Part shown: positions 1-45,091 of the stretch, in pieces
Numbering within the stretch: position 1 is the stretch's first letter
How the letters are laid out: each line of letters starts with the position of its first letter
Notes under the pieces: generated by a model
Seen by the model: the letters and a program-made list of their open reading frames with translations, nothing else
Database searches by the model: none
What the model was told of the DNA's origin: nothing
Source: Patescibacteria group bacterium
GTDB taxonomy: Bacteria > Patescibacteriota > Microgenomatia > UBA1400 > PJMF01
Reading direction: 5' to 3'
DNA: 45,091 nt
Assembly (NCBI GenBank): GCA_018816385.1
Contig: JAHIVK010000010.1
Coordinates: 1 to 45,091, forward strand
Translations under genes and position numbers: made by a program

Positions 1-97
1 GGGGGAGAATGACAATGGGCGGGGGAGAATGACAATGGGCGGGGGAGAATGACAATGGGCGGGGGAGAATGACAATGGGCGGGGGAGAATGACAATT
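1..97. repeat. Tandem 20-bp repeat gggggagaatgacaatgggc, 4 full copies plus a diverged fifth, truncated by the window edge
   Basis: Direct reading. The units are contiguous with no spacers. The unit contains ggggagaatgac, which is the reverse complement of gtcattctcccc at 33405. Confidence 0.9.
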
Positions 98-130
98 AGA
101 ATGGATCTGTTTTCTGGTACAATTTGCTAG

Positions 131-2035
131 ATGTTAAATCCAGACGAACTCCGATTGGCCTACTTGAATTTTTTTGCCAAACGGCGACATGTTGTACTAC
201 CCTCTACCTCGTTGGTGCCGGAGAACGACCCCACCACCCTTTTTACCGGTTCCGGCATGCAACCTCTTTTGCCGTATTTGTTGGGTCAACCTCATCCTTT
301 GGGGACTCGGTTAGCCAACTCGCAAAAATGTTTTCGGTCTCAAGATATTGAAGACGTGGGAGACAATCGGCACACGACTTTTTTTGAAATGCTAGGTAAC
401 TGGTCATTGGGCGATTACTCCAAACAAGATCAACTAGGGTGGTTTTTTGAGTTTTTGACTTCGATCTTGAATCTGGATCCTCGCCGACTGTACGCCACTG
501 TCTATGGTGGCAGTGCCCAGTTTGGCATTGCTCGCGACGCAGAAACGGCTCAAATTTGGCAAGCATTGTTCCGGCAAAAAAACATCACCGCCCAGATAGT
601 TGATGACCACAGCCAAGATGTTTGGCAGGGTGACTCGACAGGTCGGATTGTCTACTACGATGCCAACTGGTGGTCCCGGGCCGGTGCGCCCAAAGTCATG
701 CCGGCAGGGGAACCGGGTGGGCCGGATAGTGAAGTTTTTTACGATTTTGGTTTGGAGGGGGGCGATCACGCCCAATCGGTTTGGCAAGATCAAGCCTGCC
801 ATCCCAACTGTGACTGCGGTCGTTTTCTGGAGATCGGTAACTCGGTTTTTATGGAGTATCAAAAGCAAGCTGATGGCTCGTTTATTAAACTGCCCAAACA
901 GAACATTGATTTTGGCGGTGGGTTTGAGCGTCTGTTGGCGGCTAGTGAAGATAATCCAGACGTATTTGCCACTCAATTGTTTTTACCCATTATTAAAGTG
1001 CTGGAACAGCTGTCGGGGGTTGAGTATAAGCCTGAATTGGTAAGCGCTGATGTCGGCAGTCAAAATCCTATGCCCACCAGAGCCATGCGGATTATAGCCG
1101 ACCATGTCAAAGCGACAGTCATGTTGGCGGCCGATGGGGTCTATCCGGGCAATAAGGACCGAGAGTACTTTGCCCGGCGACTGGTGAGAAGAGCCATCCG
1201 ATATGCTCATCAGTTGGGCATTAAAGATCACTTTATAGCCAAATTAGTGCCGGTGATTGGTCAAATCTATCATGTGGCTTATCCTGATGTTTTACAAAAA
1301 CAAGATCAGATTGCCCAAATTTTAGAGCGAGAAGAAAAAAAGTTTGCTTTGGCTCTCGAGAGAGGTTTAGAGCAGATAGCAAAAGTGTCCAAGTTGGATG
1401 AAGAGATAGCTTTTGATCTTTACCAAACTCATGGTTTCCCTTTTGAGTTATCTAGGGAGATAGCCAAAGAAAAAGGAGTTGAATTAAATAAAATAGTTTT
1501 CGAGCAAATCCGGTCAAAACAGCGAGCCGAATCTCGCCAAAAGTCAGCTGGGGTGTTCAAGGGTGGTCTGGCCGAAGCAGGAGAGCAAGCCACCAAGTAC
1601 CATACAGTGACTCATCTTTTGCATCAGGCTTTAAGGCAAGAGTTTGGGGAAAGCATCCGGCAGATGGGGTCCAACATTACTGCCGAAAGACTAAGGTTTG
1701 ACTTTGCTTTTGATCGAACTTTAACATCAGCAGAAAAAGCAAAAATCACTCAGTTGATTAATGGTTGGATAGGGGCTGATCTACCAGTCACAGGACAAAA
1801 TATGAGTAAAGAGCAAGCTTTATCCCAAGGAGCTTTGGCGTTTTTCAATGAAAAATATCCAGCTGAAGTTTCTGTTTTTACCATTGGCACAAACCCCAAT
1901 AAAGATTGGGTATCTAAAGAGCTATGCGGTGGTTCTCATGTCAAAAGAACTGGGGAACTCAAGCCGGTAGTCATCTTTAAGGATAAAGCTGTGGGAGTGG
2001 GAGTCAGACGCTTATATTTGAGAGAGCAGTCATGA
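131..2035 (+). CDS. alaS: Alanine--tRNA ligase, short form that ends after the editing domain
   Basis: N-terminus LRLAYLNFFAKRRH and FFEMLGNWSLGDY. Editing-domain motifs HTVTHLLHQAL and CGGSHV lie near the C-terminus. Confidence 0.93.
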   Translation: MLNPDELRLAYLNFFAKRRHVVLPSTSLVPENDPTTLFTGSGMQPLLPYLLGQPHPLGTRLANSQKCFRSQDIEDVGDNRHTTFFEMLGNWSLGDYSKQDQLGWFFEFLTSILNLDPRRLYATVYGGSAQFGIARDAETAQIWQALFRQKNITAQIVDDHSQDVWQGDSTGRIVYYDANWWSRAGAPKVMPAGEPGGPDSEVFYDFGLEGGDHAQSVWQDQACHPNCDCGRFLEIGNSVFMEYQKQADGSFIKLPKQNIDFGGGFERLLAASEDNPDVFATQLFLPIIKVLEQLSGVEYKPELVSADVGSQNPMPTRAMRIIADHVKATVMLAADGVYPGNKDREYFARRLVRRAIRYAHQLGIKDHFIAKLVPVIGQIYHVAYPDVLQKQDQIAQILEREEKKFALALERGLEQIAKVSKLDEEIAFDLYQTHGFPFELSREIAKEKGVELNKIVFEQIRSKQRAESRQKSAGVFKGGLAEAGEQATKYHTVTHLLHQALRQEFGESIRQMGSNITAERLRFDFAFDRTLTSAEKAKITQLINGWIGADLPVTGQNMSKEQALSQGALAFFNEKYPAEVSVFTIGTNPNKDWVSKELCGGSHVKRTGELKPVVIFKDKAVGVGVRRLYLREQS

Positions 2036-2117
2036 CTAGCTCTTGATTGGTTTTGCTCTTCCTCTTCCCTCAAGCCCCAGAATTTGCTTTAATGAAGTTA
2101 GCACCAGCTAAAATTTT

Positions 2118-4367
2118 ATGGAACTGCCAAACTTGTTTCAGCCATCGGTTAGTCCCGGACATCAACGTTTTATCTTTATCGTGATTTCTGAATCCTATGT
2201 CCAGTCATTTTTGGTGGGTTTGAGATCTAAGCCACCAGCCGAAATGATTAACCAATCCAGTCAATATGTCTTTACAGATCAGAAAAATCTCATCCTCAAA
2301 ACTGATGAGAGCTTGCGAGATTTGGGAGAAGAATCTGATGCCGTCACTCAAGTTGTGTTTGGATTGGACGAGACCTGGATCAATGGAGAAGGATTGTTGC
2401 CTCAGAAAAAAGCCCTCATTCAATCAATTGCCAGCGATTTATCTCTTGAAGCTAAAGGTTACTTGGTGAATAGTCAGGCATTACTGGATCACTATTTTCA
2501 AGCTAACAAGAGTATGTCTGGCTTGGTGATTTTAACTACTACCGAGGAGTTTCAATTTCAAGTTTTAGCTGATGGGCAAGTCGCAACTCAAGAAAGCATT
2601 GGTCGTTCTCAAGACATGCCGGCAGACATAGCCGAAGGTTTGGCCAGAGTCATTAAGTCAATTAGTGCTTCTGGGCAAGAACTGTCACCTAGGTTAATTT
2701 TAGCTTCTTTAAGTGATGCCAATTTATCTTTGGAAGAGTATCGACAACACCTATTGGGTTTGAATTGGGAGGAGTACCCGATTTTCTTTGGGGTTCCCAC
2801 CATTGAGTTAATTCCTCCTGATATATTTATTAAAATTATGGTTCAGAGAGCGGCGGTAGCAATTTTGGATTCTGGTTTGGTGTCACTAACGGTTGAAACA
2901 CCAGTCGCCGACGATTTTGCCAAGATTGATGAAAATGCTGGCGAGACAAATTCTTACTTCCCCAAATCGTTTGGGATTCCTATCGATCCACATCGCAACG
3001 TTGAACCCAGTCAACTGCCCAGTTTTGAGTCTAGTTCAGATCGCAGACAGTTACGGCCGACCAGTTCTGGGGTTCAATTAAATGGTAGTTTTAGGTCTAA
3101 AGTGGCAGGTTTATTGGGGAGTATGAAATCCAGACCAGTTGATCGTCAACTACCTTTTCAAACCCCAAAACCAAAGCAGAAATATCATCCTAAACCTTTT
3201 GTAGTTTTAGGGTTGGTATTAGGTATTTTGGTCTGGGGGATTGTAGCTTGGTGGTGGTTGATGAATAACACGCAGGTGATTGTAGAAATAGTTAGACAAG
3301 CCAAGCCTATTACTACAGAAATTACAGCCACTTTAGGTACCAAGACTGCTCAAACCGCTACCGGATACACTTTAGCCACTACTCCTTTGAGTTTAACCAT
3401 TGACCAATCTATTTCCCAGCAGACTACGGGTATAAAAGAAATTGGGGAAGTGGCCAAAGGCAGAACTATTATTTATAACGAAACTGAGTCTCAAAAAACT
3501 TTGGAAGCTGGCACAATTTTGACTCTTGATAATTTGGAATTTATTTTGGTTAATGATGTGACTTTGCCAGAAGCTATAGTCATTGAGGTAGATGAAAATG
3601 GCGATAAAATACAAAAAAAGACTTTTGGCAAAATTGAAGCCGATGTTGAAGCCGTGGCTTTTGGTGAAGATAGTAACATTGCCAAAGATAGTAAATTGTT
3701 GGTGGGTGATTTTAGTAATGATACTTATTCTGCCACTGCCTCGATTGATTTTACTGGTGGTTCAAGTCAAGAAGTGGCAGTGGTTGGTCAAGCCGATGTT
3801 GATAAACTGCTAAGTGATGTCAAAAAAGATGTCATCAGGGAAGCCAAACAACAACTACCGGATAAAATTGAAAAGGGTCAGTATTACACTGAACCCACCT
3901 TATCAAGCTTAACTACTTCAGAATATTCTGCCGAAGTTGGAGATGAAGCAGAATCAATTAAGTTGGATGTCACAGCTCAAGTTAAAACTCTGATTTATAC
4001 GGCTCAAGACATTGATAGTTTAGCCGAAAAAGTCTTGTTGGCCGAACTGCCTGATGGGTATGAACTGGATCAAAAAACTCCAGAGATTATGTCTTCTCCA
4101 ATTGAACCAGACGCCAAAGACCCCAAGGTTAAGGTTGATCAAATTTTAATTCAATTAAACAGTCAAGCCTTGCCACAACTTGATACCCAATCAATCAAAA
4201 GCAGTCTTTATGGCAAACCTGTGACCGAAGTAGTCTCAATTGTTTCTGGACGCAGTGACGTGGCATCTGCTAATGTCAGGTTAGAACCGCTTTTTGCCAA
4301 ATATATTTTTAAAAACCTGCCTGCTCAACCCGATCGTATTCAAATAATTTTAATGGATACCCCATGA
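2118..4367 (+). CDS. Hypothetical bitopic membrane protein, 749 aa, with a central TM helix
   Basis: Long uninterrupted ORF. Hydrophobic stretch PFVVLGLVLGILVWGIVAWWWL is preceded by a K/P-rich segment. Its stop overlaps the sortase start (ATGA). Confidence 0.6.
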   Translation: MELPNLFQPSVSPGHQRFIFIVISESYVQSFLVGLRSKPPAEMINQSSQYVFTDQKNLILKTDESLRDLGEESDAVTQVVFGLDETWINGEGLLPQKKALIQSIASDLSLEAKGYLVNSQALLDHYFQANKSMSGLVILTTTEEFQFQVLADGQVATQESIGRSQDMPADIAEGLARVIKSISASGQELSPRLILASLSDANLSLEEYRQHLLGLNWEEYPIFFGVPTIELIPPDIFIKIMVQRAAVAILDSGLVSLTVETPVADDFAKIDENAGETNSYFPKSFGIPIDPHRNVEPSQLPSFESSSDRRQLRPTSSGVQLNGSFRSKVAGLLGSMKSRPVDRQLPFQTPKPKQKYHPKPFVVLGLVLGILVWGIVAWWWLMNNTQVIVEIVRQAKPITTEITATLGTKTAQTATGYTLATTPLSLTIDQSISQQTTGIKEIGEVAKGRTIIYNETESQKTLEAGTILTLDNLEFILVNDVTLPEAIVIEVDENGDKIQKKTFGKIEADVEAVAFGEDSNIAKDSKLLVGDFSNDTYSATASIDFTGGSSQEVAVVGQADVDKLLSDVKKDVIREAKQQLPDKIEKGQYYTEPTLSSLTTSEYSAEVGDEAESIKLDVTAQVKTLIYTAQDIDSLAEKVLLAELPDGYELDQKTPEIMSSPIEPDAKDPKVKVDQILIQLNSQALPQLDTQSIKSSLYGKPVTEVVSIVSGRSDVASANVRLEPLFAKYIFKNLPAQPDRIQIILMDTP

Positions 4368-5311
4368 GTGGATCCAACTTTCAAACCGATTTAGTGGCTT
4401 TATATAGGAAGGCAATTTCAAGTGGCTTGAGTCTGGATGAAGTTAGACACAAAATAGAACGTCATGTAGCTAGACTGCAAACCACTAATTTACTTGAAGC
4501 TGAGCGAGCTCAGACTAGAAAAAAACAGCAGCGAGCGACCATCCCCAGAGCTATTCGTTGGGGAGCCATTCTGATTCCAGTGGTTTTTATTGGTGTGGGT
4601 TTTTACTTGGTTGGCAGTGCGGTTATGCCGATCTTGGGTTACTATGTGGCGCCACCTGAGCATACTAATCAGAATAAACTGACATCTCCCATTCCAGAGG
4701 ATGAAGTTTTGGATGTCACACCTTTGGTTATCACTCAAACTCAGACTACTAATCAGTTGCCAAACACGCCTCCTTTGGTGATTGATGAAACACTGGATTA
4801 CACTAATCTGGTTAACTGGTTTGATGCCGAAACGATGTCGGGTCTTGTTTTGGAAGATAAAAGCCAGGTGGGAGATAGGGTCGGCACAGAGTATCAGTTG
4901 GATATTCCCGCTCTCAATTTAGAAAATGTGATGGTCAAAGTGGGTGGCAGTCAATTGGATAAAAACTTGGTCGCTTATCCAGGTACAGCTTTGCCAGGAG
5001 AGTACGGCGCTCCAGTTATTTTTGGTCACTCCATCTTGAGACAATTTTATAACCCCAGTCCCAAAAACCCCAGACGATATATGTCAGTTTTTAGTACCAT
5101 CATGACTTTGAAAGTCGGCGATAAGATCTTCTTAACTTATGATGACGTCAAGTACACATACATGGTTCAAAGCAAGAAAGAAGTTCAACCCACAGATGTG
5201 CAAATTTTAACTCAACAGTATGATGCCAGGCGATTGAAGTTGGTAACTTGTGTTCCTGAAGGCACTTATTTAAGGCGGGGCGTGGTGACAGCCCAACTGG
5301 TAACTGAATAG
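4364..5311 (+). CDS. Sortase family transpeptidase with an N-terminal TM anchor
   Basis: Catalytic signature LKLVTCVPEG (TLxTC-type Cys), upstream His in VIFGHSIL, downstream Arg in YLRRG. Confidence 0.85.
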   Translation: MSGSNFQTDLVALYRKAISSGLSLDEVRHKIERHVARLQTTNLLEAERAQTRKKQQRATIPRAIRWGAILIPVVFIGVGFYLVGSAVMPILGYYVAPPEHTNQNKLTSPIPEDEVLDVTPLVITQTQTTNQLPNTPPLVIDETLDYTNLVNWFDAETMSGLVLEDKSQVGDRVGTEYQLDIPALNLENVMVKVGGSQLDKNLVAYPGTALPGEYGAPVIFGHSILRQFYNPSPKNPRRYMSVFSTIMTLKVGDKIFLTYDDVKYTYMVQSKKEVQPTDVQILTQQYDARRLKLVTCVPEGTYLRRGVVTAQLVTE

Positions 5312-5350
5312 ACTTGTAGCGAAAGTTGTGCTTATTTCGCTACAAGTCTA
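5309..5350. repeat. Minimal hairpin member of the tagacttgtagcgaaa TIR family
   Basis: tagacttgtagcgaaa / tttcgctacaagtcta are perfect 16-nt complementary arms around a 10-nt loop. The position is right after the sortase stop. Confidence 0.85.
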
Positions 5351-5379
5351 AGAAAAAGTCGGGTAAAATAACTAAACTT

Positions 5380-5766
5380 ATGAATCCAGTTCCTAAAACT
5401 CTTGGTCTTGATTTTGGCGTCCGACGGATTGGGGTGGCTGTTTCCCAGTCATCCCTAGTTGAACCATTGGTGACTTTGATTAATTCACCTCAAGTGATGG
5501 ATCAGATACTGGCTTTGTGCGGTCAGCATGGGATTCGGCAGATAGTGGTGGGAGTGTCTGAAGGTATATCAGCTCGGCGAACTCACGACTTTATCACCAA
5601 ACTCAAATCAGTGACTCAACTGCCAATTTTTACGACTGATGAAACTTTAAGTACTAAGGAAGCTAGAGCTAAACTCAAAGAAGCCGGCCGGCGGATTAAA
5701 CCCGGTGAACCGGTTGATCACTACGCGGCGGCTTTAATTCTTGAAAGTTGGTTAGTAGACCTGTAA
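5380..5766 (+). CDS. ruvX: Putative pre-16S rRNA nuclease / Holliday junction resolvase-like protein YqgF
   Basis: LGLDFGVRRIGVAVS N-terminal motif. I moved the start to the ATG at 5380 because the tracked start at 5326 lies inside the hairpin repeat. Confidence 0.85.
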   Translation: MNPVPKTLGLDFGVRRIGVAVSQSSLVEPLVTLINSPQVMDQILALCGQHGIRQIVVGVSEGISARRTHDFITKLKSVTQLPIFTTDETLSTKEARAKLKEAGRRIKPGEPVDHYAAALILESWLVDL

Positions 5767-5791
5767 AAAGGTTGGTCAATCAATTAAAAAT

Positions 5792-5815
5792 CATTTCGTT
5801 GACATCAACGAAATG
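5792..5815. terminator. Perfect 10-bp stem hairpin catttcgttg-acat-caacgaaatg downstream of ruvX
   Basis: Seen directly. There is no clear T-tract, so terminator function is uncertain. Confidence 0.35.
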
Positions 5816-5959
5816 GTCGCACTGGATCAGTATTTATCAAAAAATTACCTCAAAAAAATTTACTTGACTTGATGTTTCTAGCTAACGAAAACTGTTATAC
5901 TGTCATTTCATGAAACCTATTAAATTTACCACATTTGTAATTTTGAAAATTCACCGAAT

Positions 5960-6982
5960 TTGTTGTGCGCGAACTATAACTGCTATACTCAGCTAGTTGT
6001 GCTTAAGTCCAAACTAATTTTAATCATTGTCAGTTTGTTGGCAGGTTTACTGGCGCTAGGGGCTGGAGTAATCTGGCAGTTACTGCAACCTGTGAATCCA
6101 TCAGCTCAAACTCCCCAAAAATTTGTCGTGGCTAAAGGCGAGTCAATTTCTTCGATTGGCGACAAATTGACCCAGACCGGTTTACTGCGCCATCCTTTGG
6201 TTTTTAGAGGCGCTGTTTACTATCTACAAAACTCTTGGACAACAACTGGCACATCAATTCAGGCTGGTTCGTTTGAGTTGTCGCCGGCCATGAATATTTG
6301 GCAGATTGTCAAACGCTTGACACAGGGCAGTGATGATGTTTGGCTGACCCTGCTTGAGGGGTGGCGAGTGGAAGAGATAGCCCAAGTCGCCCAAAACAAA
6401 TTAACCAACTTTTCTGTGCCAGACTTTTTAGATCTGGCTCGACCTTTGGAGGGCCAGCTCTTTCCCGATACCTACTTGGTGCCTTTGGAGTTTTCTCCCG
6501 ATCAACTGACAACTTTACTCACCACCACATTTGAGAAAAAAGTGACAACCGGGTTGGCAGAGGAGATAGCCGGATCGGACCGACCGTTGGAGGAAGTGAT
6601 CATTCTGGCTTCTTTGGTAGAACGCGAAGCCCGGGGCTACGACCAGATGAGACAGGTGGCGGGCGTGCTTGAACACCGGTTAAAGATCGGCATGGCTTTG
6701 CAAGTGGATGCCACGCTTCAATATGCCAAGGGCCCCAGTACCCAAGGTGAGTGGTGGGCGCCACCCTTAGTTGGGGACAAAAAAATCGTGTCTCCATACA
6801 ATACTTATTTGCATCCAGGCTTACCGCCCAGGCCCATTTGTAACCCTGGCTTGGAGGCGATTCGAGCAGTCCTCAATCCAATTGAAACCGACAATCTTTA
6901 CTACCTGCACGCTCCTGATGGCCAAATCTACTTTGCCCAAACGCTGGAAGAGCATAATCGCAATGTTGCCAAGTATCTATAA
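5960..6982 (+). CDS. mltG: Endolytic murein transglycosylase, YceG/MltG family
   Basis: N-terminal TM segment, LASLVEREA and YNTYLHPGLPPRPICNPG motifs. The exact start is uncertain (non-ATG start in the track). Confidence 0.88.
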   Translation: MLCANYNCYTQLVVLKSKLILIIVSLLAGLLALGAGVIWQLLQPVNPSAQTPQKFVVAKGESISSIGDKLTQTGLLRHPLVFRGAVYYLQNSWTTTGTSIQAGSFELSPAMNIWQIVKRLTQGSDDVWLTLLEGWRVEEIAQVAQNKLTNFSVPDFLDLARPLEGQLFPDTYLVPLEFSPDQLTTLLTTTFEKKVTTGLAEEIAGSDRPLEEVIILASLVEREARGYDQMRQVAGVLEHRLKIGMALQVDATLQYAKGPSTQGEWWAPPLVGDKKIVSPYNTYLHPGLPPRPICNPGLEAIRAVLNPIETDNLYYLHAPDGQIYFAQTLEEHNRNVAKYL

Positions 6983-7067
6983 ACTGTATTAAAATAACTT
7001 TTAGTTATTGTGAAATAGAAAAGTAGTATCAGATAATACTAAGCGAAAGCCTTAGTTGAAAGGAAAA

Positions 7068-7376
7068 ATGGCAGAACAGCAAACGATGTCAAAAGAAGAA
7101 TACGTAAAACATGAAGAAAGATTGAAAGTTATTGAACGGGCGATAAGCCAAGCAATACATAATAGGCCAGAGTTGTTTGAAAGGGTCGCGTTAGATCATT
7201 GGGATAGAGACCCCAATACTGAAAAAGGGACGGATTCTGAACGTCACGCGGGAGGAAGCAGACTAGACATAGCTCTAAATAATGCCCAAGCGACACTTGA
7301 AGCGGAGCTTGGAAACTCATGGTCACAAATGGAATTGACTGCCGCCAGTCAGATGCTATCTGGTAAAGTGGTTTAA
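7068..7376 (+). CDS. Hypothetical protein
   Basis: ORF with its ATG preceded by aaaggaaaa. No recognisable motif. Confidence 0.4.
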   Translation: MAEQQTMSKEEYVKHEERLKVIERAISQAIHNRPELFERVALDHWDRDPNTEKGTDSERHAGGSRLDIALNNAQATLEAELGNSWSQMELTAASQMLSGKVV

Positions 7377-7399
7377 TTAAGGTATACTTTTAACTAAAT

Positions 7400-7564
7400 T
7401 AGACTTGTCGCGAAATAAGAAGTGAGTTAATTATGGATAGATTTTATAGCATTTTCGTTGATTCTGATGACGATAGTAGCCTCAGCTACTTGAGGAAGAA
7501 GAAGCAAAGAAAATGCATAAAAGATGCCATAAGTAGCCATTGCCCTTATTTCGCGACAAGTCTA
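7400..7564 (+). mobile_element. MITE-like element, full-length copy A (165 bp) with 19-20 bp terminal inverted repeats
   Basis: Ends are tagacttgtcgcgaaataag ... cttatttcgcgacaagtcta. The interior matches the reverse complement of 28148..28312 at roughly nine-tenths identity by eye. Confidence 0.85.
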
Positions 7565-7579
7565 GTCTATTAAGCAGTT

Positions 7580-8704
7580 ATGAAAATATTAATATCCGGC
7601 GGACATTTAACTCCTGCTTTGGCACTGATTGATTATGTGAAGCTAAATAAACCACAAATCGAGTTAGCTTTTGCGGGAAGACTATATTCCCAATCTGGCA
7701 GAAGCCAAAGATCTAGAGAACAGCAAGAGATTAAAAAACGCCAAATTGCTTTTTTCTCCCTGCATGCCGTTCGATTCGCCAATATTGATTTTTGGCTTCT
7801 GCCCCTGAGTCTGCCTCAATTTTTCTGGAGCCTAATTCAAGCTCAAGTCATCTTTGGTAAAACCAAACCTGACATTTTTCTTTCCTTTGGTGGTTATCTA
7901 GCAGTACCTTTGGCCTTGATTGCCAAGCTCAAGGGCATCCCCATTATTACTCATGAACAAACCACCAAATTAGGTTTAGCTAATCAATTAATTTCCAGAA
8001 TGGCTGTCAAAACAGCTGTTTCTTATACCCAAACTTTATGTCAAATACCCAAAAAAAAGGGTGTCTTAACTGGTAACCCTATGCGAGCCGAAATCCTTTT
8101 AGATCAACCCCAACCTGAGTTTTTGCCACAGGTTGACAAACCTGTCATCTATGTGACTGGCGGTAGCCTAGGTTCAGAAATTATCAATACCACACTGGCC
8201 CAAATTTTGCCTCAACTTTTGAAAAAATACATTGTGATTCATCAGTGTGGACCAGCCACCAAGCATAGAAGTTATGCTGGAGAATTAGATCGTTTAGTCA
8301 ACCAACTGCCCAAACCACACCAACAAAGATATTTTGTGCGTGATTGGATCGAATCAGCCGACTTAGCTTGGATTTATCGACATGCCAGTTGCGTCGTATC
8401 CAGAGCTGGTGCCAATACCACCTTAGAACTTAAACAGACAGCCACACCTTGCGTTTTAATTCCTTTGCCTTTTGCCTACAACGACGAACAACTCAAAAAT
8501 GCCAAGGATTTGGCTAGAACAGGTGGCTGTTTAATTATTGAACAACGCCAACTAGGTTCTCAAATGCTTTTTGAGGCAATCCAACAAGTCATTCAACATC
8601 ACTATCAATACCACCAAAAAATGCTGGCTAATGCTGTCAAGACACAATTGGCTACCCAAGCCTTGCTGGAAGTGGTTGAAGGTGTAGTCAATGATAAATC
8701 TTAA
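7580..8704 (+). CDS. murG: UDP-N-acetylglucosamine--N-acetylmuramyl-(pentapeptide) pyrophosphoryl-undecaprenol N-acetylglucosamine transferase
   Basis: ISGGHLTPALA, GGSLGS and SRAGANTTLEL motifs. Position is upstream of ftsQ/ftsA. Confidence 0.9.
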   Translation: MKILISGGHLTPALALIDYVKLNKPQIELAFAGRLYSQSGRSQRSREQQEIKKRQIAFFSLHAVRFANIDFWLLPLSLPQFFWSLIQAQVIFGKTKPDIFLSFGGYLAVPLALIAKLKGIPIITHEQTTKLGLANQLISRMAVKTAVSYTQTLCQIPKKKGVLTGNPMRAEILLDQPQPEFLPQVDKPVIYVTGGSLGSEIINTTLAQILPQLLKKYIVIHQCGPATKHRSYAGELDRLVNQLPKPHQQRYFVRDWIESADLAWIYRHASCVVSRAGANTTLELKQTATPCVLIPLPFAYNDEQLKNAKDLARTGGCLIIEQRQLGSQMLFEAIQQVIQHHYQYHQKMLANAVKTQLATQALLEVVEGVVNDKS

Positions 8705-9386
8705 TCGATCGGCTTGGCCAATTCGCTTAGTCCGGTGGGGAAGTTTAATTAGTTTGTTGGCAGTGATTGGGCAAACAATCTTAGCGGTTGGTCAAATTGA
8801 GTGTAGTCTGTCGTCTGGCGAGGCTTGTTCCAATCAAACACTTGTGACCTTAAACCAAATTAAGGGTCAACCACTTCTGTTTAATAACTTAGAACAGAAA
8901 ATTAACCAGCTTGAATTCACCCACCCTGTCCAAGCTCAAGTAGTTAGTAAACGTTTGCCTCAAACTCTGACTCTCAAACTGACTCAAGAACCAGGACTCT
9001 ACCAGGTCAATCAAAGTGACTATTTGATCACCCAATCAGGCTTTGTTTTTCAGTCCAGTACTCAAATGGCTGTGCCTGTAGATCTACCCCAAACTATATT
9101 TGATCAACGGATCCTTGACATGTCTGTCCACCAATCGCTAGTTAAATTAATTAATAGTCTCGACAGACACCAGATTCAACCTGAGGCTATTGGGTGGCAG
9201 TCATCAGAAGAAATAATTCTCAAATTAACCAATGGACTTGAAGCAATTGTTAATTCTGATGGGGTAGAAACATCTGGAGAAAAATTAGACTTAATTCTTA
9301 ATTCAGAAGTATTAGATAATCTAAACTTCAACCAAACTCAATTAGATCTCAGGTTTAAATTGCCAGTACTACGCAAGACCAGTTGA
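8691..9386 (+). CDS. ftsQ: Cell division protein, FtsQ/DivIB-like
   Basis: One N-terminal TM segment, about 230 aa, located between murG and ftsA. Call rests on synteny, with no strong motif. Confidence 0.55.
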   Translation: MINLNRSAWPIRLVRWGSLISLLAVIGQTILAVGQIECSLSSGEACSNQTLVTLNQIKGQPLLFNNLEQKINQLEFTHPVQAQVVSKRLPQTLTLKLTQEPGLYQVNQSDYLITQSGFVFQSSTQMAVPVDLPQTIFDQRILDMSVHQSLVKLINSLDRHQIQPEAIGWQSSEEIILKLTNGLEAIVNSDGVETSGEKLDLILNSEVLDNLNFNQTQLDLRFKLPVLRKTS

Positions 9387-9409
9387 GTTTGGTATGCTAG
9401 TAGCAGTTT

Positions 9410-10717
9410 ATGTCTAGCCAGAGGGTAATTACTGCCATTGATATTGGCACCGACAAGTGTGTGACTCTGATTGCCATTCAAGACGGTGAAACAGAGCAAC
9501 TTAGAATTGCCGGATTTGCCGCTATCCCTTCCAAAGGCATGAAAAAGAGTCAGATCATTGATCTGGAGCAGGTGCTGTTAACCTTGAATGAAAGTTTAGA
9601 TGCCGCAGAACGAATGGCCGGTTTAGAAGTTAAACAGGCATATATTTCTGTAACTGGTGGGCATATTTCATCTCAAAACTCCCGCGGAGTGGTAGCCGTA
9701 GCTTCGCCCGATCAAGAAATTACCGCCGAGGATGTGACTCGAGTGATTGAAGCCGCCCGAGCTATTTCTTTGCCTTCGGACCGAGAAGTGATTCATGTCA
9801 TTCCCAAAGATTTTTCTGTTGACTCTCAAACTGGCATTAAAGATCCAGTGGGGATGACTGGCATCCGTCTGGAAAGCGAAGCTCATATTATCACTGGCCT
9901 GTCTCCATCCCTCCGCAATACCGAAAAATGCATTCACGACCTAGGCATTGAGATTGAAGGGTTTGTCTTTAGCGGATTGGCTTCTTCTCAAGTAGTCTTA
10001 ACCGAAACCGAAAAAGAGCTGGGTGTAGTGGTGATTGATATTGGAGCAGGTTCCACGTCCATGTCTGCTTTCGTGGATGGATCTTTGGAGTTTTCTTGCT
10101 CCTTGCCCCTGGGAGCCCGTCATATTACTCAAGATATTGCTTTAGGTTGCCGGGTGAGTTTGGATGCGGCGGAACGTATCAAAACTCACTTGAGTTTAGA
10201 CAAAACTGCCCAAATGATACCCCTACCTGGAGAGATCAAGCCTGACTTTAATAAACGTCGACGTCAAGCTGATCAACTTCACTTGAGCGATCTCAATCTA
10301 GGAGATGACTCCGAAGTCTATTCCAAAAGAAGTATTATTGATGGCATCATGGCTCCCAGACTCAGAGAGATCTTTTCGCTGGTGGGCGAAAAACTGGAAA
10401 CTAACCAATTATTTCCTTTGGTGCCGGCTGGATTGGTAATTACTGGCGGGGGAGCCAAAACCATTAGCATTTGTGATGTGGCCAAGAATACTCTCAAACT
10501 ACCCGCCCGAATTGGTCAACCTACGGCTATTCCAGGTCTGTTAAGTGATGTGCAAGACCCAGTTTTTGCCACTGGCGTCGGCCTGCTGGTTTTTGCTAGC
10601 AAACGCCTGGGTGGCGAAACTCACAATGGCTTTTCTTTCTCTGCCTTGACTAAAAATTTTTCCTTGTCAAAATTGAAACAACAAGTGGGCAAGTTTTTTA
10701 AATCCATTCTACCGTAG
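9410..10717 (+). CDS. ftsA: Cell division protein FtsA (actin-like ATPase)
   Basis: AIDIGTDKC, VVIDIGAGSTSMS and ITGGGA phosphate-binding motifs. Confidence 0.93.
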   Translation: MSSQRVITAIDIGTDKCVTLIAIQDGETEQLRIAGFAAIPSKGMKKSQIIDLEQVLLTLNESLDAAERMAGLEVKQAYISVTGGHISSQNSRGVVAVASPDQEITAEDVTRVIEAARAISLPSDREVIHVIPKDFSVDSQTGIKDPVGMTGIRLESEAHIITGLSPSLRNTEKCIHDLGIEIEGFVFSGLASSQVVLTETEKELGVVVIDIGAGSTSMSAFVDGSLEFSCSLPLGARHITQDIALGCRVSLDAAERIKTHLSLDKTAQMIPLPGEIKPDFNKRRRQADQLHLSDLNLGDDSEVYSKRSIIDGIMAPRLREIFSLVGEKLETNQLFPLVPAGLVITGGGAKTISICDVAKNTLKLPARIGQPTAIPGLLSDVQDPVFATGVGLLVFASKRLGGETHNGFSFSALTKNFSLSKLKQQVGKFFKSILP

Positions 10718-10766
10718 GAAATTTGTTGGCGATATGTATTCGAAGGTCACAAACGACCAGATGTTG

Positions 10767-10802
10767 TGATAGAATATGATACGTTATTAATATAACAAGG
10801 AG
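10767..10802 (+). promoter_or_regulatory. Extended -10 (tgatagaat) plus AAGGAG Shine-Dalgarno upstream of the 10811 ORF
   Basis: tgtgatagaat at 10765-10775. aaggag at 10797-10802, 8 nt before the ATG. Confidence 0.4.
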
Positions 10803-10810
10803 AAAAGCGT

Positions 10811-11074
10811 ATGGGAAGCGAAGCTTTACATCAGGGCGAGGGAGCTTTCTTTTTAGAAGATGATGACACTCCACTCTCTGCAGAAGAATTGGCGGAGCGC
10901 TTGCATTTTTCTTGGGCGGATGTCACTTTGGCTTTACGAGAAAATAACTGTCCACGGGTGCCTCAAGATCGATGCGCGGCTGTTAGAGCCTTACCAGCTC
11001 ATTTGTCGAAAGAGGAATATGCGCGAAGAGGCCTATCAAGTTTGCTCTACGTTACAACAACACCTCCAAAATAA
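10811..11074 (+). CDS. Hypothetical acidic small protein, first gene of the ftsA-ftsZ insertion
   Basis: Good SD and promoter-like sequence. No recognisable domain. Confidence 0.5.
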   Translation: MGSEALHQGEGAFFLEDDDTPLSAEELAERLHFSWADVTLALRENNCPRVPQDRCAAVRALPAHLSKEEYARRGLSSLLYVTTTPPK

Positions 11075-11306
11075 TTTGTTTCAATTAATTTTTCGTCACG
11101 CCCAATTTTCACACTTAACCCAAATCTGTTTTTAATATCAGGTGAAAGAGACTTACTTCTGGGTGACTAGCTAGGTTTGTCGATCTGCCCAGTAACCAAA
11201 TTTCTTCAGAGACCAAACTCAAACAGCAAACTAGCAAGTTTATCAAATCACTTTTACCATAATTTGTTTTTTTGTAATTAGTATTACTCTTTTAGTCAAG
11301 GGTTGT

Positions 11307-11522
11307 ATGCCAAAATATAATGTTAGAAAAAAGTTTGGCAAAAGGCTAAGAGTGCTTCGAAAGAGCGCTCAGTTGTCCCAGGAGGATTTGGGTTTTAAAG
11401 CCAATATCCACAGGACTTATATTGGTGCGGTCGAAAGGGGAGAGCAAAATGTCTCTCTTGATAATATTTACAGACTAGCCAAAGCACTTAAAGTTGAACT
11501 AAAAGAACTATTTATTTTTTAA
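11307..11522 (+). CDS. XRE/Cro-C1 family helix-turn-helix transcriptional regulator
   Basis: LRKSAQLSQEDLGFKANIHRTYIGAVERGEQNVSLDNIYRLAKAL is a classic HTH_3 pattern. Confidence 0.85.
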   Translation: MPKYNVRKKFGKRLRVLRKSAQLSQEDLGFKANIHRTYIGAVERGEQNVSLDNIYRLAKALKVELKELFIF

Positions 11523-11830
11523 TTAGTCTGCAAAAAGAGGGCTTGGTTTTTTATTTCCTGAGACAGTTTATAACTATCACAGTGCGATAAGTGACCCAAA
11601 TAAGATTGCAGTGCTTCTTCCAACGCTTCAGGAGGAAGGATCCCGTCTTTAATCTTTTGAGAGGTTTCAGCCATTTTTCTGAAGATTCTCCTTTTAGTTT
11701 TTGTTCTCGGTAAAATATATTTTGGAAAAATGACATATCCTAGGAAATCAACTCCCATGTAGTAATTTACAACATGAATCTTTTTTGGGTGGAGTGTTAG
11801 CTTTAATTCATTTCTTAAAAATTTTTCCAT
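11519..11830 (-). CDS. DGR reverse transcriptase, C-terminal piece (motifs 6-7 and thumb)
   Basis: LKLTLHPKKIHVV...GVDFLGYVI. Its ATG directly follows the in-frame TAA of the upstream piece. Confidence 0.75.
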   Translation of the reverse strand: MEKFLRNELKLTLHPKKIHVVNYYMGVDFLGYVIFPKYILPRTKTKRRIFRKMAETSQKIKDGILPPEALEEALQSYLGHLSHCDSYKLSQEIKNQALFLQTN

Positions 11831-12556
11831 TTACAATAAAATTTCTTGCAAGTATTTCTGATTGTCAGACATAACCACAAAATCATCTGCGTAGCGTATG
11901 TAGTATTTTGCCCTGAGTTTATGCTTTACAAATTGGTCCAGGGGATCCATGTATATGTTAGCGAAAAGTTGTGATGTCAAGTTACCTATCGGCATACCAG
12001 AATTTTGGTCTGGAGATTTAAAGCTGGTAATTATTTCTGTCAGTAGGTTGATAAAATTATCATCTAAAATTCTTTTTCTCAGGAGTTTAATTAACACTTC
12101 GTGATCCACGTTAGCAAAAAACTTTCTTATATCACACTTGAGAACAAACAAATTAGAAGTATTGTTTTTACTGGCTTTCCTAGCCATTCCGATAAATGTC
12201 TGAACAGCCTTGTGTGTACCCTTACCTTTTCGACACGAGTAGGAGTGAGGATAAAATGTTGGGTCAAAAATCTCCTCCAGCACTTTGCTGGTAAGGTGGT
12301 GAACAACCCTATCTTTTACACAGGCTTTATGAATGTGGCGAACTTTCGGATCCCTTACATAAAATTCCTGATACCCGCCATGACTGTAAGTTTTTTCTTC
12401 AAGCTCATTGTGCAAACTAAAGATGTTGTCTTCTAATTCCCGCTCAAATATTCCAACGTCCACTTTCTTTCTTTTTCCTTTGGCAAATTCTTCCCATGCT
12501 TGAAACAAGTTTTCAAGTGTTATAATCTCAGTGTAATTATTATGCCAGATTCTCAT
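11831..12556 (-). CDS. DGR reverse transcriptase, N-terminal piece (motifs 1-5), ending at an in-frame TAA
   Basis: YADDFVVM (YxDD) and the IGNLTSQLFANIY motif (I/LGxxxSQ, typical of DGR RTs). N-terminus is LENLFQAWEEFAKGKRKK. Confidence 0.85.
   Translation of the reverse strand: MRIWHNNYTEIITLENLFQAWEEFAKGKRKKVDVGIFERELEDNIFSLHNELEEKTYSHGGYQEFYVRDPKVRHIHKACVKDRVVHHLTSKVLEEIFDPTFYPHSYSCRKGKGTHKAVQTFIGMARKASKNNTSNLFVLKCDIRKFFANVDHEVLIKLLRKRILDDNFINLLTEIITSFKSPDQNSGMPIGNLTSQLFANIYMDPLDQFVKHKLRAKYYIRYADDFVVMSDNQKYLQEILL
12500..12526 (+). promoter_or_regulatory. Sigma70-like promoter TTGAAA-N15-TATAAT for avd, embedded in the RT 5' coding region
   Basis: ttgaaa at 12500-12505 and tataat at 12521-12526. 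The spacing is a little short. Confidence 0.3.
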
Positions 12557-12928
12557 AAAAACTTTGAACCGGGCAGGCTTAACTTAGACATACCGGTTTT
12601 TCAAAAAACATACGAGCTTTACAAATTCTTTTATCAACTTGTCGCTCATTTTCCTAAAAAGGATCGGTATGCTATTGGACAAAAAATTGAAAGTGGTCTT
12701 TTGGGATTGATAGAAGACATTATTACTGCCAGCCAACTTTCAAAGTCTGAAAAAGTACCTACCTTGCAGAATGCCAGTATCAAGCTTGATGTGCTTAAAG
12801 TTCTCATACGCTGTTGTAAAGACTTAAAGATTATTGATAACAAAAATTACCTCCTTCTTGAATCCAAACTACAAGAGATAGGTAAAATGCTTGGCGGTTG
12901 GATCAAAGCATCTACCTATCGTTCTTGA
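12542..12928 (+). CDS. avd: Four-helix-bundle protein (23S rRNA IVS protein family), Avd-like DGR accessory protein
   Basis: FQKTYELYKFFYQLVAHFPKKDRYAIGQKIESGLLGLIEDII pattern. Lies between the RT and TR but on the opposite strand. Confidence 0.75.
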   Translation: MPDSHKNFEPGRLNLDIPVFQKTYELYKFFYQLVAHFPKKDRYAIGQKIESGLLGLIEDIITASQLSKSEKVPTLQNASIKLDVLKVLIRCCKDLKIIDNKNYLLLESKLQEIGKMLGGWIKASTYRS

Positions 12929-12937
12929 ACCACTTGC

Positions 12938-12957
12938 AACCTGGGCAGGTTTTTTAT
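12938..12957 (+). terminator. Weak hairpin aacc-tggg?-ggtt followed by a T5 run after avd
   Basis: aacctgggcaggtttttt. The stem is short. Confidence 0.3.
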
Positions 12958-12970
12958 TCGTCGAGATAAG

Positions 12971-13095
12971 ACTACAGCGACACGGAAGCCAACGTTGTCA
13001 TTCGAGTTCGACGGATGATTCCAATTGGCGTTGGCGGCACCACCATTGTCGGAGTTGCCAACGATGACACGGTTAGGATCGCCGTCATCACGTTT
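12971..13095 (-). repeat. DGR template repeat (TR)
   Basis: Aligns without gaps to 13566..13690 (offset 595). On the minus strand it reads RDDGDPNRVIVGNSDNGGAANANWNHPSNSNDNVGFRV, with 9 AAC/AAT codons. Confidence 0.9.
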
Positions 13096-13489
13096 CGCAT
13101 TGCTTACTTTCTTTCCCGAAAAGGAGTTCAGTCCCTTTCGTTATTACCACTGGCCTCTTTAATGTACTACCTTATGTTTGTTGTCTTTTCCAAGATTGTT
13201 TCTAATTATTTAGAAACTCTCTCCTGTATTTGATTTGGCTCAAGGTTCCCTGAGTCCTTCAAAAGTAAGCAAGTAGTTTTATCTCTCCTTTATCAACACT
13301 CTCTTTGCAACCGTAACCACAAAGACTCTGGCCTTGCTCTAAAGAAGAGCGATTTTGTGAAACATAAGCGTACTCATATTTTCATTAACAAAATCTAAGT
13401 TGCAGTATAAAGAATGAAGGCACTAAAAATCAAGGGTAATTGCTATCTATAGACATCAATAAATTGAGGGCGAAATAAAATTACAAATC

Positions 13490-13506
13490 GACCCGCTACG
13501 CGGGTC
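13490..13506 (-). promoter_or_regulatory. GC-rich hairpin gacccgc-tac-gcgggtc downstream of the VR and the target-gene stop
   Basis: 7-bp perfect stem, about 47 nt past the stop at 13553 on the minus strand. Confidence 0.45.
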
Positions 13507-13552
13507 AAGGGACCAAGTAACAAAAATCCAAAAGAACCAAGAATTCAAGAGA

Positions 13553-16150
13553 TCAAGTTCCAAGAACTACAACGACACGGAAGCCAACGTAGCCAAGCGA
13601 GTCCGACGGACGAAGCCAACGGGCGCGGGCGGCACCACCAGGGCCGGAGTGGCCAACGAGGACACGGACAGGACCGCCGCCATCACGATATTCATCCTCA
13701 GTCCATTCATATGTATTCGTGCCAACCTCCATGCGATTTAGAAGCATATTTAGTTCAGCTGCAGTAGGCATGCGAACTTCTAAATTTGAGGGGAGACCTA
13801 GTTTGGATAAAATCTCTGATTTATTTCTTACAATATCTCCATGAGCTGTATCCCAAGTAACATTAAATCTATTAGTATGACCAAGCTCTGCACTTATCAT
13901 TGTTTCGTCATAGGTGTCCCTAGACATCGGTTTTGGCATGACCTCCGTAACAAACCAGCCTCCTTTGTTGTATATTTCGGGAAAGTCGATTTTTCCACTT
14001 TTGACTTCTTCCCAATACCATTTTCTAAGGAGTCTCCCCACGGTGTGATCATCCCTTTCGGCAGGAGATAAAGATTCGTACACTCGTAATCCTGGATATC
14101 TTTCTTCAATCCTGGCTAAAAAGTCATCAACATCCATTCTCCTCAAGTCATCCGGCGTGCCTATATCTAGCTTAGGAATACTTCTTACTCCAATGTGTTC
14201 AGTGTCGTTAGCAAACTTCTCAAGTGCTTCCAAGGGGATACTTCTTGGTAGTTCTGGAATCTCAAATACCGATCCGGAAGCTGGTTTCAGCTTATCTCTC
14301 CAACTTTGTTCCTCATCACGCTGAAATTCAGATGATGATGTGGTTTCAGATGAAGCTGTCCCCATTGGATTTTCACTGCTCAGTGCTACAGCACCTGCCA
14401 TTTCAGAGGGCAGCACATACCCTTTTTCTTCCGCTGGTTTATTTATTGTAACTTTGATCTCGCCCGAAGCATTAGTAATTAAATCAAAGGCGCTGAGGAT
14501 TTTCTGAAGTGTTTTACGTTCCTCCGGAGTGCTGAGAGTCTTTGGATCTCTGACGAATTCACCGAGTTTTGATTGCATATACTCGCCAAAATTCTGTCCA
14601 CGGGCCTGTGCAAGCTCCCATTCACTAAATAGCTTAAACAAGGTGCCGGGATCTAAAAAGTTCGTATTTAGTGTTGTCTCAGTGTTTCCTTGAGGGTCAA
14701 TACCCAGCGCAGTTTTTATTTCTGGCTTGAGGCCTTCAAAGTCTCTATTGTGGACCTTTTGCATCAGTTCTGCAGCTTTGCACAATTTCTCTATATATTT
14801 CAGCTCAGATGCCCCAAGTTTCAAAACGCCGTTTTCTTCAATGAGTTTGGCCAGGATAATATCATTCATTTCCGATGCGGGCATGTAACTTACTTCAACA
14901 CCCGTCAGCTCTCTCAGAATTGCCGGATCCATTTCCTCACGCTGTTTAGTACGCTCATCTTTAGGATTACCTGTGAGAATGGTGATGAAGTTTTCAGTAA
15001 TGTCAAATACTTGTCCATTAAATCCGGGTATTTGAATTTGATCACCAGGTTTTGCTCCCATCATGAACTTTTCTGCTAACTGAGTCCTAGTTGCACCACC
15101 AGTGTACTCATCACCAAGATATCCAACTCTTCTTTCTAAGGCTCTAGGAATGGGTCCTGGTCTTACAGCACTTTGAACATTTCCATCCTCACCTGTCCAC
15201 AATTCACGATAGCCAAATAAATCTCTTGGAGTTGTTCCTTCATGCCAGTTTACAATCTCGTATCCACCAGTAAGGGAGTTTAAAACATAAATTCCCAACT
15301 GGGTCTTGCCAGTACCAGTAGATCCAACTAAAAATATTTTGTTTCCTGCGATTGCCTCTCGTTTAATTCTATCAATGAGCTGAATCCTTGAAGGTGTTAA
15401 CACAACTCGAGATTCTCTGAGTTGCCTTTTATATTCAAGCAGTTTTTGTGTTTCTAGATAACCTAATGTTTCGGCAGAGGCCGTTTGCTCTATACCTTTT
15501 CGGGTTGACTCCAACCCATCTACCTTCCCTTGAAATTGAGTAATTTGATCTGCCGTACTTTGGACAAGCTTTCCATGATCTCGTTTGCTTGACAGATAGC
15601 GTGTATAAATAGCTTGTCGCAATTTACCCGCAACCCTGTCAATGTCACGCACATCCTTCATTGGCTTTCTTGCGGCTTGATAAAAACCGACTTCTCTTGC
15701 TAATTCTTCCTGAAACTTTTCTCTAACCTGAGGATGGGAAAGGATTTCTCCAATCTTGGTTTTTATTTCTTTTCGATGGTCAGGATTGTTTGTCTGATCA
15801 CTTGTAGTGTTATTGACCTCATTTTGGGAGGCGCCAGTAAAAACCTGTCGTACAGCATTAACTCTCTTATTGGATGAAAAAGAATCATCCAGTTGAGCCT
15901 CCAAATCACGCAAGCTTATATCGCCGTTAATTTGGATTTTGGAGGTGTCTCCCGCAGACGGACGAAAGTATTCTTCCATGTATCCCAGAACGGCAAAACA
16001 TCGATCTTCAACATTTTCGTTTGAAAGATGTTCTGGATTTTCTTGGAGGGGCAAGTTTTCTGTAAACCGGCTGACTGACAACGGAGCTACACGGTACCGC
16101 GCTTGTTGTATTTGTTGTGTTGAAAATGATTCAGACGATGATTCTGGCAT
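13553..16150 (-). CDS. DGR target protein: AAA+ (MoxR/AAA_5-like) ATPase with a C-terminal C-type-lectin/FGE-like variable domain
   Basis: Walker A LVGSTGTGKT, ILTGNP, DPAILRELTGVEVSY. C-terminal features VRMPTAAELNML, YEWTEDEY, and GFRVVVV at the end. The VR covers the last ~40 codons. Confidence 0.85.
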   Translation of the reverse strand: MPESSSESFSTQQIQQARYRVAPLSVSRFTENLPLQENPEHLSNENVEDRCFAVLGYMEEYFRPSAGDTSKIQINGDISLRDLEAQLDDSFSSNKRVNAVRQVFTGASQNEVNNTTSDQTNNPDHRKEIKTKIGEILSHPQVREKFQEELAREVGFYQAARKPMKDVRDIDRVAGKLRQAIYTRYLSSKRDHGKLVQSTADQITQFQGKVDGLESTRKGIEQTASAETLGYLETQKLLEYKRQLRESRVVLTPSRIQLIDRIKREAIAGNKIFLVGSTGTGKTQLGIYVLNSLTGGYEIVNWHEGTTPRDLFGYRELWTGEDGNVQSAVRPGPIPRALERRVGYLGDEYTGGATRTQLAEKFMMGAKPGDQIQIPGFNGQVFDITENFITILTGNPKDERTKQREEMDPAILRELTGVEVSYMPASEMNDIILAKLIEENGVLKLGASELKYIEKLCKAAELMQKVHNRDFEGLKPEIKTALGIDPQGNTETTLNTNFLDPGTLFKLFSEWELAQARGQNFGEYMQSKLGEFVRDPKTLSTPEERKTLQKILSAFDLITNASGEIKVTINKPAEEKGYVLPSEMAGAVALSSENPMGTASSETTSSSEFQRDEEQSWRDKLKPASGSVFEIPELPRSIPLEALEKFANDTEHIGVRSIPKLDIGTPDDLRRMDVDDFLARIEERYPGLRVYESLSPAERDDHTVGRLLRKWYWEEVKSGKIDFPEIYNKGGWFVTEVMPKPMSRDTYDETMISAELGHTNRFNVTWDTAHGDIVRNKSEILSKLGLPSNLEVRMPTAAELNMLLNRMEVGTNTYEWTEDEYRDGGGPVRVLVGHSGPGGAARARWLRPSDSLGYVGFRVVVVLGT
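13566..13690 (-). repeat. DGR variable repeat (VR) at the 3' end of the target CDS
   Basis: By my manual alignment of 122 positions, 22 differ from TR. Of those, 21 are TR adenines on the coding strand, changing 15 codons, all nonsynonymously. Confidence 0.9.
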
Positions 16151-16171
16151 ATTTAGTATTATACAAATTTT

Positions 16172-18850
16172 TTACAGTTTAGATAAGTGCTTCATAAGTA
16201 ACTTGTGCCTCGTGAGTGTTGCTTGTCTAACATCATCAATAACCACGGCAGCCTCTGAATCAGCTGGATCATGACAAACCACCTTAATATCTTCTGCAGC
16301 ACTGCCAAAACCAATCCCTTGCACAATTACACCCTGTGACCTCAGTTGAGTAATTAAGGCAACACATTGATCTTGACTCGATACATCTCCGTCAGAAACA
16401 ATCGTCAATATTTTACTCCTTTTTCCTTGTTTGATTTGCGCCAGCGTTTCTGGATCAAGAGAGTCTTGGTATTTTTGCAACGCAACAACCAACCCTTCTG
16501 AGCTTTGATTTTTAGCCTGTAACTCTCGATCCAAATCCACCAGTATCTTTTCTGACATTATGTCTTCTTTTTCCACCACTTCAGTTGCCCCACTACCAAA
16601 GGTTATTTGTGTAGATCGAATTTGTAGTGGCGTTCTCATCCTTGTTTTGTTTCGAGAATGTTGAAAACGCTCATTGAGCTTCATAATGTTATAGCTAGAG
16701 CTGAGAACCATCTTTTTCATTTCTTCCTCAGCGCTACCTGACATGGATCCAGAAATATCCAGCACAAAATCGTCATCGACTTCAAATACTTCTATAATTT
16801 CTTTTTGTTTTTCATAGCTTCTTTGATAGCCGGATGGGTCATCATCTTTGGAGCGAACATCAATGTAGGCTGTCACTGGATCATCTAGAAATTCACCCTC
16901 ACTTTGCCTGACTGGCCCCTTGTATGCCTGATATGGCACCTCACGTCTTTTGTATAAAAGGTCGAACAAATCACACCATTCCTGGTATAAAGTGCTAGGT
17001 CGCTTACGAATGCTCATTTCAGGAGGAACAGGTGTGTTGTTTATGTTATTAATCCAGCTCTCCAGTCTTTTCCACTGCACATAATCCACCCCTTTTTCTT
17101 TTTGAAATTGTTCTGCCGCACGTTGCTCTGGTGTTGGATCTGGTTGAGGTTTTTGATCTAAACCATCAATTAAGTCTTGGTACATTCGTTCTACTTCTTC
17201 AGGACTAAGCTCCGGTTGTTCTATTAGAGAATCACCAAAATCTCCATCAAGCGGCTGATTGGGTTCTGACTGATCATCTTGAAAATCATCCTTTTGCTTG
17301 GGAGGAGTTGCATCCATCCCTCTATGGGTCCACTTCTGACTATCTTTATTCCAAACTTCTCCCCAGGCATGTTTATCAACGCCCGGTGCCTCAACCACGG
17401 TAAAATCAAAACGAGGATCTTTACTGTTGATATAAGGACCAGTTGGAATTCGGGACGCAATCCCAAGGCGTTTACATAGTTCATCTCTAAAAATGTTTGC
17501 CCAGTAACAATGTGCTATCCCTGTCTCGGCAATTTTTGTCCAAAGATTACTACCCGCACTCAAATACGCCGCGTCTATTTGGCCAATTTCAGATTCATCA
17601 TTTGGATAACGAAGTTTTTTATGTATATATCGAACAATCTCTCGTGCCTTTTGTACATCGCTCATCCAATTTTGAGCTAACAGATCGTCAACAAGCGTTT
17701 GAGTTTCTGGATCAAGAGCTCCTCCAGTAGGAGAAACGTCTCGATCTATGGGAGGGCGGTTTAGTTTATTTGAATCATTCTCGCTCATCACAAAATCAAA
17801 AGAGAACTCAACAACTTCTGAGGAAACACTCCCAACTCTGGGTTCCAGTGAAATAATGCCTAATTCATCCCGCATTAAATGAAACGCGCCAGCGGGCTTA
17901 ATTGAACCAACAATTGGTAACGCTCCATAAGGAAGTTTTATTAGTGTTTCCTTACCTGGACTCATTTTTCCCCGATAATTTCTTTGTGTTTGCCAAACTG
18001 CCTCATCATCCAGAGGTTCTTCAACGTCCCATGTTTCTTTTACACCCGCTTCTTTAACAATTTGTTTTGAGTTGGGATCATAACGACAAACCTGTTCGCG
18101 ATAATATCCGCCATAAAAAGGATTAACACGTACCATAATGTCTGATTCTTGGATGGCTTCTTTGCTTCTTGCAACATCTTGTGTTTGTGATGGACGATAC
18201 TCAAATTGCTGAGAGCGGCCAGTTTGTCTGTCTACTTCCGATAATTCATCTAATAGTGGTTTCAGATACTGCTCATAATTTTGTCCATCGAATTTTAAGT
18301 AACGACCGGAAGCAATATAATCAACTAGGCTTTTCCCTTGGGGAGTAGGAATTCGCGAGATCGCGTCTTTGACTTGTGGTGATAACTCATCAGGGTATTT
18401 TCCTGTCAAAACATATGAGTCAAGTGCCCAATTGAATTCTTGCGAAAGTGTTTGGTTCTGTGGACCAATAGGACGGTCGTGAAGAACTTGTTGTCCACTC
18501 TCTCTCAGACAAGCCAATCCCTGCCAACGTAGAACTGGCTCTGTAGCATTTGGGTGTCTTTTAGAAACATCAATAAGCACATTTGCGTCTGTCCTCACTG
18601 CTTGAGTGAGACCAATGTGAGTAGCCACTTGCCTGAGCGCCGCAAAGCGAGCAGTATCTTCATCGGAATATAAAGAGGTATTTACTCTAAGTTCGGTTTT
18701 GTCTTCGCTCCAGGATAGCCTTGCCCCTTTATCTCTTTCTGTTATTTCAACTCCACCCAATAATCTATGACGCTCCGGCAGAGAGTTTTGATTCTGTTCT
18801 GGTATTTTTCTTTGAGATCGTTCATTCTCATTCATATCTGGTTTTTCCAT
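16172..18850 (-). CDS. Transglutaminase-like cysteine protease domain plus C-terminal von Willebrand factor A domain protein
   Basis: GIAHCYWANIF...GIASRIPTG...KHAWGEVW...GMDATP gives the Cys-His-Asp TGase core. VLDISGSMSG is a MIDAS DxSxS motif, followed by TIVSDGD. Confidence 0.8.
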   Translation of the reverse strand: MEKPDMNENERSQRKIPEQNQNSLPERHRLLGGVEITERDKGARLSWSEDKTELRVNTSLYSDEDTARFAALRQVATHIGLTQAVRTDANVLIDVSKRHPNATEPVLRWQGLACLRESGQQVLHDRPIGPQNQTLSQEFNWALDSYVLTGKYPDELSPQVKDAISRIPTPQGKSLVDYIASGRYLKFDGQNYEQYLKPLLDELSEVDRQTGRSQQFEYRPSQTQDVARSKEAIQESDIMVRVNPFYGGYYREQVCRYDPNSKQIVKEAGVKETWDVEEPLDDEAVWQTQRNYRGKMSPGKETLIKLPYGALPIVGSIKPAGAFHLMRDELGIISLEPRVGSVSSEVVEFSFDFVMSENDSNKLNRPPIDRDVSPTGGALDPETQTLVDDLLAQNWMSDVQKAREIVRYIHKKLRYPNDESEIGQIDAAYLSAGSNLWTKIAETGIAHCYWANIFRDELCKRLGIASRIPTGPYINSKDPRFDFTVVEAPGVDKHAWGEVWNKDSQKWTHRGMDATPPKQKDDFQDDQSEPNQPLDGDFGDSLIEQPELSPEEVERMYQDLIDGLDQKPQPDPTPEQRAAEQFQKEKGVDYVQWKRLESWINNINNTPVPPEMSIRKRPSTLYQEWCDLFDLLYKRREVPYQAYKGPVRQSEGEFLDDPVTAYIDVRSKDDDPSGYQRSYEKQKEIIEVFEVDDDFVLDISGSMSGSAEEEMKKMVLSSSYNIMKLNERFQHSRNKTRMRTPLQIRSTQITFGSGATEVVEKEDIMSEKILVDLDRELQAKNQSSEGLVVALQKYQDSLDPETLAQIKQGKRSKILTIVSDGDVSSQDQCVALITQLRSQGVIVQGIGFGSAAEDIKVVCHDPADSEAAVVIDDVRQATLTRHKLLMKHLSKL

Positions 18851-19043
18851 ATGTCACAAAAGCTCATGAGGTTCAAATTGTTTGTCAACGAAACTCAAGA
18901 GATCCTGCTTTATTATACAAAAAATCTGCGGAAAAGTCTTACAGATGTTGGATAGGTAATTACACGGTTAATTTATGAAGAGCCTACTGGCAATTGATTT
19001 AGTAATTAATAATGATACACTTTTATACAGAATCTAGAATTAG

Positions 19044-19078
19044 AATTAAACCAGCTGTTTTCAAAATTAAACCAGCTG
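19044..19078. repeat. Two direct copies of aattaaaccagctg (each holding the CAGCTG palindrome), starts 21 bp apart, upstream of ftsZ
   Basis: Copies at 19044-19057 and 19065-19078, seen directly. Confidence 0.7.
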
Positions 19079-19114
19079 ATAAACTTGAAGTAGTATTTGT
19101 CAACAACTCAAACT

Positions 19115-20383
19115 ATGGCCCTGGTTAAACCTACCAACACCACTTTTGCCAAGATCAAGGTCGTGGGTGTGGGTGGGGGTGGTGGTAATGCCATCAACAC
19201 TATGATTGAGGGTGGTCAAATTAAGGGCGTAGAATTTATCAGTGTTAACACTGATGCCCAAGCTTTACTAACTTCCAAAGCCGAAACTAAACTTCAAATT
19301 GGCACCAACTTAACCAAAGGTTTAGGTTCTGGAGCCGACCCTGACGTAGGTAGAACTGCCGCCGAAGAATCTTACGACAAAATTAAAGACTTATTGTTTG
19401 ATAGCGACATGGTTTTCATCACTGCCGGCATGGGCGGAGGCACCGGCACGGGAGCTTCACCCATCGTGGCCGAAATTGCCAGGGAAAGTGGCGCTTTAAC
19501 TGTCGGCGTGGTCACCAAACCCTTTGCTTTTGAAAGCGCTCGCCGGATGCAGACTGCCGAAGAAGGAGTCGAAGAACTTAGAGAACATGTGGATGCTTTA
19601 ATTGTCATCCCCAACCAAAGACTGATGGATGTGGTCGATAAAAAAATGACTTTGACCGATGCTTTTAAACTAGCTGACAATGTCCTGGGTCAAGGTGTGC
19701 AAGGCATTTCTGACTTAATCACTATCCCCGGCTTAATCAACGTTGATTTTGCCGATGTCAAAACCATCATGACTGATTCCGGCTCGGCTTTAATGGGTAT
19801 TGGCGAAGCCAGTGGCGAAAATCGAGCCACTACCGCCGCCCGCATGGCCGCTTCCTCTCCATTACTCGAAATTTCGATTGAAGGCGCCAAGGGTGTCTTG
19901 TTTAATATCATGGGCGGACCCGACATGACCATGACCGAGGTTTCAGAGGCTGCCAATATTATTGCCAGTGCCGCCGACCCTGAAGCCAACATCATTTTTG
20001 GCGCCGCTATTGATGAAAGCATGGGTTCTAATATTAAAATTAGTGTCATCGCCACCGGATTTGCTGGCCGAGGTTTTTCTGTATCAGACAGACCTCACTT
20101 TGGTGCCTACTCCAAAGAAGCCAAAAGAAAGCTGGAAGAGGAAAAATCAGGACAAACCATTGATCGGACTCCCAATTCTTTTACCCAACCCATGACGGCC
20201 GGCGAGTTAAGTCAAACTTTCTCTCCATCCCCTCAAGTTTCCATTAATCAACCACTATCTCAAGATGCATCAGGTTTGGAAGATAAACCAAAAGATCAAG
20301 AAAAAAACAAACGATCGGGTTTTGCTAAAGTCTTTTCGGATGACTTCGAAATCCCAGCATTTTTGAGGAACAAGGGCAAGTAG
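19115..20383 (+). CDS. ftsZ: Cell division GTPase FtsZ
   Basis: [11 protein letters not shown] and [12 protein letters not shown] tubulin signature. C-terminal DFEIPAFLR peptide. Start set at the ATG at 19115. Confidence 0.95.
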
Positions 20384-20437
20384 ATTTTTCTATCGCAATC
20401 TGCTAGTGTGAGCTCAGTTATAAATCACTTTAAACAT

Positions 20438-20656
20438 ATGAGTAAAATTAACTTAAAAAATGTTGTCTGGAAAGAAGGCAAATATTATGTATCATGGAAC
20501 CTAAACACTGGAGTTTCTAGTTTTGGCGATACCAAAAAAGAAGCCCTTGAGTCTCTTGAGGAAGCTTTGGAGTTGCATTTGGAAGATTTTCCGGCTACGA
20601 AAATCACAAAAGTGGAAAGACCAGATATCGTTCCGCTTAATTTCCAATATGCCTAA
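20438..20656 (+). CDS. hicB: HicB-family antitoxin
   Basis: WKEGKYYVSWNLNTGVSSFGDTKKEALESLEEALELHLE. Overlaps hicA by 8 nt. Confidence 0.75.
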   Translation: MSKINLKNVVWKEGKYYVSWNLNTGVSSFGDTKKEALESLEEALELHLEDFPATKITKVERPDIVPLNFQYA

Positions 20657-20873
20657 ACCAATACCTCTTAAACGAGTCTTGAAAGTCCTCCAAAGTGAGG
20701 GCTTCTTTTTTGTCAAACAGAGAGGGTCACATGCTAAATACAGAAAAGTTGGTGAGCCTACAAGAAATGTAACGGTCAAAACCACAAAAAAAGAAATTCC
20801 TCACGGTACATTCCAATCGATTTTATTGCAGTCTGGATTAAAAGAAAGCGATTTTATAAAAGGAAAAAAATAA
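20649..20873 (+). CDS. hicA: HicA-family mRNA interferase toxin
   Basis: LKRVLKVLQSEGFFFVKQRGSHAKY pattern. Start moved to the ATG at 20649. Confidence 0.8.
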   Translation: MPKPIPLKRVLKVLQSEGFFFVKQRGSHAKYRKVGEPTRNVTVKTTKKEIPHGTFQSILLQSGLKESDFIKGKK

Positions 20874-20964
20874 GTCAAACTTCCCATATACCAAAATGTT
20901 AGGCAAAAATTAAAATTCTCTCCAATCAGCTGATTCTTTTTCTTTCCTGTGTTAAAATCTAGCC

Positions 20965-21255
20965 ATGACAATCCAAAACATTAACGCCAAGGTTATTCCC
21001 GTTTTGAAATCTCACGGAGTGCTTAAAGCATCCCTTTTTGGTTCTGTGGCCAGGGGTGAAGCAAATAAAAAAAGCGATGTTGACTTTTTGGTGGACCTTG
21101 ATGATGATAAAAGCCTACTTGATCTCGTAGACTTGAAATTAGATTTAGAGGAAAAACTTGGCAGAAAAGTTGATATTGTTGAGTATGCCGCAATTAAGCC
21201 GATGCTAAGAAATACAATCATAAGTGAACAAAAAGTGATTTATGAAAAAAGTTAA
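20965..21255 (+). CDS. Nucleotidyltransferase-domain protein (MNT-type), with no cognate HEPN gene
   Basis: LFGSVARGEANKKSDVDFLVD is the GSxxRGx...DxD motif. Confidence 0.8.
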   Translation: MTIQNINAKVIPVLKSHGVLKASLFGSVARGEANKKSDVDFLVDLDDDKSLLDLVDLKLDLEEKLGRKVDIVEYAAIKPMLRNTIISEQKVIYEKS

Positions 21256-21559
21256 ATTAGGTTTAGCTTTTGGTCTTGCTTTTGGGCTAATTGATGCATT
21301 GCTGATGTTGCCAATTCCCATGACCGATAAAGTCATTGCCATTCTTGGCGCTTCAATCAATCGTTTTGCTATCGGCTGGTTCATCCCTGTGACTAATTTC
21401 CCAAAGCCAGGCTGGATGAGGGGTTTAATGATCGGCACCCTTATCAGTTTGCCAGACGCCATTATTACTAAAGCTTATCTTCCGATATTAATTATTGGCG
21501 CGCTGGGCGGAGTCGGTTTAGGCTTATTATCAGATAGGCTAATACAAAGACATAGCTAA
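21242..21559 (+). CDS. Small hydrophobic membrane protein, about 3 TM helices
   Basis: Hydrophobic composition. Overlaps the MNT stop by 14 nt. Confidence 0.5.
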   Translation: MKKVKLGLAFGLAFGLIDALLMLPIPMTDKVIAILGASINRFAIGWFIPVTNFPKPGWMRGLMIGTLISLPDAIITKAYLPILIIGALGGVGLGLLSDRLIQRHS

Positions 21560-21595
21560 TTCTTTTTTGGCCATCAATTTGTTATACTTAACTTT

Positions 21596-21886
21596 ATGGA
21601 CAAAGATAAAATAAGAAAAAAAATCAGCAGTCAATTGCCTCTGTTAAGGCAAAAATATCATGTCAAAAAATTGGGTATTTTTGGCTCTTTTGTGAGAGAT
21701 CAACAAAGAAAAGGCAGTGATGTGGATATGTTGGTGGAGTTGACTTCTCCCATTGGTTTTTTTGATTTTGTACGTTTGGAAAATTTTCTAACTAGAACTC
21801 TAAAGCAGAAAGTTGATCTGGTATTAAAAAAAACCCTTAAGCCGGCTATTAAAGATGACGTGTTAAAAGAAACGATATATGTCTAA
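21596..21886 (+). CDS. mntA: Nucleotidyltransferase antitoxin, MntA-like
   Basis: IFGSFVRDQQRKGSDVDMLVE. Overlaps the downstream HEPN gene. Confidence 0.8.
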   Translation: MDKDKIRKKISSQLPLLRQKYHVKKLGIFGSFVRDQQRKGSDVDMLVELTSPIGFFDFVRLENFLTRTLKQKVDLVLKKTLKPAIKDDVLKETIYV

Positions 21887-22232
21887 AAGAGGCACCACAC
21901 TCTATCTTGAGGATATAAAAAACTCCATCGAAAAAATAGATTGTTATACCAAAGGTTTGTCTTTTAATAAATTTTGCAAAAACACTCTAGTGATCGATGC
22001 TGTGGTGAGAAACCTAACGATAATTGGAGAAGCCACAAAAAATATCCCCAAAGAAATAAAAGTAAAATATCCACAAAGCGCGTGGAGTGAGGCCATAGGT
22101 ATGAGGAACAAAGTTGCTCATGAGTATTTTGGCATTGACGCAAGTATCTTATGGAAAACGATCAAAGAAGATTTACCGATCTATAAAAAACAAATTGCAA
22201 AAATTTTAGACTCATTAGAAAAAAACGGCTAA
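21879..22232 (+). CDS. hepT: HEPN/DUF86 toxin, HepT-like
   Basis: RNKVAHEYFGID is the Rx4-6H HEPN motif. Confidence 0.8.
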   Translation: MSKRGTTLYLEDIKNSIEKIDCYTKGLSFNKFCKNTLVIDAVVRNLTIIGEATKNIPKEIKVKYPQSAWSEAIGMRNKVAHEYFGIDASILWKTIKEDLPIYKKQIAKILDSLEKNG

Positions 22233-22269
22233 CTTTGAGTTTTTTTTAAGATTAAATTTTGTTATATAA

Positions 22270-22320
22270 TAGACTTGTAACGAAATAAGGGAAACGATTT
22301 CTTATTTCGCAAGAGGTCTA
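22270..22320. repeat. Minimal hairpin member of the TIR family (tagacttgtaacgaaataag ... cttatttcgcaagaggtcta)
   Basis: Seen directly. It ends 3 nt before the ileS ATG. Confidence 0.8.
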
Positions 22321-22323
22321 TTT

Positions 22324-25137
22324 ATGCCAAAGCTCAAAACATTACCCAGCCACCCCGATCTGCCTCGCCTGGAAGAGGAGATCTTAAAGTTCTGGCAAGA
22401 AACCAAAGCCTTTGAGCAGTCTGTCACTCAAAGATCCAAAGACAAGCAGTACGTTTTTTACGACGGACCGCCTTTCGCCACTGGCATGCCTCATTATGGT
22501 CACCTGTTGGGTTCGACTAGCAAAGATGTGATTGCCAGATTCTGGACCATGATGGGCTACCGAGTCGAACGGATTTGGGGTTGGGACTGCCACGGTCTAC
22601 CCATTGAAAACATCATTGAAAATAAACTGAAAATCAAAGATGGCAAGAAGGGAATTGAAAAACTAGGCATTGATCACTTTAATCAGGCTTGTCAAGTAGA
22701 AGTCATGAGGTTAGATAAAGAGTGGGAAAAAATTATTGACCGACTGGGTCGGTGGGTAGACTTCAAACATAACTACAAAACTATGGACCTGTCCTACATG
22801 GAATCGGTTTGGTGGGGTTTTGGCCAACTTTATGAAAAAGGCTTGATCTATCAAGGCAAACGGGTGATTCTCTACTGTCCGCGGTGCGCCACTCCGCTGT
22901 CTAACTTTGAAATTGCCATGGATAACAGCTACCAAACCCACACCGAGGCTTCCACCTACTACAAGTTTCCAGTGGCAGGTCAAGCCAAAACCTTTTTGTT
23001 GACCTGGTCAACTACGCCCTGGAACAAGTTGGTGACGACTGCGCTGGCGGTTAACCCAAAATTAACTTATGTTAAGGCAAAAGTGGGGGAGGAGTTGCTG
23101 ATTTTAGCCAAAAGCCGATTGAGTGTCCTAGATGAGAAAAACCCATCAGTCGTAACGGAAATGACCGGCAAACAACTGGCTAAACTTGAATTTACCATGC
23201 TGTTTGATTTTTATCCCCAGCGGACATCAGACGAAAAAGCCGGCATTGTCATTGCCGATGACTTTGTGACGACCGATGAGGGCACAGGTATTGTAACTTT
23301 GGCAGTCTACGGCGAGGACGACTACCGAGTCATGCAAAAACACGGCGTCCAGTTGGTCGAACACGTTAACGAAGAAGGTAGGTTAAAGCCCGAGGTTAAA
23401 CCTTGGGCGGGCATGGATATTCTTGAGGCAAACCCTTTAATCGATACAGCGCTTAATCAACGTGGTTTAATCTATAAACACGAGGTTCATTCTCACAGCG
23501 TGGCTCATTGTTACCGATGTGGCACCAGACTTTACTATGCTCCCATTCCGGCTTGGTTTATCAATATTCAAAAACTCAAACCCAGCTTAATCAAACATAA
23601 CGAACAAATTAATTGGTATCCGGGGCACCTCAAACATGGTCGATTTGGCAAGGGTCTAGAAACTGCCCCCGACTGGAACATATCCAGATCAAGATACTGG
23701 GGCACACCCATGCCTATTTGGAAATCTGCTGATGGGACAGTAAGAGTCATCACCAGTTTGGCAGAACTCAAAGACTGGGCAGTTGACTCCAAAGCAGTAA
23801 GTCAAATTGATAATATTCATCGACAGTTTGTCGATGAAATTGAAGTTTGGGTTGATGCAGACCGCAAGATTAAGGGTCGGCGAATTCCTGAAGTTTTTGA
23901 TTGTTGGGTGGAATCCGGTTCAATGCCCTTTGCCTCTCGCCACTATCCTTTTGAAAATGAAACCGAATTTAAAAGCACCTATCCCGCTCAATTTGTGAGT
24001 GAATATATCGCTCAAACCAGAGCTTGGTTTTACACTTTGCACGCTATGTCAGTTGGGTTGTTTGACAGTCACGCCGTGGAAAATATTTTGACCACCGGCA
24101 CTTTTATGGCCGCCGATGGTAATAAACTCTCCAAATCCAAAAAGAACTTCACCGACCCCATGATTCTCATCAATCAACATGGAGTGGACAGTTTGCGGTT
24201 ATATATGATGAGCTCATCAGTTATGAAGGGGGAGAATGTTAATTTTGCCGATGGGGAAGTGGCAGATATCCGGAAAAGAGTTTTTGTCATCTGGTGGAAT
24301 ATACTTTCATTCTACCGACTTTATGTAGGAGACGCTCCGGTTGAGTGGCAAACTCCACCCAAACCGCAAACAGTGATGGATAAATGGCTGGTCAGCAAAA
24401 TCATGACTCTGACCAGACAAGTTACCAAATTTAACAGTGACTATGATGTGGTCAGAGCTTCAAGAACTTTAATTGAATTTGTCAACGAGTTTTCTACTTG
24501 GTACTTGAGAAGAAGTCGCGACCAAATCAAAGATCTCAAGGCTCAATCAACTCACCAAGTTTTTGGCTGGGCTTTAGTCAAATTGGCGCAATTGTTTGCT
24601 CCATATACACCTTTTTTCTCGGAACTGGTGTTTCACAATTTAGTTTCCGAAACAAACAGCATCCATCATACCGATTGGCCAAAAGTTGATGAAAGTTTGA
24701 TTGACCCAAAGCTGGAGAGCCAGATGCAGGAGATAAGAAAAGTGGCCGAAAAAGTTCATAGCCAACGCAAAGAATTAAACATTAGGGTTAGACAGCCCCT
24801 AGCAAGAGTTATGGTTACCTCAAGTCAAACCCAACCCAAAACTGAACTTTTAGAAATTCTGCAACTGGAAGTTAATATTCACCAAATTGAATGGCTACAA
24901 AAAGAGAATGCTCAACTTGAAGTCAAGCTTGACACCCAGCTCACCCCGGAATTAAAAGCGGAGGGGGAAGCTCGAGAACTAATTCGCTCAATTCAAAAAC
25001 TCCGCCAAAAAGCCGGTCTCATGCCCACAGATCAAATTCAAGTCACAGCCCCCCACTGGCCACCAGCTTGGCAAGAAAAAATTGAGCAAACCACTAACTC
25101 AAAACTGATTAAGGGAGAAGCGTTAGATATAAGATAA
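22324..25137 (+). CDS. ileS: Isoleucine--tRNA ligase
   Basis: HIGH-type PHYGHLLG, KMSKS-type KLSKSKKN, and the CP1 editing region. Confidence 0.93.
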   Translation: MPKLKTLPSHPDLPRLEEEILKFWQETKAFEQSVTQRSKDKQYVFYDGPPFATGMPHYGHLLGSTSKDVIARFWTMMGYRVERIWGWDCHGLPIENIIENKLKIKDGKKGIEKLGIDHFNQACQVEVMRLDKEWEKIIDRLGRWVDFKHNYKTMDLSYMESVWWGFGQLYEKGLIYQGKRVILYCPRCATPLSNFEIAMDNSYQTHTEASTYYKFPVAGQAKTFLLTWSTTPWNKLVTTALAVNPKLTYVKAKVGEELLILAKSRLSVLDEKNPSVVTEMTGKQLAKLEFTMLFDFYPQRTSDEKAGIVIADDFVTTDEGTGIVTLAVYGEDDYRVMQKHGVQLVEHVNEEGRLKPEVKPWAGMDILEANPLIDTALNQRGLIYKHEVHSHSVAHCYRCGTRLYYAPIPAWFINIQKLKPSLIKHNEQINWYPGHLKHGRFGKGLETAPDWNISRSRYWGTPMPIWKSADGTVRVITSLAELKDWAVDSKAVSQIDNIHRQFVDEIEVWVDADRKIKGRRIPEVFDCWVESGSMPFASRHYPFENETEFKSTYPAQFVSEYIAQTRAWFYTLHAMSVGLFDSHAVENILTTGTFMAADGNKLSKSKKNFTDPMILINQHGVDSLRLYMMSSSVMKGENVNFADGEVADIRKRVFVIWWNILSFYRLYVGDAPVEWQTPPKPQTVMDKWLVSKIMTLTRQVTKFNSDYDVVRASRTLIEFVNEFSTWYLRRSRDQIKDLKAQSTHQVFGWALVKLAQLFAPYTPFFSELVFHNLVSETNSIHHTDWPKVDESLIDPKLESQMQEIRKVAEKVHSQRKELNIRVRQPLARVMVTSSQTQPKTELLEILQLEVNIHQIEWLQKENAQLEVKLDTQLTPELKAEGEARELIRSIQKLRQKAGLMPTDQIQVTAPHWPPAWQEKIEQTTNSKLIKGEALDIR

Positions 25138-25141
25138 CTCT

Positions 25142-26197
25142 ATGCGTCACTGGTTAGTTCCAACTTGTTTAGGTTTGTTGATGGTGATTGGTTTGACGAC
25201 TCTTCATAGCCTAACTCCAGAACTGCTCAATAAACAGATTGGGTTTTGGGTCATAGGCTGGACTATATATTTTCTGACTGCCAGAGTACCTTTCTATCAT
25301 TGGTTGAAAATGAGTCGCGCCAGCCTAGTAGGTTTGATCATTCTACTGATAGTAGTCCTATTTGTGGCTGAAACAAGAGATACGGCTCGATGGTTTCATA
25401 TCTGGGGTTTTTCTTTGCAACCTTCCCAACTGGCTCTGCCAGTTTTAAGTCTGTTTTCTGCTAGTTTGATCACCTCCAGTCATCTTAAGTATGCCTCGCG
25501 ACTCTGGAAATATTTGGCAATTTTAGCTCTACCTTTGTTTTTAATCTTAATCGAGCCAGATTTAGGCACAGTTATTGTCACCCTTGCCACTTTGAGTTTA
25601 AGTCTGATAATTTGCGGTTTAAACGGCAAAATCATTAGGCAACTGGCTTGGATAGGTCTAGTGACAATGGGCTTTGGTTGGTTAATTCTCCAACCTTATC
25701 AAAAAGCCAGATTGACCAGTTTTTTGGATAGCAATAGCACCTCATCAAGTTCTAACTATAACGCCACTCAAGCCTTAATCAGTATTGGCTCGGGTGGTTT
25801 AATGGGCAGAGGCGTGGGTCTGGGTAGCCAATCCCAACTCAAGTTTTTACCAGAAAAACAAACTGATTTTATTTTTTCTGCGATAGCTGAAGAAACCGGC
25901 TTAGTGGGAGCTGGCTTATTACTCATGATTTACTTAAGTTTGATTTGGTTTTTACTGTCTGAAGCCAAATCTTTACCTCTACCGGGACAAGTTATCTCTA
26001 TTTCACTAGGCGTTTGGTTGGCCCTCCAATCTAGCATTAATGTTGGTATGAATCTGGGTCTACTGCCCATCACCGGTCTGACTTTACCCTTTGTATCTTA
26101 TGGTGGCAGTTCACTTTTGAGCAGTCTCTGGTGGCTGGGGCTGGCCCAGTCGGCATCTGCCGAAGGTGTTCATCAACCCCAGCTTCATATATCTTGA
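25142..26197 (+). CDS. SEDS family peptidoglycan polymerase, FtsW/RodA
   Basis: Polytopic membrane protein with PEKQTDFIFSAIAEE and LPFVSYGGSS motifs. Confidence 0.88.
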   Translation: MRHWLVPTCLGLLMVIGLTTLHSLTPELLNKQIGFWVIGWTIYFLTARVPFYHWLKMSRASLVGLIILLIVVLFVAETRDTARWFHIWGFSLQPSQLALPVLSLFSASLITSSHLKYASRLWKYLAILALPLFLILIEPDLGTVIVTLATLSLSLIICGLNGKIIRQLAWIGLVTMGFGWLILQPYQKARLTSFLDSNSTSSSSNYNATQALISIGSGGLMGRGVGLGSQSQLKFLPEKQTDFIFSAIAEETGLVGAGLLLMIYLSLIWFLLSEAKSLPLPGQVISISLGVWLALQSSINVGMNLGLLPITGLTLPFVSYGGSSLLSSLWWLGLAQSASAEGVHQPQLHIS

Positions 26198-26202
26198 GGC
26201 CG

Positions 26203-26211
26203 TGGTATAAT
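26203..26211 (+). promoter_or_regulatory. Extended -10 element tggtataat upstream of rplU, implying a leader of about 110 nt
   Basis: Seen directly. No good -35 element. Confidence 0.35.
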
Positions 26212-26329
26212 TCTGGGGCGACTTGACTTGTCATCAGAAGTCATTAGACTGAGTTCGAAAAAAGTTTATCATGTATCAAAGAAAGCGTTAGTCAACATTT
26301 CCCCTATTTGACAGAAAGTCCACTCAATC

Positions 26330-26641
26330 ATGAAAGCAGTTATTCAGTTTCAAAACAAGCAGTACTTGGTCGAAGCCGACCAAGAGCTAACAGTCGATCG
26401 AATTGAAAATAAAATCGGCGACACCATTGCTATCAGCGACGTCCTAGTAGTCACAGATGATAAAAAAACTCACATCGGCACACCGAATGTTAAGGGTGCC
26501 AAAGTGGTGGCAGAAGTTATTGAACACGATAAAGGTGACAACAGAGTCGCTACCTACAAAGCCAAGTCGAAATACCGTCGCGTCAAAGGCTTTAGAGCTC
26601 ATCTAACTAGGCTTAAGATTAAGTCAATTAAACTTAAGTAA
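26330..26641 (+). CDS. rplU: 50S ribosomal protein L21
   Basis: MKAVIQFQNKQYLVEADQEL and the YKAKSKYRRVKGFRAHLTRLKI pattern. Confidence 0.92.
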   Translation: MKAVIQFQNKQYLVEADQELTVDRIENKIGDTIAISDVLVVTDDKKTHIGTPNVKGAKVVAEVIEHDKGDNRVATYKAKSKYRRVKGFRAHLTRLKIKSIKLK

Positions 26642-26646
26642 TTTTT

Positions 26647-27792
26647 GTGCCAAATTTACCCACTTTGCCCTCTGCTTATCTATTGGAACTTGGCAGTACG
26701 CCAGAGTTATCTTGGGCAGAACTTGATAGTCTATTTGGAGACAGGGTTAAAAGAGTAGATACTAATTTGGCTATTATAGATCAACCCCAAGAAACTGCCG
26801 ATCAATTAATTGATACTTTGGGAGGTACCATCAAGATTTTTCAAGTTCTAGATACTTTGCCTTTGACCACTTCCAATCAAGAACTGGAAATAAAATTACT
26901 TAAATTACTTGAAACTAATCAGAAATTAAAGTTCTTTGTGGCAGAAATTAATCGCCATCACTTACCTGCCATCGATTTGTCTAACATTAAAACTCGCCTT
27001 ACCGAAGCTGGCCAAACTGTCCGCTATATGGCAGGCCCCAGGCAGGGTTTGTCAGCCGCTATCCTGAGACACAAAACTGGCGTCAAGGAGTTGGCCGTCA
27101 TTAATACACCCGAGCACATTTATTTAGCTCAAACTTTGGCTGTTCAAGATATTGATGACTGGACCAAAAGGGATCGGGGCAAGCCATTTGCCGATCGCCA
27201 AAGAGGCTTGTTAACTCCCAAAGTCGCCCGGATGATGGTTAACTTAGCCGGACCCAACAGACAAAGAATCATCTATGATCCATTTTGTGGCACAGGCACC
27301 ATCTTAATGGAAGCTGGAATATTGGGTTTTGAGCGACTGGTGGGCAGTGACCTGGATCCAGACGCAGTGACAGGATCAAGCCAAAATCTAGAATGGTTAC
27401 AAACTAATTACCAAATAACTGTAGGGATTAATATTTTTCCGGCTGATGCCACCAAGGCCCAACCCCAACCAATTCCAGACGTAATTGTGACTGAACCTTT
27501 CCTGGGCAAACTCAAGCCTAAAGCCCATCAAGTGCCGAATATTGTGAAGGGTTTGACCAAACTTTACATTGGCACCCTTAAAAATTGGCACCACTGGCTG
27601 AAACCCGGATCAGAAGTGGTGATAATTTTTCCCCGATTTATCGAAGCTTCTGGACCATCAGTTTATGAGAACTTGATTGACAAATTCGATCAACTTGGGT
27701 ACACTACCACTCTTGAACCGATCATTTATGCCAGACCAAAGGCCATCGTTCAAAGGCAGATAGTTAGGTTAAAAGTAAAGCAATATACTTGA
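26647..27792 (+). CDS. SAM-dependent methyltransferase (UPF0020/Trm11-like putative RNA or DNA MTase)
   Basis: Motif I DPFCGTGTILMEAG. The motif IV position reads VTEPFLG rather than (D/N)PPY. Confidence 0.6.
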   Translation: MPNLPTLPSAYLLELGSTPELSWAELDSLFGDRVKRVDTNLAIIDQPQETADQLIDTLGGTIKIFQVLDTLPLTTSNQELEIKLLKLLETNQKLKFFVAEINRHHLPAIDLSNIKTRLTEAGQTVRYMAGPRQGLSAAILRHKTGVKELAVINTPEHIYLAQTLAVQDIDDWTKRDRGKPFADRQRGLLTPKVARMMVNLAGPNRQRIIYDPFCGTGTILMEAGILGFERLVGSDLDPDAVTGSSQNLEWLQTNYQITVGINIFPADATKAQPQPIPDVIVTEPFLGKLKPKAHQVPNIVKGLTKLYIGTLKNWHHWLKPGSEVVIIFPRFIEASGPSVYENLIDKFDQLGYTTTLEPIIYARPKAIVQRQIVRLKVKQYT

Positions 27793-27868
27793 GAAAGAAA
27801 AAGCAATTAAATATAGATAAAATAATGAAAGTCATCTCTTTCCTTGTTTTTGCAGAAAGTCTCAATAC

Positions 27869-28126
27869 ATGTCACACGTTAAAGCATCAGGTAATGTCAA
27901 TCAACACGCTCAGAGCAGACGCCATGGCAAGCGCTTGGGGGTGAAAAAGTTTGGTGGGGAAGTTGTCAAGCCTGGTCACATCATCCTGCGTCAACGAGGT
28001 AGTGTCTACAAAAGTGGTAAAGGCGTGGGCATGGGCAAAGACCACACTATTTTTTCGATGATTGCAGGCTCCGTTCAGTTTGGCAAAAAATTTGGCAAAA
28101 CCATGGTGAATGTGATTACCTCATAA
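27869..28126 (+). CDS. rpmA: 50S ribosomal protein L27
   Basis: GKRLGVKKFGGEVVKPGHIILRQRGS. Confidence 0.92.
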   Translation: MSHVKASGNVNQHAQSRRHGKRLGVKKFGGEVVKPGHIILRQRGSVYKSGKGVGMGKDHTIFSMIAGSVQFGKKFGKTMVNVITS

Positions 28127-28147
28127 TTCATCACTCTATATCATTAT

Positions 28148-28312
28148 TAGACTTGTAGCGAAATAAGCACAACGACTACTTATGGCATCTTTTATGTATT
28201 TTCATTTGTTTCTTCTTTCTCAAGTAGCTCTGGCTACTATCGGCATCAGAATCAACGAAAATACTATAAAATCTATCCATAATTAACTCGTTGTTTATTT
28301 CACTACAAGTCT
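28148..28312 (-). mobile_element. MITE-like element, full-length copy B, inverted relative to copy A
   Basis: tagacttgtagcgaaataag ... tttatttcactacaagtct. The interior is the reverse complement of 7400..7564. Confidence 0.85.
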
Positions 28313-28377
28313 TTTTTTTTGATTTTCCTCTGATAATTCGTCATGCAATCTATGAAAAGTTGTGGCATACTACGCCT

Positions 28378-29220
28378 ATGGCCACACCACAACAACTCAA
28401 ATACTTAGATATTAATATCCTCCAACCCAACCCTTTTCAACCTCGCAATAAGATTCAACCAGAAGAAGTTGAAGAATTAACTCAATCTATTCGCCAATAC
28501 GGCATCTTGGAACCTTTGGTAGTAGCCCAAACACCAGCTGGTTACCAAATAATTGCTGGTGAAAGACGTTGGCGAGCCGCCAAAATAGCTGGCTTAACCG
28601 AGGTGCCAGTCTTAGTTAGAAAGACCACACCTCGTGGCATGTTAGAAATGGCCATTGTGGAAAATGTCCAAAGGGTTGATTTAAATGCCATTGAAAGAGC
28701 TCGAGCTTTCAAACAACTCCTGCGAGATTTTAACTATTCTAATGACCAAATTTGCAAAAAAGTTAGTAAATCTGGATCATATGTCAGTAATACTTTAAGA
28801 CTCTTAACTTTGCCAGATGCTATCAAAGATGGGATTGTAGGCGGTCAAATTAGTGAAGGCCACGGTCGAGCCATAGCCTCCCTGACCGACAAACAAGTAC
28901 AGATTCAAATCTACAAACAACTGCTTAGAGAAAATGGCTCAGTCCGCAGAGCAGAGGAATTAGTTCGTTACGAAAAAGAAAAAGAGCAAATACAAGAGTC
29001 AGGTCCAGAAGTTAAAACCGCTAATCAAATCAATCCTGCCATCATCAAGAAGTGGCAAGAACAAATTGCCAGACATCTCAAAACTATGCCTCAAATCAAG
29101 CTCATCAGAAGTATTAATCATACTCGATTGACCGTCACACTCAAAGGTGATCAGAACGAAGCCAAACAAGATCTGGAAAAAATCATGAGATTAATTACCC
29201 AAGAGACTGACTCTAATTAG
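28378..29220 (+). CDS. parB: Chromosome partitioning protein ParB/Spo0J
   Basis: ILQPNPFQPR and IIAGERRWRAAK. Start moved to the ATG at 28378 because the tracked start lies inside the MITE. Confidence 0.9.
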   Translation: MATPQQLKYLDINILQPNPFQPRNKIQPEEVEELTQSIRQYGILEPLVVAQTPAGYQIIAGERRWRAAKIAGLTEVPVLVRKTTPRGMLEMAIVENVQRVDLNAIERARAFKQLLRDFNYSNDQICKKVSKSGSYVSNTLRLLTLPDAIKDGIVGGQISEGHGRAIASLTDKQVQIQIYKQLLRENGSVRRAEELVRYEKEKEQIQESGPEVKTANQINPAIIKKWQEQIARHLKTMPQIKLIRSINHTRLTVTLKGDQNEAKQDLEKIMRLITQETDSN

Positions 29221-29792
29221 TTTGAGTCGTAGGTAGCAGAATAGATTCTACCCATGTTGGTAGGTGGCCAGTACCTAAAAAAAGCTTTGCCAATAATTTC
29301 CGATTTTGAGATAGGACCCCAAGCTCTTGAATCGCTTGAGTAAGACCGATTATCACCAAAAACCATGTATTCGTCTTCCTGCAATTTAACTACTTTACCG
29401 TTGGTGTAAGCTCCAGCTTCTGTGGTAAGAGTATCCGGTAGATAAGTTTCATTCAATTTCTGACCATTAATAAATACCCCATGGGCTCGAACCTCGACTT
29501 CCTCACCAGGAACACCAATGACTCGTTTAATAAAGTCACAGCCCGTACCAGTCGGGCAGTTAGCGGCTTGGGGAGCTTCAAAAACTACAATATCACCTCG
29601 TTTGGGATCCCCAACTCTATAACTGACTTTGTCGGTTAACAAATAATCGCCGTCGTCTAAATTAGGTACCATTGACTGACCATTAACCTGATGGGGTTGC
29701 ATAAAGAATAAATAAACCACCAAGAAAATTGACAAACCTATGACCAAGGTTTCGGTTAAATCTAAAAACCAACTGCCGATCTGCTTAAACAT
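29217..29792 (-). CDS. lepB: Signal peptidase I
   Basis: GQSMVPNL (Ser), DFIKRVIG (Lys), GDNRSYSSDSR. Start taken at the internal ATG (MFKQ...). Confidence 0.9.
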   Translation of the reverse strand: MFKQIGSWFLDLTETLVIGLSIFLVVYLFFMQPHQVNGQSMVPNLDDGDYLLTDKVSYRVGDPKRGDIVVFEAPQAANCPTGTGCDFIKRVIGVPGEEVEVRAHGVFINGQKLNETYLPDTLTTEAGAYTNGKVVKLQEDEYMVFGDNRSYSSDSRAWGPISKSEIIGKAFFRYWPPTNMGRIYSATYDSN

Positions 29793-29821
29793 GGTGGTTA
29801 TTATGGTGCCATGATTCACTA

Positions 29822-29919
29822 GATGCAAGGTCAGTTTTGATGCAAGGTCAGTTTTGATGCAAGGTCAGTTTTGATGCAAGTCAGGTTTGATGCAAGTCAG
29901 GTTTGATGCAAGTCAGGTT
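29822..29919. repeat. Tandem 16-bp repeats: gatgcaaggtcagttt x3, then the variant gatgcaagtcaggttt x3
   Basis: Seen directly, in the divergent lepB / wzx-like intergenic region. Confidence 0.9.
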
Positions 29920-29930
29920 ATAATGAAACG

Positions 29931-31163
29931 ATGGGTTATACCAAACAAGCCATGATCGGTTTTGGATCACAAACTTTTCTTAAACTAGCTAGTGGCGCTC
30001 TATCTTTGGGCAAAATATTTGTGCTAGCTCGATTGCTGGCTCCTTATGATTTTGGTCTTTTTAGCCTAGTGGCGATTGCTCTGGGTTTAACAGAATCGAT
30101 TACTCAAACTGGTATCAATGTGACCATTCTGCAATCCCAGAGGTCAATTAAAGATTTTTTGAACACAGCTTGGGTGATCGCTATCATTAGGGGAGTGGCG
30201 ATTGGTTTAATCATGGTGGTTTCCGCCTTTGGTTTGAGCAAAGTATACCGCGAACCTAATCTGTTAGCTTTGGTTTCTTTGGCGGCTTTAATCCCCATCA
30301 TCAAGGGTTTTATTAATCCCAATATCACAGCTCTCCAAAAAAACCTGGAGTATTTTAGAGAAGCCAAGTACTTTTTAAGTCTGAAGGTGGTTGAAGTCAT
30401 GCTGGCTATAGGACTGGGTATATTGACTCACTCCGCCCTGGCTTTAGTAGGAGCTTTAATTGGTACAGCCATTTTTGAAGTTGCCTTAAGTTTCATAATT
30501 TTTTCTGATCGACCTCGTTTTAAATATGAATCGACCATTGGCCGGATTATTTTTAATAATGCCCGGGGCTTGACTTTGACCGCCACCCTCCACTACGCCA
30601 ATGACAATATCGATGACATCATCATTGGTAAAACTCTAGGTACTTCAACTCTAGGTCTTTATCACAACGCTTACACTCTAGCTCATGAACCAAATTATCA
30701 GCTTTCCAAAAGTGCCTTTCACTCCACACTACCCATTTTAACTAAGTTTACCAATGATCAATCCAGATTCAATCGAGGTTTCTTTAGAGCTATTGGCGTC
30801 ATGCTCATCTTGACTTTTTTGACCACTACACCTCTGTTCTTTTTCTCTGATTTTTTGGTCAATCTACTGTTGGGGGATCAATGGCTGACCATTATTCCCG
30901 TCTTGCCCTGGTTGGCTTTAGCCGGTTGGGTTCAGAGTTTAGCCGGAGTGGCATACAGTGGTTTAATTGCTGTCAAACAGTACAAAATTGCTAATCTGCA
31001 TTTATTTTTCACCATTTTCACAATGATACCTGCTGTCTGGTGGTTAAGCCTCAACTTTGGTTTGTTGGGTGCTGGTTGGGGCATACTTCTATCTAGATTA
31101 CTACCTCTACCTATTATAATTTATGGTTTAGTCAAATTGAAAAATCAGAAACAAACTGAGTAA
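29931..31163 (+). CDS. Polysaccharide/oligosaccharide flippase, Wzx/MOP superfamily
   Basis: About 12 predicted hydrophobic helices. The N-terminal pattern and glycan-gene context fit. Confidence 0.6.
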   Translation: MGYTKQAMIGFGSQTFLKLASGALSLGKIFVLARLLAPYDFGLFSLVAIALGLTESITQTGINVTILQSQRSIKDFLNTAWVIAIIRGVAIGLIMVVSAFGLSKVYREPNLLALVSLAALIPIIKGFINPNITALQKNLEYFREAKYFLSLKVVEVMLAIGLGILTHSALALVGALIGTAIFEVALSFIIFSDRPRFKYESTIGRIIFNNARGLTLTATLHYANDNIDDIIIGKTLGTSTLGLYHNAYTLAHEPNYQLSKSAFHSTLPILTKFTNDQSRFNRGFFRAIGVMLILTFLTTTPLFFFSDFLVNLLLGDQWLTIIPVLPWLALAGWVQSLAGVAYSGLIAVKQYKIANLHLFFTIFTMIPAVWWLSLNFGLLGAGWGILLSRLLPLPIIIYGLVKLKNQKQTE

Positions 31164-31192
31164 TGTTTTGAGTTACATATTAAACATTAAAC

Positions 31193-31295
31193 TTTCGATG
31201 ACGATAGTAGCCAATGTTGGTTGAGGAAGAAGAAATAACCAAAATGGATAAAAGAAAATGGAAGTAACCGTTTTGCTTATTTCACAGAAAGTCTA
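31193..31295 (+). mobile_element. Partial MITE copy C (right ~100 bp, same orientation as copy A)
   Basis: tttcgatgacgatagtagcc ... cttatttcacagaaagtcta aligns to the right part of 7400..7564. Confidence 0.7.
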
Positions 31296-31313
31296 ATAAC
31301 TAAATTGACCAAT

Positions 31314-32075
31314 ATGCCTAAAATTACCACCATTATTTTGGCTGAAACTGCCACTCAACTTTTAACCAAAGCTATTCATTCTGTGAAACTAGCCAATTTT
31401 ATCTTAGTGATTGATACCTCTGGAAAATTAACCAACTTCAAAATACCCGGTATAGATTTTAAAATCATTCGCTATCCCAAACTTTTGACAAATTTTTCCA
31501 CAGTCCGGAACTGGGCATTAACTCAAGTTGAAACTGATTGGGTGTTATTTTTGGATAGCGATGAGCAACTCGAGCCCAGAGGTATCAATCACATCACCCA
31601 AATTTTATCTCAAACTCAGGCTTCGGCTCTAGCGGTCTCAAGAAGTGATATTTATCTAAATAAACTACTCAGATTTGGTGAAGCTGGGCATCAATCTCTG
31701 CCTAGAATTTTTCAAAGAAACCAAATTAGATATATTGGATCTGTCCATGAAAGACCGCAGGTTTTAGGTCAAATTTTGCCAACCAATATTCAAATCAGGC
31801 ATCTTTCTCATCCTAACATCAGTCAATTCCTGAGTACAGTTAACAGCTATGCTCAACTGATGGCTTGGGAAAAGACTCATCCCCAATCTGAAGGATTGTT
31901 GACGATCTGGCTTAAATTATTAACTTTCCCGCCTGGCAAACTTTTTTACAATCTGATCATCAAACAAGGTTTAAGAGATGGTTGGAGGGGTCTAGTTTAT
32001 GCCGTAATGATGAGTTTTCACTCGCTGTTGGTCAGGATTTATCAACTCGAATTGATATATGGCAAAAAAAAGTAA
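31314..32075 (+). CDS. Glycosyltransferase family 2
   Basis: ITTIILAE N-terminus and LFLDSDEQL (DxD). Start at the ATG at 31314. Confidence 0.65.
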   Translation: MPKITTIILAETATQLLTKAIHSVKLANFILVIDTSGKLTNFKIPGIDFKIIRYPKLLTNFSTVRNWALTQVETDWVLFLDSDEQLEPRGINHITQILSQTQASALAVSRSDIYLNKLLRFGEAGHQSLPRIFQRNQIRYIGSVHERPQVLGQILPTNIQIRHLSHPNISQFLSTVNSYAQLMAWEKTHPQSEGLLTIWLKLLTFPPGKLFYNLIIKQGLRDGWRGLVYAVMMSFHSLLVRIYQLELIYGKKK

Positions 32076-33390
32076 TTTTCATACACCGGTTAATTTGTCT
32101 ATCAATGTTAATATGGTGAATATATGTCTGTGGATTTTGACCGGCCTCTTAGCTCTGGGCAATTTTCAAAGAATTCAAATTACAGAAACCCTAGTTATTT
32201 ATGGCCATGATTTGCTGATGCCGATGTTGATTGGTTTAATCTGGTTTCAAGACCGTCAAGTTTTTGCCCAGTGGAAAAACTTATGGAGAAATGCCATCAT
32301 CAAAACTCTGTTCATTTGGGCAGGTCTAATCTTTATTTATCACTTTAGCCAGCAAAATTGGCTTTTTTTGGCTTATAACTTGAGATTTTTGCTCTACATA
32401 ACTTTTGGTATGACTCTTTGGTCAACCAAGCTTATTTCAAACAGTAGTAAATGGTTGGGTTTAGGACTATATAGTTTGGTATTAATCGGCTGGGGATGGT
32501 GGCAATATCTGTTTTTACCTGACACTAGATTCTTGGCGGTTTTTGGCTGGGATGATCATTACTTCCGACTGATAGGCACTGCCTTTGATCCCAATTTTAC
32601 TGGAGCTTTACTGGGTATGTTGTTGATCTGCTGGCAATTTTTAGCCAAAACTTTTAAACAAAAATTTATTTGGCTGAAGTGGCTCATGACTGGATTACTG
32701 CTTCTCACATTAGGTCTGACTTATTCCAGAGCTTCATACCTTAGTCTATTAGTTGGCATCAGTGCCCTGGTCATTCTCGCAAAGCGGGGACATGTCATCC
32801 TTGCACTCCCTTCCGTCATCCTTGCACTCCCTTCCGTCATCCTCGCGAAGCGGAGAAACAAAGCCCTTGTCATTCCCGCACCCCCCTCCGTCATCCCCGC
32901 TTTAGCGGGAATCCGGTGGCTAGGTTTAGGTTTAACAGCCCTAGTTCTGGGCGTAGTCTTAATTATCGCCACTCAAAAGTCAGGAGAGGGGATGAATCTG
33001 GCTCGAACTGCCAGCATTCAGGCTCGGGTAACTCATGAATTGCAAATACTTAAAGCCTGGAGCCTGCAAGATTGGCTGATGGGCAGTGGTTTTAAACTAA
33101 AGATTCAAACCCCAGTCACTAAGCAAATCATCACCCCGCCCAACTTGGCTCGCTTACCCAACAACTTAATCATCACCTTAATTAGTGGTTGGGGCGTCAT
33201 AGGCCTGGGTTTACTTCTTAATGCTTTGAGGAAAACTAAACCGTGGCAAAGCCTGAATCCAAGTCAATTGGGTTTATGGGCATTAATCCTAATTCACAGT
33301 CAATTCAATAACACTCTACTGCATCCCTTAGTGTTACCGATATTAATACTCAGTTTGCTTGCGTGTCAAAACAGACTTTCTGCTAGATAA
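32059..33390 (+). CDS. O-antigen ligase/polymerase-like (Wzy_C) membrane protein with an in-frame repeat insertion
   Basis: Polytopic protein with an LTYSRASYLSLLVGI motif. The repeat cluster at 32769-32913 is translated in frame. Confidence 0.6.
   Translation: MAKKSNFHTPVNLSINVNMVNICLWILTGLLALGNFQRIQITETLVIYGHDLLMPMLIGLIWFQDRQVFAQWKNLWRNAIIKTLFIWAGLIFIYHFSQQNWLFLAYNLRFLLYITFGMTLWSTKLISNSSKWLGLGLYSLVLIGWGWWQYLFLPDTRFLAVFGWDDHYFRLIGTAFDPNFTGALLGMLLICWQFLAKTFKQKFIWLKWLMTGLLLLTLGLTYSRASYLSLLVGISALVILAKRGHVILALPSVILALPSVILAKRRNKALVIPAPPSVIPALAGIRWLGLGLTALVLGVVLIIATQKSGEGMNLARTASIQARVTHELQILKAWSLQDWLMGSGFKLKIQTPVTKQIITPPNLARLPNNLIITLISGWGVIGLGLLLNALRKTKPWQSLNPSQLGLWALILIHSQFNNTLLHPLVLPILILSLLACQNRLSAR
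32769..32913. repeat. Cluster of gtcat(t/c)c-type palindromic repeat units inside the CDS
   Basis: gtcatccttgcactcccttcc occurs twice in tandem. It is flanked by gtcattctcgcaaagcgggga, gtcatcctcgcgaagcgg, gtcattcccgc and gtcatccccgctttagcgggaatcc. Confidence 0.8.
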
Positions 33391-33404
33391 AAACAAGTTT
33401 AGTT

Positions 33405-33435
33405 GTCATTCTCCCCGCCCAGGCGGGGGGAATCC
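33405..33435. repeat. Palindromic unit gtcattctccccgcccaggcggggggaatcc, possibly a bidirectional terminator between convergent genes
   Basis: Stem ccccgcc / ggcgggg. Shares gtcattctcccc with the array at 1-97 in reverse. Confidence 0.6.
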
Positions 33436-33493
33436 ATGGTCGACTGGCTCACCCCTGGATCACTGCTACACGAGGATAACAAGTCCGTCGAAT

Positions 33494-34207
33494 CTAAAGT
33501 TTGAATTTAATTGTCAGTTCCATCTGACCTTCATTGCCCGCTCGATCTACCACTTTTAACAAAAGTTGGTTATCACCTTCATCTAAACGATAGGTACTGC
33601 TGAAAGCACCTTCAAAGTCAGCCAAGATCGGCCGATCATTGATGTAAACTCTGGCTTGAGGATCGGTTAAACCCCTAATCGCCAATTGTTGATTGTCCCG
33701 TCCTACAACCTGCTGACCATCAAAAATGTTATCCAAAGTTAGAGTGGGTAGTTCTGTGTCTAACACCACTTGATAGGTTTTGGTTTCTTTGGATTCATTC
33801 TCAGCCTTATCCATAGAAAACGCTATAAAGATATTGTCTCCTTCGGTCAAGGGCAAAGATGCTTCAAAAGTACTTTCCTCACCAACTACGACCGGTTCCA
33901 ATCGGTCACCATTTAAAACAAAAATGATCTGACTTTCTGGCTCACCAAAACCTTTAACTGTAAAAGGAGTTTGATTGGTAGATTTTTCCAATAGTGAAAT
34001 GACTGGCACCTGAGGAGGAATTTGATCAGTTTGTTCAGTTATACCAGTATCCAATAATAATCCTAAGAAACGGACTGAATTAGGTAACACCCAAAAAACG
34101 AATGCCAAGATTAAGGCCAAACCAATTATGACAGACCAAACAGTTTGTTTGACTAATTGCTTATGTTCCTTGCGGACCAAACGAGACTGGGTTCTATTGA
34201 TAGACAT
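33494..34207 (-). CDS. Membrane-anchored secreted protein, probably with Ig-like beta-sandwich domains
   Basis: N-terminal TM helix VWSVIIGLALILAFVFWVL. The rest is beta-rich. No specific motif. Confidence 0.5.
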   Translation of the reverse strand: MSINRTQSRLVRKEHKQLVKQTVWSVIIGLALILAFVFWVLPNSVRFLGLLLDTGITEQTDQIPPQVPVISLLEKSTNQTPFTVKGFGEPESQIIFVLNGDRLEPVVVGEESTFEASLPLTEGDNIFIAFSMDKAENESKETKTYQVVLDTELPTLTLDNIFDGQQVVGRDNQQLAIRGLTDPQARVYINDRPILADFEGAFSSTYRLDEGDNQLLLKVVDRAGNEGQMELTIKFKL

Positions 34208-34256
34208 AGGTTAATTGTAACAGACAACTCCTGCTTCTCGGAGTAAGATGGCGAAG

Positions 34257-34340
34257 TCGTCCGTAGCTTAAGCGTACAACCAAATCGTCCGTAGCTTAAA
34301 CATACAACCAGATCGTCCGTAGCTTTAACGTAGGACGAGA
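34257..34340. repeat. Three tandem 28-bp units starting tcgtccgtagctt, abutting the tRNA 3' end
   Basis: Units at 34257-34284, 34285-34312 and 34313-34340. The third can fold as tcgtcc...ggacga. Confidence 0.8.
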
Positions 34341-34412
34341 GCCAGGAAGGGGGATCGGACCCCTGACCTACGGTTTACGATACCGTCGCTCTACCGACTG
34401 AGCTATCCTGGC
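34340..34412 (-). tRNA. tRNA-Thr (anticodon CGU), with no encoded CCA
   Basis: Manual fold: acceptor gccagga/tcctggc, D stem gctc/gagc, anticodon stem acggt/accgt, loop atCGTaa, T stem agggg/cccct, T loop tccgatc. Confidence 0.8.
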
Positions 34413-34695
34413 AAATCAGATCTAAGATGTAGTATAGCTGGTTCAAAACCATTTGTCGCTTTGACTCGAGCTTAAATCTGATATTTGGTTTTGGGATTGC
34501 TATATATCAAAAACTATTCGTTAAATTACGACAGGTATTAAGGTGTTAGCGTTAAGTAGAAATGTCCCCTTTTTAAAAAAGCTTTCATAATTTAGTTTAT
34601 TAAATAACTAAAAGGATGGAGGCCCATAATGAGCGGTTATTTTAACCATGAGTAGAAAAGAAGGGTTAGTGTTTGCAAATAGTAGCTAGTCTTAA

Positions 34696-36411
34696 TTAAC
34701 TAAATAGACTTTCGAGTGATTTAATTATTTTGGTTGCTGTTTTAATTTTTGGTTTTTTAATTTTCCTTTGAAGTTTTTCAAAAAGTGGCAATTTATCCTC
34801 AATTAATGTTGGTTGAATAGGTTCTAGTTGAAACTTTTTGGGCGCGGAGATAATGGTAGTTGATGGATTTAGGCTCTGATTAGACTGCCAATAATTAATT
34901 TGTTCTAAAATATATGCCAAACCGTTTTCAAGATTGTCTTTGTCTTCTAAGCTGGCAATAAAAACAGGATAATCAAGGTCGTTATTTTCTTTTGAGAGTT
35001 TAATGCAAAATACTAGCGACATTTTTTGATTTGCTTGTTGGCTTCCAGAGGTAACAGTTCTAGTGGTAGTACCTTTATAAAAAATTCCTCTTGGAAGGCT
35101 TACTATGGCTTTTAGTTGGCATTTAGAAGAAATATATTTTCTTAAAAATTCATCTTGAGAATTGGCAAAAAAACCTTCTGGTAAAATTAAACAAATTCTT
35201 CCATTTGATTTACAACTTAAAATAGCTTGTTGTATTGAAAGGGCATATTCAGAAGGATTATCTCTCAAGTCTTTGTTGCCCATTTGTTGAGATAAGTGTC
35301 GGTATACTTGATCTAGATCATTGAGTGTATTTTCTGGATCATACTTGTTGCCTCCGGCTGGATTGCTTATCACTATATCCCAACCATTACCGTGGTTGAC
35401 TAAACCATTGGCTTGTTGAATTGGAATATTGTCAATTTCTTCTCCCATGATACCAAAACATAACGCCAGATAGGTTTTAGTAACATAATAGGGTAAATCG
35501 GCAATATCAATGCCCATAATATTTTCTAGTTTAACCCCTGAATTTATGGCCGCGCTAATAAAACTTCCACTGCCACATTCAAAATCAATCACTCTATCTC
35601 GATCTGTAAACTTGACCAAGTTTGCCATGAAACTAACAACTGGGCTGGGTGTAATAAATTGATTTAAGTGAATCCCCTGAAAGGCTCTGAGAATTTGGTT
35701 TTTAAATTCTGTGCCGATATCTTCATTTAAGGATTGTTGCCAATCATATTTAATTAAAAGTTCTCTAATAGCAAGTTGACGGTCGTGATATCCATCCAAA
35801 GAAACATAAGGCTGCTTTGAAACGTAGTTTGACTGGTTTTTTAAGAATTCATATATTTGAAGAGTAACATTTTTAATTATTGCTGGGGTCAATTTTTTGT
35901 CTTTACCCAAAATGTAAACTGAGGCAAGATCATAAAATAACTCTTTAAAAGTTTGTGGAGTAAGAATTGGTTTGTGAGACTCTATACCATAAAGTTTTTT
36001 AAGTTCTTCATAGGTAATAATCTTTTTTAGTTCTTCACTGTCATCAATTATTTGTCCATCTTTTTCATCTCGAAAATACTTATAAAATTTAATTGATCGA
36101 CCAACTGTAGTGGCAAAATATTTCGGAGGATGAGGAGAAAATTGAAGAAATCTAATGTATGAAATTGCTTGAGTTTTAGCATTTTGTTCTGAACCGTTTT
36201 TTCTTTTTGATTCAACTATGAGTAAGGGGCTTTTATTTGCATAGTAAACAATGTCTGGCTCTAATGAACGACCACTTCCAACCGAAATACTGGCATCAGA
36301 TTTGATTTTTAAATTTTCTCTATTTCCGGCTTGAGGATAGCCGTATTGAGAAAAGGCAGGAATAATATCATGAACTATGTATGAATCTTCTGATCGTTTG
36401 GTACTTGACAT
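34696..36411 (-). CDS. Fusion of an N-terminal PD-(D/E)xK (HSDR_N-like) nuclease domain and an N6-adenine methyltransferase-like domain
   Basis: EPDIVYY...LLIVESKRK near the N-terminus. Motif I VIDFECGSGSF. Motif IV reads ISNPAGG instead of NPPY/F. Confidence 0.7.
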   Translation of the reverse strand: MSSTKRSEDSYIVHDIIPAFSQYGYPQAGNRENLKIKSDASISVGSGRSLEPDIVYYANKSPLLIVESKRKNGSEQNAKTQAISYIRFLQFSPHPPKYFATTVGRSIKFYKYFRDEKDGQIIDDSEELKKIITYEELKKLYGIESHKPILTPQTFKELFYDLASVYILGKDKKLTPAIIKNVTLQIYEFLKNQSNYVSKQPYVSLDGYHDRQLAIRELLIKYDWQQSLNEDIGTEFKNQILRAFQGIHLNQFITPSPVVSFMANLVKFTDRDRVIDFECGSGSFISAAINSGVKLENIMGIDIADLPYYVTKTYLALCFGIMGEEIDNIPIQQANGLVNHGNGWDIVISNPAGGNKYDPENTLNDLDQVYRHLSQQMGNKDLRDNPSEYALSIQQAILSCKSNGRICLILPEGFFANSQDEFLRKYISSKCQLKAIVSLPRGIFYKGTTTRTVTSGSQQANQKMSLVFCIKLSKENNDLDYPVFIASLEDKDNLENGLAYILEQINYWQSNQSLNPSTTIISAPKKFQLEPIQPTLIEDKLPLFEKLQRKIKKPKIKTATKIIKSLESLFS

Positions 36412-36442
36412 ATGTTTGGTTTTATCTTATATAATGTCTTTG

Positions 36443-36481
36443 GATCGTGGAACACGATCGGCAAACCCCTCCGGGGGTTTG
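36443..36481. other. Two adjacent GC-rich hairpins (gatcgtg-gaa-cacgatc and caaacccc-tccg-ggggtttg) between DUF3800 and the methylase fusion
   Basis: Seen directly. They separate the overlapped four-gene operon from the fifth gene. Confidence 0.5.
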
Positions 36482-36488
36482 TTTCTTT

Positions 36489-37235
36489 TTATGGAAATAT
36501 TTTTAAACCGTAACCTAAAAAATCATCCTTTGGAAATTGACGATACATTTTAGGCTTGATAATTCTAAAGGCTAGGTTTTCTCTTTCAGGATAAAGAACA
36601 TAATTTGCTAAAGGGTAAGCAATAAGGTCACACAACTGAGTTCCAGCCACATTGGCTTCTTTTTTTTGAAAATCTATTTCTGTAAATCTATTGATCAATC
36701 TGTTTGAATCTACATATTGGGTGCCGTTTGAAATAATAATTTGATATTGATCATGCAATTTAGAGTCTTCGTTTTTCCCTCTTGCCTCAGCAATAACTTC
36801 AACTTTACAGCTCTTAAATTTGTCGGTTAGAAAAATTGTTCTTTCTAAAACAAAAGTAAGAGAAAGATCATAAGGATTGTTTGCTTGAGGCCCATATAAA
36901 TTAATCAGCTTGTCTTTAAGTACAGCGCATGCAATAACTGTAAATTCAGTTTTTTCAATTAGGTTATCTAAATCGTTATAAAAATCACTTCTTAATTTTG
37001 GATCGCCTAAAGACTTGAAAGCAAATTGCCATTTTCTAATATCTCTTGAGTGTAAAATAATATCGGTGTTATCAAAATATTTTAATTTGATTTTATTAAC
37101 GTTGGGGATAAATGTTTGTTTATAATATTCTTTTTCAATAACGCACCCGCATAATAATAAAATAGGAAACTCTTGTTTGGTTGTTTTTAATCCATGATGT
37201 CCTGATTCGTCTAAAAACAGGTAGTAATTCTTCAT
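36489..37235 (-). CDS. DUF3800 family protein
   Basis: N-terminal YYLFLDESGHHG and C-terminal GTQLCDLIAYPLA, the pattern I recall as typical of DUF3800. Confidence 0.65.
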   Translation of the reverse strand: MKNYYLFLDESGHHGLKTTKQEFPILLLCGCVIEKEYYKQTFIPNVNKIKLKYFDNTDIILHSRDIRKWQFAFKSLGDPKLRSDFYNDLDNLIEKTEFTVIACAVLKDKLINLYGPQANNPYDLSLTFVLERTIFLTDKFKSCKVEVIAEARGKNEDSKLHDQYQIIISNGTQYVDSNRLINRFTEIDFQKKEANVAGTQLCDLIAYPLANYVLYPERENLAFRIIKPKMYRQFPKDDFLGYGLKIFP

Positions 37236-38050
37236 ATAACATCCTTTCGTTCACCTCTAATCACCTGTTCTGTTTTTTCAATTAAATCATTCAGCATTTT
37301 TTCTGCTATTTGTATATTGTTTTGATACTCGGTTTCATTATTTTCCCTTTTTGCCTCCATCGCTTTTTCATGAAAATTATTCATTTTTAGATATTCTTTT
37401 TCAATATTTTTTTGGACTTTATCTGAGATTAACGGTATTTTTATTTCTGCAATACAATTTTGCGTGAGCTCCGTCTGGCCAGATACACCACTTTCATATC
37501 TTTCGATTTGTTGTTGTCCAAAAATTGTTTTTAAATAAGCCTCTACATAAAATGAGTTAATTTTTTTAAATCCAAGAGTATTAATATGTCCAGTAATTCC
37601 AATTTTTTGATTGATAGGTTTTCCAAGAAATAGAGAACTTCTTCCAATACTTCCTGCGCCACTTCTTACAATTAATATATCTCCATATTTTGGTTGAGAC
37701 TTAGATATTCTTTGAAAATGAGAATCGACAATTTGCTTTAAAGATGAGTAATCAATACCAGTAAACTTTATATCAATGACGCTTATCATTGGTATTCCTT
37801 TTGATACATATTTATCGCCTTTTTTTGTTCTTAAACCGTCACCTTGATTACATCTAGTTAAGTCTTTTCCCAACTTTTCTATTTTAAATTTTTTATCCAT
37901 CTCCATTAATGTTTTTTCAAATTTAGGATGCCAATAATCCGTGCTTAGTCTACTAAACGGTTTTTCGTCCATCATATCTTTTAGAGTTTTGTCAATTCTA
38001 ATCATTACTCCGTTTTTTTCATCTACTATCTGTTTTGTATTATTTGTCAT
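37232..38050 (-). CDS. Restriction-modification specificity subunit, HsdS-like with a single TRD (half-size)
   Basis: KGIPMISVIDI, YGDILIVRSGAGSIGRSSLF and GQTELTQNCIAEIKIPL, followed by a C-terminal helical region. Confidence 0.7.
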   Translation of the reverse strand: MTNNTKQIVDEKNGVMIRIDKTLKDMMDEKPFSRLSTDYWHPKFEKTLMEMDKKFKIEKLGKDLTRCNQGDGLRTKKGDKYVSKGIPMISVIDIKFTGIDYSSLKQIVDSHFQRISKSQPKYGDILIVRSGAGSIGRSSLFLGKPINQKIGITGHINTLGFKKINSFYVEAYLKTIFGQQQIERYESGVSGQTELTQNCIAEIKIPLISDKVQKNIEKEYLKMNNFHEKAMEAKRENNETEYQNNIQIAEKMLNDLIEKTEQVIRGERKDVI

Positions 38051-39038
38051 AAAACTCCTTGAATTTAGCTAATATTGTATCAAAGTTACCTTGTAAAAGT
38101 TTTTCTGTACTGGCTAAAAATACCGTATAGTTAAAATCTGTTATTGTTTCTTTTTGAAGAATCAAAATACTTGTTTTAGCATTAGTGCCTTCCTGCTTGA
38201 AAGTCTCCCTGGGTAAAGAAACAATACCTACCACTTTTGTTTTTTCTGCAATAAATTGTCTAACATAGTGATAGGTGGAGTTTGCCAGGATTCCATCTGG
38301 AATGATAATGGCTATAAACCCACCTTGTTTAGCCAATTGAATAAATCTATCAATAAACAGAATCTCGATGGCAATTGATTCAACATCTTTAATATTTGGC
38401 GGTGGCGTTGAGTTTCCACCCCAAGTTTGTGAACCCCACGTGGCTTCACCCCATAAAGCTTTCTGATTATCATCGATAGTTTTTTTTGACCTTTTTTTAT
38501 ATCCAAGAATATTAAAACTTTTTAAATGTTCAAGTATGTTAATTGACTCTTTTGTATTTTTATCCTTTAAAGAAGAAAAGCCCATGCCTCCGTATGGCGG
38601 ATTACCAACCACCGCGTCAAATTCTTTGAGCCCTCCCTTTTTATAACTAAAAACTTTTTGAGGTAGCTCCAAAAGACCATCTTGCTGATGAAAATGATCA
38701 AGCATTTTTTTCTTATCAGCTTTAAATAAGTCATGAAGAATTGAAATTTCTTCCCACCTTTTTACAACTTCTCCGTCAATATCTATACCAAAAATGTAGG
38801 GAGTTTTATGTACTGGATGATATCCGGTAAAATCACTGGTAACAGCTGTTTTAAGAAATATACCTTCACCGCAAGCAGGGTCGATGACAGAGGGGTAATG
38901 TGTTGGCTTGTGACTTTGCCACCTTTCCGTATCTTGGTCTTCTTTATTTTTCATAACTAAAAGCATTTGAAAGATAAAGTTGACCACTATTTTTGGAGTG
39001 TAAAAAATGCCTAAGTCTTTTTGCTTTTGATTATTCAT
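38040..39038 (-). CDS. N6-adenine DNA methyltransferase (gamma class, Eco57I/TaqI-like)
   Basis: GIFYTPKIVV, motif I DPACGEGIFL, motif IV VVGNPPYGG. Confidence 0.8.
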   Translation of the reverse strand: MNNQKQKDLGIFYTPKIVVNFIFQMLLVMKNKEDQDTERWQSHKPTHYPSVIDPACGEGIFLKTAVTSDFTGYHPVHKTPYIFGIDIDGEVVKRWEEISILHDLFKADKKKMLDHFHQQDGLLELPQKVFSYKKGGLKEFDAVVGNPPYGGMGFSSLKDKNTKESINILEHLKSFNILGYKKRSKKTIDDNQKALWGEATWGSQTWGGNSTPPPNIKDVESIAIEILFIDRFIQLAKQGGFIAIIIPDGILANSTYHYVRQFIAEKTKVVGIVSLPRETFKQEGTNAKTSILILQKETITDFNYTVFLASTEKLLQGNFDTILAKFKEFYDK

Positions 39039-41955
39039 AAAGGTTAAATACTGTAATAGCTATCAATTCTTCTGATTGTCTTAGTTCAAGTTTACCATTT
39101 AATGTTTCAATTTCTTTCATTTGTTGTTTTAGGGCTTCTTCCTCTTCTTTAATTAAAATTGTATTGAGCTGTCTAAGCCGTAGTTGTTTCTTTTGAATTT
39201 TTTGATCAAAGCCTCTTTTTTCTTGAAAGTCTAAAGTTTTCTCCCTTTTTCGTTTGATTTCTTCTAGTTCATTTTTGACCTTGTCAATTGAGTCTTTGGT
39301 TTTTAATGAATAGTTGTCCCAATAACGATTAATTCTGTCCATTTCCCTGATATAGAGTTTTTCATTTCTGTTTTGATATTTTTTAAGTATATTTGTTTTC
39401 CATTTATTCCAGTGATTATATAATTCTTTTTTTTCTAGGGGTGATTTATTGACGGTTTTTGATAGTATTTCACTATTTGCTTCGACCAAAATTTTTGATG
39501 TTTCAACATCTAAGGGTAAAAAGTTCCCATTGGCTTTAACAAAAGCAAGCGGAGCTAGGATTTCATCTTCCTCTACAGCTGAAATTTGTAATTTAAAAAC
39601 ATATATTACCCCATTGTGATACTTGAGAATCTTTTGTTTTTGTTTCCCTAATTGTTGAATGTTTATTTTGATAGTTGGAATAGGATTAGTTGATATTTTT
39701 AATGTTTCATCAAGAATTTTCTTTATTAACGGGTGGTCGTTATGAACCCTAGATATTTTCCCTTTTTCATTCTCTTTTTCTTCTCTAAATAAGAACTTCT
39801 TTTTTTTACCATCTAACATTATTTGAGCAATATTCGACTTTTCTAAATAAGCAAATTTGTCTTTATAGTATTCTTGACAAAGTCGTAATAACGCAGAGTC
39901 ATACTCGTTTAATGTTTGGTTTACATCAATTTGAGTTTGCTTGAATAGTTTTGAGACTGGAGAATCAAATTGCTCAAGTATAAGACTTTTTGTTTTCTGA
40001 ATATCAGTAGAGACGGATGCTTTTAAATTTTGCTGCAATTGTTGAAATGCTTTATCAATTTCTTCCGGAGTTTTACAGTTTTGATAAATGTCTAAGATTC
40101 TTTGTTCAAATTCAATCTCGGCTTCAATATTACCAAGAATTTCGTCGGAGGCTCCAAATAAACCATTAAAAAGGCCTAATTTTTCAGTTAATAATTCCAG
40201 GACTCTTTTATCTGCATAATTTTTGGTATTGAGTAGGTTGGCAATAATAACTTCATATTTTTGACCATAGCGATGAACCCTGCCGATTCTTTGTTCAATT
40301 CTCTGAGGATTCCAGGGAAGATCATAGTTGATTAATAAATTAGCAAATTGGAGATTTAAACCTTCAGATCCAGCCTCGGTGGTTAAAAAAACCTTTTTAT
40401 TGGGATTTGATCGAAATTCGTAAACCAGGGCTTGCCTGATAGCTATTTGTTTTGAGTATTGAATGGCTGACTCTGGAAATTCTTTTTTCCATTTATCATA
40501 TGCTTTGGCAGAATGTTCCGAAACGTTATGACCGCTAAATGGCACAAAGCCAACATTGGCTTTATTAAGTATTTTTTGTAAATACTTTTGAGTTCTGGTG
40601 CTTTCCGTAAAAACAACAATCTTTTGAGGCCAATTTCTTTTTTTAGCAATTTTCAGTACTTTTAAAGTACTTTTGATCAATGCTTCACCTTTTGTGTTAT
40701 GAGTAATTGATTTAGCTAAATTATAGTATTTTTTTAACTCATTTATTTCTTCAATGATTTCATTATCACTGAAACTTGAAGATACTCGTCCTCGAGAAAT
40801 TTTTGATTCATTGATTTCGACTTCTTCGACACTTAAGGACTCCTCATCAAAATCAATGCTTGTTTCTTCTTTTAACTCTTTTTTTCTTAAACTAATCTCA
40901 TACTCTAATCTTTCGTAAAGTTTCTTCAAGGTTGGAGCTATGGCAAAGGAGGAGCTAGCAAGAAGTTTTCTGTATACCAGAATCATTAGATTTCTTTGAG
41001 TTGATTCGATTGAAGCTATATTCTTCCGTTGAAGGTAAGTAGATACTTGCTCATACAATTTTTGTTCATCTTGAGTGGGAGTAAAATCCTGAGTTAAAGA
41101 ATTTCTGGGTGGAAAATTTACATACTCTTTTACTTGCCTTCTCAAAGTTCTGGTTACTATTCCAGTAGGTGAAAAATTATCTTGGGCATCACCGATGACT
41201 AAATTTCTAAGAATCTTTAGTGTTTCGTTCTTTAAGCTCGGATTTTCGTTAATCTTATCAATAAATCTTGTCTTAAAGTGATAGATATTACCCAGTAATT
41301 TGTTGTCAATAAATGAGGCTAGCCCATAAAGCTCGAGAAGACTATTTTGAAGAGGGGTGGCAGTGAGGAGTAGTTTAGGTTTATCTTCTATTGCTTCCCG
41401 TAAAGCAAAGGCCATTTTTGATGCGTCTTTTCCTTTATAAACCCTCCTTAATCTGTGAGCTTCATCAACTACTACTAAATTCCAAGGCTGCTTTTTCACG
41501 AGGGGCATTCTTTTGTAGAGAAATGGAAGTGAACATATATAAATCGAGTCATAAGTAAACGGAGTTTTCTTTCCCTTGTTTATTTGGTTTTCAAAATATT
41601 TTGAGTCAAGAACAGTTGATTTTAGTCCGAAATGTGTTTCAAGCTCTTCTTTCCACTGAGTTCTTAATGAAGCAGGGACTATTATTAGTATTCTTCGTTT
41701 CTCTTCTAACCATAACTGTGAAAGGACAATTCCTGCTTCGATAGTTTTTCCTAAACCGACTTCATCTGCAAAAATACAACCTCTAGCAAGCGGGCTATTA
41801 AATGCGTATATAGCTGATTGAATTTGGTAGGGATTTAAGTCAATGGTAGACTTAGCAAGTAATGAAGATAAACGCTCAAGTTGACCAGCAGACTTTTTTA
41901 AACTAATTTTCTCTGCCCAATATTTCAATGCAAAAATGTTTATACCTTTATTCAT
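39031..41955 (-). CDS. SNF2-family helicase/translocase with a ~330 aa C-terminal extension ending in a coiled coil
   Basis: DEVGLGKT, VVVDEAHRLRR, LLLTATPLQNS, TEAGSEGLNLQ, WNPQRIEQRIGRVHRYGQK. I saw no nuclease motif. Confidence 0.88.
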   Translation of the reverse strand: MNKGINIFALKYWAEKISLKKSAGQLERLSSLLAKSTIDLNPYQIQSAIYAFNSPLARGCIFADEVGLGKTIEAGIVLSQLWLEEKRRILIIVPASLRTQWKEELETHFGLKSTVLDSKYFENQINKGKKTPFTYDSIYICSLPFLYKRMPLVKKQPWNLVVVDEAHRLRRVYKGKDASKMAFALREAIEDKPKLLLTATPLQNSLLELYGLASFIDNKLLGNIYHFKTRFIDKINENPSLKNETLKILRNLVIGDAQDNFSPTGIVTRTLRRQVKEYVNFPPRNSLTQDFTPTQDEQKLYEQVSTYLQRKNIASIESTQRNLMILVYRKLLASSSFAIAPTLKKLYERLEYEISLRKKELKEETSIDFDEESLSVEEVEINESKISRGRVSSSFSDNEIIEEINELKKYYNLAKSITHNTKGEALIKSTLKVLKIAKKRNWPQKIVVFTESTRTQKYLQKILNKANVGFVPFSGHNVSEHSAKAYDKWKKEFPESAIQYSKQIAIRQALVYEFRSNPNKKVFLTTEAGSEGLNLQFANLLINYDLPWNPQRIEQRIGRVHRYGQKYEVIIANLLNTKNYADKRVLELLTEKLGLFNGLFGASDEILGNIEAEIEFEQRILDIYQNCKTPEEIDKAFQQLQQNLKASVSTDIQKTKSLILEQFDSPVSKLFKQTQIDVNQTLNEYDSALLRLCQEYYKDKFAYLEKSNIAQIMLDGKKKKFLFREEKENEKGKISRVHNDHPLIKKILDETLKISTNPIPTIKINIQQLGKQKQKILKYHNGVIYVFKLQISAVEEDEILAPLAFVKANGNFLPLDVETSKILVEANSEILSKTVNKSPLEKKELYNHWNKWKTNILKKYQNRNEKLYIREMDRINRYWDNYSLKTKDSIDKVKNELEEIKRKREKTLDFQEKRGFDQKIQKKQLRLRQLNTILIKEEEEALKQQMKEIETLNGKLELRQSEELIAITVFNLYE

Positions 41956-42094
41956 AAAGTATTTTCAATGGTAATGAGTTAATACCTTTTGTGCATGAGA
42001 AGTGAAAAGGTCATACTCAAAACTGGTATTATTACCGAGTGCACAAAATATATTATCTGCCCTACGCAATATATTAATACACTAGTTTCAATAA

Positions 42095-42398
42095 TACAAT
42101 TACAATGAGTTAAGGAATATTTATTTGGATATTGATGGAGTGTTACTAACCAGTGATGTTAAGCCAGCTGACTATAGTGCCCACAAATCAAATTTATCAC
42201 ATTTGTGATCTTGAAAAATTCATCAAATTTGTCTTGCGCGAACCATACGTGCATGAGTTTGTGGAATATGTAACTGGAAAATATCCTTGCTATTGGTTAA
42301 CGACACATTGCAGAAGGGATACTCAAGCAATAGCAAAAACATTTAAGTCGTCTTGCAGAGAATTCAATCTTCATATTGACTCGCTTTTCTTCTCGTGA
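42095..42398 (+). pseudogene. Possible frameshifted HAD-like hydrolase remnant
   Basis: One frame reads IYLDIDGVLLTSD (HAD motif I DxDGVL) with no ATG and stops near 42206. The tracked ORF 42153..42398 continues in another frame with CYWLTTHCR. Confidence 0.35.
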
Positions 42399-42404
42399 TA
42401 TATA

Positions 42405-43052
42405 TTGTTCAGTATGTTATACAATTCAACAAGGAAAAGAATTTTTGAAATGCTGAAACAGGCAATTACTAGTGGGGATTCGATTTCTCTCCGCGCTATA
42501 GGAGGCGAGCTTGATTTAGCTGCTAATACAATCCTTTACCATATAAAAAAACTTGAAGAGAAGGGTCTTGTGGTAAGAAATACAGGTGGAAAAGTGGTAC
42601 GAGTGAACTCCCCCGATGACGGTTCTGCTATTGCTTATTTACCTCTTTTGGGAAATGCTGCTTGTGGTCAACCACTTAATACAATAGCTGATGAAAACAC
42701 AATTCGAATGATTCCAGTGCCACTTAATATTTTGGGCAGAAATTCTAAACAAAACCTATACTTAATTGAAGCAGTTGGAGATAGCATGGCTGAAAAAATT
42801 GAAAATGGCGACTATGTAATTTTTGAGCCAAATCCAGCTCCCCTTCCAGGTCAGATTGTTGTTGCTAGGACAAAAGACGGCTTTACAATAAAAGTGTTTA
42901 ACAAAACGGCATCCCAATGTATTCTGGAGCCTTTAAACCCCGATTACCTGCCTTTGGTTTTTGAGAAGAGTGAAATTGATGAATCTTTTAATATTGACGG
43001 CGTAGCTGTAGGTATCTTTAAACCGCAACAAAATTTAAGAGGAGGTGATTAA
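42405..43052 (+). CDS. LexA-like repressor: winged-helix DNA-binding domain plus S24 peptidase domain
   Basis: LRAIGGELDLAANTILYHIKKLEEKGLV (wHTH). AVGDSM has the Ser nucleophile and DGFTIKV the Lys. Confidence 0.75.
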   Translation: MFSMLYNSTRKRIFEMLKQAITSGDSISLRAIGGELDLAANTILYHIKKLEEKGLVVRNTGGKVVRVNSPDDGSAIAYLPLLGNAACGQPLNTIADENTIRMIPVPLNILGRNSKQNLYLIEAVGDSMAEKIENGDYVIFEPNPAPLPGQIVVARTKDGFTIKVFNKTASQCILEPLNPDYLPLVFEKSEIDESFNIDGVAVGIFKPQQNLRGGD

Positions 43053-43272
43053 AATGATAAAAGCAAAACGGTCAAGTACAGTTCGCAGAAAATTTCTTGC
43101 GAAGCGAGGCCTTAAACGATCGCCAAAAGGGAAAGAGGTCGCACACAAAAAAGCACTGGTTTTAGGCGGGAAGGATGATCCCAGAAACTTGATATTAAAA
43201 AAAAAGTCTACTCATAATAAGGAAACTAAGAGGTTATTAAAGAAAATAACCAAACGGCGAACGAAGAAATAG
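43045..43272 (+). CDS. Very basic 75-aa protein with a minimal HNH-like motif
   Basis: VAHKKALVLGGKDDPRNLILKKKSTHNK fits H...GG...N-L...H. Overlaps the LexA-like stop by 8 nt. Confidence 0.45.
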   Translation: MIKMIKAKRSSTVRRKFLAKRGLKRSPKGKEVAHKKALVLGGKDDPRNLILKKKSTHNKETKRLLKKITKRRTKK

Positions 43273-43276
43273 AAAA

Positions 43277-43345
43277 ATGGATCAATTAGTTTATAAACTC
43301 TACGGCCCCACGCTAGCGGAGATTAAAATTGTAGAAAGAAAGTGA
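43277..43345 (+). other. 22-codon mini-ORF MDQLVYKLYGPTLAEIKIVERK, resembling the conserved C-terminal tail of RM/BREX-type methylases
   Basis: Translated by hand. Its TGA shares one base with the ATG of the next ORF (TGATG). Confidence 0.5.
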
Positions 43346-43782
43346 TGGATTCAAAGCAGTTTAAGGGACAAAAATATAAAGTCGGACAAACCAATGTGGC
43401 TAAGATTGTTAAACAAGACTTTTTAGCTAAAGGTTTCAATGTCCGTACTTACGAAAATAATTTAGCAACTACGTCTGGACTTGTGAAAATTCTGGAGATT
43501 ATTTCTGAGAAACCTAATTCAGAGCGTTTTGTTATGAGGTGGGATAAAAATCAGCAAACCGCGGATATAGATATTTATAAAGGTAAAAATTTCAGGAAAG
43601 ATCTATGGAGTCAAGATGGCTTTAAAGGCCACCATCCACAAATAAAACAAGAAAGAAATAAAGAAAGAGTTTTTAAATTAGATATTGCAACTCCGAAAGG
43701 CCCAATTTTCAAAGGACTTATCAAGGTGGCAGTCCACCACAAATTACGCCTAGAAGATAGCATTGGTTTACATGACGGATAA
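43345..43782 (+). CDS. Hypothetical protein
   Basis: ORF only. No recognisable motif. Confidence 0.45.
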   Translation: MDSKQFKGQKYKVGQTNVAKIVKQDFLAKGFNVRTYENNLATTSGLVKILEIISEKPNSERFVMRWDKNQQTADIDIYKGKNFRKDLWSQDGFKGHHPQIKQERNKERVFKLDIATPKGPIFKGLIKVAVHHKLRLEDSIGLHDG

Positions 43783-43862
43783 ACAAATCAGTTAAGTTAG
43801 TTTTTTACAAACTCTACGGCCTCGAACCGGAGGAGATAAAAATTGTGGAAGGGAATAAATAG
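43776..43862 (+). other. Second methylase-tail-like fragment, ...LVFYKLYGLEPEEIKIVEGNK, with no start codon
   Basis: Translated by hand. Similar at DNA level to 43277-43345 (aaactctacggcc...gagat.aaaattgt.gaa). Confidence 0.5.
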
Positions 43863-43866
43863 AATT

Positions 43867-44454
43867 ATGAAAAATATAAAAAGAGAACCAATAAAAGAAC
43901 ATTTTATTTATAGAGGGTTAATATATGAACCGTACTATACAACTAGGATACATAGTGGCTATTCACAATTAAGTGTTCGAGGACCTTTTTGCCCAGAAGA
44001 TAGGGTCACTCTTGTTTATAAGAATGAAGGACAACCTTTAGACGGATTAATTTGTTCGGTGTGCTCGACCGAATATCAACACGGAAAAGATATCCAAACG
44101 TTACGGGAATCAGCCCATAGGGTGTATGAGGCCAGTCAAAGACAAAAAATTAATCTTATATCATTAGATTTACCCCCAACGCTTGTAAAAGCTGATGATG
44201 AAAATGACGATTACTGGATCGAGGCAAGATTGGGACAAAAACAGGGAAAACTTCAAGGCCTTATTTATATGGGAAGAAAAGTTAAAGGATCCCAAAAGAA
44301 AACTGATTATGTTCAAATCATGTTAGACCCAGATGACGAGCAGTTTAGATTTGATAAAAGCAATCAAAATCCAATGGATTTACTGTCAAAAATAACCGTT
44401 GAGTTTAGAAATACAATTGTTAGACAAACAGTAAAACAAGAAAAGTCTAAATAA
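43867..44454 (+). CDS. Hypothetical protein with a possible Cys-pair zinc-binding site
   Basis: ORF with CPED...CSVC. Start set at the ATG at 43867. Confidence 0.45.
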   Translation: MKNIKREPIKEHFIYRGLIYEPYYTTRIHSGYSQLSVRGPFCPEDRVTLVYKNEGQPLDGLICSVCSTEYQHGKDIQTLRESAHRVYEASQRQKINLISLDLPPTLVKADDENDDYWIEARLGQKQGKLQGLIYMGRKVKGSQKKTDYVQIMLDPDDEQFRFDKSNQNPMDLLSKITVEFRNTIVRQTVKQEKSK

Positions 44455-44455
44455 T

Positions 44456-44653
44456 ATGAATAAAAAAATCGTCCATCCATGTCCTGAATGCAACTCAATA
44501 GATATTGAGCCAATTACAAATAATCCAAAATATGATAGCGGAAATATTTTTGGTTTTACCTCTGAGGATTATAGAAAATTACCAACATGGAAGTGTAATA
44601 AATGTAATTTTCACTGGAATAATTATAAGAAAAAGGCGAGTCTAATAAGTTAA
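44456..44653 (+). CDS. Small zinc-ribbon protein
   Basis: CPECNS ... CNKCNF, two CxxC pairs. Confidence 0.5.
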   Translation: MNKKIVHPCPECNSIDIEPITNNPKYDSGNIFGFTSEDYRKLPTWKCNKCNFHWNNYKKKASLIS

Positions 44654-44709
44654 TTTATAAACCCCATGACCTCCCTCCAAAGGCGGGCAAGCCCGATTGC
44701 GCCAGAGTT

Positions 44710-45009
44710 ATGAAAAAAAACAAGCAACCATCAGATAATCAAATTACCATCTATCAGTCGCCCGACGGCGGGGTGAACATTGAAGTAATGTATGCCGATG
44801 AAAATATCTGGCTGACACAGAAAAAGATGGCGGAGCTGTTTGATACCACGTCACAGAACATTACGATGCATCTAAAAAATATTTATAAAGTGGGCGAGCT
44901 AGATGAGAACTCAACTTGTAAGGATTTCTTACAAGTTCGATCAGAGGGCGGTGAAGCTCGCCGGCCTAAAGGCCGGAGCTTCACAAAGAACCTGTGCTTA
45001 GTTTGTTGA
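44710..45009 (+). pseudogene. RhuM-family (virulence-protein-like) gene, N-terminal ~79 codons followed by unrelated sequence
   Basis: ITIYQSPDGGVNIEVMYADENIWLTQKKMAELFDTTSQNITMHLKNIYKVGELDENS matches the RhuM N-terminus. Similarity is lost after RSEGG. Confidence 0.6.
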
Positions 45010-45091
45010 TATACTTGGCTTATGCAAGCCAGGTATAAAGTAGGCTCTCATACCAGACATCGTCTCCTCTACCATTTTACTTTCATTCCTA
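44950..45091 (+). mobile_element. Left end of an IS200/IS605-family element with subterminal hairpins, truncated by the window
   Basis: Hairpins gtgaagctc..ccggcc-taaa-ggccggagcttcac and cttggcttatgcaagccagg, followed by the tnpA start. Confidence 0.55.
45022..45091 (+). CDS. tnpA: IS200/IS605 family Y1 transposase TnpA, N-terminal fragment that runs off the window
   Basis: Hand translation MQARYKVGSHTRHRLLYHFTFIP matches the typical ..GSH....L.YH.V..PKYR N-terminus. Confidence 0.6.
   Translation, partial: MQARYKVGSHTRHRLLYHFTFIP

Follow-up and report, generated by a model that had tools for sequence, protein, structure and literature searches.

A chromosomal diversity-generating retroelement between ftsA and ftsZ of a Patescibacteria-group genome, probably inactivated by a nonsense mutation in its reverse transcriptase

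The 45,091-nt stretch of Patescibacteria DNA analysed here (the window) carries a chromosomal diversity-generating retroelement (DGR) of the CPR/Patescibacteria clade, located between ftsA and ftsZ in the division cluster of a Pacebacteria-like genome and most probably inactivated in this copy by a nonsense mutation in its reverse transcriptase (RT). We assign this reading a probability of about 0.8. A previous sequence-only reading had described a complete DGR at 11519-13690. Its assignment to the DGRs stands, but the element is not complete, since the RT contains an in-frame TAA that had been missed, and the span is too short, as the target gene reaches 16150 and a conserved partner gene reaches 18850. 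The features of the locus, including the template repeat (TR) and the variable repeat (VR), are as follows.

11307..11522, plus strand: Xre-type helix-turn-helix gene (71 aa; Pfam HTH_3, E 2e-14)
11519..11830, minus strand: RT, 3' part (103 codons; motifs after YADD and thumb; matches residues ~232-316 of 8ub7)
11831..11833, minus strand: RT nonsense codon TAA (codon 242, in frame; polymorphic, CAA (Gln) in sister assemblies)
11834..12556, minus strand: RT, 5' part (241 codons; fingers and palm, IGNLTSQ, YADD; Pfam RVT_1, E 1.5e-22)
12542..12928, plus strand: Avd accessory gene (128 aa; NCBIfam DivGenRetAVD, 97.8 bits against a cut-off of 80; Pfam bAvd, E 6e-24)
12932..12950, plus strand: terminator-like hairpin and T-run after avd, between avd and TR
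12972..13095, minus strand: TR (124 nt, 29 adenines on the minus strand)
13404..13433, minus strand: sigma-70-like promoter match upstream of TR (9 of 12 consensus positions)
13488..13508, minus strand: GC-rich hairpin (GACCCGC-GTA-GCGGGTC core) and T-rich tail, ~60 nt 3' of VR
13509..13565, minus strand: CTTGR array (~8 phased 8-nt units), directly 3' of VR, mostly beyond the stop codon
13567..13690, minus strand: VR (last 41 codons of the target gene)
13553..16150, minus strand: target gene (865 aa; N-terminal region, AAA_5 (MoxR/midasin-type) ATPase, ~260-aa C-terminal domain carrying VR)
16172..18850, minus strand: partner gene (892 aa; Pfam Transglut_core and VWA)

An independent repeat search returned one direct-repeat family (12971-13092 and 13566-13687; 122 nt, 82% identity, spacing 595, gapless). 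A blastn self-scan gave the same figures as the sequence-only reading: over 122 nt there are 22 mismatches, and at 21 of these TR has plus-strand T. Over the full 124 nt of the minus strand, TR and VR differ at 24 positions without gaps, and the mismatches are not spread over the four bases: 23 fall at the 29 TR adenines (hypergeometric p = 1.7e-18), as A->G (9), A->C (8) and A->T (6), the remaining one being C->T. The 865-aa ORF ends in VR, which makes up its last 41 codons in frame. Codon comparison likewise agrees with the earlier account for the A-site changes, which affect 15 codons of the 122-nt repeat, all nonsynonymously, and convert nine Asn codons of TR to V, H, P, R, R, L, D, L and Y in VR. 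A 16th changed codon within the 122 nt carries the non-A change (Ala->Val), and a 5'-terminal AAA->TAT (Lys->Tyr) lies just outside it. Among 46 homologues, the scaffold RV.VG.S..GGA...W..P..S....GFRVAV is conserved and variation occurs at TR-Asn positions.

The signature recurs in related genomes. About 20 related CPR loci share the gene order transglutaminase/VWA, AAA (with VR), TR, Avd (reverse) and RT, with A-biased TR/VR pairs. The sister contig L036 is 97-99% identical to the window in its flanks; its TR differs from that of the window by 1 nt, a change mirrored in its own VR, and the two VRs differ at 21 sites, 19 of them at TR adenines. Adenine-specific transfer of information from TR to VR took place in this lineage and occurred independently in sister strains. 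The core of the sequence-only reading, adenine-specific mutagenic retrohoming by a DGR, is backed by the adenine bias, the Avd gene, the RT match and the VR of the sister contig.

With its stop read as Gln, the RT has as its best solved-structure match 8ub7_A (328-aa RT; E 5e-46, full length), which we take to be the Bordetella DGR RT (bRT). The next-best solved RTs (retron-type, group II intron) score ~1e-20, 26 orders of magnitude worse. The YADD and IGNLTSQ motifs reported earlier are both present in the translation, and the Avd-like gene noted near the repeats passes the NCBIfam DGR-Avd cut-off; its orientation, opposite to that of RT, TR and VR, had been missed. Avd and RT are arranged head-to-head with 5' ends overlapping by 15 nt, an arrangement kept across the clade. 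The Xre-type gene is convergent with RT, overlaps its end and is retained beside it in closer relatives (tblastn matches in L007, L013 and L018). The RT family is cellular and CPR-restricted; at E<1e-30 it has more than 7,900 homologues, whose source names include Saccharibacteria, Nomurabacteria and Woesebacteria among others.

Two other accounts of the repeats and the RT were weighed. The first takes the repeats for a common duplication whose copies have drifted apart through point mutation or gene conversion, and the RT for one of group II intron, retron or defence type that lies nearby by chance. It could appeal to the top NCBIfam model for this RT, a group II intron RT/maturase, although it scores 129 bits against a 300-bit cut-off, and to public annotations of RT homologues as 'retron-type' or 'group II intron RT domain'. 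It is effectively refuted by the concentration of mismatches at a single template base with all three substitution types, the Avd equivalog above cut-off, the proximity to 8ub7 and the same signature in ~20 related loci; moreover, Rfam group II intron and retron RNAs have no match in the window. The other account accepts the DGR but holds it to be complete and currently active, the TAA being an assembly error, read through, bypassed by re-initiation to yield a two-piece RT, or complemented in trans. In its favour, TR, Avd, VR and the 3' array are all intact, alleles with an intact RT coexist in related populations, and an ATG directly follows the stop, which in principle would allow the RT to be produced as two pieces that assemble. 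Action in trans by an RT encoded outside the window is conceivable too: the window, within which no second RT was found, covers only 45 kb, and several DGR loci are reported for CPR genomes by Doré 2024 (citing Paul 2017).

Several observations nevertheless make current activity improbable. The TAA divides the RT frame into ORFs of 241 aa and 103 aa, after YADD and before the thumb; codon 242 is TAA in the window, L002 and L004, and CAA in L001, L003 and L005, where both ORFs form one continuous frame. The TAA allele thus occurs in three independent assemblies on one shared haplotype (SNPs at 18465 and 10552), and is therefore no random assembly error. Among genuine stops in the window TAA is also the most frequent: 15 of 28 long ORFs terminate in it, RT itself among them. 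VR shows no difference among the six 99.9%-identical assemblies (the window and L001-L005), those with intact RT included, despite up to 11 SNPs per 11.5 kb relative to the window, and so gives no sign of current activity, although these are consensus assemblies, in which minority VR variants present in reads would be invisible and from which activity therefore cannot be judged. In addition, VR carries the ordinary C->T change (Ala->Val), which is found neither in the window's TR nor in the TR or VR of relatives. Finally, RT is deleted in close relatives: L036, L006, L012, L014 and L016 have lost it while keeping TR, VR and a 3' avd stub, and L011 and L017 are without TR, Avd and RT. Inactivation by a CAA->TAA nonsense change is the reading we prefer: given the premature stop, the element is probably switched off in this strain and the window would hold a frozen copy, apparently one stage in repeated DGR decay among the closest relatives.

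The ATPase region of the target protein matches Pfam AAA_5 and, by profile, midasin AAA. Hydropathy revealed neither a signal peptide nor a transmembrane segment, and the protein is predicted to be cytoplasmic. Its C-terminal domain, modelled by AlphaFold at pLDDT 87.8, models as an FGE/C-type-lectin fold: the top 50 PDB matches in Foldseek are all FGE/CLec-fold, with scores that are weak (E at least 2e-3, TM about 0.3), and the Pfam FGE-sulfatase model has no match on the protein. Matches include FGE, PorK, PvdO and CarF, as well as TvpA of Treponema denticola (PDB 2y3c), a DGR variable protein with an FGE-type C-lectin, which aligns with the ~260-aa domain at a probability of 0.98 over 248 columns, with 12% identity and TM about 0.3. 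TvpA is a surface lipoprotein, whereas the domain in the window forms the C-terminus of a cytoplasmic ATPase. The partner gene lies directly upstream of the AAA gene in 25 of 25 related loci in which that side is present. In the partner protein Cys448, His494 and Asp513 are invariant and the MIDAS-type D-x-S/T-x-S motif is conserved (16 of 16 sequences compared).

On the model of the Bordetella phage DGR, an RT-Avd complex would copy a minus-strand transcript that includes TR and would misincorporate opposite template adenines. The promoter match at 13404..13433 (minus strand) is a candidate start for this transcript; sigma-70-like matches show no enrichment over shuffles. The resulting cDNA would replace VR, recoding up to ~20 codons, mostly AAC/AAT, at what would be the ligand-binding face of the C-lectin domain. 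The protein diversified in this way is a MoxR/midasin-type AAA ATPase, predicted to be cytoplasmic and invariably accompanied by a transglutaminase-fold/VWA protein, and the two could conceivably act as variable sensor, transducer and effector.

DGRs have been described as enriched in CPR bacteria, and the element is architecturally a member of the CPR DGR clade ('clade 2' of Roux et al. 2021; CPR sets of Paul et al. 2017 and Wu et al. 2018), sharing with it a P-loop/AAA domain upstream of VR and the lack of a membrane signal. Because an AAA-ATPase/C-lectin target is also reported as the commonest CPR DGR architecture, the element is of a known kind; specific to the window copy are the RT nonsense allele and the position between ftsA and ftsZ. 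A resemblance also exists to the vWA-MoxR 'ternary' conflict systems (Kaur et al. 2020; Doré et al. 2024), which likewise bring together a MoxR-type AAA, a VWA, a DGR-diversified FGE/C-lectin and a peptidase-fold (transglutaminase-like) domain in one neighbourhood, with proteins predicted to be cytoplasmic. In those systems, however, the C-lectin is usually fused to vWA, the RT belongs to clade 5 and the hosts are multicellular bacteria, whereas here the C-lectin is on the ATPase, the VWA on the transglutaminase fold, the RT in the CPR clade and the host an ultra-small CPR bacterium. The cassette of related loci showed no further conserved gene beyond these two, and no VMAP component was identified; we therefore do not file the element as a vWA-MoxR (VMAP) member and regard the resemblance as functional only.

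A further alternative concerns the role of the protein pair, which could serve in housekeeping, as a chaperone or remodelling system, or in host interaction, with a substrate range tuned by the DGR, instead of an immune-like sensor-effector. Pairs of MoxR/midasin-type AAA and VWA proteins are classically chaperone-like maturation systems (RavA-ViaA, CbbQ-CbbO, NorQ-NorD), the island lies within the division cluster, and PADLOC returned no defence-system match for the element. However, the cassettes of relatives lie outside the dcw cluster, in mobile or defence contexts (T4SS/relaxase genes, recombinases, SNF2 helicase and methylase genes), toxin-antitoxin genes flank ftsZ at this locus, and DGR-diversified C-lectins coupled to MoxR/VWA modules are interpreted in the literature as antigen sensors. 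We consider a housekeeping or host-interaction role less likely than not, at some three chances in ten.

One of the nearest counterparts is the prototype DGR of Bordetella phage BPP-1 (mtd-avd-TR-brt), with which the element shares the RT family (E 5e-46 over the full length), the Avd accessory protein, a TR of about 120-130 nt whose AAC/AAT codons are mutated at A only, and a VR at the 3' end of the gene for a C-lectin-fold domain. The BPP-1 element resides on a phage and diversifies a tail fibre, whereas the element in the window is chromosomal in a CPR bacterium and its target is a cytoplasmic ATPase. Unlike in BPP-1, Avd here is on the opposite strand, head-to-head with RT and downstream of TR, and RT is interrupted by a stop codon. 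No clear IMH/IMH* difference is seen, because TR and VR hardly differ where their homology ends on the 3' side: the final ~25 nt are identical in relatives and one ordinary point mutation apart in the window.

In a further difference from BPP-1, VR is followed by the CTTGR array, which is absent after TR, and the GC-rich hairpin, to be expected just downstream of the IMH in a DGR, comes only after ~60 nt. Every VR of the clade, and no TR, is followed by such a phased array (8-nt period, 3-8 units). It stands behind AAA and non-AAA targets alike, and the DGR loci concerned carry the labels Pacebacteria, Peribacteria, Berkelbacteria, Saccharibacteria, Nomurabacteria and Harrisonbacteria. The 45-kb window has a single place with three CTTG motifs in 8-nt register, the VR flank, against an expectation of 0.01, and across 447 kb of loci each of the 17 chains of at least four motifs is found at a VR-type gene's 3' end. 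Between the window and L006 the array is 98% identical and TR 97-100%, against only 78-90% for the adjacent target-gene coding DNA (about 14160-13560) and 58-88% for the spacer. Similar hairpins come after the array in L006, L013, L021 and L010; that of the window is terminator-like in appearance and may terminate the target gene, correspond to the inverted repeat of DGRs, or do both. In the literature searched, we found no description of a CTTGR array at the VR flank. We tentatively suggest that the array may be a target-site signal of the CPR DGR clade. If so, it would mark the recipient repeat for the retrohoming machinery, taking over the function that the IMH/IMH* difference and the cruciform have in the Bordetella element.

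An unbiased repeat search of the window returned one long direct repeat only (12971-13092 and 13566-13687; 122 nt, 82% identity, spacing 595, ungapped), and a blastn self-comparison reproduced the 22 mismatches counted in the sequence-only reading, 21 of which are plus-strand T in the template repeat (TR) copy. Over 124 nt of the minus (coding) strand, the TR (12972-13095) and the variable repeat (VR, 13567-13690) differ at 24 positions. TR adenines, 29 in all, are the site of 23 of these mismatches (hypergeometric p 1.7e-18), distributed as nine A→G, eight A→C and six A→T substitutions, with a single C→T in addition. The VR forms the last 41 codons, in frame, of the target ORF (13553-16150, minus strand). 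Minus-strand codon comparison bore out that all codon changes are nonsynonymous and that V, H, P, R, R, L, D, L and Y replace Asn at nine AAC/AAT codons, as had been claimed. The sole mismatch outside TR adenines (TR C, VR T, at 12978/13573; Ala to Val) was considered as an IMH/IMH* marker and rejected; because relatives carry C in both repeats, it is regarded as an ordinary point mutation of the VR. Neither further VR-like copies of the TR nor a second reverse transcriptase (RT) were found in the 45-kb window.

The earlier proposal that VR alleles should vary at TR adenines could be followed across assemblies. Locus L036 (JGI 3300078356), from a sister strain, has flanks 97–99% identical to those of the window. 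Its TR differs from the window TR by one base, and the same change is mirrored in its VR. The two VRs differ at 21 positions, comprising 19 TR-adenine sites, the mirrored TR change and the point mutation of the window VR. This allelic pattern indicates that retrohoming really happened.

The RT (12556-11519, minus strand) contains the IGNLTSQ and YADD motifs previously attributed to it. When the internal stop is translated as Gln, the best match among solved structures is the 328-aa RT of PDB 8ub7 (E 5e-46, end-to-end alignment), whose database label is 'Reverse transcriptase' only and which we take to be the Bordetella DGR bRT; the next-best solved RTs are of retron type or from group II introns (E about 1e-20). 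The only Rfam match was tRNA-Thr; around the element, neither a group II intron nor a retron nor any other RNA family was recovered. The gene described earlier as Avd-like (12542-12928, plus strand) scored 97.8 bits, exceeding the NCBI DGR-Avd equivalog cut-off of 80, and also matches Pfam bAvd. It is encoded on the other strand from RT, TR and VR and is arranged head-to-head with the RT, which is the norm for the clade. With adenine-biased TR/VR repeats, Avd, RT and a variable domain, the interpretation as a diversity-generating retroelement (DGR) was correct. Its description as complete is incorrect for the window, where an in-frame TAA at 11831-11833 (codon 242) interrupts the RT past YADD and ahead of the thumb.

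Five other public contigs (L001-L005) encode the exact target protein and are 99.9% identical across 11.5 kb. L001, L003 and L005 have CAA (Gln) at codon 242 and an intact 345-aa RT, and the window, L002 and L004 share the TAA on a common haplotype. Stop-codon reassignment or readthrough was rejected: TAA, TGA and TAG all terminate long ORFs in the window (TAA 15/28, TGA 8, TAG 5), and TAA is also the terminal stop of the RT. Since both CAA and TAA alleles occur and stop codons are used as genuine stops, the interruption is best read as a polymorphic nonsense mutation, neither recoding nor random error, by which the RT of the window is evidently broken. TR and VR are unchanged in all six assemblies, though the intact-RT haplotypes carry up to 11 SNPs elsewhere relative to the window. 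Separately, a 9-nt patch of the window RT (11780-11788) differs from all five sister assemblies (CACCCAAAAAAGATT versus CACTCCAAAAAAATT, HPKK versus HSKK), equivalent to two compensating 1-nt indels.

Close relatives lacking the RT still keep the target gene and the array flanking its VR, and fall into three deletion states. L036 retains TR and VR together with Avd residues 54-128 only, a 75-codon stub; L006, L012, L014 and L016 retain TR, VR and the last 40 Avd codons (97.5% identity). An RT elsewhere in these genomes may act in trans, and the kept TR with about 120–230 nt downstream might still serve such an enzyme. In L011 and L017 the target gene is present and TR, Avd and RT are all absent. 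As judged from these gene contents, the series indicates repeated, progressive DGR loss among the closest relatives of the window, and the window nonsense allele is consistent with this pattern of decay. Around a single target gene, the locus offers DGR decay as a clean natural series, running from an intact RT, through an RT nonsense allele in the same population and deletion of RT and avd with TR kept, to a state in which only the target and flank array are left. It is of use for asking at what stage hypervariation stops and a VR becomes fixed.

The flank array consists of phased CTTGR/YTTGR motifs:

13509-13565, minus strand: YTTGR array with an 8-nt period, directly 3' of the VR and mostly past the stop codon.

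On the minus strand it reads TCTTGGAA CTTGATCT CTTGAATT CTTGGTTC TTTTGGATT TTTGTTA CTTGGTCC CTTGACCC; a GC hairpin and a T-rich tail come next. Because its units are too degenerate, Tandem Repeats Finder misses the array, which was scored by motif counting instead. A run of three CTTG motifs in 8-nt register is found at one place in the window, the VR flank, against 0.01 expected, and the array is the only site on either strand with at least six YTTGR per 80 nt. Across related loci, the mean number of CTTG per 90 nt was 2.8 after VRs, 0.5 after TRs and 0.46 in the background.

In most related loci the array lies 3' of VRs and not of TRs, including second and third VRs in non-AAA genes; it was seen in the window, L006, L013, L025-L029, L031, L035, L036 and L038-L041. 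The subclade formed by L010, L023 and L024 has no strict CTTG motifs after the VR. DGRs reached through RT homologues, in Saccharibacteria, Nomurabacteria and Harrisonbacteria assemblies and on contig L041, also have the array 3' of their VRs; some of their targets are short proteins without a Pfam match, and that of L041 is an AAA_5 protein. In 447 kb of non-redundant loci, chains of at least four motifs fall at the 3' end of a VR-type gene in 17/17 cases, two of them in loci without TR and RT. Between the window and L006, identity is 98% in the array block, 97–100% in the TR, 78–90% in adjacent target coding DNA and 58–88% in the spacer. Complementarity of the array to the TR 3' flank or the antisense-avd region followed no consistent pattern. 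In relatives, TR and VR do not differ at the 3' end of their homology, a situation in which recognition must reach downstream (Wu et al. 2018); taken with that point, the position of the array makes it a candidate VR-marking or target-site signal. It offers a concrete, testable candidate for VR-versus-TR discrimination in this clade, which DGR surveys have not settled (Wu et al. 2018). The BPP-1 DGR has already been reconstituted in E. coli (PMC12875486).

The last 283 residues of the 865-aa target yielded a confident AlphaFold model (pLDDT 87.8). The C-lectin domain has no Pfam or NCBIfam match, and its recognition took structure prediction: the top 50 Foldseek matches in the PDB are all FGE/C-type-lectin folds, with modest scores (E from 2e-3, TM about 0.3), and include the Treponema DGR variable protein TvpA (probability 0.98). 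Among 46 homologues, the C-terminal scaffold RV.VG.S..GGA...W..P..S....GFRVAV is kept and the TR-Asn positions are variable. The upstream part is an AAA_5 ATPase, whose profile has the midasin AAA ring as its closest solved relative; neither a signal peptide nor a hydrophobic segment was found in the target. In the adjacent transglutaminase-fold (TGase)/VWA partner (16172-18850, minus strand), the Cys-His-Asp catalytic triad is intact and invariant and a MIDAS-type D-x-S/T-x-S motif is conserved in 16/16 sequences. This protein had no match in a PDB sequence search, and PADLOC defence models matched neither it nor the ATPase. Relative to L036, otherwise 97–99% identical, the AAA core (14950-15400) diverges to 64–68% identity and part of the TGase/VWA gene (16550-17000) to 77%, and the window AAA core resembles the more distant homologues P0014 and P0017. 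These blocks suggest recombinational mosaicism of target and partner.

Assemblies that contain relatives of the target are labelled Pacebacteria/Paceibacterota, Roizmanbacteria, Peribacteria/Peregrinibacteria and Berkelbacteria. More than 7,900 proteins from across the CPR belong to the RT family at E<1e-30. About 20 loci share the order TGase/VWA, AAA(VR), zero to two further VR genes, TR, Avd (reverse) and RT, with A-biased TR/VR pairs. In about 25 CPR loci the diversified ATPase is linked to a TGase-fold/VWA protein, and the surroundings are frequently mobile or defence-related. The position of the cassette varies by genome and includes sites beside T4SS and relaxase genes, recombinases, or SNF2-helicase/methylase genes; in relatives it is located away from the division cluster, often near T4SS, relaxase or recombinase genes. 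In the window, the cassette (10718-19096, about 8.4 kb; small ORFs, HTH, RT, Avd, TR, target and TGase/VWA) is inserted in a division cluster, between ftsA (9410-10717) and ftsZ (19097-20383).

Directly after ftsZ, gene calls on identical contigs place toxin-antitoxin-type genes at 20523-22232 (DUF7387/HicA and two nucleotidyltransferase (MNT) genes with a HepT/HEPN partner). A low-GC region at 34257-41955 (29–35% versus about 42%) adjoins tRNA-Thr (34339-34412) and contains a 28-nt tandem repeat (2.7 copies, 34257-34332). Its products are a 974-aa SNF2 helicase, a DUF3800 protein and two N6 methylases of Eco57I type; this gene content and the low GC make an integrated restriction/defence island probable. 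In L009 and L010 the DGR cassette has helicase and methylase genes of a similar kind on its flanks. The contig starts, upstream of alaS, with a perfect 20-nt tandem repeat (GGGGGAGAATGACAATGGGC, 4.8 copies, 1-96), which may be genuine or an artefact of the assembly end. Another, of 17 nt (GATGCAAGGTCAGGTTT, 5.9 copies, 97% matches, 29822-29919), separates a 203-aa ORF from a polysaccharide-biosynthesis (flippase-type) gene.

Tens of thousands of DGRs have been catalogued, and the window element belongs squarely to an already known class, to which, as a DGR, it adds little; what the locus does add, to some extent, lies mainly in the decay series and the VR-flank array. DGR enrichment in CPR bacteria is already established. 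A cellular DGR clade restricted to Patescibacteria has targets without membrane signals (Roux et al. 2021); among the reference clades of that study, the window RT would be expected in clade 2. P-loop NTPase motifs have been reported upstream of CPR VRs (Wu et al. 2018), and vWA-MoxR conflict systems are coupled to DGRs (Kaur et al. 2020). Doré et al. 2024 give a C-lectin fused to an AAA ATPase as the commonest CPR DGR target, with Paul et al. 2017 as their source, and suggest that the ATPase transduces the signal sensed by the variable domain. The linkage of the diversified ATPase to a TGase/VWA protein supports the view that CPR DGRs tune intracellular sensor-effector modules, not surface adhesins.

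What the first reader, a model, noticed from the sequence alone, without database searches (positions are those of the whole stretch)
13553..18850. DGR diversifies an AAA+ ATPase partnered with a transglutaminase-vWA protein: a candidate hypervariable MoxR-vWA-type conflict or sensing module
The VR-bearing protein is not a typical surface adhesin. It has no obvious signal peptide or TM segment. It has a ~270 aa N-terminal region, an AAA_5/MoxR-like ATPase (GSTGTGKT, ILTGNP, DPAILREL) and a C-terminal CLec/FGE-like ligand-binding tail.

It lies 21 nt downstream of an 892-aa protein. That protein combines a Cys-His-Asp transglutaminase-like protease core with a MIDAS-containing vWA domain.

AAA(MoxR)-vWA pairs work together in known systems. 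DGR-diversified FGE-like domains on NTPases have been proposed as intracellular invader sensors in NTP-dependent conflict systems. I do not recognise this exact three-part combination (TGase-vWA plus AAA-CLec plus DGR) as a characterised system.
Basis: partly seen in the sequence, partly recalled or inferred. Interest (0 to 1): 0.85.

Follow-up and report, generated by a model that had tools for sequence, protein, structure and literature searches.

The report
Hypervariable ATPase with protease-vWA partner
A mobile gene cassette of tiny "candidate phyla" bacteria uses a retroelement to rewrite the tip of a cytoplasmic ATPase, and that ATPase is always paired with a protease-vWA protein. It is probably a programmable sensing or defence machine; the ATPase target was already known, but the obligatory partner appears not to have been described.

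Summary
Two co-directional ORFs lie on the minus strand, 21 nt apart. One is an 892-aa protein with a transglutaminase-like Cys-His-Asp core and a MIDAS vWA domain. The other is an 865-aa MoxR-type AAA+ ATPase whose last 40 codons are a DGR variable region.

The template repeat lies 595 nt downstream. 21 of 22 mismatches fall at template adenines, all at codon positions 1 or 2. An inverted avd and an RT follow, which is the CPR-typical TR-(avd)-RT layout.

Both proteins lack signal peptides and TM segments. The ATPase model resembles NorQ and CbbQ; the partner resembles Rea1-MIDAS, NorD and TgpA.

In 21 of 21 independent loci that show both sides the two genes co-occur, down to 25% identity and in two gene orders. 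Most loci have their own adenine-biased TR. The cassette sits in prophages, conjugative elements and next to restriction or toxin genes, so its place between ftsA and ftsZ here is incidental.

Caveats:
- The C-type-lectin fold could not be confirmed.
- No PADLOC match was found.
- The RT in this window carries a polymorphic in-frame TAA, so the element is probably frozen.
- AAA-fused DGR targets in CPR were already reported (Paul 2017, Wu 2018).

Verdict: a new variant of the DGR-coupled MoxR-vWA systems.

The parts
16172..18850 (-). Gene for the 892-aa TGase-like cysteine peptidase plus vWA(MIDAS) protein. TGase core is aa 395-509 (nt 17324-17668). Triad: C448 (17507-17509), H494 (17369-17371), D513 (17312-17314). 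A disordered acidic linker spans aa 520-548. vWA is aa 690-892 (nt 16175-16783), with MIDAS DISGS at 16745-16759.
   Evidence: Pfam. Conserved triad and MIDAS. AF2 model pLDDT 79.5. Foldseek hits to Rea1-MIDAS, ANTXR vWA, TgpA and NorD.
13553..16150 (-). Gene for the 865-aa DGR target. Helical N-terminal region is aa 10-250. The MoxR-type AAA+ module is about aa 253-560 (Pfam AAA_5 at nt 14918-15337; Walker A GSTGTGKT at 15302-15325). A conserved junction motif KGYxLPSEMAG lies at aa 576-586, followed by a disordered linker at aa 589-604. The folded C-terminal domain is aa 611-865 (nt 13556-14320).
   Evidence: Pfam AAA_5. Conservation. AF2 pLDDT 83. Foldseek NorQ/CbbQ/McrB. Midasin profile hit at 1e-11.
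13566..13687 (-). Variable region (VR), codons 822-862 of the ATPase gene.
   Evidence: 82% identical to the TR. 21 of 22 mismatches are at TR adenines, all at codon positions 1 or 2. It differs from the VR of a 93%-identical relative at 21 sites, 19 of them TR adenines.
13509..13552 (-). Tract of seven TTG[G/A] repeats at an 8-10 nt period, directly after the stop codon.
   Evidence: At the extreme of the window-wide distribution: 7 per 70 nt, matched at only one other place. The same layout occurs in divergent loci. Role unknown.
13488..13508 (-). GC-rich hairpin GACCCGC-GTA-GCGGGTC with a T-rich tail. It is either a terminator or the DGR target-recognition inverted repeat.
   Evidence: Terminator-like scan hit. 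Hairpins at the same position in other loci have different, complementary stems. Wu 2018 describes a GC-rich inverted repeat downstream of the IMH (PMC5758913).
12971..13092 (-). Template repeat (TR). It encodes RDDGDPNRVIVGNSDNGGAANANWNHPSNSNDNVGFRVAV, which is rich in AAY codons.
   Evidence: It is 99% identical to the TR of locus L009 although the VRs differ.
12500..12928 (+). avd accessory gene on the opposite strand (likely start at 12542). This gives the TR-(avd)-RT 'B3' architecture.
   Evidence: NF033474 DivGenRetAVD 5.4e-28, PF22296 bAvd 7.9e-24, phrog_3206. B3 accounts for 90% of CPR DGRs (PMC5758913).
11519..12556 (-). DGR reverse transcriptase (IGNLTSQ and YADD motifs), split into 241 and 103 codons.
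   Evidence: RVT_1 1.5e-22. phrog_1423 1.7e-90. Sequence.
11831..11833 (-). In-frame TAA in the RT (codon 242), a polymorphic nonsense mutation.
   Evidence: The same site is CAA (Gln) in two near-identical assemblies (L010, L012, intact 345-aa RT) and TAA in two others (L011, L013).

Best explanation
SHOWN
- The locus is one copy of a conserved, mobile cassette of Patescibacteria.
- The cassette has a DGR (TR, inverted avd, RT) that rewrites about 20 codons at the C-terminus of a cytoplasmic MoxR-type AAA+ ATPase.
- It also has an obligatory partner protein that joins an intact Cys-His-Asp transglutaminase-like peptidase to a MIDAS vWA domain.
- The ATPase chassis (N-terminal helices plus AAA+) is constant. 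At least five non-alignable VR-bearing tail classes are attached after a conserved KGYxLPSEMAG junction.

INFERRED
- The two proteins form a MoxR-vWA machine like NorQ-NorD or CbbQ-CbbO: an ATPase hexamer with a docked vWA adaptor.
- Six hypervariable tails on flexible linkers act as a programmable ligand receptor.
- Binding of a cytoplasmic ligand, most likely a protein of a phage or rival mobile element, is coupled through the ATPase to the vWA-tethered peptidase. The peptidase then either cleaves the captured ligand or triggers a response.
- The cassette would therefore be a two-protein relative of the DGR-coupled MoxR-vWA-VMAP 'ternary' conflict systems. Here the sensor has moved to the ATPase and the peptidase to the vWA protein.

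In this window the RT is knocked out by a nonsense codon, so the present VR is probably a frozen specificity.
For: Domains and active sites.

Structure: NorQ TM 0.75-0.80 and CbbQ; midasin AAA profile 1e-11; Rea1-MIDAS, NorD, TgpA.

Cytoplasmic location.

DGR hallmarks.

Past activity: VRs differ at TR adenines between relatives that share a 99%-identical TR.

Co-occurrence: both genes are present in 21 of 21 distinct loci that show both sides, from 90% down to 25% identity. Two orders occur, TGvWA-AAA-TR-avd-RT and AAA-TR-avd-RT-TGvWA. An adenine-biased TR was found in all but two of these loci.

Tail swapping.

Mobile or defence context:
- prophage head module, L007
- IMG/VR phage next to EcoRI methylase and GmrSD-HNH, L032
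- ICE with T4SS and relaxase, L004 and L008
- McrBC neighbour, L038
- HEPN neighbour, L009
- HicA and HEPN-MNT genes near the window copy
- recurrent serine recombinases, ParB-methylases and terminases

Precedent: DGR-diversified sensors in MoxR-vWA systems (PMC7159879; PMC10907252).
Against: - No profile of either protein matches PADLOC. There is no experimental evidence for any member.
- The lectin fold of the VR domain is unconfirmed.
- Several copies sit in ordinary chromosomal neighbourhoods (L002, L039, the window).
- Physical interaction of the two proteins and any protease substrate are inferred only by analogy.
- The VR is identical in five near-identical assemblies and the RT is broken in three of them. 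Ongoing diversification is therefore not shown here.
- At least one pair lacks any DGR (L035). L014 shows no TR.
Confidence: 0.5

Rival explanations
1. Mobile-element weapon rather than host defence. The cassette would serve the phage or ICE that carries it. A programmable binder-remodeller-protease would neutralise recipient defence proteins or exclude competing elements. It might even be delivered with the element.
For: The cassette is embedded inside a prophage head-morphogenesis module, in a phage contig and inside T4SS gene clusters of ICEs. Mobile hallmarks recur among neighbours.
Against: Defence genes are also typical cargo of such elements, so context does not discriminate. Several copies have no mobile hallmark within 10 kb. 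Only one IMG/VR contig and no GenBank phage carries it.
Confidence: 0.2
2. Regulatory or proteostasis tuning. The variable tail would select endogenous client proteins for MoxR-type remodelling or cleavage. This would let a genome-reduced symbiont retune its own pathways, as proposed for cyanobacterial DGR targets.
For: MoxR-vWA pairs characterised so far (NorQD, CbbQO, midasin) are maturation or remodelling chaperones (PMC7159879). Some loci adjoin two-component regulators. Both proteins are cytoplasmic.
Against: A housekeeping role fits poorly with the patchy, horizontally mobile distribution, the different insertion sites in close relatives and the frequent loss of the RT.
Confidence: 0.15
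3. Host-attachment protein. This is the conventional view of CPR DGR targets, in which the variable domain binds the surface of the host cell of the episymbiont.
For: General expectation for CPR DGRs in reviews (PMC10221324; PMC8867640). A ligand-binding C-terminal VR is present.
Against: No signal peptide or TM segment in either of the window's two proteins, and family-wide hydropathy is low apart from an outlier. ATP-dependent AAA+ and a MoxR-vWA pairing imply a cytoplasmic machine.
Confidence: 0.07
4. Accidental neighbours. The DGR targets the ATPase, and the TGase-vWA gene merely lies upstream.
For: None beyond the lack of direct interaction data.
Against: The two genes co-occur in 21 of 21 loci across 25-90% identity. 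The link survives a gene-order permutation and moves between unrelated genomic sites. The TGase-vWA family is tiny, with 368 cluster representatives among 1.84 billion.
Confidence: 0.03

Closest known systems
CPR DGR targets with an AAA ATPase fused to the variable domain (Paul et al. 2017, as cited in PMC10907252; 'UVR4/midasin' targets of Wu et al. 2018, PMC5758913)
   Same: Same phylum, same TR-(avd)-RT B3 cassette, and the same midasin/AAA_5-like ATPase with a C-terminal VR. The window protein belongs to this class.
   Different: The papers I could read do not mention the TGase-vWA partner, the MoxR-vWA logic, the swapped tail classes or phage/ICE carriage. Paul 2017 itself was not available to me.
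DGR-coupled MoxR-vWA-VMAP ternary conflict systems of cyanobacteria and gammaproteobacteria (Kaur et al. 2020, PMC7159879; Dore et al. 2024, PMC10907252)
   Same: A MoxR-clade ATPase plus a MIDAS vWA protein plus a peptidase plus a DGR-diversified C-terminal binding domain. The proposed role is intracellular invader sensing.
   Different: Here there are two proteins instead of three. The VR domain is on the ATPase, not on the vWA protein. The peptidase is TGase-like and fused to the vWA, not trypsin or caspase on a VMAP. No conserved third gene exists. The hosts are unicellular, genome-reduced bacteria. The RT belongs to the CPR lineage.
NorQ-NorD and CbbQ-CbbO MoxR-vWA remodelling chaperones
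   Same: Best structural matches for both halves: NorQ/CbbQ for the ATPase and NorD for the vWA. Adjacent genes.
   Different: Those have fixed clients (NO reductase, Rubisco), no variable domain, no peptidase and no retroelement.
Midasin/Rea1 (AAA_5 ring plus C-terminal MIDAS domain)
   Same: Best sequence-profile hit for the ATPase and top fold hit for the vWA (6qt8). The cassette resembles a split midasin.
   Different: Midasin is a eukaryotic single-chain hexa-AAA protein that acts in ribosome biogenesis.
TgpA transglutaminase-like protein of Pseudomonas, encoded with a MoxR ATPase and a DUF58 protein (operon recalled from memory, not checked)
   Same: The TGase-like domain of TgpA is a top fold hit (6g49). 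It is associated with a MoxR ATPase.
   Different: TgpA is a membrane protein with a periplasmic TGase domain. It has no DGR and no vWA fusion.

Membership tests
Diversity-generating retroelement | TR/VR pair whose mismatches are confined to template adenines | tested here: met
   21 of 22 mismatches at TR adenines, all at codon positions 1 or 2
Diversity-generating retroelement | DGR-type RT and Avd accessory protein next to the TR | tested here: met
   RVT_1 1.5e-22; NF033474 Avd 5.4e-28; phrog_1423 and phrog_3206; IGNLTSQ and YADD motifs in the sequence
Diversity-generating retroelement | Intact RT reading frame (functional element) | tested here: not met
   In-frame TAA at 11831-11833. The intact CAA allele is present in sister assemblies
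Diversity-generating retroelement | VR carried on a C-type-lectin (or Ig) scaffold | tested here: inconclusive
   No Pfam, PDB-profile or homologue evidence. Fold searches were dominated by the AAA domain. Only motif-order resemblance. Wu 2018 also left this VR class unassigned
MoxR-clade AAA+ ATPase | Walker A and B, sensor-1 Asn and conserved arginines | tested here: met
   GSTGTGKT, D347-E348 (E348 about 90% conserved), N395, R404 and R413 invariant
MoxR-clade AAA+ ATPase | Fold closest to MoxR members | tested here: met
   NorQ E 5.5e-11 with TM 0.80; CbbQ 4.6e-10; midasin AAA profile 1.1e-11
MoxR-clade AAA+ ATPase | Helix-2 insert; hexameric ring | not tested
   Model coordinates could not be inspected and no multimer prediction was available
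MoxR-vWA couple | Conserved neighbouring vWA protein with an intact MIDAS | tested here: met
   VWA 2.9e-5. Dx[S/T]xS...D kept in all homologues. Co-occurrence in 21 of 21 loci
Transglutaminase-like cysteine peptidase | Cys-His-Asp triad on a TGase core fold | tested here: met
   Transglut_core 1.5e-6. C448/H494/D513 invariant. TgpA fold hit 5e-8
VMAP ternary conflict system (Kaur 2020) | Third conserved VMAP gene | tested here: not met
   No gene family recurs next to the pair apart from mobile-element genes (contexts). No VMAP profile was available for a direct search
VMAP ternary conflict system (Kaur 2020) | Variable FGS domain fused to the vWA component | tested here: not met
   The VR is on the ATPase. 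The vWA protein carries the peptidase instead
Catalogued anti-phage defence systems (PADLOC 2.0) | Profile match of the component proteins | tested here: not met
   No hit for either protein. Only the RT matches generic RT models
Surface or secreted DGR adhesins | Signal peptide, TM anchor or cell-wall sorting signal | tested here: not met
   Maximum 19-residue hydropathy 0.97 and 1.2, with polar N-termini

The most novel reading that the evidence does not exclude
Patescibacteria are poor in CRISPR. Together with their phages and conjugative elements, they may carry a self-contained, horizontally mobile 'anticipatory receptor' module. It would be a two-protein MoxR-vWA-peptidase machine whose ligand specificity is written by a retroelement. 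Interchangeable receptor domains are plugged onto a constant ATPase chassis, and the retroelement is often lost once a useful specificity is fixed. This would be an antibody-like intracellular recognition system in the smallest known bacteria. It would be mechanistically distinct from the ternary systems of multicellular bacteria.
Probability: 0.3. Interest if true: 0.8.

Novelty: new variant of a known kind. Interest (0 to 1): 0.55.

Why it matters
AAA-fused variable proteins are reported as the commonest DGR target architecture in the candidate phyla radiation, yet their role has been guessed at only from a single domain. Three findings here turn an orphan 'AAA-CLec' target into a defined two-protein machine with testable parts:
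- every such target is yoked to a catalytically intact TGase-like peptidase with a MIDAS vWA domain;
- the whole set travels as one cassette on phages, ICEs and defence islands;
- the receptor tail is modular.

It links CPR DGRs to the MoxR-vWA conflict systems of cyanobacteria and gammaproteobacteria, but with a rewired topology. It also argues that much CPR hypervariation is aimed at intracellular ligands rather than at host-cell attachment.

Tried and rejected
1. A functional link to cell division was rejected. The module lies between ftsA and ftsZ here, but close and distant relatives sit in unrelated sites.

2. Stop-codon recoding as an explanation for the RT TAA was rejected. The site is CAA in sister assemblies, and the other ORFs examined in the window are uninterrupted under code 11.

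3. 'Naturally split' versions (P0031: 575-aa ATPase plus 224-aa tail; TGase 511 aa plus vWA 327 aa) were rejected. The ATPase-tail break is an in-frame TGA with the junction motif encoded just after it. This points to a code-25 organism miscalled under code 11.

4. Confirmation of the lectin fold was attempted in several ways, all negative or uninformative:
- Pfam at E<=1 on 14 class-I tails and 8 other tails
- two PDB profile searches
- a 5.8-billion-protein search with the tail profile
- two fold searches

5. PADLOC, GenBank phages and IMG/VR gave no hits, or a single contig.

6. Rfam found nothing in the locus.

7. Literature searches for transglutaminase or vWA together with DGR or CPR repeatedly timed out. 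Paul et al. 2017 is not held. Prior description of the partner gene therefore cannot be excluded.
Full report
WHAT IS THERE

The window is a Patescibacteria (Pacebacteria-like) chromosome segment. It carries alaS, sortase, mltG, murG, ftsQ, ftsA, ftsZ, ileS, ftsW and parB. Homologues are named Candidatus Pacebacteria or Patescibacteria.

Between ftsA (9410-10717) and ftsZ (19097-20383) lies an 8.4-kb insert. Reading along the minus strand, the insert holds:
- an 892-aa ORF (16172-18850);
- after a 21-nt gap, an 865-aa ORF (13553-16150);
- a repeat tract and a hairpin;
- a 122-nt template repeat (12971-13092);
- avd on the opposite strand (12500-12928);
- a reverse transcriptase (11519-12556).

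This is the TR-(avd)-RT 'B3' layout, which Wu et al. found in 90% of CPR DGRs (PMC5758913).

THE DGR

VR (13566-13687) and TR differ at 22 of 122 positions. 21 of these are TR adenines, and all lie at codon positions 1 or 2. The TR encodes an Asn/Asp-rich peptide.

Avd matches NF033474 at 5e-28. The RT matches RVT_1 at 1.5e-22 and phrog_1423, and carries the IGNLTSQ and YADD motifs.

A relative with 93% nucleotide identity (L009) has a 99%-identical TR. Its VR differs from the window VR at 21 sites, 19 of them TR adenines. Mutagenic homing into this gene has therefore occurred since the two lineages split.

In the window the RT is cut by an in-frame TAA at codon 242. Two near-identical assemblies have CAA there and an intact 345-aa RT; two others share the TAA. 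All five have the same VR. This copy is most likely a recently frozen DGR.

THE TWO PROTEINS

ATPase (865 aa):
- Pfam gives AAA_5 at aa 272-411.
- Forty-seven homologues conserve Walker A, E348, N395, R404 and R413.
- The profile hits midasin AAA domains at 1e-11.
- The AF2 model has pLDDT 83. Its best structural matches are NorQ (TM 0.80), then CbbQ, then McrB.
- The model shows a helical N-terminal region, the AAA+ module, a conserved KGYxLPSEMAG junction, a disordered linker (aa 589-604) and a confidently folded 255-aa C-terminal domain that ends in the VR.

Partner (892 aa):
- Pfam gives Transglut_core and VWA.
- C448, H494 and D513 are invariant in 39 homologues. The MIDAS positions D698, S700 and S702 are nearly invariant there.
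- The triad and a Dx[S/T]xS MIDAS are also kept in distant relatives at 24-37% identity.
- The model has pLDDT 79.5. It matches Rea1-MIDAS, anthrax-receptor vWA domains, the TgpA transglutaminase-like domain and NorD.

Neither protein has a hydrophobic segment compatible with a signal peptide or TM helix.

The lectin assignment of the tail could not be confirmed by any sequence or fold search. Only the order of motifs resembles FGE-type lectins. Wu et al. likewise left this VR class ('UVR4', midasin-associated) unassigned.

CONSERVATION OF THE CASSETTE

Matching contig lengths in the two homologue lists already suggested co-occurrence. Direct inspection confirmed it. The inspected set was contexts for twelve homologues, 18 loci from GTDB representative genomes and one IMG/VR contig. 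In every one of 21 distinct loci where both sides are visible, the TGase-vWA gene and the ATPase gene are together.

Two gene orders occur:
- TGvWA-AAA-TR-(avd)-RT, which is the order in the window;
- AAA-TR-(avd)-RT-TGvWA, in Doudnabacteria-type loci whose TGvWA is only about 25% identical.

An adenine-biased TR cognate to the ATPase C-terminus was found in all but two loci. One locus (L035) has the pair with a non-VR tail and no DGR. L014 shows no TR. L001/L018 and L020 keep the TR but have no RT nearby.

The N-terminal plus AAA chassis aligns across the family up to about residue 590. Beyond that point at least five tail classes cannot be aligned by BLAST. HHalign relates some of them weakly: II-IV at 98% probability and I-III at 80%.

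The TGase-vWA family is small, with 368 cluster representatives among 1.84 billion and 76 at E<1e-30. Record titles place 14 of the 18 genome loci in CPR lineages. The rest carry automated MAG labels that I did not check.

CONTEXT

The cassette is mobile. It occurs:
- inside the head-morphogenesis module of a prophage (terminase, portal, minor capsid | cassette | major capsid, tail; L007);
- in an IMG/VR phage contig, after tail genes and next to an EcoRI-type methylase and a GmrSD-HNH nuclease (L032);
- inside conjugative T4SS/relaxase/serine-recombinase elements (L004, L008);
- beside McrBC (L038);
- beside a HEPN protein in the closest relative (L009);
- near terminase, ParB-methylase, SNF2-methylase and resolvase genes (L005).

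Clustering of neighbours found only serine recombinases, ParB-methylases, terminases and T4SS proteins recurring. There is no conserved third component.

In the window the neighbours beyond ftsZ are HicA and two HEPN-MNT pairs. The ftsA/ftsZ position is therefore incidental.

INTERPRETATION

Shown:
- a conserved four-part cassette: TGase-vWA, AAA-VR target, TR/avd, RT;
- cytoplasmic proteins;
- intact catalytic and metal-binding sites under purifying selection;
- past DGR action on the ATPase tail;
- horizontal mobility.

Inferred by analogy with NorQ-NorD, CbbQ-CbbO and midasin: the ATPase forms a ring to which the MIDAS vWA domain docks. The hypervariable tails supply ligand specificity, and the tethered TGase-like peptidase is the output.

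This is closest in logic to the DGR-coupled MoxR-vWA-VMAP ternary systems (Kaur 2020; Dore 2024). Membership fails on two defining features. There is no VMAP gene, and the variable domain is on the ATPase rather than on the vWA protein. It works like those systems but is a rewired two-protein variant.

A defence or counter-defence role is favoured by context but unproven. PADLOC has no match.

Rivals are:
- a weapon that serves the mobile element;
- proteostasis or regulatory tuning;
- host attachment, which is disfavoured by the cytoplasmic prediction.

NOVELTY

The AAA-fused variable protein is already reported as the commonest DGR target architecture in CPR (Paul 2017, via PMC10907252). Its midasin-like nature was noted by Wu 2018.

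In the literature available to me I did not find:
- the obligatory TGase-vWA partner;
- the inverted domain topology relative to ternary systems;
- the modular tail swapping;
- the phage and ICE carriage. Wu 2018 states that essentially nothing was known about phage association of CPR DGRs.

Literature access was incomplete (see 'tried and rejected'). I rate the finding a new variant of a known kind, with moderate interest.

Noticed in passing
window 11831-11833 (- strand): The DGR reverse transcriptase carries an in-frame TAA. The site is polymorphic: it reads CAA (Gln) in two of four near-identical public assemblies. This is a snapshot of a DGR being inactivated while its target VR stays fixed.
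   Followed up: yes
window 13488-13552 (- strand); also L007, L008, L015, L016, L017, L026, L032 just after the VR: After the target stop codon comes a periodic array of TTG[G/A] repeats, then a GC hairpin with a G-N-A loop. The hairpin stem sequences differ between loci but stay complementary. It could be a terminator or the DGR target-recognition cruciform. The repeat tract is unexplained.
   Followed up: partly
window 14950-15400 (codons 250-400 of the ATPase gene) versus L009: This part of the AAA+ core differs at 150 of 450 nt from the closest relative, while the rest of the gene differs by 1-3%. That is a recombination mosaic in the ATPase core, independent of the DGR.
   Followed up: partly
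L033 and L034 (P0031 locus): The ATPase is apparently split from its tail by an in-frame TGA, with the conserved junction motif encoded just after it. The TGase-vWA partner is likewise called as two ORFs. The host probably uses genetic code 25 (Gracilibacteria-like), so public gene calls there are truncated.
   Followed up: partly
L005/L021 12607-13566: A second, stand-alone 319-aa target gene follows the ATPase gene. Its VR matches that of the ATPase gene, so one DGR appears to serve two targets in this Peribacteria genome.
   Followed up: partly
window 20408-22232: A cluster of small toxin-antitoxin genes (HicA with partner, two HEPN/HepT-MNT pairs) lies between ftsZ and ileS. With the DGR cassette it makes the division-gene cluster a hotspot for accessory genes.
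   Followed up: no
window 34339-41955: A low-GC island (29-35% against about 42%) lies next to tRNA-Thr. It encodes an N6 methylase (Eco57I-like, 571 aa), a 974-aa SNF2-family helicase and three more ORFs. It is possibly an integrated restriction or defence element.
   Followed up: no
L001/L018, L020, L014, L035: The retroelement shows graded decay around a retained TGase-vWA/ATPase pair. Some loci keep the TR but have no RT or avd nearby, one has no TR, and one has a non-VR tail with no DGR at all.
   Followed up: partly
L002/L016 9254-9616, L007 5662-6024: A 120-aa stand-alone response-regulator receiver gene lies immediately upstream of the cassette in two unrelated contexts, one with a histidine kinase and one inside a prophage. 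This may be coincidence or a regulatory input.
   Followed up: no

What the first reader, a model, noticed from the sequence alone, without database searches (positions are those of the whole stretch)
34696..41955. Non-canonical RM-like operon: SNF2 translocase, N6-MTase, half HsdS and DUF3800, followed by a PD-(D/E)xK-methylase fusion
Four minus-strand genes have overlapping stops and starts (39031/39038, 38040/38050, 37232/37235), which implies translational coupling. A fifth gene follows after two hairpins.

The M and S genes resemble a type I/IIB modification module. There is no HsdR. Instead there is a 974-aa SNF2 ATPase with no visible nuclease motif and a long coiled-coil tail.

The only candidate nucleases are DUF3800 (function unknown) and the PD-(D/E)xK domain fused to a second, atypical methylase.

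The set does not match type I, ISP, IIG, BREX or DISARM gene sets as I know them. DISARM class 1 has SNF2 plus MTase but also needs DrmA/B/C, which are absent here. The locus lies in an AT-rich island beside a tRNA.
Basis: partly seen in the sequence, partly recalled or inferred. Interest (0 to 1): 0.8.

Follow-up and report, generated by a model that had tools for sequence, protein, structure and literature searches.

The report
SNF2-linked restriction cassette with embedded DUF3800 module
The region holds a conserved but unnamed four-gene restriction-modification-like defence cassette (SNF2 motor, methylase, specificity subunit, nuclease fused to a methylase-like domain), and a separate two-part unit, a DUF3800 nuclease gene with its own small RNA gene, has been inserted into it.

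Summary
In detail: five intact minus-strand genes, the stated overlaps, two hairpins, low GC and a nearby tRNA-Thr.

The interpretation needs reshaping. In 58 distinct related cassettes the conserved unit is four genes: SNF2, M, S and the nuclease-methylase fusion. These abut directly. SNF2 is present in 37 of 39 loci that have enough upstream DNA. The "fifth gene" is therefore core.

The fusion models as a type IIB RM subunit (closest: BsaXI). It has an invariant PD-ExK nuclease motif. Its methylase motif IV is NP(A/S)GxxxY in 87 of 87 homologues, whereas M has NPPY in 56 of 57.

DUF3800 is not core. It is one of several cargo genes (others: RhuM, Schlafen-ATPase, Bro-N) found only in the S|fusion junction, in 9 of 58 cassettes. 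Close DUF3800 relatives sit in unrelated contexts.

The "two hairpins" belong to a convergent small-RNA gene with its own promoter and terminator. This RNA accompanies this DUF3800 subfamily in all 14 held loci and occurs nowhere else in 2.2 Mb.

The cassette is not DISARM, Hma, MADS, type I or canonical type IIB. Neither PADLOC nor NCBIfam has a dedicated model. Verdict: a new variant of restriction-modification carrying an embedded RNA-linked nuclease module.

The parts
39031..41955 (-). SNF2-family ATPase (974 aa), DrmD/RapA-like. It has intact motifs I (GLGKT), II (DEAH) and VI (QRIGRxHRYGQ), a DrmD/BrxH-type C-terminal region and a coiled-coil tail. It is core gene 1.
   Evidence: Pfam SNF2-rel_dom 121.8 bits and Helicase_C 69.4 bits. 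PADLOC DrmD PDLC02619 580.7 bits. NCBIfam DrmD_b 577 bits, below the 950 cut-off. Best PDB relative by sequence is RapA, E 4e-41. Invariant motif residues in alignment A1. Present upstream of M in 37 of 39 loci with at least 3 kb of upstream DNA.
38040..39038 (-). Small gamma-class N6-adenine DNA methyltransferase M (332 aa) with motif I DPACGEG and motif IV NPPY. It has no HsdM_N domain and no TRD. It is core gene 2.
   Evidence: Pfam N6_Mtase 77 bits and Eco57I 47 bits. Best PDB hit is RM.BsaXI, E 6e-14. NPPY in 56 of 57 homologues and NPPF in 1. Fused to S in locus L013.
37232..38050 (-). Specificity subunit S (272 aa) with a single TRD flanked by conserved N- and C-terminal segments (half HsdS). 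It is core gene 3.
   Evidence: PADLOC Specificity_I models each match one half only, e.g. aa 43-245 to positions 184-384 of 392. Best PDB hit is the PacII S subunit 7vru_C. Against L006 the termini are about 90% identical but the central TRD is divergent: 48% overall, versus 83/82/78% for the neighbouring genes.
36489..37235 (-). DUF3800 protein (248 aa). It has an RNase H-like fold with an N-terminal DE motif (D9, E10) and a C-terminal QxxD motif (Q200, D203). It is embedded cargo, not a core gene.
   Evidence: Pfam DUF3800 44.8 bits. AlphaFold model pLDDT 93, pTM 0.91. Best Foldseek PDB hit is RNase HII 1eke, E 4.5e-4, followed by RNase HI. Invariant residues in alignment A6. Absent from 49 of 58 related cassettes. 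Relatives of 57-78% identity lie in unrelated contexts.
36405..36493 (+). Candidate small-RNA gene convergent with DUF3800. Elements: -35 TTGACA at 36405-36410 (overlapping fusion-gene codons 1-3 on the other strand); -10 TATAAT at 36430-36435; 5' hairpin at 36443-36459; terminator hairpin at 36460-36483; and a U-run whose TTA is the complement of the DUF3800 stop codon (36489-36491).
   Evidence: The terminator was found independently on the + strand. Antisense folds are perfect and include G.U pairs, whereas sense folds have C.A mismatches. The motif is present in all 14 held loci with this DUF3800 subfamily and in none of the rest of 2.23 Mb. Promoter-like boxes occur in 8 of 10 loci. No Rfam family matches. 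The analogous DUF3800-IX RNA is found in L151.
36412..37238 (-). Insertion of about 825 bp relative to the closest relative (L006). It comprises the DUF3800 ORF plus the small-RNA gene, placed exactly at the S stop / fusion start junction. A short ATATG lies at both edges.
   Evidence: DNA alignment of the window with L006. In L006 the S stop and fusion start share GTTGTTTAATGTCAAG, and the flanks are strongly conserved.
34696..36411 (-). Nuclease-methylase-like fusion ('R-M*', 571 aa). It has an N-terminal PD-(D/E)xK nuclease (D53, E67, K69), a helical linker, and a paralogue of M that keeps the SAM motif DFECGSG but has motif IV NPAGGNKY. It is core gene 4.
   Evidence: Pfam N6_Mtase 72 bits, HSDR_N weak. 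Alignments A4 and A5: D53, N350, P351, G353 and Y357 are invariant, and E67 and K69 are at least 90% conserved. NP[AS]GxxxY in 87 of 87 homologues. AlphaFold model pLDDT 83. Best Foldseek hits are the BsaXI RM subunit 8w0p (E 6e-19), DrdV and BpuSI, followed by HsdM. Paralogous to M. The N-terminal 240 aa is confined to 28 clusters among 1.84 billion representatives, all with this architecture.

Best explanation
Two separate things lie in the region.

(1) A conserved four-gene restriction-modification-like defence cassette, SNF2 - M - S - R-M*.

Shown:
- The four genes are inherited together and tightly coupled.
- M keeps the canonical catalytic NPPY motif.
- S is a single-TRD specificity subunit whose TRD is swapped between close relatives.
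- R-M* has the fold of a type IIB/IIG RM polypeptide. It has a conserved PD-ExK nuclease and a methylase paralogue whose catalytic motif is always NP(A/S)GxxxY.

Inferred:
- S, probably as a dimer, docks M and R-M* on a bipartite DNA target, as in M1M2S or type IIB assemblies.
- M methylates host sites.
- The degenerate methylase domain of R-M* serves for assembly and/or for reading the target adenine.
- On unmethylated DNA the PD-ExK domain cuts.
- The SNF2 ATPase supplies ATP-driven dsDNA translocation or remodelling, the job done by the HsdR motor in type I enzymes.

(2) An independent two-part module inserted at the S|R-M* junction: a DUF3800 RNase H-fold nuclease and a convergent small RNA of about 50 nt with its own promoter and terminator. 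That junction is a hot slot for embedded defence-type genes.

Inferred: the RNA regulates or partners the DUF3800 nuclease, either as an antitoxin or as a cofactor. The module would then act as an accessory or back-up defence, not as a subunit of the RM enzyme.
For: Cassette conservation:
- All 7 loci with SNF2 at least 50% identical carry M-S-R-M* in order.
- In 80 metagenome loci found through R-M*, S, M and SNF2 precede it wherever DNA is available.
- 37 of 39 loci with at least 3 kb upstream have SNF2.
- Inter-gene gaps range from -7 to +25 nt in most loci.
- M and S are fused in L013.

Catalytic partition: NPPY in 56 of 57 M; NP[AS]GxxxY in 87 of 87 R-M*. D53, E67 and K69 are conserved.

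Fold: BsaXI RM subunit E 6e-19, then DrdV, BpuSI and HsdM. The S subunit's best PDB hit is PacII M1M2S.

Defence hallmarks:
- TRD swap between the window and L006.
- Low-GC island.
- Spread across many phyla.
- Embedded RhuM, Schlafen-ATPase, Bro-N and DUF3800 genes only at the S|R-M* junction.
- Slot content differs between cassettes that are at least 95% identical.

DUF3800 as a separate module:
- Precise 825-bp insertion relative to L006.
- The same gene plus RNA occurs in glycosyltransferase clusters, alone, and inside a classical type I operon.
- RNA evidence.
- Rfam DUF3800-IX has the same layout in L151.
- RNase H fold, matching published predictions.
Against: - No biochemical or genetic data exist. 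Methylation, cleavage, complex formation and phage protection are all inferred.
- The role of SNF2 as the restriction motor is uncertain. Related SNF2 genes (35-44% identity) sit next to complete type III Mod/Res pairs that already have a motor. Two M-S-R-M* trios have no adjacent SNF2.
- NP(A/S)GxxxY might still be catalytically active.
- DUF3800 from at least four divergent lineages recurs at the same junction in six independent cassettes, so a functional tie to the RM complex is not excluded.
- The small RNA has not been shown to be transcribed. The window's promoter spacing is non-ideal: 19 nt to TATAAT, or 17 nt to TATATA.
- I could not complete a literature search for prior descriptions because the search service timed out.
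Confidence: 0.7

Rival explanations
1. M-S-R-M* is a self-sufficient, ATP-independent type IIB-like enzyme. SNF2 is not its cleavage motor. It is an accessory remodeller that helps RM systems in general, for example by clearing proteins from invading DNA, recycling stalled complexes or countering anti-restriction.
For: The same SNF2 family lies upstream of complete type III Mod+Res pairs in about 52 of 73 more distant loci. Trios without an adjacent SNF2 exist, flanked by housekeeping genes (L126, L170). The closest solved relative of the SNF2 is RapA, a recycling factor. The R-M* fold is closest to BsaXI, which needs no motor.
Against: SNF2 is linked in 37 of 39 informative cassettes, is translationally coupled to M, and diverges in step with R-M*. 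This suggests an obligate partnership in this clade. Canonical type IIB RM subunits keep an active NPPY methylase and need no separate M (my knowledge of BcgI/BsaXI, not checked against the literature here).
Confidence: 0.3
2. One reading: a five-gene integrated system in which DUF3800 is a dedicated subunit, a second or main nuclease, of the SNF2-M-S machine.
For: There is a 4-nt stop/start overlap between S and DUF3800. DUF3800 genes from several divergent lineages occupy the same junction in six independent cassettes (window, L014, L105, L106-108, L115-117, L151/154). DUF3800 also lies next to a related SNF2 in L032.
Against: 49 of 58 distinct cassettes have no insert, and S abuts R-M* directly. 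The closest relative (83% SNF2 identity) lacks DUF3800 and differs by a clean insertion. Other cargo genes use the same slot. The same DUF3800+RNA unit occurs in unrelated contexts, and is likewise coupled to unrelated upstream genes.
Confidence: 0.08
3. A degenerate or variant class 1 DISARM system (DrmD + DrmMI) that has lost DrmA/B/C.
For: The SNF2 scores 580 bits against a PADLOC DrmD model and 577 bits against NCBIfam DrmD_b. It is followed by an N6-adenine methylase, as in class 1 DISARM.
Against: The DrmD score is below the NCBIfam cut-off of 950. No DrmA/B/C was found among the cassette genes or the 10 other largest window ORFs scanned, nor in any of the related cassettes or the L032 neighbourhood. 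The partners S and R-M* are conserved instead, so this is a stable architecture and not a remnant.
Confidence: 0.03
4. Not a defence system: an epigenetic regulator or DNA-repair module that uses methylation plus an SNF2 remodeller.
For: SNF2 proteins such as RapA have housekeeping roles. No phage-protection data exist.
Against: The PD-ExK nuclease is conserved. TRDs are swapped. The distribution across phyla is patchy. The locus lies in a low-GC island. Defence-type genes are embedded in it.
Confidence: 0.05

Closest known systems
Type IIB restriction-modification enzymes (BcgI, BsaXI: RM subunit plus separate S subunit)
   Same: R-M* has the same domain order, N-terminal PD-ExK nuclease then helical linker then gamma-class methylase fold. 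BsaXI's RM subunit is its best structural match (E 6e-19) and its best PDB sequence match. A separate S subunit supplies specificity.
   Different: Motif IV of R-M* is NP(A/S)GxxxY, never NPPY. A second, separate and canonical M is always present. S has one TRD, not two. An SNF2 ATPase is linked in about 95% of cassettes. Type IIB enzymes are ATP-independent (my knowledge, not checked against the literature here).
Type I restriction-modification (HsdR/HsdM/HsdS)
   Same: It has separate M and S subunits, TRD swapping, a PD-ExK nuclease of the HSDR_N type, an SF2-superfamily ATPase, and embedded cargo genes such as RhuM and Schlafen-type ATPases (embedding concept).
   Different: There is no HsdR. 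Nuclease and motor are on different polypeptides. The motor is SNF2-family, not the HsdR type. M lacks HsdM_N (hsdM TIGR00497 scores 21 bits against a 242.75 cut-off). S is half-size.
Class 1 DISARM (DrmD SNF2 + DrmMI + DrmA/B/C)
   Same: A DrmD-like SNF2 is followed directly by an N6-adenine methylase.
   Different: The core triplet DrmA/DrmB/DrmC is absent. S and R-M* are present instead. The SNF2 scores below the DrmD equivalog cut-offs.
PacII-type M1M2S methyltransferase complexes
   Same: Two different methylase-fold subunits accompany one S subunit. The window's S best matches the PacII S subunit, and R-M* matches PacII M1/M2.
   Different: Here one of the two methylase-fold subunits carries a nuclease and a degenerate catalytic motif. 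An SNF2 gene is attached. The stoichiometry is unknown.
SNF2 + type III Mod/Res loci
   Same: They share a homologous SNF2 (35-44% identity) at the 5' end of an RM operon. They also have a slot holding variable defence genes: LmuB-like, AbiU-like, PDC-S02, HEC-01A-like and DUF3800.
   Different: The RM module is a standard type III pair. The slot lies between SNF2 and Mod, not between S and the nuclease gene.
DUF3800-associated RNA motifs (Weinberg et al. 2017; Rfam DUF3800-IX)
   Same: A small structured RNA with a 3' terminator is encoded beside a DUF3800 gene. In L151 the Rfam DUF3800-IX RNA is convergent and ends on the DUF3800 stop codon, exactly as in the window.
   Different: The window's RNA, two adjacent hairpins, matches no Rfam family. 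It is either a further motif class or one that Rfam does not hold.
PrrC / restriction-linked ORFs and 'embedded' defence genes (Payne et al. 2024 preprint)
   Same: An unrelated effector gene is nested, in the same orientation, inside an RM operon.
   Different: DUF3800 is not mentioned in the main text of that preprint, and the window's protein matches no PADLOC model. It brings its own convergent small-RNA gene.

Membership tests
Type I RM | HsdR: PD-ExK nuclease and SF2 motor in one polypeptide | tested here: not met
   No HsdR-like ORF is present. The nuclease is fused to a methylase-like domain, and the motor is a separate SNF2 protein.
Type I RM | HsdM-type methylase (HsdM_N + N6_Mtase; TIGR00497) | tested here: not met
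   M scores 21 bits against TIGR00497 (cut-off 242.75) and has no HsdM_N hit.
Type I RM | HsdS with two TRDs | tested here: not met
   S has a single TRD of 272 aa. PADLOC specificity models match one half only.
Type IIB RM (BcgI/BsaXI) | RM polypeptide with N-terminal PD-ExK nuclease followed by a gamma-class methylase fold, plus a separate S | tested here: met
   Foldseek best hit is BsaXI RM, E 6e-19. D53/E67/K69 are conserved. An S gene is adjacent.
Type IIB RM (BcgI/BsaXI) | Catalytically canonical methylase (NPPY/F) within the RM polypeptide | tested here: not met
   NP[AS]GxxxY in 87 of 87 homologues.
Type IIB RM (BcgI/BsaXI) | ATP-independent double cleavage on both sides of the site | not testable with these tools
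   This needs biochemistry. The presence of a linked SNF2 ATPase argues for a difference.
DISARM class 1 | Core triplet DrmA (helicase), DrmB (DUF1998), DrmC (PLD) | tested here: not met
   No PADLOC DrmA/B/C hit to any protein other than the SNF2 itself, among the five cassette proteins, the 10 other largest window ORFs scanned, or the L032 neighbours. Definition taken.
DISARM class 1 | DrmD equivalog | tested here: not met
   NF038318 scores 577 bits (cut-off 950) and NF038317 scores 257 bits (cut-off 610). The protein is a homologue, not an equivalog.
Hma | Helicase + m5C methylase + ATPase (HmaA/B/C) | tested here: not met
   The methylases are N6-adenine type and no HmaC-type ATPase is present. 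HmaA scores 170 bits against 580 bits for DrmD. Definition.
MADS | MAD2 methylase and MAD5 S-subunit equivalogs plus the other mad genes | tested here: not met
   MAD2 scores 92 and 71 bits (cut-off 720). MAD5 scores 53 bits (cut-off 400).
BREX | PglZ, BrxC and PglX | tested here: not met
   PglX (NF033452) scores 35 bits against a cut-off of 500. There are no PglZ or BrxC hits among the window proteins scanned.
Pfam DUF3800 (PF12686) | Profile match above the gathering score; N-terminal DE and C-terminal QxxD motifs; RNase H-like fold | tested here: met
   44.8 bits against a cut-off of 21. D9, E10, Q200 and D203 are invariant. Best Foldseek hit is RNase HII 1eke.
Rfam DUF3800-associated RNAs | Covariance-model match at the gathering score | tested here: not met
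   No DUF3800-x family matches the window even at E up to 10 on the 121-nt spacer. DUF3800-IX does match the analogous position in L151.

The most novel reading that the evidence does not exclude
The cassette is an unnamed class of ATP-dependent restriction-modification with three unusual features. An SNF2 remodeller replaces the HsdR motor. The nuclease rides on a pseudo-methyltransferase that reads the target base. The S|nuclease junction is a dedicated docking slot for guard modules. DUF3800 with its convergent small RNA would be such a guard: an RNA-controlled RNase H-fold nuclease, comparable to PrrC or to type III toxin-antitoxin pairs, released when the RM complex or host transcription is disabled by phage. 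That would also explain the unexplained DUF3800-associated RNAs.
Probability: 0.2. Interest if true: 0.85.

Novelty: new variant of a known kind. Interest (0 to 1): 0.65.

Why it matters
If the model holds, there are four consequences.

- It adds a widespread RM architecture in largely uncultivated bacteria, including Patescibacteria, Elusimicrobia, Firestonebacteria, Planctomycetota and Actinomycetota. The type I functions are redistributed: motor on an SNF2 protein, nuclease on a degenerate methylase paralogue, and methylation on a minimal M.
- Together with the SNF2 + type III loci, it suggests that DrmD-like SNF2 ATPases are general add-on motors for RM modules, not a DISARM-specific part.
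- It gives a concrete, testable unit for DUF3800: a gene plus a convergent small RNA, repeatedly nested in RM operons. The associated RNAs were described in 2017 without a proposed function.
- The S|nuclease junction could be mined for further embedded defence genes.

Tried and rejected
- DISARM class 1, Hma, MADS and BREX membership: defining genes are absent or scores fall far below cut-offs.
- DUF3800 as a core subunit: rejected on comparative grounds.
- Hairpins as a sense-strand operon terminator: no U-run follows in the sense direction, and there are C.A mismatches. The antisense reading gives a canonical terminator.
- Rfam DUF3800 motifs in the window: none.
- MAFFT/RNAalifold consensus of the small RNA: the alignment was not structure-aware and recovered only 4 pairs. 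I used per-sequence folds and a pattern-plus-fold scan instead.
- Exact-pattern search for the RNA hairpin in viral contigs: 0 hits.
- R-M* in PLSDB plasmids: only generic methylase hits.
- A subfamily-only DUF3800 HMM missed divergent members. A broader HMM found them but added only L146.
A prior description of the four-gene cassette therefore cannot be excluded from the literature. Its absence rests only on PADLOC-DB 2.0 and NCBIfam 20.0.
Full report
**1. Observation**

- SNF2: 39031-41955
- Methylase M: 38040-39038
- S-like gene: 37232-38050
- DUF3800: 36489-37235
- Nuclease-methylase fusion: 34696-36411

The overlaps are 8, 11 and 4 nt. A 77-nt spacer carries two hairpins. GC drops to 0.29-0.35 across the locus. 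tRNA-Thr(CGT) lies at 34339-34412. The domain assignments are confirmed by Pfam, PADLOC and NCBIfam.

**2. What is conserved**

SNF2 homologues of about 975 aa and at least 50% identity are very numerous in metagenomes and in MAGs of Patescibacteria, Elusimicrobia and others. Neighbourhoods of three of them show SNF2 - N6-methylase (about 325 aa) - S-like (about 275 aa) - HSDR_N+N6-methylase fusion (about 570-600 aa). The genes abut and no DUF3800 is present.

A scan of one genome per species with an SNF2 alignment gave at least 597 relatives. Every locus with SNF2 at 50% identity or more carries the same four genes in order, and none of the 35-44% loci does.

A metagenome scan seeded with the fusion protein returned 80 loci. 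Wherever upstream DNA exists, S, M and SNF2 precede the fusion. Key numbers:
- After dereplication there are 68 distinct cassettes, 58 of them with the S|fusion junction visible.
- SNF2 is present in 37 of 39 loci that have at least 3 kb upstream of M.
- The two exceptions (L126, L170) are M-S-fusion trios flanked by housekeeping genes.
- In L013, M and S are one ORF.

**3. The fusion protein ('R-M*')**

Alignments of 6 and 59 homologues show the following:
- D53 is invariant, and E67-x-K69 is at least 90% conserved. This is the PD-(D/E)xK motif.
- The SAM motif DFECGSG is invariant.
- Motif IV reads N-P-A/S-G-x-x-x-Y.

Across all held homologues, motif IV is NP[AS]GxxxY in 87 of 87. M has NPPY in 56 of 57 and NPPF in 1. 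M and the methylase part of R-M* are paralogues.

The AlphaFold model (pLDDT 83) is closest to the RM subunit of the type IIB enzyme BsaXI (E 6e-19). Next come the IIL/IIG enzymes DrdV and BpuSI, then type I HsdM. BsaXI is also the best PDB sequence hit for both R-M* and M.

The N-terminal 240 residues occur in only 28 clusters (50% identity) among 1.84 billion representatives, always in this architecture.

**4. S and M**

S matches one half of type I specificity subunits. Its best solved relative is the S subunit of the PacII M1M2S complex.

Between the window and L006, identity is 83% for SNF2, 82% for M and 78% for R-M*, but only 48% for S. The S termini are nearly identical and the central TRD is replaced. 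This is the classical signature of specificity switching.

**5. SNF2**

The ATPase motifs are invariant. The protein is homologous to DrmD/BrxH-type SNF2 proteins over its full length, but falls below the equivalog cut-offs. RapA is the nearest solved relative.

The more distant relatives (35-44% identity) head operons that contain standard type III Mod and Res genes in about 52 loci. Variable defence-type genes are often inserted between SNF2 and Mod:
- LmuB-like
- AbiU-like
- PDC-S02
- HEC-01A/AbiL-like
- DUF3800 (once, in L032)

This SNF2 family therefore looks like a motor attached to different RM modules. That also leaves its exact role here open.

**6. DUF3800 is embedded cargo**

Close relatives of the window's DUF3800 (57-78% identity) lie in other settings:
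- next to a transposase fragment
- inside glycosyltransferase clusters
- alone

A 43% relative sits inside a classical HsdM-...-HsdS-...-HsdR operon.

DNA alignment with L006 shows strongly conserved flanks and a clean insertion of about 825 bp at the S stop / R-M* start, which in L006 share TAATG.

Across cassettes, the S|R-M* gap is 25 nt or less except in 9 of 58 clusters. No inserts occur at the other two junctions. The inserts are:
- DUF3800 genes from several divergent lineages: window, L014, L105, L106-108, L115-117, L151/154
- Schlafen/AlbA_2-HATPase_c_4 proteins: L119, L131
- RhuM: L120, L121
- Bro-N: L160

Cassettes with at least 95% identical R-M* differ in slot content, for example Schlafen-type, RhuM or empty. 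Turnover is therefore fast. This matches the published 'embedded defence gene' pattern for Hma, BREX, DISARM and type I systems. DUF3800 is not mentioned in the main text of that preprint, and the window's protein matches no PADLOC model.

The DUF3800 model is confident (pLDDT 93) and has an RNase H-like fold. Its best hit is RNase HII, followed by RNase HI. This agrees with earlier predictions for DUF3800 in retron type VII and Cas12a2-linked proteins. The invariant residues are D9, E10, E150, E156, Q200 and D203.

**7. The 'two hairpins' are a small-RNA gene**

The 3' flank of DUF3800 is conserved at the DNA level in unrelated contexts.

Read on the opposite (+) strand, it consists of:
- a TTGACA/TATAAT-type promoter
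- a 7-8 bp hairpin with consensus GAUYGKG...CMCRRUC
- a 10-14 bp hairpin followed by a U-run that ends on the complement of the DUF3800 stop codon

Evidence for this reading:
- The terminator was found independently by the scan.
- In the antisense reading all ten distinct sequences fold perfectly, with G.U pairs. In the sense reading the same positions are C.A mismatches. Energies are -23 to -34 kcal/mol antisense, against -15 to -28 sense.
- The terminator stem differs in sequence between loci but always pairs.
- A pattern-plus-fold scan of all 2.23 Mb held found the element 14 times. Each time it was convergent with a DUF3800 gene of this subfamily. The only other hit was a partial one without a terminator.
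- Promoter-like boxes score at least 9 of 12 in 8 of 10 loci, with the -10 box 6-17 nt before the hairpin, 6-10 nt in seven of them.

No Rfam family matches. In L151, however, a different DUF3800 lineage in the same slot carries the Rfam DUF3800-IX RNA, in the same convergent position and overlapping the stop codon. This links the element to the DUF3800-associated RNAs of Weinberg et al..

In the window, the -35 box overlaps the first codons of R-M*. The insertion may therefore dampen R-M* expression. This is an inference.

**8. Mechanism**

Shown: the composition, the conservation, the partition of catalytic motifs, the folds, the TRD swapping and the embedding.

Inferred:
- S, probably as a dimer, positions M and R-M* on a bipartite site.
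- M methylates self DNA.
- R-M* contributes the nuclease, plus a non-canonical methylase domain used for assembly and/or base read-out. The pairing of an active enzyme with a degenerate paralogue has precedents such as METTL3/METTL14 (my knowledge, not checked here).
- SNF2 provides ATP-driven translocation or remodelling.

The main rival is that the trio is a self-contained type IIB-like enzyme and SNF2 is a general accessory.

The DUF3800+RNA unit is most simply an autonomous RNA-controlled nuclease module that uses host operons for expression. It is often start/stop-coupled to whatever gene lies upstream.

**9. Comparison and novelty**

The cassette fails the defining tests for type I, canonical type IIB, DISARM class 1, Hma, MADS and BREX (see the membership table). 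Neither PADLOC-DB 2.0 nor NCBIfam 20.0 has a dedicated model, and public annotations call the proteins only 'N-6 DNA methylase' or 'DEAD/DEAH box helicase'.

I rate it a new variant of a known kind, namely restriction-modification.

Caveat: the literature search tool timed out repeatedly. A prior description in papers cannot be ruled out.

Noticed in passing
window 36405-36493 (+): A convergent small-RNA gene (promoter, 5' hairpin, intrinsic terminator ending on the DUF3800 stop codon). It accompanies this DUF3800 subfamily in all 14 held loci and occurs nowhere else in 2.23 Mb. It matches no Rfam family.
   Followed up: yes
L151 4960-5023 (-): An Rfam DUF3800-IX RNA (47.8 bits, gathering score 36.8). 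It lies antisense to a different DUF3800 lineage embedded in the same S|fusion slot and ends on its stop codon, the same layout as in the window.
   Followed up: partly
L015-L091 (e.g. L032 9989-18204, L026, L053, L050): Homologous SNF2 genes (35-44% identity) head type III Mod/Res operons in about 52 loci from many phyla. Variable defence-type genes are often inserted between SNF2 and Mod: LmuB-like, AbiU-like, PDC-S02, HEC-01A-like, and DUF3800 in Geothrix fuzhouensis. No DrmA/B/C hit was seen among the L032 neighbours or the cluster representatives scanned.
   Followed up: partly
L174 6317-15893: A DUF3800+sRNA module is embedded in a classical type I operon, directly after HsdM and before HsdS and HsdR.
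   Followed up: partly
L003 10001-10744; L172 8001-8753: The same DUF3800+sRNA module lies inside glycosyltransferase/polysaccharide clusters in two unrelated genomes. In L003 it has a 4-nt start/stop overlap with the upstream glycosyltransferase gene.
   Followed up: no
L001 2640-2713; L002 5300-5376: The DNA just upstream of DUF3800 aligns with the 3' end of the window's S gene, and a transposase (rve_3) fragment follows. This looks like the remains of a decayed cassette in which only DUF3800+sRNA survived.
   Followed up: partly
L013 9023-10822: M and S are fused into one 599-aa ORF in an Actinomycetota MAG version of the cassette.
   Followed up: no
L108 9114-9860 (also L106, L107): The embedded DUF3800 is split into two ORFs of 111 and 119 aa, an apparent frameshift, while its small-RNA element is intact.
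   Followed up: no
L126 4108-7575; L170 6003-9442: M-S-fusion trios without any adjacent SNF2 or other helicase. They are flanked by housekeeping genes: CoaE, a PurF-like amidotransferase and a sigma-54 response regulator.
   Followed up: partly
window 34254-34337: A tandem repeat of 28 nt, 2.7 copies (89% matches), lies immediately beside the tRNA-Thr gene.
   Followed up: no
window 43290-43341 and 43804-43855: A 52-nt direct repeat (77% identity) lies just upstream of two successive small ORFs (43342-43782 and 43843-44454) in the low-GC stretch.
   Followed up: no
window 42405-43052 (+): A LexA-like repressor (HTH + Peptidase_S24) is transcribed divergently from the SNF2 gene. The small ORFs after it have no Pfam hits. 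The low-GC region runs to the end of the window.
   Followed up: no
window 26647-27792 (+): A further methylase-like ORF (381 aa; PADLOC mad2 68 bits) lies outside the low-GC stretch.
   Followed up: no
L146 13441-14304: A divergent DUF3800 gene (Pfam 30.7 bits) lies about 1.7 kb downstream of an insert-free cassette.
   Followed up: no
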